A stretch of 64,000 nucleotides of DNA, from contig NIVC01000199.1 of assembly GCA_002269645.1 (NCBI GenBank), positions 1 to 64,000 on the forward strand. The letters are read 5' to 3'. Below the pieces are notes generated by a model. The model was not told the DNA's origin, made no database searches, and saw nothing but the letters and a program-made list of their open reading frames with translations. Positions 1 to 64,000 of this stretch are shown piece by piece. How positions within the stretch are numbered: position 1 is the first letter of the stretch; every line of letters begins with the position of its first letter. Source of the DNA: Macrostomum lignano (lineage: Eukaryota). The position numbers were made by a program, and so were the translations under genes.

Positions 1-468
1 TCTAGCTGTCACACTGCAGCACATCTAGCTGTCACACTGCAGCACATCTACTTGTCACACTGCAGCACATCTAGCTGTCACACACTGCAACATCTACTTG
101 TCACACTGCAGCACATCTAACTGTCACACTGCAGTACATCTAACTGTCACACTGCAGTACATCTAAAGTAGCAACTGTCACCACTGCAGTACATCTAACT
201 GTCACAGCGCTGCATGCAGACATGCATCTAGCTGTCACACTGCTGCATGCACATCTAGCTGTCACACTGCAGCACATCTAGCTGTCACACTGCTGCAGCA
301 CATCTAGCTGTTACACTGCAAGCACATCTAGCTGTCACACTGCAGCACATCTAGCTGTCACACTGCAGCACATCTCTAGCTGTCACACTGAGCACACCTA
401 GCTGTCACAATGCAGCACACCTAGCTGTCACACTGCAGCACATCTAGCTGTCACACTGCAGCATATCC
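1..468. repeat. ~23-bp minisatellite (catctagctgtcacactgcagca)n, runs off the window start
   Basis: Tandem copies visible directly. Confidence 0.95.
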
Positions 469-777
469 ACCTACCTACTACTAATAGAAATCGTACAAGA
501 ACTTGCAAATCGCAGGGAGGAGAAACCGATTCATACCAACAATAACATCATCAATTAACATAATTATTAATTAACTACTGTACAATACAATTATTGATTA
601 TTATTATAATTAGGACAATGGCCCAATACGAACTACAATTGGGTGAGTATCTCCGAGAAGTGACTGTGCTATAGGTAATAAAATAATTAAATAACGATAC
701 TGAATAGTCAGCTTAGGCTATTAATGTTTTCTGACGGATTTACTGTTCAATATAATTTCTAGATTAATAAAAAATTA

Positions 778-3263
778 TTAATATTCGTCAGGCTCGCCGT
801 TGTCGGCGGCCTCTGGCGGGCGAAGCCCTCCTCAGTCTGGTACAGCACGTCCAGAATGCGGCGAATCTGTTCGCTGTCCTCGGACTCCTGGCAGATGATC
901 TCCACGCTGCGCAGCTTGTTAAAATAGAAGTCCCGCTCCTTCATCAGGCCGTCAATGCTCTGCTGGTCTTCGTTGTGCTGCTGGTTCAGGTCGTCCACCT
1001 GGGGAGGCGGGCCGGCGAATGGGGAGGATTAGGTGGCTGATGGTCCTGGAGGTGTGGGATTAAGCTTGCTGCTAGGTGTGGGATTAAGCTTGCTGCTAGG
1101 TGTGGGATTGAGCTTGCTGCTAGGTGTGGGATTGAGCTTGCTGCTAGGTGTGGGATTAAGCTTGCTGCTAGGTGTGGGATTAAGCTTGCTGCTAGGTGTG
1201 GGATTAAGCTTGCTGCTAGATGTGGGATTAAGCTTGCTGCTAGGTGTGGGATTAAGCTTGCTGCTAGATGTGGGATTAAGCTTGCTGCTAGGTGTGGGAC
1301 TAAGCTTGCTGCTGGGTGTGGGATTAAGCTTGCTGGTGCTGGTGTGGGTTTAAGATTGCTGGTGTGGGATTAAGCTTGCTGATGGATGTGGGATTAAGCT
1401 TGCTGCTGGGTGTGGGATTAAGCTTGCTGCTGGTGTGGGATTAAGCTTGCTGGTGCTGGTGTGGGTTTAAGATTGCTGGTGTGGGATTAAGCTTGCTGAT
1501 GGATGTGGGATTAAGCTTGCTGGTGCTGGTGTGGGATTAAGCTTGCTGGTGCTGGTGTGGGATTAAGCTTGCTGCTAGGTGTGGGATTAAGCTTGCTGCT
1601 GGGTGTGGGATTAAGCTTGCTGGTGCTGGTGTGGGATTAAGATTGCTGGTGTGGGATTAAGCTTGCTGCTGGTGTGGGATTAAGCTTGCTGCTGGGTGGG
1701 ATTAAGATTGCTGGTGTGGGATTAGGCTCACTGGTGCTGGTGCTGGCTGAAACACAAGTACGCACCTGGATACGCAGTTCGGCCATCTCAGCCTCCAGCC
1801 GCTGCTGGTTAGCATTGGGAGCCGCTGCCGGCTGGTGGGCCGGAGCTGGCGGATGCGCTGGCGCCGGGGCGGCAGCGGCTCTTGTTGGCACCGGCTTCGG
1901 CGGCGTCCGATTCGGCTGCCGCATGCCCCCGCCGGCGCCGGCAGGGGCGCGGCCAGCAGCTGGGCCGGCGGCAGGCGCCCGGTTGTCGCCTCTAGCAGCA
2001 GCCGGAGCCGCCGCAGGCTGACTGTGCGCGCCGGCGGGCCTGGCCTTGCCGGAGCCGGTGATTGGCTCGCCGCCGCGGGCAGCCAGGGCGTCGTACTCGA
2101 TTCCGGTGTAATTGGCGTCGAAGAATCGTTTGAACCATTGCACGAATTCGAAGTTGTCTTGGAAACGCGCTTTGACCAGGCGCTCGATTGGTACCTCCTG
2201 GGTAATAGTTTGATGGTTGAAATCGTTTTGGTGGAAACTTTCAACTAATTCTGGAGTTTGGAGGGAATTCCCGCAGTGAATGACCTTGGGGGAACTCTAA
2301 TCATACTTAGAATGGAAGTCCCGCAGTGAATGACCTTGGGGGAACTCTAATCATACTTAAAATGGAAGTCCCGCAGTGAATGACCTTGGGGAACTCTAAT
2401 CATACTTAGAATGGAATTCCCGCAGTGAATGACCTTGGGGGAACTCTAATCATACTTAAAATGGAAGTCCCGCAGTGAATGACCTTGGGGGAACTCTAAT
2501 CATACTTAAAATGGAAGTCCCGCAGTGAATGACCTTGGGGAACTCTAATCATACTTAGAATGGAAGTCCCGCAGTGAATGACCTTGGGGAACTCTAATCA
2601 TACTTAGAATGGAAGTCCCGCAGTGAATGACCTTGGGGGAACTCTAATCATACTTAGAATGGAATTCCCGCAGTGAATGACCTTGGGGAACTCTAATCAT
2701 ACTTAAAATGGAAGTCCCGCAGTGAATGACCTTGGGGGAACTCTAATCATACTTAAAATGGAAGTCCCGCAGTGAATGACCTTGGGGGAACTCCAATCAT
2801 ACTTAAAATGGAAGTCCCGCAGTGAATGACCTTGGGGAACTCCAATCAAACTCACAATGGAATTTCCGCAGTGAACGACCCTGGGGAACTCCATATCTCA
2901 CCTTATCAACGCCGTGTTTTTTAAACAGCGCCTGCAGCACTTTGAAATTGCTGATAAACTCGTGCTCCAATTTGGTATTAAATTTCACCTTTTTAAAGGG
3001 CAGAGTACCTGAATAATGATGAATTTGATGATGTTAGAATAAGTAAAAAACAAAAACACTGCATTATTTAATAAATGAATAATGTAAAACGTACCCGGAA
3101 ACAGCATGTCCATAAATTGGCAATAGACAGCCCCAGAGGCTAGTTCTTCAATTTTGCCTAAATTGGCCTGCAAACAGGTATTAATCCAATCCAGGATGTC
3201 ATGCCTACTCAAATTATCAGTTGTTTGCGATGTCGAGTGAACGTTGACAGCTTGCTGGGCCAT
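778..3263 (-). CDS. MAPRE/EB1: Microtubule end-binding protein EB1 (RP/EB family). Exons 3263-3095, 3008-2902, 2197-1766, 998-778; ~309 aa after correcting a 1-nt frameshift near 818-820
   Basis: CH domain ([12 protein letters not shown]...[17 protein letters not shown]; [28 protein letters not shown]) and EBH domain ([18 protein letters not shown]...[12 protein letters not shown]). All introns GT-AG with matching phases. The shifted frame ends [13 protein letters not shown], the typical EB acidic-aromatic tail. Confidence 0.95.
1050..1740. repeat. 24-bp minisatellite (ggtgtgggattaagcttgctgcta)n in an EB1 intron
   Basis: Tandem copies; source of the spurious [11 protein letters not shown]. 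Confidence 0.95.
2266..2895. repeat. 49-50-bp minisatellite filling an EB1 intron
   Basis: Unit ggaagtcccgcagtgaatgaccttgggggaactctaatcatacttaaaat; copies start at 2314, 2364 and so on. Confidence 0.95.
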
Positions 3264-4215
3264 ACTTATTAATGAAGTTATGCTCTGCTGCTTCTGCTAG
3301 CTGAAAATAACAATTTATGCAGTTTGTGCATACTGTGGCAGTGAAACCTACAGCAGATACCACAGATACTGGAATAACTAGATGGGCTACTCAAGCACAT
3401 TTGCGTGTAAGCTACTTTCAGTTCAGTAGTAGGTTAGACAGATGCATTTTATGCCATGGCTCATTTATTGGCTCTTACCCACCTCCCAGCTTAAACCCTC
3501 AAACTGTGCCTTTCCACTAACCCCCCTGCTGCCCTGCCCCAATTTTTATTGCCAGAGGTCTGGCCAATGTACATTACTGCTGAACCAATTAGCCAGTTGT
3601 TTATGCCTGCAAGCTTGGGGGCTTCTAAACTTATTAAAGTCATTTCAGCTGCCTTTATTTTATTATAAAATAGCTTATAAAAATTGAGCTTGCCTTTATG
3701 ATTGTTAAAATTAGAGGTGCTAACAACAAACAGTTTTTAATATTTTCATCATATTAATATTTAGATTAAAAAAACATAGTTGCAACTTTTAGGCAGTCTT
3801 TAAAATGAAATTTTTAATAGCATAAAATTAAGCATAGTGATGAAATGCTATTAAATACTTAATCAGTAGTATATACTATGATCCTAAGTACACAAGAAAA
3901 ATACAAGAATATAATCAATAAGAACAAGCTAAATATAAATGCTAAATCAGGCCTAGCAACAAAAAAATAAACAAAAAACTATATAATAGGCCTATGCTAT
4001 ACTAGGCCTAGTTAATCATCATATTTATTATTTATATTGTTATTAATTTCACTTTTTTATAAAAATATCAGGCAGCTTGCACTTGCAGTGCAAGAATTAG
4101 AGATCCAAATATCAATGACCTTATCCTTGGTTGGTATTGGTATTGTATACTGTTATACTAGCTTATATATATCCAGGCTAAAAAGCATAGCCTAGACCCA
4201 ATGGTATTCTTGTTA

Positions 4216-5136
4216 GGCACTTTTGTTATATGACCCCCGTGTAAAAGATACAGTCAAAGAATAGAAACCAGATGAAACATTATCCATGAGTCAAAGGCAT
4301 TGCATTAAGGCAGTTTCAATTGATTTCTATTTGAAGTGAGTTCAACCAAAAAGAGTCTCTATATTCACTTTCATTATACAATCATTTAAATGGAGGAAAT
4401 GTATGCAAAGGCCAAAGGGATCAGATAACAAAACTTGGGCTTTTTTCATCAATTTCGTAATATGATCCCCCAAGTCAAAATTTTCTTTGCAAGGGATTGT
4501 ATATCAAAAATGAAATCAAGGTATCGCACTTGTAGATGAAGTAAAGATAGTTCATTCATACTAGGCCTATCTAATAATTCCATGCCTGACCCCTCTCCTC
4601 ACTTTCGTTTTACAATCCCCTTACAGTATGGACAATATTGTTTCACACTATAGTGTATTGGGGATCATATAACAAAAGTGAGGGGGGTTTCAAAAAAGAA
4701 AAGGGAGGGATACCAAAAAAATCACAACTTATTTTTGTGGAATCTCATATTAGGTAGCCTAGACAAGGGGTTAAACAAGGTAGGCCTATATGATCCCTTT
4801 CAAACAAATTTTTGACTGGGGGATCATATTACAAAATTGATGAAAATCCCAAGTTTCATTATCTGATCCTTTTCCATATATTTCTTCCATTTGAATGATT
4901 GTATAACGAAAGTGAATATAGATACATCCTTACTCTTGCTAAGAATCGTGGCTTGCGCTTGACTTAGCTCAGCTGTAGGGGGCATCAGGCAAATGCAACG
5001 AGGAGGCAGAGGAGACTGCCCATTCTGCTAGCCTTACGATTAAATAGGGTAATTGCACTTCAAATATACTCCACTGATAGGCCTATGCAAATAAGACTCC
5101 TATCTTTTACATAGGGGATTATATAACAAAAGTGCC
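4216..5136. mobile_element. Foldback/MITE-like non-autonomous element with long imperfect inverted arms
   Basis: ggcacttttgttatatgacccc..gtaaaagata at 4216 is the inverse of tatcttttacataggggattatataacaaaagtgcc ending at 5136. An inner arm (~4435-4483) is the inverse of ~4806-4853. No clean TSD seen. Confidence 0.65.
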
Positions 5137-8100
5137 ATGTTCTATAGAACAATTTCTATAGTTTACAATTCTATAAAATACAATTACCCCTTACAATTGC
5201 CCCTTACAATTTCTATAGAACTATAGAACCATAGAACCATATGTTCTATATTGTAAGGGGATCATAAAATGAAGAAAGAATGCCAACCCAACTATGTTGG
5301 CCTAGGCCTAGTCATGGTTAATTATAACTAGGCCTGGTATATTTTTTGGGAAATTAGGCCCTATTCTCCTACTAGGCCTTACCTAACCTACTCTAGAATA
5401 AAAACCAAAGTTTGCTTTATAGGCCTATGCTAGAGTGTATTGCTAGGCTAATATAAAACAAAACCATGTAATTTGCATTATTTGTTGTTAAAAATCAATT
5501 GACAATTAGGCTCCATGCAAGCCATAGGCCTAGTCTATGACTCAGGTCTACAAAATTTATCTAGGTTTTCCTATGCTAGAAATTTATGCAGCACAAATGT
5601 GATATATTAACATCTCTGATTAAAAAAAACTAAATATTGAAACAACTAAGCTTATCGAATTAAAAATTTATAACTTAACCTAGCCTTACTTACTATAAAA
5701 ATTTAATGTCTTCAGTTTTTATGTCATAACTGTCATAGGCCTAACATAACATGTCATAACCATAACCGAGTTAAGTTGGAAATTGGAATGGATCGTCCGC
5801 AATAGATCGTCGTTAAGTCGTCGATGACGCAGCTCGAAGAAGCGGACAAACTTTCAAATATCGATAAAAGGGTGGCCAACAGTGTATTAAAACTTTTATA
5901 GGCTTTTTTCCAACAAAAAATGAAGTGTTAAGTTTCAAGATCAGTCTGATCGCATAGTAAAAAGTTCAAAGTTTTGTTTTAGTGTGTTTAAACCCGGAAC
6001 CTGCTGCTTAATTTGTACATTTGTTTAAAGACTAAAAAATGTTTGATAGGGGGCAAGCTATACCAAGCACTACAACCCAAAAGTGGAAAGAAAATAGACC
6101 TGGCATAGTTGCAGGCCAAAAAAGTATGGCCCAATTTTTTTGGCCGCGGCTGAGGGGGAAGGGCATATGGCTCTCCAATTGCCCCCCCCTGGATCCGCGC
6201 CCCTGAATTTTTGCTGGGTGTGCACAGATTAGAAATGGTTAGAGAAAATTAAACAGTCATAATTAGGGTTATTCAATGCAATTAAGTTGCATCTGCTCAA
6301 ACCATGCACTTGCAGGTCTGGGCTGTAGAAGTAGATCGAGAATGGTCGTCGCGAGCGGGATCGAGCTCTTGAAGCGCTCGATCCTCCTCTCCGGCCAGGA
6401 GTTCCCCACCAAACCTAGCGAGCATTGTACATGTACTTTCCGGGGCGTTGTGATGATGGAGAATGATGCCCCGAGCTCGAGTCCTTTTTTGCGACGCCTG
6501 CTGCAGGAGAGAGCGCACAGCAATTTCTGGCAGGATTAATATGTATCGCCATGCGCGCTGCTGCTCTCTCGCCGAAGATTCGATGGTGGGATCCACCAGC
6601 TGGAGAGACTAGGCTGCAACTACTTTAATTTTGTTGTTCTCTGAGTTAACTGAAGATCTAGTAAATATAAAGCTCATTACCGCTGACAATTCCCAGGCTG
6701 AGTTTGACTTGGCCACCATTGAATTTGCTGCGGGTACCACATGTCCACGAGCCTCCTGATCCAGCTCCGGAGTCAACTGATGGGACACTCATTGCGAGCA
6801 GAAATCAATTGCTCAGGTTTAGCCTTGAGTACAGGGGTCACAGTCGCATCGCAACCTCTGTTTCTATTGGGCCACAGTGACTTCAGGCATTTTTCTTACA
6901 AAACCGCGCTATTTCATTCAACAGCGCATTTTGATGCAGACGTAAAAGCAACCCTCAGGCAGCAGTGGTGCAGTACACCATACCTAACATTTTGGGGTCT
7001 ACTCTCTTTAGTAAAAGTTCATGGTTGCCAGCACACACTAGTACGTCGCATGATACTTGCACCAGTAATAATCATGCGTTACACCGCATTCCGACACCCA
7101 GACGCGTCAGAATTAGGAGCGGCAGCACCAAGGGGCCGACCATATTATGCAGCTGCACCTGATCTACACTTGACGTAATTGCTGTAGGTACAATAAATGC
7201 AGGGTGCACAAGGTCACATGCACATGCAAACTGATATGCGCATACATTTTGCGAGCAAAATTAATGCAACAGACTGCTATACATTCATTATATCATGTCA
7301 TGTAAATATAATGTGCATGTAAAACTAAAAGTACATGTCCTGTTTTGACGCCTAAATATATCCGTCGTCTACCGGAAGAAGAAAAATTACTTGTAATTTT
7401 TACATCTAAACTGTACTATATGTCTATACAGTATATCTAATCACAACTAAGGACCACTAGAAGTTACCCTTGTATCAAGACGTAGCGTGCTTAGATGCAC
7501 GCATTGCGGAATTATTTATAGCCGCTTGTTTCAATTGCAGCTGAAGTTCAATGGTACAACGGGTACCTCAAAAGGTATCATCTAGGTACTAACGAGTAGC
7601 AAAAGCTCGAAACATGCCCCTCAAATGGAATGGCGCCTAAAGCCCGCACCCCAAGAAATCAATTTCAAGCTGTGCAAGAATAGTCGAAGAAAACTGCACC
7701 GGAAAGTCGAGGCACCTGCAGGCAAACCTGTCCTGACCTCTACGGTTGAGTAGTTTGTTTTAAAATATTCAAGCAATTTAATGTATGAGATGGTTTACGG
7801 CAAACATCAGAAAATCTCTGAGAAACTATAGACCATATTTGCTTGAGATTTGACAATATTTGCATTTGGCGAACAATCAAGAAGCCTAAAATGATGACGG
7901 CTTGAGCTGGATTTAAGAGTTGCAGTAGGGCGCCAACGGCAGTACTTTAAACTGCTGACTCTCCATTCGACCTGCAGTTACCGCAGGTTTCCTGAGTTTT
8001 TCCATAGTCAGAGAAAATAAGACCGAACTCTGCTATAACAGTATACGTCACCGCTACTCTCTATCTTCTCTGCGTCTTCTCTTCTTTCCACTTAAAAAAC

Positions 8101-8461
8101 AGGCCTCAGTGCTCACTCCGTTTAGCTTGTCCTTTTCTTTAGCATTGGCAGATTAGAACTGATGAAGAGAGAAATTTTCTCACGTGACCATCATAGCTCT
8201 ACTTTTTCAGCCTACAGCCTAGAGCTGAGCTGATGGTGCAGCGGAAAAGATTGGATAGAGAATAAAACGCAGGAGAAGCTTTCATGACGACAGACGCGGT
8301 CAGCTGCACAGCTTTAATTGCCAATCGAAAAGAGCTCACACTCCGACAACTAGTACAATTGAGGGCCAAAAAAAACTTTACAGTAACCATAGTCTACTCG
8401 TAAAACATTGACAGACAAAGCTAGACAAGTTTCCTAATCAGGTCTAATAAGATCAAACGCA

Positions 8462-11400
8462 ATGTCGTCGCCAGTGGAGTCAGCGAAGCGCGATCTGGCT
8501 CGTGCACTTCGCTCCGAGGAGCCTCATCGAGTCAAAGCGATACTTCGGTCGCCAGTTGCCGACCTGGCTTGGCTAGACAAGCCGCTAGACAGGTAACTGC
8601 GGTTAAATGTACATACTACGCACAATCTGTAGAAAACGTTAGGAGCACTGAATATACTGTACCAATACGTCCAATATTTATAAGCTGCAGTACGCACCTC
8701 TAACTTTCAATTCGTTGCAGCTTGAAAGGGGCTGCAGCATTTTCTGGCAGCAGCTTGAAAACCTGCAGGGTTAAGACCATAGACTATAGCTTCTACTGCA
8801 TAATCTGACTGATGTGGTTGCTATGCTATAATGTCTGTGGCCCCAAGGGGCACCAAGGGGCACCAAGGGGCTTTAGCACCAATGGGCTTTAGCACGAATG
8901 GGCTTTAGCACCAAGGGGCTTTAGCACCAAGGGGCTTTAGAACCAATGGGCTTTAGAACCAATGGGCTTTAGTACCAAGGGGCTTTAGCACCAAGGGGCT
9001 TTAGCACCAAGGGGCTTTAGCACCAAGGGGCTTTAGCACCAAGGGGCTTTAGCACCAAGGGGCTTTAGCACCAAGGGGCGCCAGCACCAAGGGGCTTTAG
9101 CACCAAGGGGCGCCAGCACCAAGGGGCGCCAGCACCAAGGGGCTTTAGCACCAAGGGGCGCCAGCACCAAGGGGCTTTAGCACCAAGGGGCTTTAGCACC
9201 AAGGGGCTTTAGCACCAAGGGGCGCCAGCACCAAGGGGCGCCAGCACCAAGGGGCTTTAGCACCAAGGGGCGCCAGCACCAAGGGGCGCCAGCACCAAGG
9301 GGCTTTAGCACCAAGGGGCTTTAGCACCAATGGGCTTTAGCACCAAGGGGCTTTAGCACCAAGGGGCTTTAGCACCAAGGGGCTTTAGCACCAAGGGGCT
9401 TTAGCACCAAGGGGCTTTTGCACCAAGGGCTTTAGCTTTAGCACCAAGGGGCTTTAGCACCAAGGGGCTTTAGCACCAAGGGGCTTTAGCACCAAGGGGC
9501 TTTAGCACCAAGGGGCTTTAGCACCAAGGGGCTTTAGCACCAAGGGGCGCCAGCACCAAGGGGCTTTAGCACCAAGGGGCTTTAGCACCAAGGGGCGCCA
9601 GCACCAAGGGGCTTTAGCACCAAGGGGCGCCAGCACCAAGGGGCGCCAGCACCAAGGGGCTTTAGCACCAAGGGGCTTTAGCACCAAGGGGCTTTAGCAC
9701 CAAGGGGCTTTAGCACCAAGGGGCTTTAGCACCAAGGGGCTTTAGCACCAAGGGGCTTTAGCACCAAGGGGCTTTAGAACCAATGGGCTTTAGTACCAAG
9801 GGGCTTTAGCACCAAGGGGCTTTAGCACCAAGGGGCTTTAGCACCAAGGGGCTTTAGCACCAAGGGGCTTTAGCACCAAGGGGCTTTAGCACCAAGGGGC
9901 TTTAGCACCAAAAGGGGTTTCAGCACCAAGGGGCTTTAGCATCAAGGGGCTTTAGCATCAAGGGGCTTTAGCACCAAGGGGCTTTAGCACCAAGGGGCTT
10001 TAGCACCAAGGGGCTTTAGAACCAATGGGCTATAGCACCAAGGGGCTTTAGCACCAATGGGCTTTAGCACCAAGGGGCTTTAGCACCAAGGGGCTTTAGC
10101 ACCAATGGGCTTTAGCACCAAGGGGCTTTAGCACCAAGGGGCTTTAGCACCAAGGGGCGCCAGCACCAAGGGGCGCCAGCACCAAGGGGCTTTAGCACCA
10201 TGGGGCTTTAGCACCAAAAGGGGTTTCAGCACCAAGGGGCTTTAGCATCAAGGGGCTTTAGCACCAAGGGGCTTTAGCACCAAGGGGCTTTAGAACCAAT
10301 GGGCTATAGCACCAAGGGGCTTTAGCACCAATGGGCTTTAGCACCAAGGGGCTTTAGCACCAAGGGGCTTTAGCACCAATGGGCTTTAGCACCAAGGGGC
10401 TTTAGCACCAAGGGGCTTTAGCACCAAGGGGCTTTAGCACCAAGGGGCTTTAGCACCAAGGGGCTTTAGCACCATGGGGCTTTAGCACCAAAAGGGGTTT
10501 CAGCACCAAGGGGCTTTAGCATCAAGGGGCTTTAGCACCAAGGGGCTTTAGCACCAAGGGGCTTTAGCACCAAGGGGCTTTAGCACCAAGGGGCTTTAGC
10601 ACCATGGGGCTTTAGCACCAAAAGGGGTTTCAGCACCAAGGGGCTTTAGCATCAAGGGGCTTTAGCACCAAGGGGCTTTAGTACCAAGGGGCTTTAGCAC
10701 CAATGGGCTTTAGCACGAATGGGCTTTAGCAACAAGGGGCGCCAGCACCAAGGGGCGCCAGCACCAAGGGGCGCCAGCACCAAGGGGCTTTAGCACCAAG
10801 GGGCTTTAGCACCAAGGGGCTTTAGCACCAAGGGGCGCCAGCACCAAGGGGCGCCAGCACCAAGGGGCGCCAGCACCAAGGGGCGCCAGCACCAAGGGGC
10901 GCCAGCACCAAGGGGCGCCAGCACCAAGGGGCGCCAGCACCAAGGGGCGCCAGCACCAAGGGGCGCCAGCAGCAAGGGGCGCCAGCACCAAGGGGCGCCA
11001 GCAGCAAGGGGCGCCAGCACCAAGGGGCGCCAGCACCAAGGGGCGCCAGCACCAAGGGGCGCCAGCACCAAGGGGCGCCAGCACCAAGGGGCGCCAGCAC
11101 CAAGGGGCGCCAGCACCAAGGGGCGCCAGCACCAAGGGGCGCCAGCACCAAGGGGCGCCAGCACCAAGGGGCGCCAGCACCAAGGGGCGCCAGCACCAAG
11201 GGGCGCCAGCACCAAGGGGCGCCAGCACTAAGAGGCGCCAGCACCAAGGGGCGCCAGCACCAAGGGGCGCCAGCACAAGGGGCGCCAGCACAAGGGGCGC
11301 CAGCACCAAGGGGCGCCAGCCGCTTTATTTAGTTTAACCCCTTCTTACTCTGGTTCTCTTAGTTCGGAATGTACGACTAAACGGATGCATATTGCAATTT

Positions 11401-14083
11401 AACGTTTTCACAACAGAGACGGCAGCTGCGCTCTGCACATCGGCTCCTATTGCGGCCAGGAGGTTGGCGTTCACGCCTTGCTAGAATTCGGCTGCGACCC
11501 GAACGTCACCAATCAGAACGGAGAGACTCCGCTGCACGTGGCAGCCGAGCAGCGGTTCGAGCACATGATCGACCTGCTGGTCGATGCCGAGGGAATCCGG
11601 CTTGATGCGGCTCGAAAGCTGGACAGGCGGACTGCGCTGCACATTGCCGCCAGTCACGGCTGTTGCGACGGCGTGCGAAGACTTCTGGAAGCCGGAGCTG
11701 GCATCGATGTTCGGGATCGGGACGGCAACACACCGGTGTTCCTGGCTGTCCAGAACAACAAGTGAGGATTTAGTTTACCTGATGGGTAGCTACGCTTTGC
11801 ACTTAAGTAGAAGGACGCACCAAAACAAGAGACATCTTGACAACAATTTCCCGCAGACACCGCGTAGTTCACGAGCTGGTCTCTCAGGGCGCTAATTTGA
11901 AGCTGAAGAACAACGGCTTGCAGACTTGCTTGGCATTTGCCATGAAGCAGAGCCAGGATAAAGCCATGATCAAACTGCTTGTTGAGCGCAAGTCCACCAT
12001 GGCTCCTCAGCCTGGCACTAGCAGGCAGGCAGCCGTTCGAGCTACCCGAATTGACAATGCTGCACAGAAGCAACAGTCGATGGCAGGTAGAGATCTGCCT
12101 AATCAGGGTAGATTTTTTATGACCGAGTCGCATAGTAACAAACCTGACCGGCCGAATCTCACACCCAGCAGACAGCTATGGCAGCAACACCCTCAGGTAT
12201 GGCAGTTTCTAACCGATTGTATAAATCGGTTCTGTAGTAGGTTTCGATGAGCTTAATTTATTCACTAGCTAAAGGGGGTTGTGGTAGCCCTGTGGTTTGA
12301 GCGTCGCCTGCGTCGGAGTCCCGACTTGAAAGGTTGGGGGTTCGATTCTCGACCCACTCGGAACAGTTTGTGTCCTTGAGCAAGACACTTAACTCTGCAT
12401 TGCTTCAGTTTACCCAGCTGTAAAATGGGTGCCAGCATTAGCTGGGGTAATTGAGGGTGTGTGTGGCGACCCCCCCCCCAGTCCTTGGACTGAACGCTCA
12501 ATATCTGGGGCTGAGCTGTCGGTTGCACATCTGCCCATTATTAATATTATTATGACTATCAAATCTCATAGCCGCAGACTCGACATCAACAATCGGTCAT
12601 TCCGGAAGAGCCAACAAAGCATCCTCAAGCAGCCCAGCACCCTCAGTACCACCAGCAGAAGCAGCAACAGCAGCAACAACAGCAGCACAGGCTTAGCAAC
12701 GCAAATTACTCGCGCCAACGCGACACGAAAAGCGCCGGTGTTCAAGCAACCCCGGCCGAATCAGACAAAGAAGATGATGATGAAGAGGATGCATACAGCA
12801 TGGACAGCAAAATCCGCGGCTTGTGCATCATCGTGAACAATCAGGATTACTTCAACTCCGACGATTTCAAAGAACGCGCCGGAACAGATCTGGACGAGAG
12901 GCGCTTGGAGCGACTATTTAAATCGTTGCGCTTTCACGTCAAGATATTCAAGAATCTGGACGCCAAGGATATCTACTGGAACCTCAGCAACTATGCCAAG
13001 AGCGATCACAGCGGGTATGACTGTTACGTCTGCTGCATCCTGTCTCACGGCACTCTCGGCGGGATCTACGGAGTTGATGGACGAGTGCAGAAACTGTCCG
13101 ACCTCACCGTGATGCTCAGCAGCACCAATTGTCCGTCGTTGGCCGGCAAGCCAAAACTGTTCTTTATCCAGGTGAGTTTCACAGCTGTACTGGTCTCGGC
13201 AATCCTCTACTTTCGCACGTTTAATTATTTTTCGAAAATAATGACTTGCCCTTAATTACCGCGAGTAAATATTTGAACTCGCGCGAGTGTACGACGTGGT
13301 AGTGTATCGATTTTATGTCTATGTATACTAGTTTGAGGCGGCTATTGGCTATGTCTATGGCCAAAACCTGAAATTGCTCTCTGTTCAAGTTTTGGCCTTA
13401 GACAATCGCTCCCTGTTTCTTGAGCAGCAATGGGCCCATGCTAAGGCCCGGTTCAGGGCTATGCATGGCACATCTAAGGCCCTGTTCGACACCCACCTAG
13501 ATGAGTTTCTGTGGCGCCGTTGCCACCCGCGCAACACCTTCGGCAAAATACTTTTCTGGGTGGTGCACTACTACGATGTTTAGTGCAACCGAACGTGGTA
13601 GCAAACTCGCTCATACCTGAGATGAGTCTCAAAGTCTTGAAGTTGACCGCCTGAACTTCGAAACCCATGCATCTTTAGGCTTGTCGAGGCCGCTGTCTCC
13701 AGCGAGGCGCGCACCATTTCACCGGCGGTCGGCAAGCCAGCGATCGCGACCCGGCCATGATCCCGATGGCCAACCACGAGACGGACGCGCTGTCAGCCGA
13801 CCCAGACCAAGAGTACATCCTGCCTGATCACGGCGACTTCTTGATTGGCTACGCCACGGTGGCTCAGCACATCGCCCAGCGGCACCGGGAGCAGGGCTCC
13901 GTGTACGTGCAGACCCTCTGCGACGTTATCGAACGCGGCAGGCACAAGGAGGACCTGCTCAGTCTGCTCACCAAAGTCAAATACCGCGTGTCGAAGCACG
14001 TGTTCCACAATGAAGACGGCAGTGTGTTCGTTCAGATGCCCGAAGTAAAGGAAACTCTGCGCAAGAAGATCTACTTTAAGTAG
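8462..14083 (+). CDS. Ankyrin-repeat-containing caspase, ~606 aa. Exons 8462-8592, 11417-11761, 11857-12196, 12572-13171, 13679-14083
   Basis: About 4 ankyrin repeats (DGSCALHIGS, NGETPLHVAA, DRRTALHIAA, DGNTPVFLAV), a Q-rich/acidic linker, then caspase p20 (RGLCIIVNN, YDCYVCCILSHG, KPKLFFIQ|ACRG) and p10 (DFLIGYAT, GSVYVQTLC, QMPEVKETLRKKIYF). All introns GT-AG and in phase; spliced length 1821 nt = 607 codons. Confidence 0.9.
8845..11320. repeat. 16-bp minisatellite (gcaccaaggggcttta / gcaccaaggggcgcca)n filling intron 1 of the ankyrin-caspase
   Basis: About 2.5 kb of tandem copies; source of the spurious LAPLGAGAPWCWRPLV ORFs. Confidence 0.97.
12274..12555 (+). mobile_element. tRNA-derived CORE-type SINE, copy 1 (caspase intron 3)
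   Basis: A-box-like tggtttgagcg and B-box ggttcgattc. Segment gtgtccttgagcaagacacttaactc...cagtttacccagctgtaaaatggg resembles the MIR CORE consensus. (tta)n-like tail. Confidence 0.75.
13374..13590 (+). mobile_element. Merlin/ISXO2 (IS1016-like) transposase C-terminal remnant in caspase intron 4
   Basis: WAHAKARFRAMHGTS...FDTHLDEFLWRR resembles the ISXO2-like transposase C-terminus; no DDE core present. Confidence 0.65.
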
Positions 14084-14632
14084 CAACTTAAGCACTTCAT
14101 TTAAAATCTGCTCAACAATTAATAGTCTAGTATACCTTTCAAAATTTCCCAATAATAGCATAGCAAAAGCCTAAACAATTCTTGACAATGAAAGCTATCC
14201 TAGAAACAAAAATTGCCCCGTTAAACTTCTGCAACATTTACGGACCCTTTTGAGGGTGATATCCATGTACAATACAAGCTACTTACAATCAGCTATGTGG
14301 AGCAATAATGAGTAGAAATCGCTATTACATAACGGCTATATGTACATGTATTATATGCATGTATAGACAAAGCTAGCTAAACTGTCTCAGTTCATGTACT
14401 TTTAAAGGACTTATCTAATTCGGTAATGTCAGACTATAAGGGTGTAAAATAAAAACGCACTTCTATCCCAATTTTTATATATTATTCTTCGACTTTTTAG
14501 AGGTTCTCAATAAAAATCCTATGTCTCGGTTGCAGAGAGCATCCATAAGTATTTATTAAAGTAGAATATTGTTTCATCTGGCTGCTATGCCGTTGCGTCA
14601 TTACCAATTTGCTCAGTTTCAGTCACATGTAT

Positions 14633-15186
14633 ACAACAACAACAACAACAAGGTACTGCTCCCGCCGGCCACGCAGTAGCCAGAAAGGGGGGAGCAGTCA
14701 GAAAGCGCGTCTCTGGGCCATTGCCCTCAGGAAGTCGCATCCCCCTGCTTGGTCCGGGGCGCCAGCGTCACTCAGAAGTCGGTCAGGGTATCGCACCGTT
14801 CGCCCTTGGCCTCGCCTCCGCGGTCCCTGCAGCTTGAGCAGCAGCACGTCGTGTAGCGGCTCAGGACAGCGGGCCTCCGACCGGATGACGTGGCCAGCCA
14901 GTCGAAGTCGCCGCCGCGCAGCAGGTCAGAAGGCCGCGTCAGGCGCGCCCTAGTGTAGAGCGCGGCGTTGGTCTCGCTGCCTGGGCCGCTGCGCACTCCG
15001 AAAGCCGCACGCAGCATTGCCGCATGCGCAGCGTCCAGCTGCCTCTCCAAGGCGTCCGTCAGGGTCCAAGTCTCGGCGTTGTACAACAGGACAGTCTCGA
15101 CGACTGCCTGAAACAGCCGAGCCTTGAGACCGTCGTCCAGGGCCTCAGATTGGAGCACGGAGCGCACAGGTCGAAATGCGGCCCAG
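14633..15186 (-). mobile_element. 5'-truncated RTE-type non-LTR retrotransposon remnant with (TTG)n tail
   Basis: KARLFQAVVETVLLYNAETWTLT is an RTE-clade RT C-terminus. After a frameshift it continues RRRRLRLAGHVIRS. Tail is the caa repeat at 14633-14650 on +. Confidence 0.8.
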
Positions 15187-15249
15187 TCACATGTATATAA
15201 ATTTCTTATCATAGCTATTAATATTTATAGAATAGTACATACATTTCTG

Positions 15250-15447
15250 GCCCCATCAGTGACATCTGCGTCAATGAGCCTGACAGTCTTCCTGACCCCA
15301 TCAGTGACATCTGCATCAATGAGCCTGACAGTCTTCCTGACCCCATCAGTGACATCTGCGTCAATGAGCCTACAGTCTTCCTGACCCCATCAGTGACATC
15401 TGCGTCAATGAGCCTGACCGTCTTCCTGACCCCATCAGTGACATCTG
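15250..15447. repeat. 45-bp tandem repeat, ~4 copies
   Basis: ccccatcagtgacatctgcgtcaatgagcctgacagtcttcctga repeated. Confidence 0.9.
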
Positions 15448-15620
15448 AGCAAAAGTCAATTTCGGTTTAATTGTCAAATACTATCGCAGAGCTGCATTTC
15501 TGCACAAATTTCAATGTACATCTTAGCCACATAACACAGACACTCCCTCTACGAAACAAAGGCTTATCACATAGGCATAAGCTTTAACACAGAAGCCCCC
15601 TTTTCATTAGCTAGATGATC

Positions 15621-15629
15621 TCTCTTCCT

Positions 15630-15681
<52 letters not shown>

Positions 15682-16100
15682 TCTCTCCAACACAGACTCT
15701 TTCTGTCTTCAACACAGACTCTCTCTCTCTCCCTCTCTCTCTCTACCACTCTCTCTCTTCAACACAGACTCTCTCTGTCTTCAACACAGACTCTCTCTCT
15801 CTCTCTCTCTCTCCCTCTCTCTCTCTACCTCTCTCTCTCTCTCTCTTCAACACAGACTCTCTCGGTCTTCAACACAGACTCTCTCTCTCTCTCCCTCTCT
15901 CTCTCTACCTCTCTCTCTCTCTTCAACAAAGACTCTCTCTGTCTCCAACACAGACTCTCTCGGTCTTCAACACAGACTCTCTCTCTCTCTTCAACACAGA
16001 CTCTCTCTCTCTCTTCAACACAGACTCTCTCTGTCTTCAACACAGACTCTCTCCGTCTTCAACACAGGCTCTCTCCGTCTTCAACACAGACTCTCTCGTC
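15621..16100. repeat. (CT)n microsatellite interleaved with tcaacacagact units
   Basis: Visible directly. Confidence 0.9.
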
Positions 16101-16423
16101 AACACAGGAAACGTATTTCAACATGTGTCAACGACCGTAAAAAATCAAAATGAGATTGGAATGAAAAACTCAAGCTAATTAACAGATATTTTCTGTATGC
16201 TTGGAACAATAAGTTGCTGGTAGAAACTAACGTACGGGAATGAGATTTAAATTGTTTAGCTGTATTTGCCTTTTAGTATCTTTTTAATAAAAACCAAAGA
16301 TAACCCAATCGATATTGAATAACTGATCGACAACTGAGGATAATTTAGACAACAAACTGGGGGATTGAATTTAGTTAGTTATATAAGTTGTTGATCGGCT
16401 TCAAGCCACACTGATGCATTCGC

Positions 16424-16782
16424 TCAATCGTGCATCGGAAACGTGAACTGGAAGTTCTTGCAGATGCAATGGCAAACACTTCGCTTAGGCGGCCCGGCCA
16501 TGGCGCAGGTCGGCACCCTGTAGCAGGAGAGCCGGCATACATTCTGCCAGTAGAGCTGCGTGTTAACTGCAAGGTGAGGCGAAATCAGATTTATTGAAAG
16601 CTACTGTAAAAGCTATTGAAAGCTACAATGTAGTATAGCAATGTCTTACTCCAGTTGATCGGCCAACGCTTTTTCATCGACAGCTGCGGCACGTCGTTCT
16701 TGCCTTTGGCGCTGTCCGCACCAGTCAGCAGACAAGCCAGCATGGCCATGGCAGCCAGGCAATAGACAGTAGCAGCCTGCAT
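16424..16782 (-). CDS. Secreted 6-cysteine propeptide A (defensin/mytilin-like), 91 aa. Exons 16782-16650 and 16566-16424
   Basis: MQAATVYCLAAMAMLACLLTGADSA (signal) KGKNDVPQLSMKKR | WPINWINTQLYWQNVCRLSCYRVPTCAMAGPPKRSVCHCICKNFQFTFPMHD*. Phase-1 intron with gtaag donor and cag acceptor. TATA-like element ~16873-16878. Confidence 0.8.
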
Positions 16783-18747
16783 GATTGCGTTGCTAGAAAT
16801 TTGGTCAGCGAGTTTTCTACAAAACTGACAAGTCTGGGGCTGAATAAAACTGTCCCCTGGCTTAAGATGTCTTTTATAGACGATGGTCGGGATTTTCACC
16901 AGCCAATCAGAAATTGTCAATGAATTCATCAACGCTTGAAACGTTCAAAGGTTATAAGAGATTAAGGCAAGATGGGAGAAACTCTAAATAAAAAACCAAG
17001 AAATTTCGGGAAATCCTGAAGAACCTGAGTGATCGGGTGGGGTGTTTCATAGATGTTACAATTAGTGACCAGTGATAGTGACAAGCGATAATTTATGAGG
17101 TTACAAGTGCTGCAGAGTTTCGTTTCACAGAATGATTTGCAAATCTAGCGACAAGGTACAAGCTCTCTGAGTAGTGACTCAAAATATGTCTATGGCCAAA
17201 TCAACGGGTGCCTCGCTCGAACCCCCCATCTCGAAAGCTTGCTTAAGATCTATGGTAAGATCTGTCTTACGCAGTCGTCCCGTGTATAGCATAAGATTAA
17301 TCGAAGGGCGTTTCTGAAAGTCATCTTTGTCGCAGCTTTTGTGATTGACAGGTGCTTCTGAATTCCTTGCAGAAGTTGCTCCTTCTTAAGGGTGAAGAAA
17401 TTCCGCACACGCTTGACCATTCTTAGTAAATCCGTGTGTAAAAATGTAACAAGTCCGTACCAAGGCGCAAGTTTACGATCTCACATAAAAAGAGCCAGAA
17501 ACATACGAAGCTATAGTTTCGAGAAACAGCTTCCTCGCATAAGTTTACGCGGTCGTAGATTTGCGCCAAATCTTACGTACGGCCCAGTTGCGAGAACTTT
17601 GATCGCAACGCCTACGCATGACCGACCCAGCTTACGTCTATTGCCAGCGCGTAAGTTGCTTTCGAGAAAGACCCCCAGGACCCTGAATATGCTCTGAAAA
17701 GTGCTCTATGAAACACTCTGTGAAGCACAACAAATCTCTGCACTCTGATCGGGGGTGCCATGCAGACTCCTCGCCTTTCACCAAAGCTCCGACACTCTTG
17801 AATCAGTGTGATACCGATACCGGAATTTTCGGGAAATGAAAAACCTAATGATTATCACAGAGAAAGCGCGGCTTGCAAATTCCGGTTGACCCCCACTGAG
17901 CTCCTGGCTCTGGAAAACTTCAGAGAATGAGCTGAGACACGGCTTCAGTGTTCAGCGGTCACTGTACCAGTGGACTTCATAGTTTCAAGCTTCAACGTAG
18001 CTATACATAGATAGTCAATCCAATCTATTTATAACCATTTTTACCGAATCTTTTCTTCAATCTTCACGTCGATATCCTAGTCTTTTAGTCAGAAATAGTC
18101 GCAAGTCTGCACAAAAACACCTGTAACCAACTGCTTGATTCGTATTCCGTAGACAACGGTGCATATAACTATAGGCCCACGCATACATTTTTATCTCAAC
18201 AAAACACCTGCGAAATCCCTCCTTTACCAGCGAGCCCGCATCAATTTTTATCCAGAGAGAGAGTAATTACCGTGGGCGTCAATTTTCAGCAATTTTCTGT
18301 TGCTTTATTTGCTTCCTCAGTGTCGGGATGTGGGTGACAGCCATTTTTTCACCTAAGCCGCCTCACAATAATGGCCACCCACGGCTTACAGTTTTTCGAC
18401 GCTGAAATCAGTAGGAACAGCCTTTCTAGATTCTTAATTTCGTATGACAAGCTGCTGCTGCTGTAACTTGCTGTAAAAACTAGCACACAAACCTTCCAGA
18501 AGCGCGCTGCAACTTAATTTTATAACCGAACTTTAATTATTCTGTCTTATACTGAATCTCAGCAACTTGCTGTCATATTGGACTTGCGGTATCTTATCTA
18601 CTGTATCATGACTGCAGCTCATATCCATACCGAACCAGTTGTGGGAGCGAATGTTCGTACATACGAGCATATAAGTACCCGAGATTTTGTACAGCCAAAG
18701 GTATGTCTACATTCTGCAACCTGTCTCGCCGTTTGAAAAAGAAAAAA

Positions 18748-20663
18748 ATGGTGAATTTCTGCAACGCATTTCCGTTGCTTATAGCGCTGAGCTGGCATTG
18801 TCGTTCCTGTGCTCTGGGTCAGAAGCTTATCGTGGAAACGGATGACGCAATCTACCGTGGTCGGGTGCTGTCTCTAAACACCCAACAGCCTCAACAGCAA
18901 ACTGTTGCCTTCCTGGGCATTCCATACGCTCAGCCGCCGATCAATGAGCTTCGATTCGCAGCCCCGTTGCCATGGAGACCATCAATTCCCGAAAGAAACT
19001 CGTCGGTCAAAGCCGAGCTAAACGCCACCAGAGCGGGACCGGCCTGCCTGCAGCGATCAGACCAGAGTGGCACCCCTAGCCGCATGTCTGAGGACTGCCT
19101 GTACCTGAATGTACACTCGCCTCCTGGAGTTCAAGGACGTCCTAAACCGGTGCTGGTCTGGCTGCACGGCGGGTTCTTTGAAACCGGTTCAGTCAGCGAC
19201 CCGGACCAGACTGGCACCTGCTTCAGTTGGGATCTGGTAGCAACGTGCCAGAGCATGCTGCTAGTTGAGGCCGCCTACCGGCTGGGAGTGTTTGGCTTCC
19301 TAGCCGAGCCGGAGCCCGCCAACGGCAATGCCGGCCTGAAGGACCAGCAGATGGCGCTGGCCTGGGTTGCTAAAAACATCGTCCACTTTGGCGGTAACAA
19401 TCGCTCAGTGACTCTGGCAGGCCTTGACGCTGGAGCTGCAGCCGTCGGATTTCACATGCTGAGTCCCGGCAGCAGGGACCACTTCCAGAGAGCCGTCTTC
19501 CTTGGCGGCAGCCCCCTTGCAGGCTGGGCTTTCGTTCGAGATCTTCAAGCGCTGCGCACGGCACACGAAGCCTTCTACAGTCTGACAGGCTGCACAGACC
19601 ATGACGAGCTGCTGAATTGCTTGCGCGCTCTTCCAGCGGACGAATTGAACTCTCACCAATCAAAGTTTAATCAGGTATTTGATCGAGTCGAGTTTCCAGT
19701 GATTGTTGATAGCCAGTTTCTACAGTCGGATCCTGTCGAGGCTTTTGAGCGGGGCAATTTCGAGTCAAAAGCAGTCATCATTGGCGTAACCAGTTTGGAA
19801 GGAATTCAGCTAGCCTACAGAGCCCTCGGGGCGTTCAACGTCACGAACCAGTGGAATTTGACCGGCCAAGTTCACTTGGATTTGCTTGCTGAAGCCTTTC
19901 GCTACGTACCCCGTTTTCCAGAGGAGCCGGCGCCTCTGGCCAGCGAGTTTCTGCAGCTGACATTAACTTCCTATCCGGGCGAAAACTTGGGCGCTCGAAA
20001 TTTCCGGCTGCTGACGAGCGCTCTATCGGAGCAGGCGGTGGTGTGCGACTCAAACCGGATGGCCGACCTTCTGCTCCAAGCTGCCAACGGGAGTTCGGAC
20101 ACATTTTTTTACCAACTCGACGAGCCTGATAGCAACACAGATGAGTACCTGGGCGCCGGGCATGGCAAAGACGCCGCCTACTTCACCGGCGAACCACTGC
20201 GACGAGCTGACTATGATACAGAGCAGAAATAATTGTCTAATTCAATGATGGCCATACTGAAAACATTTCTAGACAGTGGGAACGTCACCGTGACTGGTTG
20301 GAAGCCGACCAGTCAACAGGGACTGGAGTTTTACAGATTCAGAGCGGCAAGAAGCGCCGATTACCGCTCGGAGATGGTCAGTGGCGGATTTAAGCGACAG
20401 GACTGCCGCCTGTGGTCTGAAGTCATGCCTCGGCTGAGTGTTGCAACGCCGACTACTTCAGCTGAACCGGACGTTGACACCGAGGCAAAGTTCTGGGAGC
20501 GCTGCAACACAACGATAAACTTGGTGAGCGTCATTGTCAGGGCGTCGGCGGAGGTCTGATCCTGCTTCTGATCGTCTGCGTTGTCATTGTGGCCAGAGAT
20601 CGTTACAGTAGTTCGCACGATTTCATTGAGCTTCATCAGCGTGTCAAACCATTGGGAAAATAG
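18748..20663 (+). CDS. Intronless type-B carboxylesterase/cholinesterase-like protein, predicted non-catalytic and probably type-I membrane. Interrupted by an in-frame TAA (20230-20232) and a 1-nt frameshift near 20495
   Basis: FLGIPYAQPP, SEDCLYLNV, WLHGGFFETGS, YRLGVFGFL, NAGLKDQQMALAWV...FGG. The nucleophile elbow reads GLDAG instead of GxSxG. The frame continues after TAA (LSNSMMAILKTF). The shifted frame gives GVGGGLILLLIVCVVIVA (TM-like) plus a short tail. An upstream in-frame ATG exists at 18703. Confidence 0.8.
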
Positions 20664-20831
20664 CGACTAACAGTAGAATCGGACTATTGTTACTGTTTTA
20701 CTGCACCCGAAGGAGTAGCCATTGGCACGCTTAATTCAAGGTCGCTTTACCTGATAATTTCGTGCAACTTTATACAAAACTCCACCTTGTTGTTTTTTAG
20801 GTCCTGTACGACTTTCAGGTGTGTTTAGAAT

Positions 20832-21145
20832 GCTGCAGCCTAGTGGTTAGAGCGTTGTACTCACGACCTAAAAAGGTCGAGGGTTTGATTCCCGATCCCA
20901 CTAGGAACAATTTGTGTCCTTGAGCAAGACACAACTCTGCATTGCTTCAGTTCACCCAGCTGTAAACTGCTATAGCATTGGGTGCTAGCATTAGCTGAGG
21001 TAATTGAGGGTGTGTCTGGCGACCCCCCCCCAGCCCTTGGACTGAACAGCCGTACGCAGCCTTCAGATGCGCCGCGCAATAGCTGCGGCTGAGCTGATGA
21101 ATGCACATCTGTCCAATGAGCCAGGTGTAATCAAATATTATTATT
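20832..21145 (+). mobile_element. tRNA-derived CORE-type SINE, copy 2
   Basis: Clearly homologous to 12274-12555 (gtgtccttgagcaagacac, gcattagctg.ggtaattgagggtgtgt.tggcgacccccccc). Confidence 0.75.
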
Positions 21146-21929
21146 GGAATGTCGATACTACATGTGGTATATATTATACCTAGAAAAGCTCAACTCGCTA
21201 ATTTATTTTTACGTACTTTTTTGCCTAATTGCAGCGAGAATTTCACTCGTACGTGCCTAAATCAAGGACTTCTAGACTGAGGTAAACTAGTAGTGGTCCT
21301 TGGCCTGAACAGTTTGAAGTGGCCTTTTTAAGTTACTTCTGTCAAAATGCTGGATTGTAGCACTATTTTCACATATTTCGAATGTAAATAACAGTCTTGA
21401 GAAATGGCGATGAATTCTGGAATCTTCGGGGCAATACTGTCCCCAAATTGTGAGCAACCGATAAGCAAGTAAGCCTTGCAGACTGTCCATTATTTTCTGT
21501 GCAATTAAATGCAAATTTCGTTGGCCATTTACTCGACGGAACTGCAGCTGTTCGCTGCAAGTTATCAGCGTTTCGAGGCAATTTTGTAATTTGGTTCTTA
21601 GGCTGTTCAGGCTAGGCGCAGGTGTTTGCACTGCGATAATTGATCCAACAGACATTTTTATGAATTGTGAATACCTCGCTGTTCTGCCTAACGCGCTTTG
21701 TCTTTTGTATTCTGTCTCTGTTTGTAAAAATAATTAATTGCGACTAAATCGCTGCTGATTGAGTCTTCTGTGCAGCAATTATTCTCTTTTTTTAGAAAAA
21801 CATACTCGTAAATTGGAATATCCGAATGGTCTGAATTCTAACTTTGAAATCCTATGCGAGTCCCGAACTTTCGATTATACCTATGTATTTAACCTATTTC
21901 TACAGATATCTTGCCATCGAAAATTTATG

Positions 21930-23135
21930 AGAGTCCCTTGTCTGAGAGTTCCGCATCTGAGTGTCCTGTGTCTCAGAGTCCCGTGTCTGATAGTCCCGTG
22001 TCTGAAATGACTTATGTCTGATAGTCCCGTGTCAGAAATGACTTATGTCTGATAGTCCCGTGAATGAAATGACTTATGTCTGATAGTCCCGTGAATGAAA
22101 TGACTTATGTCTGAGAGTCCCGTGTCTGAAATGTCTTACATGTATGTCTGAGAGTCCCTTGTCTGAAATGTCTTACATGTATGTCTGATAGTACCGTGTC
22201 TGAAATGTCTTACATGTATGTCTGATAGTACCGTGTCTGAAATGTCTTACATGTATGTCTGAGAGTCCCGTGTCTGAAATGTCTTACATGTATGTCTGAT
22301 AGTACCGTGTCTGAAATGTCTTACATGTATGTCTGAGAGTCCCGTGTCTGAAATGTCTTACATGTATGTCTGATAGTACCGTGTCTGAAATGTCTTACAT
22401 GTATGTCTGATAGTACCGTGTCTGAAATGTCTTACATGTATGTCTGAGAGTCCCGTGTCTGAAATGTCTTACATGTATGTCTGATAGTACCGTGTCTGAA
22501 ATGTCTTACATGTATGTCTGATAGTACCGTGTCTGAAATGTCTTACATGTATGTCTGATAGTACCGTGTCTGAAATGTCTTACATGTATGTCTGAGAGTC
22601 CCGTGTCTGAAATGTCTTACATGTATGTCTGATAGTACCGTGTCTGAAATGTCTTACATGTATGTCTGATAGTACCGTGTCTGAAATGTCTTACATGTAT
22701 GTCTGAGAGTCCCGTGTCTGAAATGTCTTACATGTATGTCTGATAGTACCGTGTCTGAAATGTCTTACATGTATGTCTGAGAGTCCCGTGTCTGAAATGT
22801 CTTACATGTATGTCTGATAGTACCGTGTCTGAAATGTCTTACATGTATGTCTGATAGTACCGTGTCTGAAATGTCTTACATGTATGTCTGATAGTACCGT
22901 GTCTGAAATGTCTTACATGTATGTCTGAGAGTCCCGTGTCTGAAATGTCTTACATGTATGTCTGAGAGTCCCGTGTCTGAAATGTCTTACATGTATGTCT
23001 GATAGTACCGTGTCTGAAATGTCTTACATGTATGTCTGATAGTACCGTGTCTGAAATGTCTTACATGTATGTCTGAGAGTCCCGTGTCTGAAATGTCTTA
23101 CATGTATGTCTGAGAGTCCCTTTTCTGAGGGTCCC
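21930..23135. repeat. 37-bp minisatellite (gtctgaaatgtcttacatgtatgtctgatagtaccgt)n
   Basis: Copies start at 22161, 22198 and so on. Confidence 0.95.
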
Positions 23136-24420
23136 GTGTCTGAGGGCAAAGACCCCAGAGTTGAACTTGTGGAACCCAAATTTAATAGCAATCTCTTTTC
23201 TATTGTCAATTGAAATGGATTAGCCATACACTTTAAGCCTCAGGATCAATTTTACTGTCTAATGCACCTGGCTCAGCAGTTGAGCTGGGGCTCCCAACAT
23301 GCGAAATTGACCCCCTCCTCTGACAGAAAGTTTAGATTGAATTTCAATAAACATATTACTGGATTTGACATATTGACAGTGAAATGCGCAACAGATGGTC
23401 ACGCAGGGGGGAAATTACGGTTAGTCTTTATTGTATTTCACGTTAGTAGTATTTATTGGTGCTCAAAAAATGTTTTATTTATTACTGTCTTCATCTGTCG
23501 TGACAAAATTATTTAGCCAGAAGAGGATACGAGCTATTTACTAGCAACCATGGTCCTCGTAAAACCGCTCTCTCGTTGGTAAACAGTTCAACATAAAGCT
23601 GCGTAAAGTTCTATTATAGTGGTCCTTGGGTGTCCACCGGTCAGTGGTTCTGGACAGCCGAGGACAGGACAGACACCTCTTGCACCTGCATGAGTGCCCG
23701 TGCTGTCAGATGACATCAGATTGTTGAGCACTAAGGCATCTCAGACCGAATTTTAGGTTGTATGGAAAGTCCCGTGGAAAGTGATAGCGACCGTGTTTAA
23801 GTAATCAATAAAAACTATTCATTCGACTCTTTTATAAGCTACACTGTCACAACGAAGTAGTGTGAAATTTATGACTTGTCTATGAAAAAAATCGTTATAA
23901 TTTCTTAGGAGTTGCTTCTACACTATTGAACTTGAGGTAGTAAAAGGTAGTCTGATTTATGCAAATTTATGCAAGACAAATATTTTATGCATTATCACAT
24001 CTCTCTAATATTGCCAGTCAGCGTCTATGAAGCGTTACAGGGGAAGAACCGTTCACCCGTTAAATGCAGCCTGTCTTTTATAGAAAGGCTTAGAAATTTC
24101 TTGTTGTTAAAACAAGCTCACTGCTGCCGGCTTGATTTCGTTGATCCTAAATCCAGGAGGCGATTTGGTTTCTTCCATGTCAAATTTTTAGACTCTGGAC
24201 CTGGGTGAATCTCTATTCTGTAAGTCGTCAAGTTACCCGATTGTTCTAGCGCAGATGTTGCCCCCGTTGCGCGGTGTCGCATTTCCGATTCCACCCCCAG
24301 TTCTGAATCGTGTATAAATGACAGCGCTTGTTGAACGTCTCCTGCAAGCTACTCACTAAACTAACCACAGTTCAAGTTGGTATTGAAGAAACCCCCAGCA
24401 CTCCATATCGCTCCAAAGCC

Positions 24421-24840
24421 ATGTCCAAGCGTTGCTATCTGCTAGCTCTGGCCCTCTGCGCCCTCCTCGGCCTCGTCTCGGCCAGCGGCGACGCCGAGTG
24501 CGCCAGCGAGCGCCGGACCAAGACGGCCAATCTGGGCGGCAAGGTGATCAGTCAGAGTCTTGTCCGCATGCGGGTCGGCACCGGCCAGTGCCTGTGGGTC
24601 CGGGAGGGCAGCACGCCGAACAGGTACCGATCCGAGAGCTGCATGAACTGCCGCGTGTACGGCAGCAACCAGGTGTACTGCACCGGCGCTCCCTCCGTGG
24701 CCGTTCCACCGCCATGCGTTGTGGCACTGGGACCCGACTGCTCCTGGCACACCGTGGACCCGACTGACAAGACCAAAGCCTGCGACCCGGCCGCTCTGAT
24801 GAAGAAAAGGCTGGCTGCAGGACCTCCGCCTCTGCCATGA
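24421..24840 (+). CDS. Secreted cysteine-rich protein, beta-microseminoprotein (PSP94)-like, 139 aa, single exon
   Basis: Signal peptide MSKRCYLLALALCALLGLVSA. Eight mature Cys; SESCMNC...YC...C...DC...VDPTDKTKAC resembles the beta-MSP C-terminal pattern. TATA-like gtataaat near 24311. Confidence 0.65.
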   Translation: MSKRCYLLALALCALLGLVSASGDAECASERRTKTANLGGKVISQSLVRMRVGTGQCLWVREGSTPNRYRSESCMNCRVYGSNQVYCTGAPSVAVPPPCVVALGPDCSWHTVDPTDKTKACDPAALMKKRLAAGPPPLP

Positions 24841-25145
24841 ATATTTTACTCTGTTGAACCTATTTAACGGATTAACTGGTTGATTGGCTGAAAATAAATG
24901 TGCTAAATACAACAAATATATACTGTGAACCATGAACATCGGATCAGCTTGTTGGTGTAGAAAAATGATTAAAATTAATTTAGGTCTCGAGCAATAGTGT
25001 TAACAAATTCTTCAGAACTGTGAGCAACTCTGGCACACCGGCAGGACAGGGGGGACATGCCAATGCCTTGCTCCCCCCTCACCCAACCGCATGACCGGTT
25101 ATGAAAAATCAATAATTTTGCTTGAGGGCGACAAAATAAGTGCCT

Positions 25146-25437
25146 AAATGAGTGCCTGCGGCGCTAAAATGAGTGCCTGCGGCGCTAAAATGAGTGCCTG
25201 CGGCGCTAAAATGAGTGCCTGCGGCGCTAAAATGAGTGCCTGCGGCGCTAAAATGAGTGACTGTGGCGCTAAAATGAGTGCCTGCAGCGCTAAAATGAGT
25301 GCCTGCAGCGCTAAAATGAGTGCCTGCGGCGCCAAAAGGAGTGCCTGCAGCGCTAAAAGGAGTGCCTGTAGCGCTAAAATTTGTGCCTGTAGCTCTAAAA
25401 AGAGTGCGGCGCCAAAATGAGTGCCTGCGGCGCCAAG
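25146..25437 (+). repeat. 21-bp minisatellite (atgagtgcctgcggcgctaaa)n, same unit as inside the hAT MITE at 31.6-32.6 kb
   Basis: Tandem copies; reverse-complement copies at 31690-32190. Confidence 0.9.
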
Positions 25438-26442
25438 TGAGCGCTGGCAACACCGATTTTGAAAATAGTGTACATGTACATGTAGAATTCTTGGCTTTGT
25501 CCCCCACCATAAAATCCATGCCGACGCCCCTGTTTGAGTGGTCTATTGATTGGTGCAAAATGACAGTTTCTAATCTTTGAACTTCATAGCAGCAAAAATC
25601 TGAATTCTGATGCTCTAGCAGACTACTAGTAGTAGACTAGTGTAATTTGTTACGGAATGAAAAATTAACCAGAAATAATCTCCAAGAAGCTCATTACCCT
25701 CTGTAAGACACAATTATTAACTTAAAATTGTGATAAATTTAAGGTTTAGGATCGGTTGAGAATTACAATTACATCACGATTACGGGGCTAGCTTTGGTTC
25801 GTATCTATGCATGTATTACTTGAGTACACCTGTCTCATTTCATGCTCATATTTCGATATTTCTAGTCAAAAAAGTTTACCCATGGTCTGCTGCAATGAAA
25901 ATGCCCATCTACATCTACTTGGACAAATGAGCATATCACGGGGCTGCTCCTGCCCTGGGAAACTACCTAGTAGGGAAAAAACTCGTAGCAGAAGAATAAT
26001 CATGTGACTTCTAGGAGCAGAAATCTTTGTTATTAACAAGAAGATACGCGCTGAAGAAAACTGCTGCTCAAAAAAGACGAACGGGCAGCTCTAACCCCGC
26101 CCCTTTCGAGTCCCGCCATCTCCCTCGCCATTGAAGACGTGATCGCGAACTCATGCTCACAATTTAGAGAGATTGTCCTCCCTGATTGGGAAGAGAGATG
26201 TAGCAGTTCACAGGGAGTCTGCGTGATCGGAAGCAAGTCAACAGAGCTGGGTGATAGGATGAGAAACTTTCATCCGCCGAAGACAGTTTGATAACCTTTC
26301 GATACACCCGTCATCTGTAAAGGAAAGAAAACTGCGCCATTGGCTCACCATATCAAGCTGAAAAGGTTCTCATAGCTAACGGGAATCTGCAACTACGAAC
26401 TTCCATCTCGTACCTTCAATTTACAAAATTCATCACGCAACT

Positions 26443-27070
26443 ATGGGTCAAAATTTGAGCTCCTGGTGTTCCTGCTGCTGCTGGCAGCTGGACGCATTCG
26501 TAGACGATAAAAGCTACGACGCGAGTCCGTCGGTCACCACCAACAATTTTGCAGCGGCTAGCAGTGCGCAAACACGAGCAACAATGTCAATAGCGCTTGC
26601 GGCCGGCAGCGGCGGGGTGAGCGCGAAGAACTGCCAGAAGCCTATTGAAACAGCGCCTGCCATCAGCATTGAACAGCCGCCCAAGACAATCCGAAGCCGT
26701 TCAGTCAAGCCGTCGGTCAACTTCTCGTCGCCATCAGCCGGACGGAGGATCTCTCTCCGGCGCTGCTCCAGCCTCGCAGACAAGCAGCTGTTCGGCGACC
26801 TGCCCGAAGGCGTGTCGCAGCAGGCGGTCTCCGAGATCTTGCTGCTACGCGCATGGTCCGCTCCGGCCTGCTGCCGCTCCGCTCTTACATGTCTATAGCG
26901 CCGAGATACTCGAATGCGACCAGCTCAAGATGCTGCAGGAGCAGCAGAACCGGAGGCAACGAGAGAAGGAGTTGAAACTGCAGCAACTGCGGCAGCAGTA
27001 CATTCAGCTGCAGCAGAGGAAGGTTCGACCGAAGAGAGAGAAAGCCAAGCCCAGGGCCCGCCGATGCTGA
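26443..27070 (+). CDS. Hypothetical protein with an MG/Cys-cluster N-terminus and a Q/R-rich coiled-coil-like C-terminus; frames joined by apparent frameshift(s) near 26850-26900
   Basis: GC-rich coding-like composition. MGQNLSSWCSCCC start. The overlapping frame ends ...LKMLQEQQNRRQREKELKLQQLRQQ. No family recognised. Confidence 0.4.
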
Positions 27071-27369
27071 CAGTTCCTAATTAATGAGTCGGCAACAACT
27101 TCTTATTGAATGTTTAGTTTCATAAGTGCGGCCCCCCTTCGGGGCGCCCAATAAGCACGGAGCAAAAAATAGTTAATGGAAAACAATTAAAAAAGCACAT
27201 TTTCTTAAACACCAATTCCTTCTTAACTTTTAAAAATCACCTTATTCATGTAAAATTGTCACGGACAATGATATTTGCTATGAATCTATTTTTTCTAAAA
27301 TTAACAATATATACAACAAAATATAACTTTCACAAAGATAACAGACATTACCCCTAAATAGAAAATATT

Positions 27370-27975
27370 CCCAAGACAGCAAGCATCCCTCCAGATAGCA
27401 AGCACCCCCTCCAAAAGTAAGCAACCGCAGATAGCAAGCATCCCCTAATACTCGTAGCAAGCATCCACCCAGATAGCGAGCATCCTGCAGACAGCAAGCA
27501 TTTCCCAAATATTGTAGAAGCATCCAGCTAGATAGCAAGCATCCCCCAAATATTGTAGAAGCATCCAGCTAGATAGCAAGCATCCCCCAAATATTGTAGA
27601 AGCATCCACCCAGACAGCAAGCATCCCCCAGATAGCAAGCATCCACCCAGACAGCAAGCATCCCCCAGATAGCAAGCATCCACCCAGACAGCAAGCATCC
27701 TGCAGATACCAAGCACCCCCCAGATATTGTAGAAGCATCCACCCAGACAGCAAGCATCCCCCAGATAGCAAGCATCCACCCAGACAGCAAGCATCCCCCA
27801 GATAGCAAGCATCCACCCAGACAGCAAGCATCCTGCAGATACCAAGCACCCCCCAGATATTGTAGAAGCATCCACCCAGACAGCAAGCATCTCCCAGATA
27901 GCAAGCATCCACCCAGACAGCAAGCATCCTGCAGATACCAAGCACCACCCAAATATTGCAGAAGCATCAACCCAG
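27370..27975. repeat. Composite minisatellite (cagatagcaagcatcccc / cagacagcaagcatcc)n
   Basis: Visible directly. Confidence 0.9.
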
Positions 27976-28062
27976 TTAGTAAGAATCCATAAAAAGCAAA
28001 CATCCCTAGATAGAAAGAATCCCATACATATAGCCAAGCTTATCAAGCGCAGTAATCCTTTG

Positions 28063-29720
28063 TTTGCCAAGCGCAGTAATCATTGGTTTATCAAGTGCAG
28101 TAATCCTTGGCTTATCAAGTGAAGTAAGTTCTGGTCTATCAAGTGCAGTAATCCTTGGTTTATCAAGTGCAGTAAGTCTTGGTTTATCAAGTGCAGTAAG
28201 TCTTGGTTTATCAAGTGCAGAAATCCTTGGTTTATCAAGTGCAGAAATCCTTGTTTATAAAGTGCCGTAAGTCTTGGTTTATCCAATGCAGTAGTCCTTG
28301 GTTTATCAAGTGCAATAATCCTTGGTTAATCAAGTGCAGTAATCCTTGGTTTATGAAGTGCAGTAATCCTTGGTTTATCAAGTGCAGTAATCCTTGGTTT
28401 ATCAAGTGCAGAAATCCTTGGCTTATCAAGTGCAGTAATCCTTGGTTTATCAAGTGCAGTAACCCTTGTTTATCAAGCGCAGTAGTCCTTGGTTTATCAA
28501 GTGCAGTAATCCTTGGCTTATCGAGTGCAATAATCCTTGGCTTATCAAGTGCAATAATCCTTGGTTTATCAAGTGCAATAATCCTTGGTTTATCAAGCGC
28601 AGTAATCTTTGGCTTATCAAGTGCAATAATCCTTGGTTTATCAAGTGCAGTAATCCTTCGCCTATCAAGTGCAATAATCCTTGGTTTATCAAGCGCAGTA
28701 ATCCTTGGCTTATCGAGTGCAATAATCCTTGGCTTAGCAAGTGCAATAATCCTTGGTTTATTGAGTGCAGTAATCCTTGGCTTATCAAATGCAGTAATCC
28801 TTGGTTTATCAAGTGCAGTAATCCTTGGTTTATCAAGTGCAGTAAGTCTTGGTTAATCTAGTGCAGTAATCCTTGGTTTATCAAGTGCAGTAACCCTTTG
28901 TTTATCAAGCGCAGTAGTCCTTGGTTTATCAAGTGCAGTAATCCTTGGCTTATCGAGTGCAATAATCCTTGGCTTATCAAGTGCAATAATCCTTGGTTTA
29001 TCAAGTGCAATAATCCTTGGTTTATCAAGCGCAGTAATCTTTCGCTTATCGAGTGCAATAATCCTTGGCTTATCAAGTGCAATAATCCTTGGTTTATCAA
29101 GTGCAATAATCCTTGGTTTATCAAGCGCAGTAATCTTTGGCTTATCAAGTGCAATAATCCTTGGTTTATCAAGTGCAGTAATCCTTGGCCTATCAAGTGC
29201 AATAATCCTTGGTTTATCAAGCGCAGTAATCCTTGGCTTATCGAGTGCAATAATCCTTGCTTAGCAAGTGCAATAATCCTTGGTTTATCAAGTGCAGTAA
29301 TCCTTGGCCTATCAAGTGCAATAATCCTTGGCTTAGCAAGTGCAATAATCTTTGGTTTATCAAGTGCAGTAATCCTTGGCCTATCAAGTGCAATAATCCT
29401 TGGTTTATCAAGCGCAGTAATCCTTGGCTTATCGAGTGCAGTAATCCTTGGCCTATCAAGTGCAATAATCCTTGGTTTATCAAGCGCAGTAATCCTTGGT
29501 TTATCAAGTACAATAATCCTTGGCTTATCAAGTGCAATAATCCTTGGTTTATCAAGTGCAGTAATCCTTGGCCTATCAAGTGCAATAATCCTTGGTTTAT
29601 CAAGCGCAGTAATCCTTGGCTTATCGAGTGCAATAATCCTTGGCTTATCGAGTGCAATAATCCTTGGCTTATCCAGTGCAATAATCCTTGGTTTATCAAG
29701 TACAATAATCCTTGGCTTCT
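28063..29720. repeat. 24-bp minisatellite (ttatcaagtgcagtaatccttggt)n
   Basis: About 1.65 kb array; source of the spurious INQGLLHL ORFs. Confidence 0.97.
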
Positions 29721-30007
29721 AATCCATAATCCAGGTCTTTTTAATTAGTTTTTTAATAAAAGCTTTCAATAAAAAATTTATGCTACTTTTATTCTTTTAT
29801 ACACTACTAAGATTCGAACCCAGTGTAGAGTGTTCTACCTTTCGTAAAAAAAGACATAAAAGTGTTAACGTACTACTCACACATTTTATTCAGTAGTAAG
29901 TTGAAGAGCATGAATAAAGGTATGCTTTGAATTATAAGTATATTCTGACTAACCAATAGAAAAAGAGAGACCTTGAGCATGCTAAATTTAGAAATCACCC
30001 AATCACG

Positions 30008-31007
30008 TGTAACCTGTACGGGTCGAACGCAAACCCCAGGAGAGATGCATCATTCAACCGTACGCACGTGACCCAATCAAATGTAACTAAAAATAACTCG
30101 AATGCGATGACCAATCACGCGCTTTTACACTGAACCAATGGATTAACTTTCTACCCTGCCAAGTTTGACAGCAACCAAACCGTGACCTTTTTGACAGCTG
30201 AAGAGTTGGACCCACGTGACCTCATGGGGGTCCATTTGCCTATAAATACAAGTGGTCCGGAACGGACCCGGAGCCACAAAATCTCTGAGAGAGAAAGCTC
30301 CGAAGAGGAAGCTCTGCAGCAGACTTCCTGAAGCAACTCGAAGACGTGGTCGAGTTCTTGCGGTGAGCCTTACTCATTTGCGCCTGTTGGCTGAGACGTC
30401 TCGCTCAAGTCCAAGAGTGACTTGAGTTTATTGTGAGTCGGTTGAAGACTCCTGAGTCTGGTTAGACTCTACTGGTTGCAGTCTCCAGAAGGACTGCCCC
30501 TGATAGATCTTAGAAGACTATCAGTGGTTTCCGGAGCTATACCTAGAGTGCATAGAGGCACTACTAGAAGGAGTAGGCTTATACTAAACCGCAGTTTGGC
30601 GCAGGGTACCCATTGTTGATTTGGAAGCATCCCATTGGTCCGCACTACAGATACCGGCCGGAAACGACTTCAGTGGAAGTAAAGGAACGCGGACCTGGTG
30701 ACGAACATCGACGTCTAGCGAAGTTCGAGAGTCAAAGGAAATCCGAGAACTACAGAACAAGGAAGAGCTCTCCGAGACAGGACTCAAGGTAATATATACC
30801 TTCATTTGATTACTGGGTTGCCTAGCTATAGAGCTAGAAGTGATTGTTCTTCGATTACGAAAGTCGGGTAATAAGGAACACATCACCAGGTTGCTGCATT
30901 AGCAGTCCAGTGTGTTCACATCTAGGCTAGCTCTCATTGAAATTGTAAATGAATTTGTAGCACTTATAATTCAACACTCACACCAAGTCAATAGAGTAAA
31001 AGTTACA
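30008..31007. mobile_element. Possible solo LTR (TGTAAC...GTTACA, 1.0 kb)
   Basis: Inverted termini and an internal tataaata at 30241. No matching TSD. Confidence 0.3.
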
Positions 31008-31574
31008 CGAGGCAGTTATGACATAATCAATTTCTTAGGCAAGTCAGTACCAGTGTCTATTAAAGTTAGCAATATGGTTACGCAAGATAAATCAAGTATT
31101 GTGCTATGCTTCCACACTGCGTTTTCGATACTGTGACGTAATTCAATTCAGTGTCAAAATTCAGCCAGTACAGAGACGATAAATAAAAGCCTATTGTTAT
31201 GATGCAATCTATTTCAGAATCAGAATTCAACCAGTCAGTTTTTTCTCTAGCATTCTTACAATGCATTTCAAGTCGAAAGAGCTGCTTGACCTTTGCAAAA
31301 AAGCATGTTTTTTCGAATATTTAATCCCTTTAGCATCGAGCAATTTCTTAGCCAAGATGCATGTACCGTCACGGGCAAATTTCTGATCGAACAGTGCAAG
31401 TTCGAAGAAAATCGGTCCAGCCATTCAGGAGAAAATCGATTTAGGATTTAGTATATTTAAGATTAGCTAGTGGCCGTATGCTGTTGACTTTTTATAGCTA
31501 GAATTGCGTCTAACATGTATGTCTGTTGGTTTGGGGACAAAATAGGAAAACACGTCTCCAAACTATAACACGAG

Positions 31575-32568
31575 CAGGGCGTCGCCATGGATTTTATGGT
31601 GGGGGGAACAAAGCCGAGAATTCTACTGTAGATGTACATGACTAAATTCCTACATGTACATTATTTCTGAATTGGTGTTGTCATCGGTCATTTTAGCGCT
31701 GCAGGCACTCATTTTAGCGCCGCAGGTACTTATTTTGGCGCCGCAGGCACTCATTTAGACGCCGCAGGTACTCATTTAGGCGCCGCAGGCACTCATTTAC
31801 GCGCCGCATGCACTCGTTTAGGCGCCGCAGGCACTATTTTAGCGCCGCAGGCACTCATTTTTGCGCCGCAGGTACTTATTTTGGCGCCGCAGGCACTCAT
31901 TTTGGCGCCGCAGACACTCATTTAGGCGCCGCAGGCACTCATTTAGGCGCCGCAGGCACTCATTTACGCGCCGCATGCACTCGTTTAGGCGCCGCAGGCA
32001 CTATTTTAGCGCCGCAGGCACTCATTTTTGCACCGCAGGTACTTATTTTGGCGCCGCAGGCACTCATTTTGGCGCCGCAGACACTCATTTAGGCGCCGCA
32101 GGCACTCATTTAGGCACCGCTGGCACTCATTTAGGCGCCGCAGGCACTCATTTAGGCGCCGCAGGCACTCATTTTGACGCCGCGAGCACTATTAGTTTGG
32201 TGCTGCATGCACTCGGAATCTCGGCTTGGCTCTGCTCGTGCAATTAACGGTCTTGAGACAAACCCCCAAGGCGCAGTGAAGTGTACATGCCTAACGATAA
32301 AATAAATTTAGGGCCGCTGTACACTCCTGTGTGAGTGTGTGCCTGCGTACGTACGCGCGCTTGTGCTGCCTGCCAGGGGAGTCGGCGGAATGGGCAGTAA
32401 TGCCTCTCGCCGGTTGTGTGCCTATGTCGCTTAAAGTGCGCCAGGTGCACACAACCCCTGCCTCTAATAAAAAAACGGGTCAACAAGGGGGGGACAAAGC
32501 ATTGTCACCCCCTATAGCTTTTACTGTGGGGACATGCCCCTCTGTCCCCCCCGGTAGCGACGCCCCTA
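31575..32568. mobile_element. hAT-type MITE with 8-bp TSD (AACACGAG), carrying a 21-bp minisatellite and a ~220-bp dispersed repeat
   Basis: TIRs cagggcgtcgc... and ...gcgacgccccta. aacacgag at 31567-31574 and again at 32569-32576. Confidence 0.85.
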
Positions 32569-33054
32569 AACACGAGGCTGAGTCTGAGTCTAGGAGGCGC
32601 CAGGAGTCCTGCGTGTGCACGAGAAGTGCCGTCAGTGCTGGCTTTGAGACAATGTCGAAGAATGCGTCGCACCAGCTAAGGAACCCTGGCCTCTGTTGTC
32701 AGCAGTAACTATTGTACCTTCGTTCCTGTTCACTAATAATATCAACACAATCATACTTTTCAATTTTTTATTTGCTAAGCGTTTGTACCAATTTATGTAG
32801 CTCAAAGTTTATTACAAAGCATCTTGGATATATTTGAGCGAAGCAAACATGCAATAAGGTCATTCTACGAGCGTACGTTAGAAGCAAAGTGGCTCTTCAT
32901 CCGAAACCATGATTGTGTCAGCGTTTTTTGCTAGTTTGTGATTGTGCGCGGATACTTTGAAAAAATAAAAAGGGAACATCGATTGGGTTCTTTTACAAGG
33001 TTTGCGATTTTGTTTGCAGTTCTGAAACATTAAAAAACAATACTACCGTGTATT

Positions 33055-33342
33055 GTCTGTCTGTCTGTCTTAGTGTCTGTCGGTCTTAGTGTCTGTCTGT
33101 CTTAGTGTCTGTTGGTCTTAGTGTCTGTTGGTCTTAGTGTCTGTCTGTCTTAGTGTCTGTTGGTCTTAGTGTCTGTCTGTCTTAGTGTCTGTCTGTCTGT
33201 CTGTCTGTCTGTCTTAGTGTCTTAGTGTCTGTCTGTCTTAGTGTCTGTCTGTCTTAGTGTCTGTCTGTCTTAGTGTCTATCTTTCTTAGTGTCTGTTGGT
33301 CTTAGTGTCTGTCTTAGTGTCTGTCTGTCTGTCTGTCTGTCT
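33055..33342. repeat. (tgtctgtctgtcttag)n simple repeat just downstream of the SLC24 stop
   Basis: Visible directly. Confidence 0.9.
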
Positions 33343-33364
33343 CAAGCAAAAGCAAGCAGATCAT

Positions 33365-42862
<9,498 letters not shown>

Positions 42863-44413
42863 CGGGCCGGTGGTTGCCTAGCAACCAGGTGGGAATAGCC
42901 CAGACTCCGATTCCACTGGCCTTTGCGCTGTCGAGCTGAGTAGAGCCGCACCATCCTGCTGTACTTTACCAGGGAGACTGAGATTCTATCTAGATTTTCT
43001 TTAACAAAATCGAAAGAAATTTGTAGTGCCAGCTGGGGGTTGCGCAGTTCGGGTTTTTAAAGTTCTAGACCAATTAGACTTTGTTGGCCAGAGATTCGCA
43101 TGGCCTTTTTGTTCGTTACCATAGTGGGGCTGAGAGTTCGGGGGCGAGTAAGAGAGGCAGAGTAGACGGGGCAGATGGATGGGGGCACAGCCACAGGCTC
43201 GGGGCCTTCCGTCAATCAACCGAACCCCGGTTCGCTTTTTGCGCCGCTGTCTTCTTTCTGCATAACGCCGCTGCGCTCTCAATGCTCTCTCTCTCACTGT
43301 AGTTGCCAAGATGTCTTTTAGTGGGTCAAAACGATCTCTATTCTCTATCTTTCTCTCCCTCTCGACCGCTTCGTTTGCTGTTGTCATCTGAATAATTAGA
43401 AAAATGAGCAAAAAACCACAGTAGAGTAAAGACAGTGCTCCAAGTGCAAACAGAACCCTGCCTCTTTATTCAGCATAATTATCAAACTATGCAAAAAGAA
43501 CTTTAGAAATTTTTATCTACTCAGAAAGTTTCTGTGCGTCATGAGAATTTGTGTGCTTAGCCTGCATAGCTAAATAATTAGCTATCATCTACTCAAGCAG
43601 CGCACCTGTCCAGAGACCAATTCTCGCTGGAGTACCCGTTGAAGACTAATTTTAAGTAAAAAAGGTTCCACTAATGACGCTGCTAATTCTTTGGAAAATG
43701 CGTCGCATTATCGACTGTAGCAATGCTTAGCTGTGTTTAATAGAATAATAGAATAACGTCTATTTCTTTGCCACTTTCAGATACTTCCAGGTACGGCAGT
43801 GCCTTGCACCTGCTAACATTTTGTAATGAATCGCATTAGGAAACTTTTACTTTAGCTAGCAGAAGCTGGTTTCTTGGAAATAGCATTCGCACCTTGAACT
43901 TCTGGTCGTTATGCAATCTCTTGACAACAAATAGAAAGCAAGTCAAGAAGGTACACGGGCGCTTTCACTCTAGTCTGACTTAGAGCTGCAAATCTCTACT
44001 GAACTGCTCCGCCCCTGCTCAACAAAAGTTTTGCATAACTCAATAGTTTTACGGCTAAAAATACTCGTTGCTATGTTGGTTGCAGACAAAGAGCCTCATA
44101 TAGTTCTATGCTAGCCAAGTTGCGCTAAATCAAAAAAGAGCGACAGAAGGAAGAACAGAGCAGTTTGAGCAAACCAGACTCGGACATGCTTGTCATTGCT
44201 AACAAACGAACGCCCCATCAATCGGGCTCTCAGCTCTCAGTAGACAAGATGAAATACCGTTGGCAGCGCCTGCCTATCCCAAATGAACTAATTTACTCAC
44301 GAATGCCGCGTGACAACCCGTGTTTGCTTTCGTTTCCAATCTGAAAAGCACATTTCTTTTGAACTCTAGAATATCTATTAATATACATGTGCCTGTTGGA
44401 GCCAGATTGTAAA

Positions 44414-44943
<530 letters not shown>

Positions 44944-46274
44944 TTGTCTGTATTTCGAATGTCCAGAGCGCCCTACTTTCTCGGAAGACTGAATAGTAGT
45001 ATCTTTGGCATTAAAAATATATAACTCTACGAATTTTATTCAAAACAAAAGGAAAGAAAGCGAAATCGAAACTGCTACTTGTTCTTTGAGATCATCATCA
45101 TTCTCCGTAGACTCTACTTGGAAATGCATCACATACTTGAATACATTGCCATCGTTACATTCATGTCGCAATTGCTTTGCTCCAATTGCCCTTTAATTAA
45201 TGCCAGAGTGTACTATTATTATTAATTCAACTATTTACAAACAGCTATGATAGCAGGGACAAGGAACTTTGGCAGCTGCGTATCGCAAATCGTTCTTAAT
45301 CTTAAGGCTTATTGTCTTCTCAAAGGCATTTTGGTGGCACATACGGCCTGGGCTCGCACCCCACTGCTGTAGCTGTGTTCCCAACCCGCTGTAGCTGTCT
45401 CCCCCAGCTATAGCCGACCCTCTGTTGCTACAGGACTGTAGAACGACTCATTTTAGATAAAATGGCAACTCAAATAAATCGGTTGGCCGCCCACAAAACT
45501 GACAAGGAGAATGAACTTCCATTTTTTCGTGAGCAAGCGAGCTTCGTAAATCTGTCAGAACAGAGTCTGAATGTTTTACAGAGGCTCTCTTGTGACGTCT
45601 TTTTAAAGCTGGCTACTCACGAGATCCTGAATATTTTGTGAGCCTCATCCAGGCAGGCAGATAGGTAGACAGGCGAGCAGTTGTCATCGGCAACTCAAGT
45701 AGAAAGGTCGCGATTCTCTCGCAAAATCGTGCGACTCTTACTTTGCCGAAAAATCACTAGCTACAGTAAGAACTCCCAATCTCGCTACTGAATTTTACAG
45801 GTAAACCTTGCCTCATTTATCCGGATTAAGAATTAATTGTGCTCATCATATTTCTTATTGTAAATTTGTTACGAAACAAAAAAATAATTTTTTAGCTAAA
45901 TAAGCAAGTCAAGCAGAGAAGTACAATATGCCATTTAAATGATTGCTATCTTTCACATTAACCCACTGCTTATCAATATTTACTTTGTTTATTTAAATGT
46001 CACACAAATCGAATTAAAAAATTTCCAGAGTCGCAGACTTTTAGGATCTTTTAAAAAATAAAGCCAAAAGAAACGGTCGGTCGCTGCTTGCATTAGGATG
46101 GCACGTAGCCCTCGGTTAAACATGCGCCAACTTTTCTGTTTTTAAACCCGGGGAGACTTGTTATTTTTGGTTAACAAGCATTAAAGATAAACAAATTGCG
46201 ATGGATATTATCGTAGGATTTCTCGCTGACTTCATTCATAAACGGTGTTGGCTCGAGTTGCGCATGGCAACTAC

Positions 46275-46657
46275 CTACTGCGGCCGCTCATGCATGGCTC
46301 GCAGTTTCCAATAGAAATTTGAGCAGCCGCACTGGCAGGGCAGCTGCTGGTTGCCATAGTTATACCAGCTCGACTTGCACTTGAAAGCCGCCAGACAGAA
46401 GTGCCGGCAGATCATGCGCCAGTGGGCAATCACCTTGGCTGTAATCAGGGGGGGGGGGGCAATTCAGAGATGGTACACCTGCGTCAATTTAAAAGACACA
46501 TGTAGATAAGCCAGGACTCACCGTGCGCCAACGGTATGAACGACACGCGTTTGCTAGCGATTGGAAGGTCATCGGTGTTAGTTGAATCTGCAGCGCCGTC
46601 CACTGCGACAGCGACAGCGCAGGCAAGAATGAAGCAGATGCCAACCAGGACTTGCAT
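46275..46657 (-). CDS. Secreted 6-cysteine propeptide B (paralog of 16424-16782), 99 aa. Exons 46657-46522 and 46438-46275
   Basis: MQVLVGICFILACAVAVAVDGAADSTNTDDLPIASKR | VSFIPLAHAKVIAHWRMICRHFCLAAFKCKSSWYNYGNQQLPCQCGCSNFYWKLRAMHERPQ*. Phase-1 intron with gtgag donor and polypyrimidine-cag acceptor. TATA-like element ~46762-46767. Confidence 0.82.
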
Positions 46658-47199
46658 TTCTGTCTCTATTGATCTATCGAGTAGCAGCTAAGGCCTTTGA
46701 CTGATTCCAAATTTCCAAGTTTGCGCAGCAAAATCAGGCGCAGGGCAGCACGGGCGCTCAATTTATACTATTGATTTTCATCGATGCAGCCAATGAGAGC
46801 GCTAATGGGATGGCTGAAGGACGACTAATCGCAAGTGGGAGGAGCAAAGGAGAGACTGGCGGGGGCGGACTTCAATGAGGGCATGGACAACTACAGTAGA
46901 AAGACGTTTTACTCGCAAATCGTCCAAGTCACATTTGGAGGTTGGCTTTCACATTGCAAAACGGATGACAGACTTAGGAAGTGGGTTTAGTTTCTTTGCA
47001 CCAAATTTCCTAAACCTCACCTTTACAAGTTTAGGTATATTTATTCCTGACTTATAATTTTTATTGCTTGTGCATATTACAAACTAATTTTGCTTCGTTT
47101 AAAAAATGTCCGAATTGTTATCCTTGCCACTGTAGGGTAGCAAGGCTGCCCTACGTACCCGTCTGTGCGACGCGATTCTCAACGAGCGTTTAGCTGCTG

Positions 47200-50100
47200 A
47201 TGCCGCGAGCAGGACTTCCCACAGAGAGCCACGGATGGGGTTCTGACGACTCGTCCGATGGAGGGAGCAGCCGGCGGTCCAAGAGGGGTGGCACCTCTTT
47301 GGGTGGCGCGGCTCTGGATGAGGAGATCGAGCTCACCCGACGACGCATTGAACTGCTAAGGCTGCAGAAAGAAGAGGCAGAGCTGCGACGGTCGGTGGAC
47401 AAGGCACCAGATAATCGCGGTAAGCTACGAGAATTTTTTAGCCAGTCTGCTTGCGCTGAGTCTGATAGGTGGTCCAATGATGGTGAGCTTGATGCTGCCA
47501 ATTTTGCTCCAAGCAACGCTAGAGTTTCATCTGGGCGGCTGCTCCGTATTTGCGACTTCATTGATGCCCCTGGCCAGGCTGATGAGCTTCTTTCGCAGGG
47601 TGAGACAGCAAAGCAGAATCTCAAGAGCGTTAGACCGAAATCTGTAGACTCCGTGACAGTCGGCCAATGGATTTCTGCCAATGCTAAAATCATGTATGCC
47701 ATGCTGCAATCCGGACAGCTAGCGTCTCATGACACCGATAGTGAGCCAAAAAGTCTCTTGGACTACTTGCAGCACGTTATCCACATCGGCGATCTGCTTG
47801 ATGGGGGGTACGACTGGCAAGTCCTTCTTCGTTATGATGACGACCTGCGTAAGTTCCAGCATGCACACGGCTCCAAGTGGTCCCAGCCGCCTTTGTCTCT
47901 GATCTGTAAGCACCTGACGCGTGACGGCCCCAAAGAACCTTCATAGTCGGCAAGCCAGCCAGACTGGCCGCGGTGACCGCCGACAATTCGCTTCGCGAGG
48001 CCAAGCGGTCTGTGGACTGTTTAACAGCTCCACTGGATGTCAGAGACACCTGCAACTATCTGCACTGCTGTCGGATCTGTGGTGGCTCACATGCTGCTGC
48101 TAGCCACACCAACCGTGCTAATCAAGCAAAAAACTGAAAGAAGCGCCGCATGCGGATCCCATGCCTGCCTGCCTCCGACGTCGCTCAACCTGCCTGCCTG
48201 CCTGCCTCCGACGTCGCTCAACCTGCCTGCCTGCCTGCCTCCGACGTCGCTCAACCTGCCTGCCTGCCTGCCTCCGACGTCGCTCAACCTGCCTGCCTGC
48301 CTGCCTCCGACGTCGCTCAACCTGCCTGCCTGCCTGCCTCCGACGTCGCTCAACCTGCCTGCCTGCCTGCCTCCGACGTCGCTCAACCTGCCTGCCTGCC
48401 TGCTTCCGACGTCGCTCAACCTGCCTGCCTGCCTGCCTCCGACATCGCGCAACCTGCCTGCTTGCCTGCCTCCGACGCTGCCAAACCTGCCTGCTTGTCC
48501 GCCTCCATAATCGATCCTGCCTGCCGGCTAGCAAACGGCTGTCCTCCGGTCGATCCTCGTCGGAGCGGTGACCTCGTCGTGGCTGCTTGGGAGGAGCGTC
48601 TTCGTGGAGATCCGGACGAGAATTTCCTTGTCGACAGTCTTCGTGCTGGTTTTTCTTTAATCGACGACGGTTCTAAAGTGCCCGCCTTTGAGTCTGATAA
48701 CTACCCGTCGGTGGAGGAGTTCAGACAGGAGGTCGAATGCCTGCTGCTTGAGGAAATTCGCAGGGGTAGAGTCGTGGTGGTTCCGGATCCGCCTAGCTTG
48801 GTGAGCCCGCTTGGGGCTATTCGCCAATCATCTGGTGGCGTCAGACTCATTCACGACTGCTCCGTCCCCCATAATGCGTCCCTCAACGACTGTTTCACCG
48901 CCGACCGCAAGCTTCGTTTTGCATCTGTCGAGGATTTCGTGCGTCTTCTTCGGCCAGGTCACTTCATGGCCAAAGTTGATATTGCTTCGGCGTATCGGTC
49001 CATCGCCTGCCACCCCAGCTGCTGGCCTCTTCTTGGTCTGAAGTTTAAGTTTTCCGGCGACGATCACGATACTTACATGGAAGACCGACGCCTTCCCATG
49101 GGTTCTGCCGGCTCTGTTCCTAGCTTTCACCGTGTCTCTCAAGCCATTCGTCGCTTCATGGTCAAGGACGGCTATACCGCTGTAGTTAACTATCTGGATG
49201 ACTTTGCTGTCACTGCCGCTACCTACAGAGATTGCTTCAAGGCCTATGACCACCTGCTAAGTCTTCTGGAGCACCTTGGCTTCGAGGTCAACCGTAAAAA
49301 GTGCACCCCGCCTTGTCAGGACATTGTCTTCCTCGGTATCCAGACAGACATCGGAGTCATGTCTCTGCCTCCGGAAAAGCTGCAGGAGCTGCGTCAGTTG
49401 CTCACTGATTGTCTTGCCGCTAGACAAGTCTCTGCTTCTTTCTTGCGTCGCCTCACCGGAAAGTTGAGCTGGTTTTGTCAGGTGCAGAGACAAATTCGCA
49501 TGTTCCTTCGCCCCATCATCGAGTTTACCGAGAAGCTTAGTCGTGAAAATCGTCGAGTGCGCATTTGCGAGAGTTTGCGGCATCTTTTACAATTGTGGGA
49601 ATCGGCCGTCAGGTGTTATCACGATCGTCTTATCTGGCCCATCTTCTCCGATGCTTTGGCCGTGGAAACTGACGCCTGCATCAGTGGCGGCGCTGCAATT
49701 CTCAGCAGTTGCTGCTTCCGCGATTGGTTTTTCGTTTATTTTTCCTCGGACTTGGATGGCCGTTTGGCCGATCTGCACATCAATTACAAGGAGGCGGCTA
49801 TCGCTCCTCTCACTCTGCTGCGGTTTCGTGACCAGCTTCATCAGGCCCAGGTGGTTTTCTACAGCGACAACCAAGCAGCTGTCGGCATGTTCAACCGGGG
49901 CTCTGCTAAGTGTCCTATCGTGAATGATCTTCTGATGCAGGCTGGGCTTGTCTGCATGCAGCAGCAGATCACTTTCAAGGTCTTTTACATGCCCGGTTGC
50001 CGCCAGTTCCTCGCTGACCCCGCCTCTCGTCTCCTGACGGGAGACGCTGCTCTGATTGATTTTGCCTCTCGTTTCTACGGTCATTTGTTGATTGATCCCT

Positions 50101-51192
50101 CTGAATTTGCTTCGCATGCGCTGGGTCCTGCTTCCGCTTCCACCCTGTTTTTCAGGTGCCGCCTCCTTTGGGCTGCCAACCGAGCTGCTCCCTCTAGTTC
50201 GCGCCGCCTTCGCACCGGCGTCGCTGCGGTCGCTGGAAAGCAAATGGAGGATGTGGAGCGCTTTCTGCAGCGAGTCAAAGATCAACGCTCTGAAGCCGAC
50301 TCCGACTCAGATTTGCCAGTTCATCAACTTCCTCATGCACCATCGCTTGTCGCGGCAATCGAGCCTGCAGGCATACGTCAGCTCGATCGCCACTCTGTTG
50401 CGACTCAGCGACTCTCCGGTTACGACAGACTCTGGACTCGTGCGCTTGGCTCTTCGAGGTGCGAAGCGGCTGCTGGCCGCAACGCCCACTTGCCGCAAGG
50501 CTGCGGTGGGGCCGAGTCATCTTCTGCGACTGCGGCGCTGCCTGCAGCTGCAGACCGGCATTGGAGCTTCTCTGTGGAGCCTCATCTTAGCCGGCTGGTG
50601 GGCGATGCTGCGGGCGGCCAATCTCTGCTCTGTCAGCCGGGCAAACGTCGGCACGGCGGTGCTGATCAGCGATCTTCGCCTGGGCGTCAAGGAGGCTCGG
50701 ATTTCTGTTCGCCTATCCAAGACGAATCAATTCGGCGAGCACCGTCATGTCGTTCTTCTGCCCTGCATCTGCAAGAGTGCGACTGCTCCGCTGTGTCCGC
50801 TTTGTGCGCTCCATCATCATTTCAGCCGGAACTCTCTAGACATTGCCCCTCTTTCGCAGCCTCTGTTCTCTACCCTGCAGTCAGCAGGAAGCTGGATGAG
50901 CTTAACTGCAGCGCATGTCCGGCGCGAGTTGTCCCAGCTTTTTTACCAGGCTGGCCTTCCAAGAGACCGCTTTTCAATGCACAGCCTGCGCCGAGGCGGC
51001 GCCAGCTTTGCCAGGCGTTCAGGCATCGCGAGCGAGGATATCAAAGCCATTGGCGACTGGAAGAGCGATGCGGTTCATCTCTATGCGGGCCGGCAGCCGC
51101 AGGTGGCCAGCCGTACTGTTCGTCGCATCGGGCGGCGGTTCAGGCTGCGTTCTAACTGTTTAGCTGTTGAACTGTGTCTGTGGGGGCGTTAG
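47200..51192 (+). mobile_element. Tyrosine-recombinase retrotransposon (DIRS order, Ngaro-like). gag-like ORF1 47200-~48137 (frameshifted), RT-RNase H ORF 48150-51155, YR ORF 50092-51192
   Basis: RT: FMAKVDIASAY, LPMG, NYLDDF, FLG. RNase H: ETDAC, INYKEA, YSDNQAAV, ADPASR. YR: LRAANL, SKTNQFG, HSLRRGGA, GDWKSDAVHLY. ORF1 C-terminal C..FN...C...C.Y.H.C..C...H zinc finger. Overlapping ORFs, no methyltransferase domain. Confidence 0.92.
48165..48500 (+). repeat. 33-bp in-frame minisatellite at the start of the retroelement RT ORF (ACLPASDVAQP x ~10)
   Basis: cctgcctgcctccgacgtcgctcaacctgcctg repeats. Confidence 0.95.
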
Positions 51193-51682
51193 CTTTTTCG
51201 TTCTTTTTTACCCCTGCGCTCTTGCCACCCCTTGTCTTGCCTCGTTCCTTTCCCCGCGGTTTAATTGAAGTAGAAAATTCGCTGAAACTGTACTTGCGTC
51301 CAATTCTCATTGACAGGATAAAGGGGGTTAACAAATCGAGATCCTGTCTAACGGAAACCGGAGACAAACAAGCTATAGTTTCAGCGTAAAATCTCAGCTA
51401 CTCCTGTCTGTCTGGTGAATTTTTTCTAGAAGTATTTTACCGTGATCGAATTTGTCTATGGTGAAAGCCCATCCATCCAGAGCTATATAAAAACAGCGAA
51501 TCTTTGCAAAATCTTTGACTAACTTGTTGCAAACATCTAGCTAGCTTCACCGCTCCACCGAAGAGAAGCTAAGCAAGACTATTTGCGATTCCGAATAGCG
51601 GTTGAAGGAACTGCGAGCTTTGAAGAGTGCCGTCACCTCTATGCATCAGGGGTGTGGCCTTCATCAACGTGTATTTGAGGTA

Positions 51683-51836
51683 GGCACCAGGGGCTTTAGC
51701 AACAGGGGCTTTAGCAACAGGGGCTTTAGCACCAGGGGCTTTAGCACCAGGGGCTTTAGCACCAGGGGCTTTAACACCAGGGGCTTTAGCACCAGGGCTT
51801 TAGCACCAGGGGCTTTAGCACCAGGGGCTTTAGCAC
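51683..51836. repeat. 15-bp minisatellite (agcaccaggggcttt)n, related to the 16-bp array at 8845-11320
   Basis: Unit differs by one nt from gcaccaaggggcttta. Confidence 0.9.
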
Positions 51837-52877
51837 TAGTTGCTATATTAATAATTATAACTTTATTCGTTAGTGCTAAGCCGATCTTAAGATCTTAAGA
51901 ACTCCGTCTCCGGTTATTTTCTATTTGTTTAGACAGCGGAAGGAATCACTGAGACATTTTATAAAGATTTTCGCATTGTCTATTGCTTAATTCTTCTTTG
52001 AAATCTGTGACTAGTTTCAGGTGGCGGAAGTACGAGCGTAGTTTGGTCATTTAATTACCTCCTAATGGACAAAAAAACTGCTGCAGCAGAACGTTAAGGA
52101 GGATTTCGCTGGCCTTTAAAGGCATCTTCACTTTTGTAACGATTTTGAAGTTCTGTAAAAACTCTTAAAAGCGCCTGACTGATAGTCTAATGCGAAGAGG
52201 AACTGCTTTATCCTAAGGCCGTATCCGGCCATGCAGTATCTGGTTAAAAATAGAACGATTCCCACACCTGATCAGACGGACGCAACAGTGCTTGCTTGGC
52301 TCTGCTCGTGCAATTAACGCCCAGCTTTGCCTAACGATAAATAAATTTAGGCCCGCTGTACACTCCTGTGTGAGTGTGTGCCTGTGCGTATGACTGCGTA
52401 CGTATCCGCGCGCTTGTGTGCCTGCTCAGGGGAGTCGGCGGAATGGGCAGTAATGCCTTTCGCCGGTTGTGAGACAATGTCGCTTACAGTTCGCCAGGGG
52501 GCCACACAGTAAAAAAGTTTACCAAAAGGTGTGAGATCGGACGAGACGAGAAATTAGGCAGGAAATTATTCGAGATTTTCGCCTTTAAGGCGAGACTTGA
52601 GGACTCTGCACAGGTAAGATGATTTGATTGATTGCTCAATGAGAACCATGCGGGTTAGCTCATTTTAAAAAATAGACCTAGCGTAAGGCCTTATTATGAA
52701 GGATAAAAGACACTGTATAAACAGTAATCCTAAATAAGAGACTTTATTAACTATACGAATGGCAAAGTACGAGCGTAGGTTGGCAATTTTGGCTGCAAAA
52801 AAACAAGCCAAAAACACGTGACCGATAGGCAGCCAATTTCCAGATCGCAGCTGGATATAAGAATACACATATTCTTA

Positions 52878-53135
52878 CCATAGACAAAATTTCTCGAGTC
52901 ACGAAGGAAGAGAAGAGAGAATCTCGCTTATTTAGATACATACAATAATCCTTGCAATATGTCCGGGAAAGTGATCGATTAAATCCCGCAAAATAACATC
53001 TATGTCAATAACCTCCCTGAAAGTGAGCTTTAAAGTGGTTTAAAGCTCGTTTCGGCCCGATGCAGCCCATCCATATTAGTGTAATAATTAGCGAGCGAGA
53101 AACCGCGTTTCACGGCCCGCTGAAAATGTCTATGG
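52878..53135. mobile_element. MITE-like element bounded by CCATAGACA...TGTCTATGG; inverted second copy at ~55917-56098
   Basis: The internal sequence (ctcgagtcacgaaggaagagaag...gtgagctttaaagtggtttaa) recurs as reverse complement in intron 1 of the glycosyltransferase. Confidence 0.6.
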
Positions 53136-53901
53136 CAAAGTCAGAAGACAGCGGGGTCAAGGGGGCGCCACCAGCACTCACTCTAGAGAAATCAAGAAAG
53201 AAATGAAATCTAAGAAATTGTCTATGGCCAAAACTATAGCTCCTTATTTTGTGAATATATAAATATATATGCTCTAGTTGGGTCGAAATAACCTCTGGAG
53301 CGTATTGCAAGGCCGCTCAATTGTAATGTTAACAAAGTAGCACTGAAGCTAACCATTCGAAATTCCAAAACTGAAGGAGCAGCAACGTACTATTTATGCT
53401 GCAGTCTATTCAGAAATTTTTACATGTTGTGCCTCAATTAGCTTTGCTTTGCAGGCTTTTTTGTTGCATTTACACTCGTGTACTTATTCCACGATTGGCG
53501 ATAATTATAGCTATTAAAAATACTACCTTACATAATGTTCTTCTAACAACACGTTCGTCTACGAGTGTTTATTCCGCATAAATTTACATGCATATCTGAA
53601 TATTAATTCAGGTTTAGCTACTAAACTAAACTACTAAGAAGTAAATCTACATGTACCTGTAATATTATTTAATCAGATTCAATAATTAGATCCCAAAAAT
53701 CGGCCTTTCTAAATCATTCGAGTATACTACTTAAATGTTGCTAGTAGTGTATTTATTGATGAGTAAACTATACTAACGATAGTAATTGATTTAAAACTGT
53801 GCTTAAAGAAGGTAAGAGTATAGGATCGAGTGCAAATTTTGTGACCGCGAATTACTCTCCAAGTTAAAGATGGACTGCGGTCTCCAAGCACCTGTCAACA
53901 G

Positions 53902-56583
53902 CTACAGTAGGCTTTCGCTGCCATAGAGAATATACCTGACCACCTGGCCAAACATGGAATTCAGTCTGCGAACTGAAGTCTCGTTAATCGCTGGACGACT
54001 AAATCGCCACAGGTGTAGCAGATGATTGTTGCGCCAATTCCACCTGGGTATTTTTGTGTTATTGGTGAGATCGCCGTACAGCATGCTCAGCTCCCGTTCG
54101 GTCCAACCCGGACGCGCAAAGGACTGGTTCTCCACTCGGCACAGATACGGATATCGCTGCCAAATCTGCTGGGGCAGCAGCACCGAATGCTGAGCCCACT
54201 GCCTGTCATCAAAAGTCTGGTAGAGCATGTACCACAGCATTAGGAAAACGTCTCCCGGCTTGGTCATGAAGGCACCGATGGTCAGACCGATGGACGACTC
54301 GCGGCCGATCACGCAGTCAAAACTGCAAAGTTTAATTGAAGATATATCATCTAGTTGTCTAGTAAATACAGTAGTCAATTAGTTAATAAACTCTTGGAAA
54401 ACATGAACCAGGAAGTAATATCCTTCAGGCTTGTTCGCACAGCCGTCAAATAAGAAATCAAATGAAACAACCGATGTTCGAGCTACGTACAAAGCATATG
54501 TGTCTACTTGTTTACAAGCAGGATGATTACGCGAAAAATGGCCTGGTGGCGGTGTGAACTTGTCCTAGAGCCCTAAGTTCTCAGTCCTTAAGCTGTCCAA
54601 CTCTCATAAAAGTCATTGGATTCGATTCCGCACAAAGTCACTTTGGGGGAGTCGTGTACGTCGTACGATTCATAAGAACCAATCTACTTGACACAGAGCT
54701 ATAGAGTGTGTACTTGGTGACATCAAGAAAGTCACAACTGCTCTACAACCCTGTGTGCTTTCGTGTACGAACTTACGTGTCTGTGCCCCATAGTCAAAAA
54801 CGTTTATACTACTGTCCAATAGTATTATCTACTTTCACTTTCAGCACCACCCAAAGGCTCGTCGAGTCCGCGACTAGCTGCAGACTGTTACCGCTCATTT
54901 TGAGTTCAAATTTACTCACCGTCTCAGTGGTTGCAGAGAGCGCAAAGTCAATACGTCAGTGTCCAAAATAATACCACCGATGGTGATGCCAGTTTCCAGC
55001 TTCATCACGTCCACCTGATGCTGGATGACTCGCACGTTTCGATTGAACACTCGTTTAGGCAGCGGTCTCGTTGCTAGCAGCAGCTGGTTCTGCTTGCCGT
55101 GCGCAGTCAGATTACTTTTCAACTGGTGCCAGTAGTGCCCATCGGGCATAGCGCTGCACCAGATGATGACGAAATCAGTTCCGGATAACCAGGCTGCGCT
55201 GAGGAGAGCCACGTAGTGGTGAAATTCTAATTCGACGTAGCGCTGCCTCGGATAGAACAAGAAAAAATGTACAGCATTTGGAATGGTTGCAGTTGGCTGC
55301 TACTCGCCCGAATTGCTGAGACGATCCGGTAAGCGCTGAGCTCACGACCGTCCATGGTTCGAAACTGGTGACCAGCTAGGTTCAGCCCGTCCGGATAGTA
55401 CTCCGACAGCAGAGGAGCCACTTCAATCGAAAGAATAGGAAAATTATAATCTTTTAGAGCTATCAACACAGTAATACTTAAAGTACTCCATGTATAGCTA
55501 TGCGTGTAAAGACGTAGCTTTTATGCTCAGTTGAAAAATACCCCCCACCCCTATTTTAAGAATCGCTGTACAAGGCTTTCCAGACACTAAAGGCATGCAC
55601 ATCTCTATTGGCCCAAACTTTTAAATTTTGCGTTCAGTAAAAAAGTCGCTGTCTGAGGCATATATAGTATAGGTTTCTACGCTCGTACTTACTCAGCGTG
55701 TTGGTTACAACGTTAAAATCTGGTGCAGTAGAGACTGGCAATGCTGCAGTGTAATTGCTGCTCAAGCTCAGTCTTACCTCATCGCACTGAAGGTGTCAGC
55801 CTACATGACTTTAACTATTACTGTTCCTGCGTTTCTGGTTTTACAAAATGTGAGCATTGGCATATTTCTTCAACTGAGCGCAAAAGATATTGTTAGTAAA
55901 AAATAGTTATATACTCTTAAACCACTTTAAAGCTCACTTTCAGGTAGGTTATTGACATAGATTTTATTTTGCGGGATTTAATCGATCACTTTCCCGGACA
56001 TATTGCAAGGATTATTGTATGCATCTAAATAAGCGAGCTTCTCTCTTCTCTTCCTTCGTGACTCGAGAAATTTCTTAATGAAATTTTTTCTATGGTAAAA
56101 AGGGGGGCTTCGCCCCCACACCCACAGCAGGGGCTTCGCCCCCACACCCCCATCACCAACTTCAACCATAGACATACAAATATGGCTCCGGGATTTATCT
56201 GAATACATCCCGCAAAATTAAAGTAGTTTAAATAAGATATTCTATGGTATTCTATGATATTCTATCTATCTATATCTATATCTATATTAGAGTTACTTGC
56301 CTTTATTACTAGGTTTTACCGTGTTTGCGAGCTCCAGAAAGACGCCCGTTTCGAAGAGGTGACGCAAAATCTCTCTCGAGGAATTTTGATGCAATGGCTC
56401 GTTTAACAAAGTCAATTCACCTGTGTTGCTGTTGATGCTTGAAAAGTTTGAGTCTGCGTACCAAGTCAGCAGGTTTAGCTTCTTGTAGTGCAGTCTTTTG
56501 ATCAACACAGTCGCTATGGCGCTTATTACCAGCACGGCTGTAACTAGCTTTAGTCGTGACAGAAGGCGAAACTCTTGCGGCAT
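53902..56583 (-). CDS. Type II membrane DxD glycosyltransferase (A4GNT / alpha-1,4-transferase-like, GT32). Exons 56583-56301, 55450-54920 (1-nt frameshift near 55297), 54322-53902
   Basis: N-terminal TM (LVTAVLVISAIATVLI), IPNAVHFFLF, HQVDVMKLE...GGIILDTDV, FLMLWYMLY...W..HSV..P. Intron 1 uses a GC donor (AAAG|GCAAGT) with matching phase. Confidence 0.8.
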
Positions 56584-57663
56584 CCCGGAACTTCAATATT
56601 TCATAAACTGTTAAACAAATCAGAAAGAGAATTTATGACGGTTTTTCCAGAACAGCAAGGCGTATATAGATTATGATGACGGATGCAACGATTGTATGAG
56701 GGCTGCTACGGAGGCACCCTAGTAAAAAATGTCAATTGTCAATTGTCAGCCATTTTGATTTGTGCGACTTATAACTTCACCTCCACTCTCGAGTAGGGAC
56801 ACTGCCGAGATAAAAATGTTTAGAATTAAGTTTTAAATGGAGATTTTCCTGGCAGAATTGCCAACGGTATGAATTGTGTGGAATTGTTCCAATGCTCGAC
56901 TCGAGTGCCGGAGAAGTAAAATCCGATTGAAATTATAACCCAGTGGGTCAGGATGTACATATACGAGAATGTGCGCCTGGGTGGGTGACCGCCCTTATTG
57001 GAGCGACATCCAGCGCCGGACGCATTTCTATAGGTCTTTTTTCTAGCACAATGTAGAAAAAAAGATCTTTAATGCACCTGACGGTTGACGTACTTGAGCT
57101 GGAGTGGCGCAAAAATAGCCTCTCCCCCCAGCTTTGCATTCAGAAAGCCATTTTGCAGATCAGAAATCAGCGATCATTTTTAGTTAGTAACTATTGGATC
57201 AACCCTGGCTGCTAAGATTATAAAAGATGCTTTAAAAAAAGAATTTTACGTAAGGCGATTTTAAAACGTTCAATTCGCGGTATTCACGAGTACGCCAACA
57301 ATTTTATTCATTTCTGTGCCTTCAATTTTATGACACTTTTTGCGCATGATGTATCATTCATGTATGTATCAGTTTCAGAATTTTGCTAGGCAAGCTTACA
57401 TGTAAGTGCCAGGGAAGCCTCTATGGTCGCTGCGCTCCCCAGGAAGGGACACTCACCCGCCCACCCCACCCCGCTATCGAGTTTAGGGGATGGTAGATAA
57501 TGAAATGATGCTGCTGCTTATCGATTTCTCGCTAAAGCAGTTTGTACGCGACCTTTTGTAACACCTCTCGTAGTTCATAGCTTGCTAAGTGGAAAAAGAA
57601 TGATTGGACAGCAATAACTGGATATTTGCAGCAATCTGCTTTTAAACTTTGCTAAAATAAATC

Positions 57664-58091
57664 ATGGTATTTATTTGCTGTGCTCCACTCTGTGTCACCA
57701 ATCTGCCACGATATGAGAAGAATCAGGCAGTCTCCATGCACAAATACCTCCATCTACACAGCCGAAGCTTTTGGAAAAATGGATCTCTGCAATTCCCCGA
57801 AAGTGGACAGCAGCAGAGTTGGAGAAGTACAACTACCGGATCTGAAGCACAACTACCGGATCTGAAGCACAACTACCGGATCTGAAGCACAACTACCGGA
57901 TCTGCTCGATGCATTTTTTGAAAAGGTTATTTGTAACCAACTCTCAGGACTCCAACTCCAACCGTAAGCGCTCCGCATTTGCAAAGGCAAATGGACAAGC
58001 AAAGAAGCTGAAAAATCGACGGTTGACTTCTGATGCCGTACCCAGCATCTTTCCAAACGCGCCATCCTTACTTCAAAAAAACTGTTCCTGA
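57664..58091 (+). pseudogene. Disrupted THAP zinc-finger domain (P-element/THAP transposon-like remnant)
   Basis: Read across frameshifts: MVFICCAPLC...SMHKY / KWISAIPRKW / RICSMHF...LTSDAVPSIFP. Interrupted by a 20-bp tandem duplication (caactaccggatctgaagca x ~4, 57828-57904). Confidence 0.7.
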
Positions 58092-58944
58092 GGAGCGACC
58101 TACCACAATGACACCTGCTCAGACTCGGCGAGAGAATGCCATGCGTCGCTGAGGATGAGGCAGAAACATTCCTCGAAAGCGATGTCATTGGGGGCTTCCC
58201 TGATCTACTAGCGTTCCAGCTGCCGATCATTCGCGCTGTTTTTTAAGCACGCATCCGAGTCTCAGGTAAAATTCTTCACCACCCGTGTGTCCTCTGCTGA
58301 TAGGATAGAGATCGCAATGTCAGTGACAGTAGATGAGACTTTTGACTTTGGGTCAGTATTGATGGATCGATGCAGATTGGCTTTGCCAATGATCTCATGG
58401 TGCCCGACAGAAAGTTTAGCACATTTTCTAGTCTAGTCTAGTCGACAGCTTGTAGGTAGAGAACGGTCACTTCGTCATACTAGCAATCTGCGTCCCCTGT
58501 TGGAGGAGGCAACAAAGAAGGGTCAAATAGAGAGAATTGTTTATTATTCTTTTAACGTTTATTCCTAATGTGTATTCCGATGTTCTAAATGAGCTGAATG
58601 ACTTGGGATACGGGAATGCTTTTTTAGTGCCGTTGTGGACAGTTAGAAACTCTAATTCGGTTGCTTCCTAGCTGGTCGAATTTCTGGACAAACTAGAGGC
58701 TCCTGACCCTCAACCTCAATGGACACTTCAGCGAGTTGGAAGCAGGCTTCTCAAATTAACCTGCTGTAAATGGCACATTTCTTTTTGTTCAATCCTGAAG
58801 CTTTGCAAATTTAATATCAACAACAAGTTTCCAGATACATGTAAAATAGGGATACATGTAAACATCGATTTATATAAGCTCGTACAGCTGCTTCAGCCTG
58901 GAAGAAAACAGAGAAAGCCCGGCGGAAGAAAATAAAGCTAAGGT

Positions 58945-59700
58945 ACGAGGACAATTGAGAAGATAGGACTGGGGGATGTGATCATCTACTTAGACGGCTC
59001 GGTCAGCAAAGGGAAGGGACGGGGAGCTAGGAGCGGTGGTCTGCAGACCCTCAGAGACAAACCGGCCAGGCACGAGCTGCATTCTGGACAAACTGAGGAG
59101 GCCCGCAGTACACCCTGCTCATCCACGCAGGCGGAACTGGTGGCTATACAGCTACGAGTAGGACTAGATTTGCTAATTCAGCACGAGCCAGATTAGACGA
59201 AGTTGGTGATCATTGGCGACAGCCAAAGTGCACTCCAGAGCATCGGAGGAAGGTGCAGGAACCCCCTTACCATAGACATCAGGGATAAGCTATGATGGCT
59301 TGGGAATTCCCGCACACTAGCTTGGAAGGCAATGAGATGGCGGATGCTACGGCGAGGGAAGCGGCTGAGGAGGGGCAGACTTTTGCTACGAGTACATGGA
59401 GCCTGACGAAAGCCACCATCACCAGGAAGTTGGAAGACCGAGGGGAGCGACAGCATGCGAGATGCCGCTGCGTCTACGGGGACAGCAGGATGGCGAATCA
59501 ACCCGCGGTTCTGGAGCAGGCCGGGGCTGAAGCTGTGAGCTTCAGGAGAATTCGGACAGGGTACCACTCCATGGAGCTGCACAGCTACAGTAAGAGGATT
59601 GGCAGGAGCACAAATGATAGGTGCAGAATGCGTGGAGAAGAGGAGAATGTGGGGCAGTGTTCATCTGCCTCCATCTCTCTCTAATCTCCCTCTCTCTCGC
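58945..59700 (+). mobile_element. Degenerate 5'-truncated non-LTR retrotransposon 3' end with an RNase H domain
   Basis: IIYLDGS, STQAELVAI, IIGDSQSALQSI, GNEMADATAREAA, RRIRTGYH...C. Stops and frameshifts; (CT)-rich tail. Confidence 0.8.
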
Positions 59701-61864
59701 TCACTTGGTCCGGCGCTATCACTGCCCCGTACAAGTACGTACAGCCAACCACTCACTTCAATAATTGATTCATTACGCAACTATTCATAGCCAAATATAC
59801 AAGTCGGCCCTGCTATGTGCAAGCGGCCCTTTAAGTTATTTGTCACGTCTGCCTAGCACCATATCGCGGCATTGACTTTCTACATATAGGAGACGATCGA
59901 TCATGTGATGGACTGCCCGGCCACGTGGAAGCGAAGAAAAGCGGTGGGACTGGTGCAGGAGTTGAAAGACCTGCAGGGCAAGCCGCGACAGAAGCGCTAG
60001 GGTTCTGGAATTGGTATATCGGGAAATTAAAGGCGAATTTGGACTGGCAATAACAAGAAACTGCACTGCATCAGCAGCATACTTGTACATCATGTACATC
60101 TCCGCTAAGAGAAATTCCGCTTCGGCCTCGGCTGCCGACTCAGCTAGCCTGCGGCAACGACTGCAAATGATCACACGGTACATTTACGCTCGTAGAAGGT
60201 ACATGTAGCTATACATACATGTACATACAAGCGATACGGGTAGACTACATGTAATTAAAAAATTAAAATTTAATATTTATTGCATTGATCCTTACATGTA
60301 CCTTCATTTCGGCATGTGTAACTGCATGGAGGGAGCCAGTCGAAGTCCTTCAAATCTCCTGCATTCATAACCGTTAATATTTTGATCTCTAAGGACACAC
60401 TCGTCCCGCATTTTATGTGCACCGAATGCATTATATGACTCAAGGGCACACAAAATGCATGCGCTGGCATATCACTGCACTTCTCTACATTGTAATAAGA
60501 GTAATTGAGCGCAGACGCGATCGACGACACATGATCGATCGCATTGGCATGTAAATATATATTCGAAAACGAATAAGGGCCTTTGAATAATTGTACATTT
60601 AACTCTATAATTGTTGCAAACATTGCTTATGATCTAGCTTATGTACAAGTACTGTATGTACTGTATACAGCTGATACGTGTATTTAACTTTTGGGTTATT
60701 GGGTGTCACTCGAGTCATTGTGTGTGTGTGTATACTGTAGGTTCTGGGCTCGAGATAAGGTGTTGAAGAGATTTTCATTAATTTGCATCAGTATTGTTTC
60801 TTCAATAATACACACATGAGGTAGGACTCAAGTAAAAGTGCATGCTTAGACTCAAGCTAAGTACACATACATGTCATATTTTTATACAATTGGACCTATG
60901 TACACTGCATCTACGAGTATAAGCATGTATAGTAACTTATGTAACGTATGTAAAGATCGTGTAATATTTGGAGGCCCATTTCCGGGAAAAAAATACACCG
61001 CAGAGATAGAAGAAAAAATTTGATGTATCAACTTATGCGAATGAATGAAAATAAGAATGCAGTTAAATCTAGACTGATAGGCAATTAATGAAAGTCATTG
61101 TTTAAGAAAAACCAAATTGCTTATATTTTCTCGGCAATATTACGCAAGTCTTGTTATATTTGCTTTGCTTTACAGAATGCTTATGAATAATTTTTGAACC
61201 AAATTTTTAACTGTTTTTAATGCCTGCATGATATTTACGCCCGGCTCCAGCCTCCAACTGCGGAAAAGCAGAGGTCTTTTCGTTGTTCGTCAACCCGTCC
61301 AAGTCAAATGAGAACCACACTCCGCCTCGTCATTTAATCAGCAATTAGCAAAACCCAGTTGACAAAGTCGAAGTGACCACCACCAGCAGCACAATTGTTT
61401 TAATGCCAACCTCTTGTCTTCTGGCTATCTAAGCCTAAGCAAGTAAATAAAAAGAATACAAGTAGGCCCCTAGGGACTTCAGTGAGTGTCCCGTGACTTG
61501 CCAATTTGCATATGCATATATTGAGTATAAAAATATCCTAAAAACTAACTTTCAAAATCTCATTGAAATTACTAGGTGCCAGGCTCCAGCAGTAGGCCTA
61601 ATCATAGGCCTAATGACATTAATGTAATGCTATTTCTGTTATTTATTATTAAGATTAGATTAGATACAGTCATTATTAATTTATTGCAGGCTATTTATTG
61701 CTTTTTCATAAGAATTAGGCCTAATTTAAGAACTTATTGTATAGGGCCTACTATGGCATAGTTCTAGTTTACTTCGTTATATTCCAACCCCCCTACCCTT
61801 GAATAGAGGGCGAAATAATTTAACGCAGTAAACTAGAACTATTCCCCTACTATAATATTGACTA

Positions 61865-63892
61865 TTGTTATTATTGTAACAAAAGTTTTGAGCATTTTCT
61901 AACTTTTCTTTAAACTTTTAGTCTTAGAACTTTCTCTAGAGAAATTTCTAGAATGTTCTATGGCGGTATATAACAGTGACCAGTGTGCACTACCATATCC
62001 ATATGGATAAGCTCAACCTATAACTACAATGGCTAGGCCCCTACACAACAACATAAATCAATTTTACCTAATTTGAGCATCTTTACTTTTCTGCTACAAG
62101 CTGGGCAACTCAGCAGCTAAGGTGCATTTGCATTATCGCAAGTTATGTCAGGCGTATGGTATGGCAAGGACTATCTGAGTGAGCAATGCTGCTATGCCTG
62201 GTTTGTGCAATTCAAAAAAAGTGACAAATCCTTTAAAGACAAGGAGAATTCCAGTCACCCACCTATGCTCAATGTCTAGCAGCTTGCCCTGCTCATTGAA
62301 GCTAAGCCACATCTTACAACTCGTGAAATGGCAGAGTACTTTAAGGTCTCTCTCTGCCATGACCATTGATTGCAGCCTTCATCAACTTGGCAAGGTGTAT
62401 AAGCTTGCTCAATGGGTTCCACATGAACTTTTACATTAGAACAAGGATCAGCATATCATTACATACACCATGTCTAGATCATGCTAGGCCTAGGTGCATG
62501 CCCAAACAAAAATTGAATAATTACAAATGCACACCAAAAAAAATTTAGTGCATGCCCTTTCTCAAAAATATGCCAGTGTTGTGACAATAAATAACCTTTC
62601 TTACATTGTGACAATAAAAGACCTTTTTTAAATTGCATAGTAGACCCTTATTATTAGATAATTTTGTTGCTTTTAAAGCTTTTTTGGTAATACTATTTAT
62701 TGTAGAAAGTTTATACATGCAAAGATTTGCTTAAATACTCTTACGAGCTGGAAAAAACTGGAAAGCTTGAAATTTGCACTTAAAAATGAACTTTTTTCAT
62801 CTTTTTTCTACTTTACAATAACTCTTACGCATGATTCTATAAAGTGCATGCCAGATGTGCATGCATACTATTTTCTCAAGAGCGATGCATGCCAACTGTG
62901 CATGCCTCATTCTGGCATGCAAGGCCAATGCATGCCCAAATTTTCAGGCATATACTACATGATCTAGAGTGTGGCTTGATATCTTAGTGACTGGCAATGA
63001 AAAGTAGGTGGCCTATTTTAACATTACACGCAAGCATCAGTGGCTTGGCATGGGGGACCAGCCATAACCAATGCCCAAACCTGATCTATACCAAAAGAAG
63101 GTCATGCTGTGTGTCTATACATGCACAACCTCTAAAATTTGGTCGGCCATGCGACTTAGTTTTAACAAGAATGCAAAATAGTTTTTGGCCAAAAATGTGA
63201 CTTACCTGTGAAAGAAACCCTAAGCAAAATTAATGCAATTTTGGGTAAATGGTAGGAGTAACTATGACCATCTTATGAGAGCTAAATGCCTCATCATCTA
63301 GTTAGTACTACATCCATATTCTTTTGGGTGGGCATTTTTGCAACTTACCTTGGTTGGCCGCCAAATCAGTTGGCTAGATCGGCCAACTTGGCTGACTGTT
63401 GCACATGTATGTGTGTGTCTAGCAGAATTCCAGTGGAATTGTCTACTGGGAGCTTCTGCCTTATAACACCAGCATCACTGCCAATGTCTACTGCAAGTAG
63501 CTAGACAGACTGCACTATGCAATTATCAAGCAGCAGGGCACTAGTGCTAGGTTGGGATCTAGATCTAGAATCTAGCTGCTCGAGCTGGGTTAAGAAGTCA
63601 TGCCCCACCTTCCATACTTGCCTGATCTTGCTCCATCAGATAACCACCTGTTCCACTCAATGCTGTGACATTAAAAGATGAGGAGGAGGTAAAAGCCTGG
63701 CTCAAGCAATACTTCAAGTTGCTGCCGCCTGAGTTCTTTAAGAAGGGCATCCACAATCTCATTGCTAGATGGCAATAAGTCATTGATCAGGATAGTAATT
63801 ATATCCTAGAATAGAAACTGTTATGGGACTGGAGAAATAAGTTCAAGATTTGAGAACAAAAACACCTGAAACTTTTGTTAAAAATCCGATAA
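61865..63892 (+). mobile_element. Degenerate mariner element split by internal insertions
   Basis: LGKVYKLAQWVPHEL (~62390-62430), PKPDLYQKKVMLCV (~63075-63120), GIVYWELLP and PYLPDLAPSDNHLF...EFFKKGIHNLIARW (~63430-63810). Degenerate TIRs share taacaaaagttt (~61877 and its inverse ~63870). Confidence 0.8.
62471..62968. mobile_element. Putative MITE nested in the mariner remnant
   Basis: tctagatcatg at ~62471 is the inverse of catgatctaga at ~62958; interrupts the transposase. Confidence 0.45.
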
Positions 63893-64000
63893 ATAGAGAT
63901 AAAATACAATGTGCGGCTGCTAAATCCGGAAAGGTTTCAATCAATTCCAGCTCAAAGACGACACGTTAAAGAGAAAAAACTGCAGCATTTCAGACGTCTG

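What the first reader, a model, noticed from the sequence alone, without database searches (positions are those of the whole stretch)
8462..14083. Caspase whose prodomain is an ankyrin-repeat array instead of CARD/DED
Seen: a clean five-exon, in-phase gene joining about 4 ankyrin repeats, a polyQ/acidic linker and a complete caspase with intact catalytic His (LSHG) and Cys (QACRG, split by intron 4). Exon 1 (8462-8592) is absent from the ORF track and is separated from exon 2 by a 2.8-kb intron largely filled by minisatellite. Established: initiator caspases normally use death-fold prodomains (CARD or DED). The YDCYVCCILSHG block and the intersubunit HETD|A site resemble caspase-8-type enzymes (VETD|S). 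Inference: an initiator-like protease recruited through ankyrin interactions, i.e. a non-death-fold activation route for cell death or immune signalling. I cannot confirm novelty without a search.
Basis: partly seen in the sequence, partly recalled or inferred. Interest (0 to 1): 0.85.

Follow-up and report, generated by a model that had tools for sequence, protein, structure and literature searches.

The report
Flatworm caspase with ankyrin-repeat prodomain
This is a real, intact gene of the free-living flatworm Macrostomum lignano for a caspase-8-like protease whose recruitment domain is an ankyrin-repeat array; this "ANK caspase" type is already published for parasitic flatworms, so the only new point is that it also occurs in a non-parasite.

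Summary
Five exons with canonical GT..AG junctions give a 606-aa protein: an ankyrin array (aa 1-205), a disordered Q-rich/acidic linker, and a complete caspase domain with His431, Cys474 and the Asp-pocket residues. The window is Macrostomum lignano. GenBank already holds four near-identical copies of this gene, annotated from RNA-seq assemblies.

The claim of novelty does not hold. "ANK caspases" were noted in Schistosoma in 2014. A 2024 Genome Biol Evol paper described them as a flatworm clade sister to DED caspases and proposed the same ankyrin-recruitment idea. No functional work was found.

That paper calls ANK caspases restricted to parasitic flatworms and reports none in M. lignano. 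My analyses place this gene with the parasite ANK caspases:
- it is the best non-parasite match to a parasite-only profile (238 vs 200.7 bits);
- a neighbour-joining clade has 77.5% bootstrap support;
- the six-unit ankyrin arrays are collinear;
- one phase-2 intron sits at the same codon in Macrostomum, Echinococcus and Schistosoma.

Ankyrin sequence similarity alone is no better than generic.

Verdict: a new member of a known kind, which probably pushes the origin of the family to before parasitism. Interest is modest.

The parts
8462..8592 (+). Exon 1 (aa 1-44, ends in phase 2): start codon and the N-terminal capping helix pair of the ankyrin array
   Evidence: One search gives the junctions. 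(AF2) shows helices 4-17 and 21-28 at pLDDT about 75-83. One search shows it aligning with the N-termini of cestode and schistosome ANK caspases (AKRDLARALRSEEP vs LRRELLLALESKDP). One search shows 0 differences in 131 nt against the paralog.
8860..11314 (.). 16-bp minisatellite (GCACCAAGGGGCTTTA, 152.8 copies) filling 87% of intron 1 (8593-11416)
   Evidence: TRF. The same repeat sits at the same place in the paralogous locus L001 but is only about 680 bp long there.
11417..11761 (+). Exon 2 (aa 44-159): ankyrin repeats 1-3 and the first helix of repeat 4. It ends in phase 2 inside codon K159.
   Evidence: The intron position and phase are shared with Echinococcus (N238) and Schistosoma japonicum (L216).
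11857..12196 (+). Exon 3 (aa 159-272): rest of ankyrin repeat 4, the C-cap (to aa 205, nt 11995), and the first half of the disordered linker
12572..13171 (+). Exon 4 (aa 273-472). It holds the Q-rich and acidic linker (polyQ 12656-12687; DDDEED|A just before p20) and the large-subunit part of the caspase domain, with Arg374 and His431 (13046-13048). It ends after Gln472. An alternative in-frame acceptor lies at 12578.
   Evidence: The GenBank copies use 12578.
13679..14083 (+). Exon 5 (aa 473-606 plus stop). It holds ACRG with catalytic Cys474 (13682-13684), the intersubunit linker with HETD508|A (13775-13786), the small subunit with Arg540, and the stop codon at 14081-14083.
13727..13741 (+). 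15-nt in-frame insertion (GRQAS) in the intersubunit linker, absent from all four annotated M. lignano copies

Best explanation
The locus is one copy of the Macrostomum lignano gene family Mlig019067. It is closest to copy g3 (PAA88208).

The product is an 'ANK caspase': a caspase-8-clade procaspase in which the tandem death-effector domains are replaced by a six-unit ankyrin solenoid. About 140 disordered Q-rich/acidic residues tether that solenoid to the protease.

Shown here. The gene is real and intact, evolves under constraint, and lies in one reading frame. The protease has the full catalytic and Asp-binding set (Arg374, His431, Gln472, Cys474, Arg540). There are Asp sites where caspases are normally processed: DEED345|A before p20 and HETD508|A between the subunits. 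The caspase domain groups with the ANK caspases of parasitic flatworms.

Inferred. It behaves as an initiator. The monomeric zymogen is concentrated by binding of the ankyrin groove to an unidentified oligomeric partner. It dimerises by induced proximity, cuts its own linker, and then activates executioner caspases. This would substitute for the FADD/DED route that flatworms are reported to lack.

Evolutionary corollary. The ANK caspase arose before the parasitic Neodermata, at or before the common ancestor of Macrostomorpha and Neodermata. It is therefore not an adaptation to parasitism.
For: Gene and protein:
- Gene model and domains.
- Identity with M. lignano proteins PAA94436, PAA70133, PAA88208 and PAA50311.
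- Those GenBank models derive from RNA-seq-based, boundary-trimmed transcript assemblies (PMC5730564). This is indirect RNA support for one mRNA.
- Constraint: exons differ at 0.44% of sites and introns at 2.5% against the paralog L001, p = 4e-7.
- Catalytic and S1 residues align to human caspase-8.
- AF2 gives six confident helix pairs at aa 1-205, and disordered segments at 208-345 and 474-539.

Family placement:
- A caspase profile built only from parasite ANK caspases scores M. lignano at 238 bits, directly after all parasite sequences. The best non-flatworm caspase scores 200.7 bits.
- In a neighbour-joining tree of 130 caspase domains, M. lignano plus the parasite ANK caspases form a clade with 77.5% support in 200 bootstraps.
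- The full-length alignment is collinear: N-cap, four repeats, C-cap, linker, caspase.
- A phase-2 intron lies in the same aligned codon of ankyrin repeat 4 in M. lignano (K159), E. granulosus (N238) and S. japonicum (L216). T. regenti has a matching acceptor.
- The published tree places an M. lignano caspase as sister to the ANK caspases and puts ANK caspases sister to DED caspases. The same paper reports loss of FADD and DED caspases in platyhelminths, with DED caspases kept only in the two free-living planarians it sampled (PMC11463336).
Against: No experiment on any ANK caspase was found, so the initiator role, the induced-proximity activation and the partner are all inferred.

The ankyrin region of M. 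lignano matches a parasite-prodomain profile no better than generic bacterial and animal ankyrin proteins do (best stretch 32 bits vs up to 49). Prodomain orthology therefore rests on collinearity and one shared intron.

Tree support is moderate and comes from a distance method only. Under a broad DED-caspase profile the M. lignano domain scores 270 bits, which looks like a generic caspase-8-type domain.

ANK+caspase also occurs in a jellyfish protein (P0370) and, per the paper, in one annelid. The fusion can therefore arise more than once.

The linker cleavage motif is not conserved in the parasite proteins.

No RNA reads were inspected directly.
Confidence: 0.6

Rival explanations
1. Convergent fusion. 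Macrostomum joined an ankyrin array to a caspase-8-type protease independently of the parasitic flatworms. On this reading the gene resembles an ANK caspase but is not an orthologue, and the family is still parasite-specific.
For: Ankyrin-region similarity to parasite prodomains is not above the generic ANK level. ANK+caspase proteins exist in a jellyfish (P0370) and in an annelid (PMC11463336), so the fusion recurs. The clade bootstrap is only 77.5% with a distance method. The two planarians sampled by that paper lack the architecture. Only one of the introns is shared.
Against: Among about 490 caspases, including the best 150 cluster representatives from 1.84 billion proteins, the M. lignano domain is the closest non-parasite relative of the parasite clade. 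Unit number and order are the same in the array. The identical intron position and phase in ankyrin repeat 4 across three lineages would be roughly a 1% coincidence if intron sites were uniform, and it is not a periodic per-repeat intron.
Confidence: 0.2
2. The gene is the same, but the ankyrin array has a different job. It may act as an intramolecular brake that docks on the protease until released. Or it may be a substrate or localisation module for a non-apoptotic (for example immune or differentiation) protease, as fly Dredd acts on ankyrin-bearing Relish.
For: Designed ankyrin proteins inhibit caspases, and Caiap's ANK domain binds the catalytic domain of caspase-1 (cited in PMC11463336; PMC5662874). 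A long flexible tether (aa 208-345) would allow docking in cis. An Asp-rich site (DDDEED|A) could release the array. The Dredd/Relish analogy comes from my own knowledge.
Against: Nothing in the sequence separates this from the recruitment model. The AF2 model was too shallow (pTM 0.39) to show any ANK-caspase contact. Placement next to DED initiator caspases favours a recruitment prodomain.
Confidence: 0.17
3. Annotation artefact. An ankyrin gene and a separate short-prodomain caspase gene are merely adjacent, and the in-frame joins are fortuitous.
For: An older database entry is caspase-only and starts at Met349 (MDSKIRG..., P0242). If intron 3 were retained, the frame would stop at 12250 and yield an ANK-only product. 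No RNA reads were examined here.
Against: Four in-phase canonical junctions are present. Four GenBank copies built from RNA-seq transcript assemblies, with experimentally cut gene boundaries, all join ANK and caspase. The same fused architecture is conserved in trematodes, cestodes and a monogenean. The linker exons are as constrained as the rest of the coding sequence.
Confidence: 0.03

Closest known systems
ANK caspases of parasitic flatworms (Schistosoma, Echinococcus, Taenia, Hymenolepis, Cichlidogyrus); Lee et al. 2014; Genome Biol Evol 2024, PMC11463336
   Same: Both have an N-terminal ankyrin prodomain with the same unit order, a long low-complexity linker and a C-terminal QACRG caspase. 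The NCPSLAGKPKLFFIQACRG block is identical. Caspase domains are 41-45% identical. One intron is shared in ankyrin repeat 4. They group together in the tree and in the profile ranking.
   Different: The host is a free-living, early-branching flatworm, whereas the family was published as restricted to parasites. The protein is shorter (606 vs 706-808 aa), its ankyrin repeats are near-consensus and lack the parasite insertions, and its intersubunit linker is much shorter. Its caspase domain is far less diverged from caspase-8. The other intron positions differ.
Caspase-8 / DED caspases (vertebrate CASP8/10, mollusc and brachiopod caspase-8)
   Same: Caspase-8 is the best solved-structure match (E 8e-50, 36-40% identity). 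The same catalytic and S1 residues are present. A linker Asp site aligns with LEMD384|L. The long prodomain marks it as an initiator type.
   Different: There is no death-effector domain (no PF01335 hit), so recruitment by FADD-type DED filaments is not expected.
[quoted passage not shown]
   Same: An ankyrin array takes part in assembling or stabilising an active caspase complex.
   Different: Caiap is an adaptor with no protease domain, and its ankyrins bind caspase-1 in trans. Here the ankyrins and the protease are one polypeptide, and no sequence relationship beyond generic ANK was seen.
Other unusual-prodomain caspases: the jellyfish Sanderia malayensis [ANK-caspase]x2 model (P0370), the annelid Alitta virens ANK caspase, and the M. 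lignano 'protein kinase-like prodomain' caspase of PMC11463336
   Same: All are caspases that swapped the death-fold prodomain for another interaction module. P0370 has ANK directly upstream of each caspase unit.
   Different: P0370 does not group with support with the flatworm clade (2.5% bootstrap) and has almost no linker. The window's protein and its annotated copies show no kinase-like hit even at E = 10, so it is not the kinase-prodomain caspase reported for M. lignano.

Membership tests
Caspases (peptidase family C14A) | Full-length match to the caspase domain profile above the curated threshold | tested here: met
   Peptidase_C14 scores 186.4 bits against a cut-off of 21.4, covers profile positions 1-233 of 233, and spans aa 354-604.
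Caspases (peptidase family C14A) | Catalytic His-Cys dyad in the SHG and QACxG motifs | tested here: met
   LSHG (His431) and QACRG (Cys474) align to the caspase-8 active site.
Caspases (peptidase family C14A) | Asp-binding S1 pocket (Arg179/Gln283/Arg341 in caspase-1 numbering) | tested here: met
   Arg374 (KERAGT), Gln472 and Arg540 (AQRHREQGS) align with RDRNGT, Q and SYRNPAEGT of caspase-8.
Caspases (peptidase family C14A) | Cleaves after aspartate; activated by dimerisation and/or linker cleavage | not testable with these tools
   This needs recombinant enzyme assays.
ANK caspases (PMC11463336) | Ankyrin-repeat prodomain N-terminal to p20/p10 in one polypeptide | tested here: met
   Pfam Ank families are found at aa 50-200. 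AF2 shows six helix pairs at aa 1-205. The reading frame is single and spliced, and GenBank holds RNA-based models.
ANK caspases (PMC11463336) | Caspase domain belongs to the monophyletic ANK-caspase clade next to DED caspases | tested here: met
   With a parasite-only profile M. lignano scores 238 bits and the best outsider 200.7. The NJ clade has 77.5% bootstrap support. Support is moderate, and no ML or Bayesian tree was run.
ANK caspases (PMC11463336) | Prodomain homologous to that of the parasite proteins, not merely another ankyrin array | tested here: inconclusive
   The profile score is no better than for generic ANK proteins. Unit order is collinear, and a phase-2 intron is shared in repeat 4 in three lineages.
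ANK caspases (PMC11463336) | Restricted to parasitic platyhelminths (stated as a property of the clade by its authors) | tested here: not met
   The host is Macrostomum lignano, Macrostomorpha, outside Neodermata; its free-living habit is stated in the papers listed. This contradicts the stated distribution rather than the architecture.
DED caspases (caspase-8/10) | Tandem death-effector domains in the prodomain | tested here: not met
   There is no PF01335 hit at E <= 0.01 in the window protein or at E <= 10 in two annotated copies, while the vertebrate and mollusc relatives in the same searches all carry it.
CARD caspases (caspase-2/9, Dronc, CED-3) | CARD prodomain | tested here: not met
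   There is no PF00619 hit.

The most novel reading that the evidence does not exclude
The ANK caspase is not a parasite invention. It was already present in the common ancestor of Macrostomorpha and Neodermata, and the planarians sampled so far, which keep a DED caspase instead, lost it. That would overturn the published link between this caspase type and the origin of parasitism. It would also hand the problem of finding the unknown ankyrin-binding activation platform to M. lignano, a transgenic, RNAi-amenable, free-living model, rather than to hard-to-manipulate parasites.
Probability: 0.6. Interest if true: 0.5.

Novelty: new member of a known kind. Interest (0 to 1): 0.35.

Why it matters
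ANK caspases are reported as the only long-prodomain caspases other than caspase-2 in parasitic flatworms, which include major human and livestock pathogens. They have been proposed as a lineage-specific cell-death route. Nobody has shown how they are activated.

An orthologue in a free-living laboratory flatworm has two consequences. First, it corrects the evolutionary account: the family would be older than parasitism and so not an adaptation to it. Second, it offers a tractable system for finding the ankyrin-binding partner and testing whether this is a death-fold-independent initiator pathway.

For the scan itself, the finding is mostly a rediscovery of an annotated gene and a published architecture.

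Tried and rejected
Steps that led nowhere:
- Direct RNA evidence. The exact 606-aa and 604-aa products are not in the protein collection, and the P0001 cluster holds only GenBank, UniRef and MetaClust entries with no transcript contigs. RNA support is therefore indirect, through the annotation method.
- Caspase-domain-only and profile searches of the word-indexed database. Bird and fish caspase-8/9 swamped them and they added no free-living flatworm sequences.
- Prodomain-profile test for specific ankyrin homology: inconclusive.
- Pairwise BLAST of the prodomains: only generic ANK-level similarity (E 4e-7).
- Schistosoma loci. The S. rodhaini locus is not on record. The full exon chain of the S. 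japonicum model could not be reproduced with canonical sites, so only the two relevant junctions were solved.
- No kinase gene could be recognised among the window's ORFs upstream of the gene, and the two upstream ORFs scanned (1637-2143, 6741-7178) had no Pfam hit. No kinase-like hit was found in two annotated copies even at E = 10. The window's gene is therefore not a mis-read copy of the published M. lignano 'kinase-prodomain' caspase.
- No tRNA and no Rfam family was found in or near the gene.
- Searches for functional studies of ANK caspases and for the gene ID found nothing.

Considered and rejected: two adjacent genes fused by mistake (see the rivals).

Not done:
- Fold search of the AF2 model was skipped because its mean pLDDT was 57.9 and the domain identities were already unambiguous.
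- Whether M. lignano also has a DED caspase or FADD could not be checked, because no M. lignano proteome or genome search was available.
Full report
**What is in the sequence**

Reading 8000-14600 and joining the proposed exons gives a clean model. The exons are 8462-8592, 11417-11761, 11857-12196, 12572-13171 and 13679-14083 on the + strand. Every intron is GT..AG. Together they give 1821 nt, or 606 codons plus a stop.

Pfam finds ankyrin families over about aa 50-200 and a complete caspase domain at aa 354-604 (E 8.2e-55). Against solved structures, the ankyrin part matches ankyrins. The protease part matches caspase-8 best (E 8e-50). Effector caspases and caspase-9 follow at about 1e-39 to 1e-38.

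The alignment to human caspase-8 shows all functional residues: Arg374, His431 (LSHG), Gln472, Cys474 (QACRG) and Arg540. HETD508|A lies at the position of the second caspase-8 linker site, LEMD|L. An acidic DDDEED345|A sits just before the large subunit.

A shallow AlphaFold2 model (mean pLDDT 57.9) is confident only for the ankyrin part (pLDDT about 75-85). That part has six helix pairs: an N-terminal cap encoded by exon 1, four repeats and a C-cap. Residues 208-345 (20% Gln) and the intersubunit linker 474-539 are disordered.

Intron 1 is 2824 nt, and 2455 nt of it is a 16-bp minisatellite. There are six units rather than about four. An alternative acceptor lies 6 nt downstream. HETD aligns with the second, not the first, caspase-8 linker site.

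**Where it comes from, and whether the gene is real**

The protein is 98-99% identical over its full length to four GenBank proteins of Macrostomum lignano: BOX15_Mlig019067 g1-g4, with accessions PAA94436, PAA70133, PAA88208 and PAA50311. UniRef names them 'Caspase-8'.

The window's product equals g3 except for two things. It has two extra residues from the upstream acceptor. It also has a 15-nt in-frame insertion (GRQAS, 13727-13741) in the linker.

Those GenBank models come from a genome-guided RNA-seq transcript assembly. Its gene boundaries were cut using trans-splicing and poly(A) evidence (PMC5730564). The ANK-caspase join therefore has indirect RNA support. I could not inspect reads directly.

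The g1 locus (L001) is a paralogous or duplicated copy. It has the same minisatellite, shorter, in intron 1, and the same carboxylesterase gene downstream. Between the two loci, coding exons differ at 8 of 1800 aligned sites (5 synonymous, 3 not). Introns differ at 34 of 1337 sites and also carry many indels (p = 4e-7). The coding sequence, including exon 1 and the ankyrin exons, is under constraint.

**What is already known**

A 2024 paper (Genome Biol Evol 16:evae204, PMC11463336) describes 'ANK caspases'. [quoted passage not shown] According to that paper they were first seen in Schistosoma (Lee et al. 2014, Trends Parasitol 30:75). The authors suggest they are initiators that use an unidentified ankyrin-binding activator, in animals that have lost FADD and DED caspases.

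My searches independently show the architecture in schistosomes, Trichobilharzia, Echinococcus, Taenia, Hymenolepis, Anoplocephala and the monogenean Cichlidogyrus. I found no biochemical or genetic study of any ANK caspase.

**What is not in the literature**

[quoted passage not shown] It links their origin to 'the establishment of parasitism'. [quoted passage not shown]

The window's gene and its annotated copies are unambiguous ANK+caspase proteins. Two annotated copies scanned at E = 10 show no kinase-like signal. M. lignano belongs to Macrostomorpha, outside Neodermata, and is free-living (papers listed).

**Is it an orthologue of the parasite ANK caspases?**

Evidence for:
- A caspase profile built from parasite sequences alone ranks the M. 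lignano copies directly after all parasite sequences (238 bits). The best other caspase, a bird caspase-8, scores 200.7. The set held about 490 caspases, including the best 150 cluster representatives from a search of 1.84 billion proteins.
- A neighbour-joining tree of 130 caspase domains (245 columns) recovers M. lignano plus the parasite ANK caspases with 77.5% support in 200 bootstraps.
- The full-length alignment is collinear unit by unit, including the exon-1 cap helix.
- M. lignano intron 2 splits codon K159 in phase 2 (VFLAVQNN[K]HRVV). The same aligned codon is split in phase 2 in Echinococcus granulosus (LHWAVKTN[N]YAMA) and Schistosoma japonicum (LHCAVMNK[L]YNIV). Trichobilharzia has a matching acceptor. 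It is not a periodic per-repeat intron, because the other ankyrin intron of the parasite genes lies at a different repeat position.

Evidence against:
- The M. lignano ankyrin region is near-consensus. It matches a parasite-prodomain profile no better than unrelated ankyrin proteins do.
- The tree is distance-based with moderate support.
- Under a broad DED-caspase profile the domain looks like an ordinary caspase-8-type domain.
- ANK+caspase also occurs in a jellyfish model (Sanderia, two tandem ANK-caspase units) and reportedly in one annelid. Independent fusion is therefore possible.

I put orthology at about 0.6-0.7.

**How it most likely works**

Shown: the protein is a catalytically complete, Asp-specific-type protease of the caspase-8 lineage. 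It has a long prodomain built as a protein-binding solenoid on a flexible tether, and Asp sites at both usual processing positions.

Inferred: like other long-prodomain caspases, it is a latent monomer. It is activated when the prodomain concentrates it on an oligomeric partner. It then processes its own linker and cleaves executioner caspases.

Other readings cannot be excluded from sequence. The ankyrins might dock on the protease as a brake. They might target substrates in a non-death pathway. Caiap shows that ankyrin arrays can bind and stabilise an active caspase.

**Verdict**

The novelty claim fails.

What remains is a new member of a known kind. It probably extends the ANK caspase family to a free-living, early-branching flatworm and so contradicts the published parasite-specific distribution. 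That is a useful correction and a practical opening for experiments, but not a new kind of system.

Noticed in passing
window 8860-11314 (intron 1); L001 about 8400-9070: A 16-bp minisatellite (GCACCAAGGGGCTTTA, with blocks of a GCGCCA variant) has 153 copies here. The same site in the paralogous locus holds only about 680 bp. This is a length-polymorphic intronic array between gene copies.
   Followed up: partly
window 12572 vs 12578: Two tandem in-frame acceptors lie 6 nt apart (tcatag|CCGCAG|ACT). All GenBank copies use the downstream one, which removes Pro-Gln from the linker. This may be an alternative-splice pair.
   Followed up: partly
window 13727-13741: A 15-nt in-frame insertion (GGTCGGCAAGCCAGC, GRQAS) sits in the intersubunit linker. 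It is absent from all four annotated M. lignano copies and from L001.
   Followed up: yes
window 12329-12495 (intron 3) and 20872-21047: A tRNA-like, SINE-like element (contains ggttcgattctcgaccc) occurs in intron 3, with a second copy at 85% identity 8 kb downstream. ARAGORN and Rfam call nothing there.
   Followed up: partly
window 13374-13583 (+), inside intron 4: A 69-aa ORF (…FDTHLDEFLWRRCHPRNTFGKILFWV…) looks, from memory, like the C-terminal remnant of a transposase. It has no Pfam hit.
   Followed up: partly
window 18703-20232 (+): An intronless 509-aa carboxylesterase ORF (COesterase, E 3e-90) lies downstream of the caspase gene. A carboxylesterase gene also lies downstream of the caspase paralog in L001, so the duplicated block keeps its gene order.
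   Followed up: partly
window 48150-51192 (+): A 1001-aa ORF carries a reverse-transcriptase domain (RVT_1) after a repetitive N-terminus, and it overlaps a 366-aa ORF. This is a retroelement, possibly of the tyrosine-recombinase type (not tested).
   Followed up: no
window 25.1-25.6, 27.4-29.7, 31.9-32.2, 37.9-41.2, 41.8-42.7 and 44.4-45.0 kb: Several long micro- and minisatellite arrays translate as spurious ORFs of up to 532 aa on both strands. They are a trap for ORF-based gene calling in this genome.
   Followed up: no
P0370 (Sanderia malayensis, EukProt): A jellyfish protein model of 1127 aa consists of two tandem [ankyrin repeats - caspase] units. The ANK-caspase architecture therefore also exists in a cnidarian. 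It does not group with support with the flatworm clade.
   Followed up: partly
PMC11463336 vs GenBank PAA94436/PAA70133/PAA88208/PAA50311: The published survey of lophotrochozoan caspases lists no ANK caspase for M. lignano, although four annotated ANK+caspase proteins are in GenBank. Its 'kinase-prodomain' M. lignano caspase, placed sister to ANK caspases, could not be identified here.
   Followed up: partly

What the first reader, a model, noticed from the sequence alone, without database searches (positions are those of the whole stretch)
46275..46657. Second, diverged paralog (propeptide B) 30 kb away confirms a gene family
Seen: also absent from the ORF track. It has the same orientation, an MQ start, a signal peptide, an acidic propiece ending in KR, and a phase-1 intron a few codons after the KR. 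The mature core matches peptide A: HWRMICRHFC vs YWQNVCRLSC, five residues to the third Cys, then CQCGCSNFYW vs CHCICKNFQF (C-x3-C-x5-C-x13-C-x-C-x-C). Cys and aromatic residues are conserved while the rest has diverged. That pattern argues for selection on the protein and fits rapidly diversifying defence peptides (inference).
Basis: partly seen in the sequence, partly recalled or inferred. Interest (0 to 1): 0.82.

Follow-up and report, generated by a model that had tools for sequence, protein, structure and literature searches.

The report
Secreted six-cysteine peptide gene, flatworm
This is a real, transcribed two-exon gene of the flatworm Macrostomum lignano for a small secreted cationic peptide with six cysteines; it has one old paralog 30 kb away and no relatives elsewhere, and its function (defence is the leading guess) is untested.

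Summary
Window 46275-46657 (minus strand) is the complete coding region of a two-exon gene. It encodes 99 aa: an 18-aa signal peptide, an acidic spacer ending in KR, and a 62-aa cationic peptide with the framework C-x3-C-x5-C-x13-C-x-C-x-C.

The window is Macrostomum lignano contig NIVC01000199.1:1-64000. The protein is GenBank PAA88211.1 (Mlig016917.g2), from an annotation built on RNA evidence.

The gene at 16424-16782 is a true but old paralog (26% identity). The two share the Cys framework (central loop x10 in A), a phase-1 intron in the same alignment column, a CCAAT-TATA promoter module and a 3' motif.

An exhaustive HMM search of 1.84 billion proteins found only these two genes, so the "family" is two paralogs plus recent polyploid copies.

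There is no Pfam, PDB-sequence or Foldseek match, and the AlphaFold models are of low confidence.

Peptide B is already listed, untested, as flatworm AMP-like peptide group 61 in the supplement of Irvine et al. 2023.

"Rapidly diversifying" is not supported: homeolog dN/dS is about 0.2, with no change in the Cys core.

Defence is the best guess (about 0.4). A signalling peptide or a gland/reproductive secretion remain open. An 8-residue somatostatin-like match fails the family's defining features.

The parts
46762..46794 (-). Promoter module of gene B: ATTGGCTG (an inverted CCAAT box, CAGCCAAT on the other strand), 19 nt, then TATAAA. It lies about 105 nt upstream of the ATG.
   Evidence: The pattern ATTGGCTG-N15-25-TATAAA matches only here and at gene A; 0 matches are expected. 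It is identical in the homeolog locus L001. The 400 bp upstream are 100% conserved between homeologs.
46658..46717 (-). 5' UTR of gene B (at least 60 nt).
   Evidence: The 5'-partial GenBank model of copy g1 (P0004, 119 aa) reads 20 codons upstream of the ATG. In the window an in-frame stop lies 12 codons upstream of the ATG.
46604..46657 (-). Signal peptide of B (codons 1-18, MQVLVGICFILACAVAVA).
   Evidence: Translation. Irvine et al. 2023 S5 File lists signal peptide 'Y' (SignalP 4.1) with the product starting at VDGAAD.
46547..46603 (-). Acidic spacer/pro-piece of B (VDGAADSTNTDDLPIASKR), ending in the dibasic site K36-R37 (46547-46552).
   Evidence: Translation. The stretch from D20 (DGAADSTNTDDLPIASKR) has pI 4.14 and charge -2.2. 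The KR aligns with the KKR of A. Cleavage is inferred, not shown.
46522..46657 (-). Exon 1 of gene B (136 nt of coding sequence).
   Evidence: The spliced product equals PAA88211.1.
46439..46521 (-). Intron of gene B: 83 bp, GTGAGT...C12 tract...TTACAG, phase 1, in codon 46.
   Evidence: It falls in the same alignment column and phase as the intron of A.
46275..46438 (-). Exon 2 of gene B, including the stop TAG at 46275-46277. It encodes the Cys-rich core.
46323..46409 (-). Six-cysteine core of B: CRHFCLAAFKCKSSWYNYGNQQLPCQCGC (C-x3-C-x5-C-x13-C-x-C-x-C).
   Evidence: Regex hit. The framework gives 2 hits in the window and 0 in 200 shuffles.
46038..46052 (-). Shared 3' motif AAAAGATCCTAAAAG, about 225 nt after the stop; probably close to the poly(A) site.
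   Evidence: Only two matches in the window, both downstream of A and B on the gene strand; 0.05 expected. Homeolog identity is perfect from exon 2 to 46012 and breaks down from 46011 on.
16873..16907 (-). Promoter module of paralog A: ATTGGCTG, 21 nt, then TATAAA.
   Evidence: It is conserved in homeolog L002.
16650..16782 (-). Exon 1 of paralog A: signal peptide and basic spacer ending in KKR.
   Evidence: The 91-aa product is identical to P0003.
16567..16649 (-). Intron of paralog A: 83 bp, GTAAGA...TTGCAG, phase 1, in codon 45.
   Evidence: The homeolog copy has an 11-bp deletion here, so the equal length of the A and B introns is a coincidence.
16424..16566 (-). Exon 2 of paralog A, with the core CRLSCYRVPTCAMAGPPKRSVCHCIC (16460-16537; C-x3-C-x5-C-x10-C-x-C-x-C).
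16270..16284 (-). Shared 3' motif AAAAGATACTAAAAG downstream of A.

Best explanation
Window 46275-46657 (minus strand) is the coding region of Mlig016917.g2 (GenBank PAA88211.1), a transcribed two-exon gene of the free-living flatworm Macrostomum lignano.

Shown:
- The gene model and its splice, and transcript-based annotation of the gene model.
- An N-terminal signal peptide.
- A 99-aa precursor made of an 18-aa signal peptide, a 19-aa acidic spacer ending in KR, and a 62-aa peptide with charge about +7, 16% aromatic residues and six cysteines.
- Paralogy with the gene at 16424-16782.
- Restriction of the family to this species in the libraries searched.

Inferred:
- The precursor enters the secretory pathway and is cut after (S/K)-K-R by a kexin/PC-type convertase.
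- The six cysteines form three disulfides. These staple the N-terminal helix (C-x3-C-x5-C) to the following strand (C-x-C-x-C), giving a compact, protease-resistant mini-protein of about 6-7 kDa.
- The peptide acts outside the cell by binding a membrane or surface target. The most likely role is a host-defence (antimicrobial or toxin-like) effector of a secretory or epithelial cell type.
- A and B are co-regulated through a shared CCAAT-TATA promoter module.

Confidence is about 0.9 for the gene, secretion and paralogy. It is about 0.4 for the defence function, and that is the figure given below.
For: Gene and expression:
- The spliced 99-aa product is identical to PAA88211.1. There are two further near-identical copies, g1 and g3.
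- L003 shows that the window equals NIVC01000199.1:1-64000.
- The GenBank annotation is the RNA-seq-derived Mlig_RNA_3_7_DV1 coregenes set (PMC5730564).

Secretion:
- SignalP 4.1 was positive in PMC10414684 S5.

Paralogy:
- BLASTP E = 8e-6.
- Shuffle z = 9.1 for the full precursors and 4.6 for the mature parts.
- The Cys framework occurs twice in the window and in 0 of 200 shuffles.
- The phase-1 intron sits 10 codons before Cys1 in both genes.
- The shared promoter module has 0 matches expected by chance.
- The shared 3' motif has 0.05 expected.
- Both motifs are conserved in the homeolog loci.

Constraint on the peptide:
- The B core has dN = 0 between homeologs; overall omega is 0.21.
- A's exons are identical between homeologs while its intron carries 8 substitutions and an 11-bp indel.

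Defence-like properties:
- Charge is +7.0 for mature B and +3.9 for mature A; aromatic content is 15-16%.
- The pro-piece of B is anionic.
- 6-7 of 11 AMP predictors were positive, and B is listed as flatworm AMP-like peptide group 61.
- The family is taxon-restricted.

Fold:
- The AF2 models of both paralogs start with a helix of about 18 residues spanning C1-C2, followed by beta-strands.
Against: - There is no expression site, induction data or activity data for either gene.
- Nine papers' supplements and the full-text library gave only the one computational listing.
- The AMP-predictor support (55-64%) is barely above the screen's 50% cut-off. The authors themselves say such tools should not be used alone.
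- The rows I could read in that screen list only the 81-aa product without a KR cut, so ProP apparently did not call the site.
- The pro-piece of A is basic, so charge neutralisation by the pro-piece is not a family feature.
- There are only two paralogs and no sign of diversifying selection.
- The AF2 models have low confidence (pLDDT 68 and 60), and Foldseek finds no defensin- or toxin-like fold.
- There is no Pfam, NCBIfam or PDB-sequence match.
- The copy of A in this window has no gene model of its own. Its expression is inferred from an identical annotated homeolog.
Confidence: 0.4

Rival explanations
1. Endogenous signalling peptide (neuropeptide or peptide hormone). The precursor is sorted to regulated secretory granules of neurons or endocrine-like cells. 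A PC2-type convertase cuts it at the dibasic site, and the disulfide-rich peptide activates a receptor.
For: - The architecture is signal peptide, short spacer, KR, then a single C-terminal peptide.
- The KR is conserved at the aligned position while the spacers have diverged.
- The peptide core is under constraint between homeologs.
- Each paralog is a low-copy gene rather than an expanded cluster.
- The same criteria are used to nominate Cys-containing signalling peptides in other spiralians (PMC10501145).
- B carries GCSNFYWK, against somatostatin GCKNFFWK. Pfam PF03002 scores 17.8 bits, and 0 of 20000 shuffles reach the score.
Against: - No homolog was found in any other animal in a search of 1.84e9 proteins, whereas signalling peptides of this size are usually conserved across species.
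- There is no amidation signal.
- At 52-62 residues with three disulfides, it is large for a neuropeptide.
- The somatostatin match is below Pfam's gathering score, is absent in A, and lacks the loop-closing Cys.
- No neural expression data exist.
Confidence: 0.25
2. Structural or reproductive gland secretion. The peptide would be a component of seminal fluid (prostate), of shell, cement or adhesive gland secretion, or of rhabdites or mucus. Such components are typically taxon-restricted, small, secreted and Cys-rich in M. lignano.
For: - It is an orphan secreted Cys-rich product.
- The TATA plus CCAAT promoter suits a strongly expressed, cell-type-specific gene.
- General knowledge of the species: many lineage-specific secreted transcripts are prostate- or gland-limited (titles and abstracts, e.g. 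PMC5977470, PMC7336406).
Against: - The gene IDs do not appear in the held supplementary tables of the reproduction, positional or germline papers that I could search. Those files may be cut or may use other identifiers.
- Reproductive proteins in this genus are reported to evolve fast, whereas the homeolog comparison here shows constraint.
- The dibasic processing site is not needed for a structural secretion.
Confidence: 0.2
3. Not a functional protein-coding gene. The similarity between A and B would be a chance resemblance of two Cys-rich ORFs, or the transcripts would be non-coding.
For: With the cysteines held fixed, the other residues are not significantly similar (z = 1.5). No homolog exists outside the species.
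Against: - The framework never occurs in shuffles.
- Intron position and phase are identical.
- The promoter and 3' motifs are shared.
- Both ORFs are intact in every polyploid copy.
- The core shows synonymous change only, and A's exons are identical next to a variable intron.
- B was also predicted in the ML2 assembly's MAKER annotation.
Confidence: 0.03

Closest known systems
Flatworm AMP-like peptide group 61 (fAMP-LP-61) in S5 File of Irvine et al. 2023, PLoS Pathog (PMC10414684)
   Same: It is this very protein. The S5 rows I could read list BOX15_Mlig016917g3 and two ML2 gene models, which are copies that differ from the window's g2 at 3-4 residues; g2 itself was not seen in those rows. 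The listing gives a positive signal peptide and 54.5-63.6% of 11 AMP predictors positive.
   Different: - That study treated the 81-aa product after signal-peptide removal and dropped the group for being over 60 aa.
- It did not test any Cys-rich peptide.
- In the part of the file I could search, it does not link B to paralog A.
- It does not describe the intron, the KR site or the promoter.
Cysteine-stabilised alpha/beta (CS-alpha-beta) defence peptides and toxins (invertebrate defensins, mussel mytilin-type peptides)
   Same: - Small, cationic and secreted.
- A C-x3-C motif in a predicted helix, and a C-x-C(-x-C) motif downstream in a predicted strand region.
- The mytilin comparison (C-x-C-x-C after a 10-residue loop) is from my own memory and is only a lead.
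   Different: - No profile match to any Pfam defensin or toxin family.
- No PDB sequence hit and no Foldseek hit.
- There is no cysteine ahead of the helix motif, and there are three rather than two potential helix-strand staples.
- Homology searches by others found no CS-alpha-beta peptides in flatworm genomes (PMC10414684).
Mytilus CRP-I and conotoxin-type prepropeptides (taxon-restricted six-Cys peptides with a dibasic pro-site)
   Same: - Architecture of signal peptide, propeptide, KR/RR site, then a six-Cys mature peptide.
- Taxon-restricted and functionally uncharacterised (PMC10138031).
   Different: - The Cys array there is C-C-CC-C-C (knottin).
- Those families are large clusters with hypervariable mature regions and conserved signal and pro regions.
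- Here there are two genes, no CC pair, and the signal and pro regions are as diverged as the mature part.
Somatostatin / SSRP family (Pfam PF03002)
   Same: - B has G-C-S-N-F-Y-W-K against somatostatin-14 G-C-K-N-F-F-W-K, 9 residues from the C-terminus.
- A keeps C-K-N-F.
   Different: - The score is below Pfam's gathering threshold (17.8 and 13.8 bits against 20.3).
- No cysteine follows the WK, so there is no disulfide loop.
- A lacks WK.
- B has no processing site directly upstream of the motif. The criteria are from PMC9048919.

Membership tests
CS-alpha-beta defensin/toxin superfamily | C-x3-C motif (helix) plus C-x-C motif (strand) in one small secreted peptide | tested here: met
   Both paralogs have C-x3-C ... 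C-x-C-x-C. This is met at the motif level only.
CS-alpha-beta defensin/toxin superfamily | Significant sequence-profile match to a curated defensin, toxin or macin family | tested here: not met
   Pfam at E <= 10 gave nothing relevant for the precursors or the mature peptides. A PDB sequence profile search gave 0 hits at E <= 10.
CS-alpha-beta defensin/toxin superfamily | Fold: an alpha-helix packed on an antiparallel beta-sheet | tested here: inconclusive
   AF2 gives helix plus 2-3 strands for both, but at pLDDT 68 and 60. Foldseek against the PDB has a best E of about 3 and no defensin or toxin hit.
CS-alpha-beta defensin/toxin superfamily | Disulfide connectivity linking the helix C-x3-C to the strand C-x-C | not testable with these tools
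   This needs disulfide mapping or an NMR/crystal structure.
Somatostatin / SSRP family | Score at or above the Pfam PF03002 gathering threshold (20.3 bits) | tested here: not met
   17.8 bits for the C-terminal 20-mer of B and 13.8 bits for the mature g1 variant. There was no hit for A or for the mature form of g3, which differs from the window's g2 at one residue (L43S).
Somatostatin / SSRP family | W-K motif enclosed in a disulfide loop formed by two flanking cysteines | tested here: not met
   B has Y-W-K but no Cys downstream. A has Q-F-T in that place. The criterion is from PMC9048919.
Somatostatin / SSRP family | [quoted passage not shown] | tested here: inconclusive
   The motif is C-terminal in both. 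A has KR 18 residues from its end, and B has no basic site after K36-R37 until the motif.
WSC domain (UniRef automatic name for two B copies) | Match to the WSC domain profile | tested here: not met
   UniRef names P0005 and P0006 'WSC domain-containing protein'. Pfam finds no WSC match even at E <= 10.
Secreted prepropeptide (generic kind: toxin, AMP or hormone precursor) | N-terminal signal peptide | tested here: met
   A hydrophobic N-terminus in both. SignalP 4.1 was positive for B, with the cut after residue 18, in PMC10414684 S5.
Secreted prepropeptide (generic kind: toxin, AMP or hormone precursor) | Conserved dibasic convertase site between the spacer and the Cys-rich peptide, actually cleaved | tested here: inconclusive
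   The KR of B and the KKR of A align. The published rows I could read list only the uncut 81-aa form, so ProP apparently did not call the site. Cleavage needs mass spectrometry.
Antimicrobial peptide (functional class) | Positive in more than 50% of AMP prediction tools (the operational criterion of Irvine et al. 2023) | tested here: met
   Taken from the paper's supplement rather than recomputed: 54.5-63.6% of 11 tools for the B copies. A was not found there.
Antimicrobial peptide (functional class) | Measured antimicrobial activity, or induction by infection | not testable with these tools
   No experimental data were found.

The most novel reading that the evidence does not exclude
The two genes could encode a flatworm-specific peptide-hormone scaffold. 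In it, a somatostatin-like pharmacophore (G-C-x-N-F-Y-W-K in B, C-K-N-F in A) would be presented on a three-disulfide mini-protein instead of the usual single disulfide loop. That would be either a very divergent relative or an independent mimic of the somatostatin/SSRP system in a phylum where that system has not been described.
Probability: 0.04. Interest if true: 0.7.

Novelty: new member of a known kind. Interest (0 to 1): 0.3.

Why it matters
Flatworms are reported to lack the canonical lophotrochozoan antimicrobial peptide families: big defensins, CS-alpha-beta peptides and myticalins (PMC10414684). What replaces them is unknown.

A transcribed, secreted, cationic three-disulfide peptide pair in M. 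lignano is therefore a concrete candidate. M. lignano is a genetically tractable flatworm with transgenesis, RNAi and in situ hybridisation available. In that species the idea of lineage-specific Cys-rich effectors can be tested directly.

The shared promoter module of about 35 bp could also serve as a handle for reporter constructs.

Still, orphan Cys-rich secreted peptides are common in invertebrate genomes, and this protein is already in GenBank and in a published candidate list. No function is shown, so the finding is a modest lead rather than a discovery.

Tried and rejected
1. Family assignment by sequence. Pfam, NCBIfam and a PDB sequence profile search gave nothing apart from a sub-threshold somatostatin match.
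2. Family assignment by fold. Two AF2 models had low confidence. Foldseek against the PDB gave only noise.
3. More family members. The HMM search of 1.84e9 representatives, two word-index searches and a profile search found only A, B and mis-predicted fragments of B (P0002, P0008). tblastn and a regex found no third copy in the window or in the homeolog loci.
4. Segmental duplication. There is no DNA similarity between the 9-kb stretches around A (12-21 kb) and B (42-51 kb). The duplication is old, and only short promoter and 3' motifs remain.
5. The equal 83-bp introns as a homology signal. I rejected this: the homeolog copies have 81 bp and about 73 bp.
6. The UniRef name 'WSC domain-containing protein' is not supported.
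7. The somatostatin resemblance fails the family's defining features.
8. Expression site. The IDs Mlig016917 and Mlig007017 and the peptide strings were not found in the full-text library. They were also not found in the held supplements of PMC5730564, PMC5946080, PMC7336406, PMC12896417 and PMC5816591. PMC11398382, PMC10786194 and PMC12435804 have no supplements held.
9. Doppelganger-related peptide families of spiralians have one or two disulfides and do not match.
10. An RNA gene or another feature on either strand. There is no Rfam hit in the window, and only short ORFs lie on the opposite strand.
Full report
**1. What is at the coordinates**

On the minus strand an ATG at 46657 opens exon 1 (46657-46522). 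A GTGAGT...C12...TTACAG intron of 83 bp follows (46521-46439, phase 1, inside codon 46). Exon 2 runs from 46438 to the TAG at 46277-46275.

The spliced product is 99 aa: MQVLVGICFILACAVAVAVDGAADSTNTDDLPIASKRVSFIPLAHAKVIAHWRMICRHFCLAAFKCKSSWYNYGNQQLPCQCGCSNFYWKLRAMHERPQ.

The finding's coordinates are exactly ATG to stop. Each exon on its own is an ORF of 57 or 52 aa. This is why a 60-aa ORF list does not show the gene.

**2. Identity of the sequence**

The protein is 97% identical to 'hypothetical protein BOX15_Mlig016917g3 [Macrostomum lignano]'. It is 100% identical to PAA88211.1, Mlig016917.g2.

The contig look-up returns NIVC01000199.1 positions 36275-56657, and that sequence is the exact reverse complement of window 36275-56657. 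So the window is the first 64 kb of that contig of assembly Mlig_3_7.

That GenBank annotation is the Mlig_RNA_3_7_DV1 'coregenes' set. It was built from RNA-seq, a de novo transcriptome and experimentally mapped transcript ends, not from ab initio prediction (PMC5730564). The splice I derived from the DNA reproduces the annotated protein exactly. The gene model therefore rests on transcript evidence and agrees with my splice.

Three near-identical copies (g1-g3) exist, as expected for this neopolyploid genome.

**3. The paralog**

Peptide A lies at 16782-16424 on the same strand, 29,875 bp away.
- Exon 1 is 16782-16650.
- The intron is 16649-16567 (GTAAGA...TTGCAG, phase 1, codon 45).
- Exon 2 is 16566-16424.
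- The product is 91 aa: MQAATVYCLAAMAMLACLLTGADSAKGKNDVPQLSMKKRWPINWINTQLYWQNVCRLSCYRVPTCAMAGPPKRSVCHCICKNFQFTFPMHD. It is identical to a database protein.

GenBank annotates a copy of A on another contig (NIVC01001264.1, Mlig007017.g1). That model is a 140-aa ORF that simply extends upstream through the promoter. The copy in this window has no gene model on record.

Evidence that A and B are homologous and not a chance pair:
- BLASTP gives E = 8e-6.
- Shuffles give z = 9.1 for the full precursors and z = 4.6 for the mature parts.
- The framework C-x3-C-x5-C-x(8-15)-C-x-C-x-C occurs twice in the six-frame translation and in 0 of 200 block shuffles.
- The intron falls in the same alignment column and phase, 10 codons before Cys1.
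- The promoter module ATTGGCTG-N19/21-TATAAA is found only at these two genes, with 0 expected.
- The 3' motif AAAAGATNCTAAAAG is found only downstream of these two genes, with 0.05 expected.
- Both motifs are conserved in the homeologous loci.

Caveats:
- With the cysteines fixed, the other residues are not significantly similar (z = 1.5).
- The central loop is x13 in B but x10 in A.
- The spacer of A is basic, not acidic.
- The flanking DNA shows no similarity, so the duplication is old.
- The equal intron length of 83 bp is a coincidence, because the homeolog copies differ in length.

**4. Size of the family**

An exhaustive HMMER search with the exon-2 alignment against 1.84 billion representative proteins returned only B, A and a frameshifted fragment of B. 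Word-indexed searches of 5.8 billion clusters gave the same result. No third copy exists in the window or in the three homeolog loci.

In these libraries the family is therefore two genes in one species. Other Macrostomum species are not represented there, so 'species-specific' is not proven.

**5. Selection**

B copy g2 (the window) and copy g3 (L001) differ at 7 coding positions. Three are non-synonymous (D30N, P32S, L43S) and all lie before the Cys core. Four are synonymous.

The NG86 estimate is dN 0.013, dS 0.063, omega 0.21. For the core (codons 47-99) dN is 0.

A's two exons are identical between homeologs, while its intron carries 8 substitutions and an 11-bp indel. However, the 1.5 kb upstream are also identical.

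The numbers are small. They point to constraint, not to diversification. The A/B comparison is too diverged for dN/dS.

**6. What the protein looks like**

- Signal peptide: 18 aa in B. SignalP 4.1 was positive in PMC10414684.
- Spacer: ends in KR (B) or KKR (A) at aligned positions.
- Mature peptides, if cut there: 62 aa with charge +7.0 and pI 9.5 (B); 52 aa with charge +3.9 and pI 8.9 (A). Both have 15-16% aromatic residues.
- AlphaFold2 gives for B a helix (residues 2-18 of exon 2, carrying C1 and C2), a hairpin and a C-terminal helix, at pLDDT 68.
- For A it gives a helix (2-19) followed by three strands, at pLDDT 60.
- The two models agree only on the N-terminal helix followed by strands.
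- Foldseek against the PDB gives nothing.
- Pfam, NCBIfam and PDB sequence searches give nothing significant.
- The UniRef label 'WSC domain-containing protein' is unsupported.

**7. Literature**

The only trace of these genes that I found is in Irvine et al. 2023 (PMC10414684). Its S5 File lists the B copies as flatworm AMP-like peptide group 61. The entries show a positive signal peptide and 6-7 of 11 AMP predictors positive. The group was removed from the prioritised set because the 81-aa product exceeds 60 aa.

That paper tested no Cys-rich peptide. It reports that flatworms lack big defensins, CS-alpha-beta peptides and myticalins by homology search.

No expression or functional information was found in the full-text library or in the searchable supplements of nine M. 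lignano papers.

**8. Mechanism**

Shown: a transcribed gene; a secretory signal; a conserved six-Cys scaffold; constraint on the core; shared regulatory motifs.

Inferred:
- A kexin/PC-type convertase cleaves after KR.
- Three disulfides tie the helix (C-x3-C-x5-C) to the C-x-C-x-C segment.
- The peptide acts outside the cell.

I rank the possible functions as follows.
- Host-defence or toxin-like effector, about 0.4. It is cationic, aromatic, disulfide-stabilised and taxon-restricted, AMP predictors are positive, and B has an anionic pro-piece.
- Signalling peptide, about 0.25. The dibasic site is conserved, there is a single C-terminal peptide, and the core is constrained.
- Gland or reproductive secretion, about 0.2.
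- A non-functional ORF is very unlikely, about 0.03.

**9. A lead that failed its test**

B's C-terminal segment G-C-S-N-F-Y-W-K resembles the somatostatin-14 core G-C-K-N-F-F-W-K.
- Pfam PF03002 scores 17.8 bits (E = 0.0033) for the 20-residue fragment and 13.8 bits for the mature g1 variant. The gathering score is 20.3.
- 0 of 20000 shuffles of B reach the score. A keeps only C-K-N-F (p = 0.06).

The family is defined by a W-K motif inside a disulfide loop at the C-terminus of the precursor (PMC9048919). Here no cysteine follows the W-K, and A lacks W-K altogether.

I therefore do not file the genes as somatostatin-like. I keep this only as the low-probability novel reading.

**10. Context**

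- A sits between a caspase/ankyrin gene (caspase-domain ORF 12800-13255) and a carboxylesterase ORF (18703-20232).
- B sits between a retroelement ORF with a reverse-transcriptase domain (48150-51155) and a Na/Ca-exchanger gene downstream.
- The window contains many tandem-repeat arrays and no Rfam family.
- None of this bears on function.

**11. Verdict**

The gene model and the paralogy are sound. The 'rapidly diversifying defence family' reading is only partly supported.

The protein is already in GenBank and in a published candidate list, and no function is shown. It is a new, very small, taxon-restricted family within the well-known kind 'secreted cysteine-rich prepropeptides'. I score interest at 0.3.

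Noticed in passing
window 46302-46325 (minus strand; residues 83-90 of B) and 16448-16459 (CKNF of A): B carries G-C-S-N-F-Y-W-K against the somatostatin-14 core G-C-K-N-F-F-W-K. Pfam PF03002 scores 17.8 bits, below the gathering score of 20.3. 0 of 20000 shuffles reach the score. A keeps only C-K-N-F. No loop-closing cysteine follows.
   Followed up: yes
window 16424-16929 (minus strand): The copy of gene A in this contig has no gene model on record. The homeolog on NIVC01001264.1 is annotated with a 140-aa ORF that starts 147 nt upstream of the MQ codon and reads through the CCAAT and TATA elements, so that model has no N-terminal signal peptide. The 91-aa MQ start fits the paralog better.
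   Followed up: partly
window 46439-46657 versus L001; window 16567-16649 versus L002: Divergence between polyploid copies is oddly local.
- B has 9 substitutions plus a 2-bp indel in exon 1 and the intron (219 bp). It has none in the 400 bp upstream and none in the 416 bp from 46427 to 46012.
- A's intron has 8 substitutions and an 11-bp indel, while both exons and the 1.5 kb upstream are identical.
The cause is not explained. Repeat slippage in A's intron or patchy gene conversion are possibilities.
   Followed up: partly
window 28040-29715 (+): A 24-bp tandem array of 70 copies (87% matches). It reads in frame as KCNNPWF/IKCSNPW repeats and produces ORFs of 217 and 274 aa. I did not examine whether it is a repetitive coding gene or just a satellite.
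   Followed up: no
window 48150-51155 (+), with a 33-bp tandem array at 48162-48506: A 1001-aa ORF with a reverse-transcriptase domain (RVT_1, E = 9.5e-10) lies 1.5 kb upstream of gene B. Its N-terminus is a 10.5-copy 33-bp repeat encoding RSTCLPACLRR, which gives spurious Colipase-like and Mucin-like Pfam hits. It is probably a retroelement. It is present in the homeolog locus too.
   Followed up: partly
window 39213-41169, 41898-42667, 37967-38468 and 36576-36964 (minus-strand gene region): Large 17-bp, 4-bp and 23-bp tandem arrays lie inside the span of the Na/Ca-exchanger gene downstream of B (annotated as a 623-aa product in L003). Within the 17-bp arrays the alignment to the homeolog L001 drops to about 85-90% identity with many off-register matches.
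   Followed up: no
window 8860-11314: A 16-bp tandem array of 153 copies (GCACCAAGGGGCTTTA, 92% matches) accounts for the GC peak of the window (0.60). A related 15-bp array lies at 51684-51836.
   Followed up: no
window 12800-13255 (+) and 18703-20232 (+): The neighbours of gene A are a caspase-domain ORF and a 509-aa single-ORF carboxylesterase.
- Caspase ORF: Peptidase_C14, E = 1.6e-30. The homeolog contig has an annotated 599-aa ankyrin-repeat plus caspase protein.
- Carboxylesterase: COesterase, E = 3.4e-90.
   Followed up: no
databases (P0002, P0008): Two UniRef entries from the older ML2 assembly (A0A1I8FK52, 70 aa; A0A1I8FKI6, 46 aa) are frame-shifted mis-predictions of gene B. UniRef's name 'WSC domain-containing protein' for two correct copies has no support from Pfam.
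   Followed up: yes
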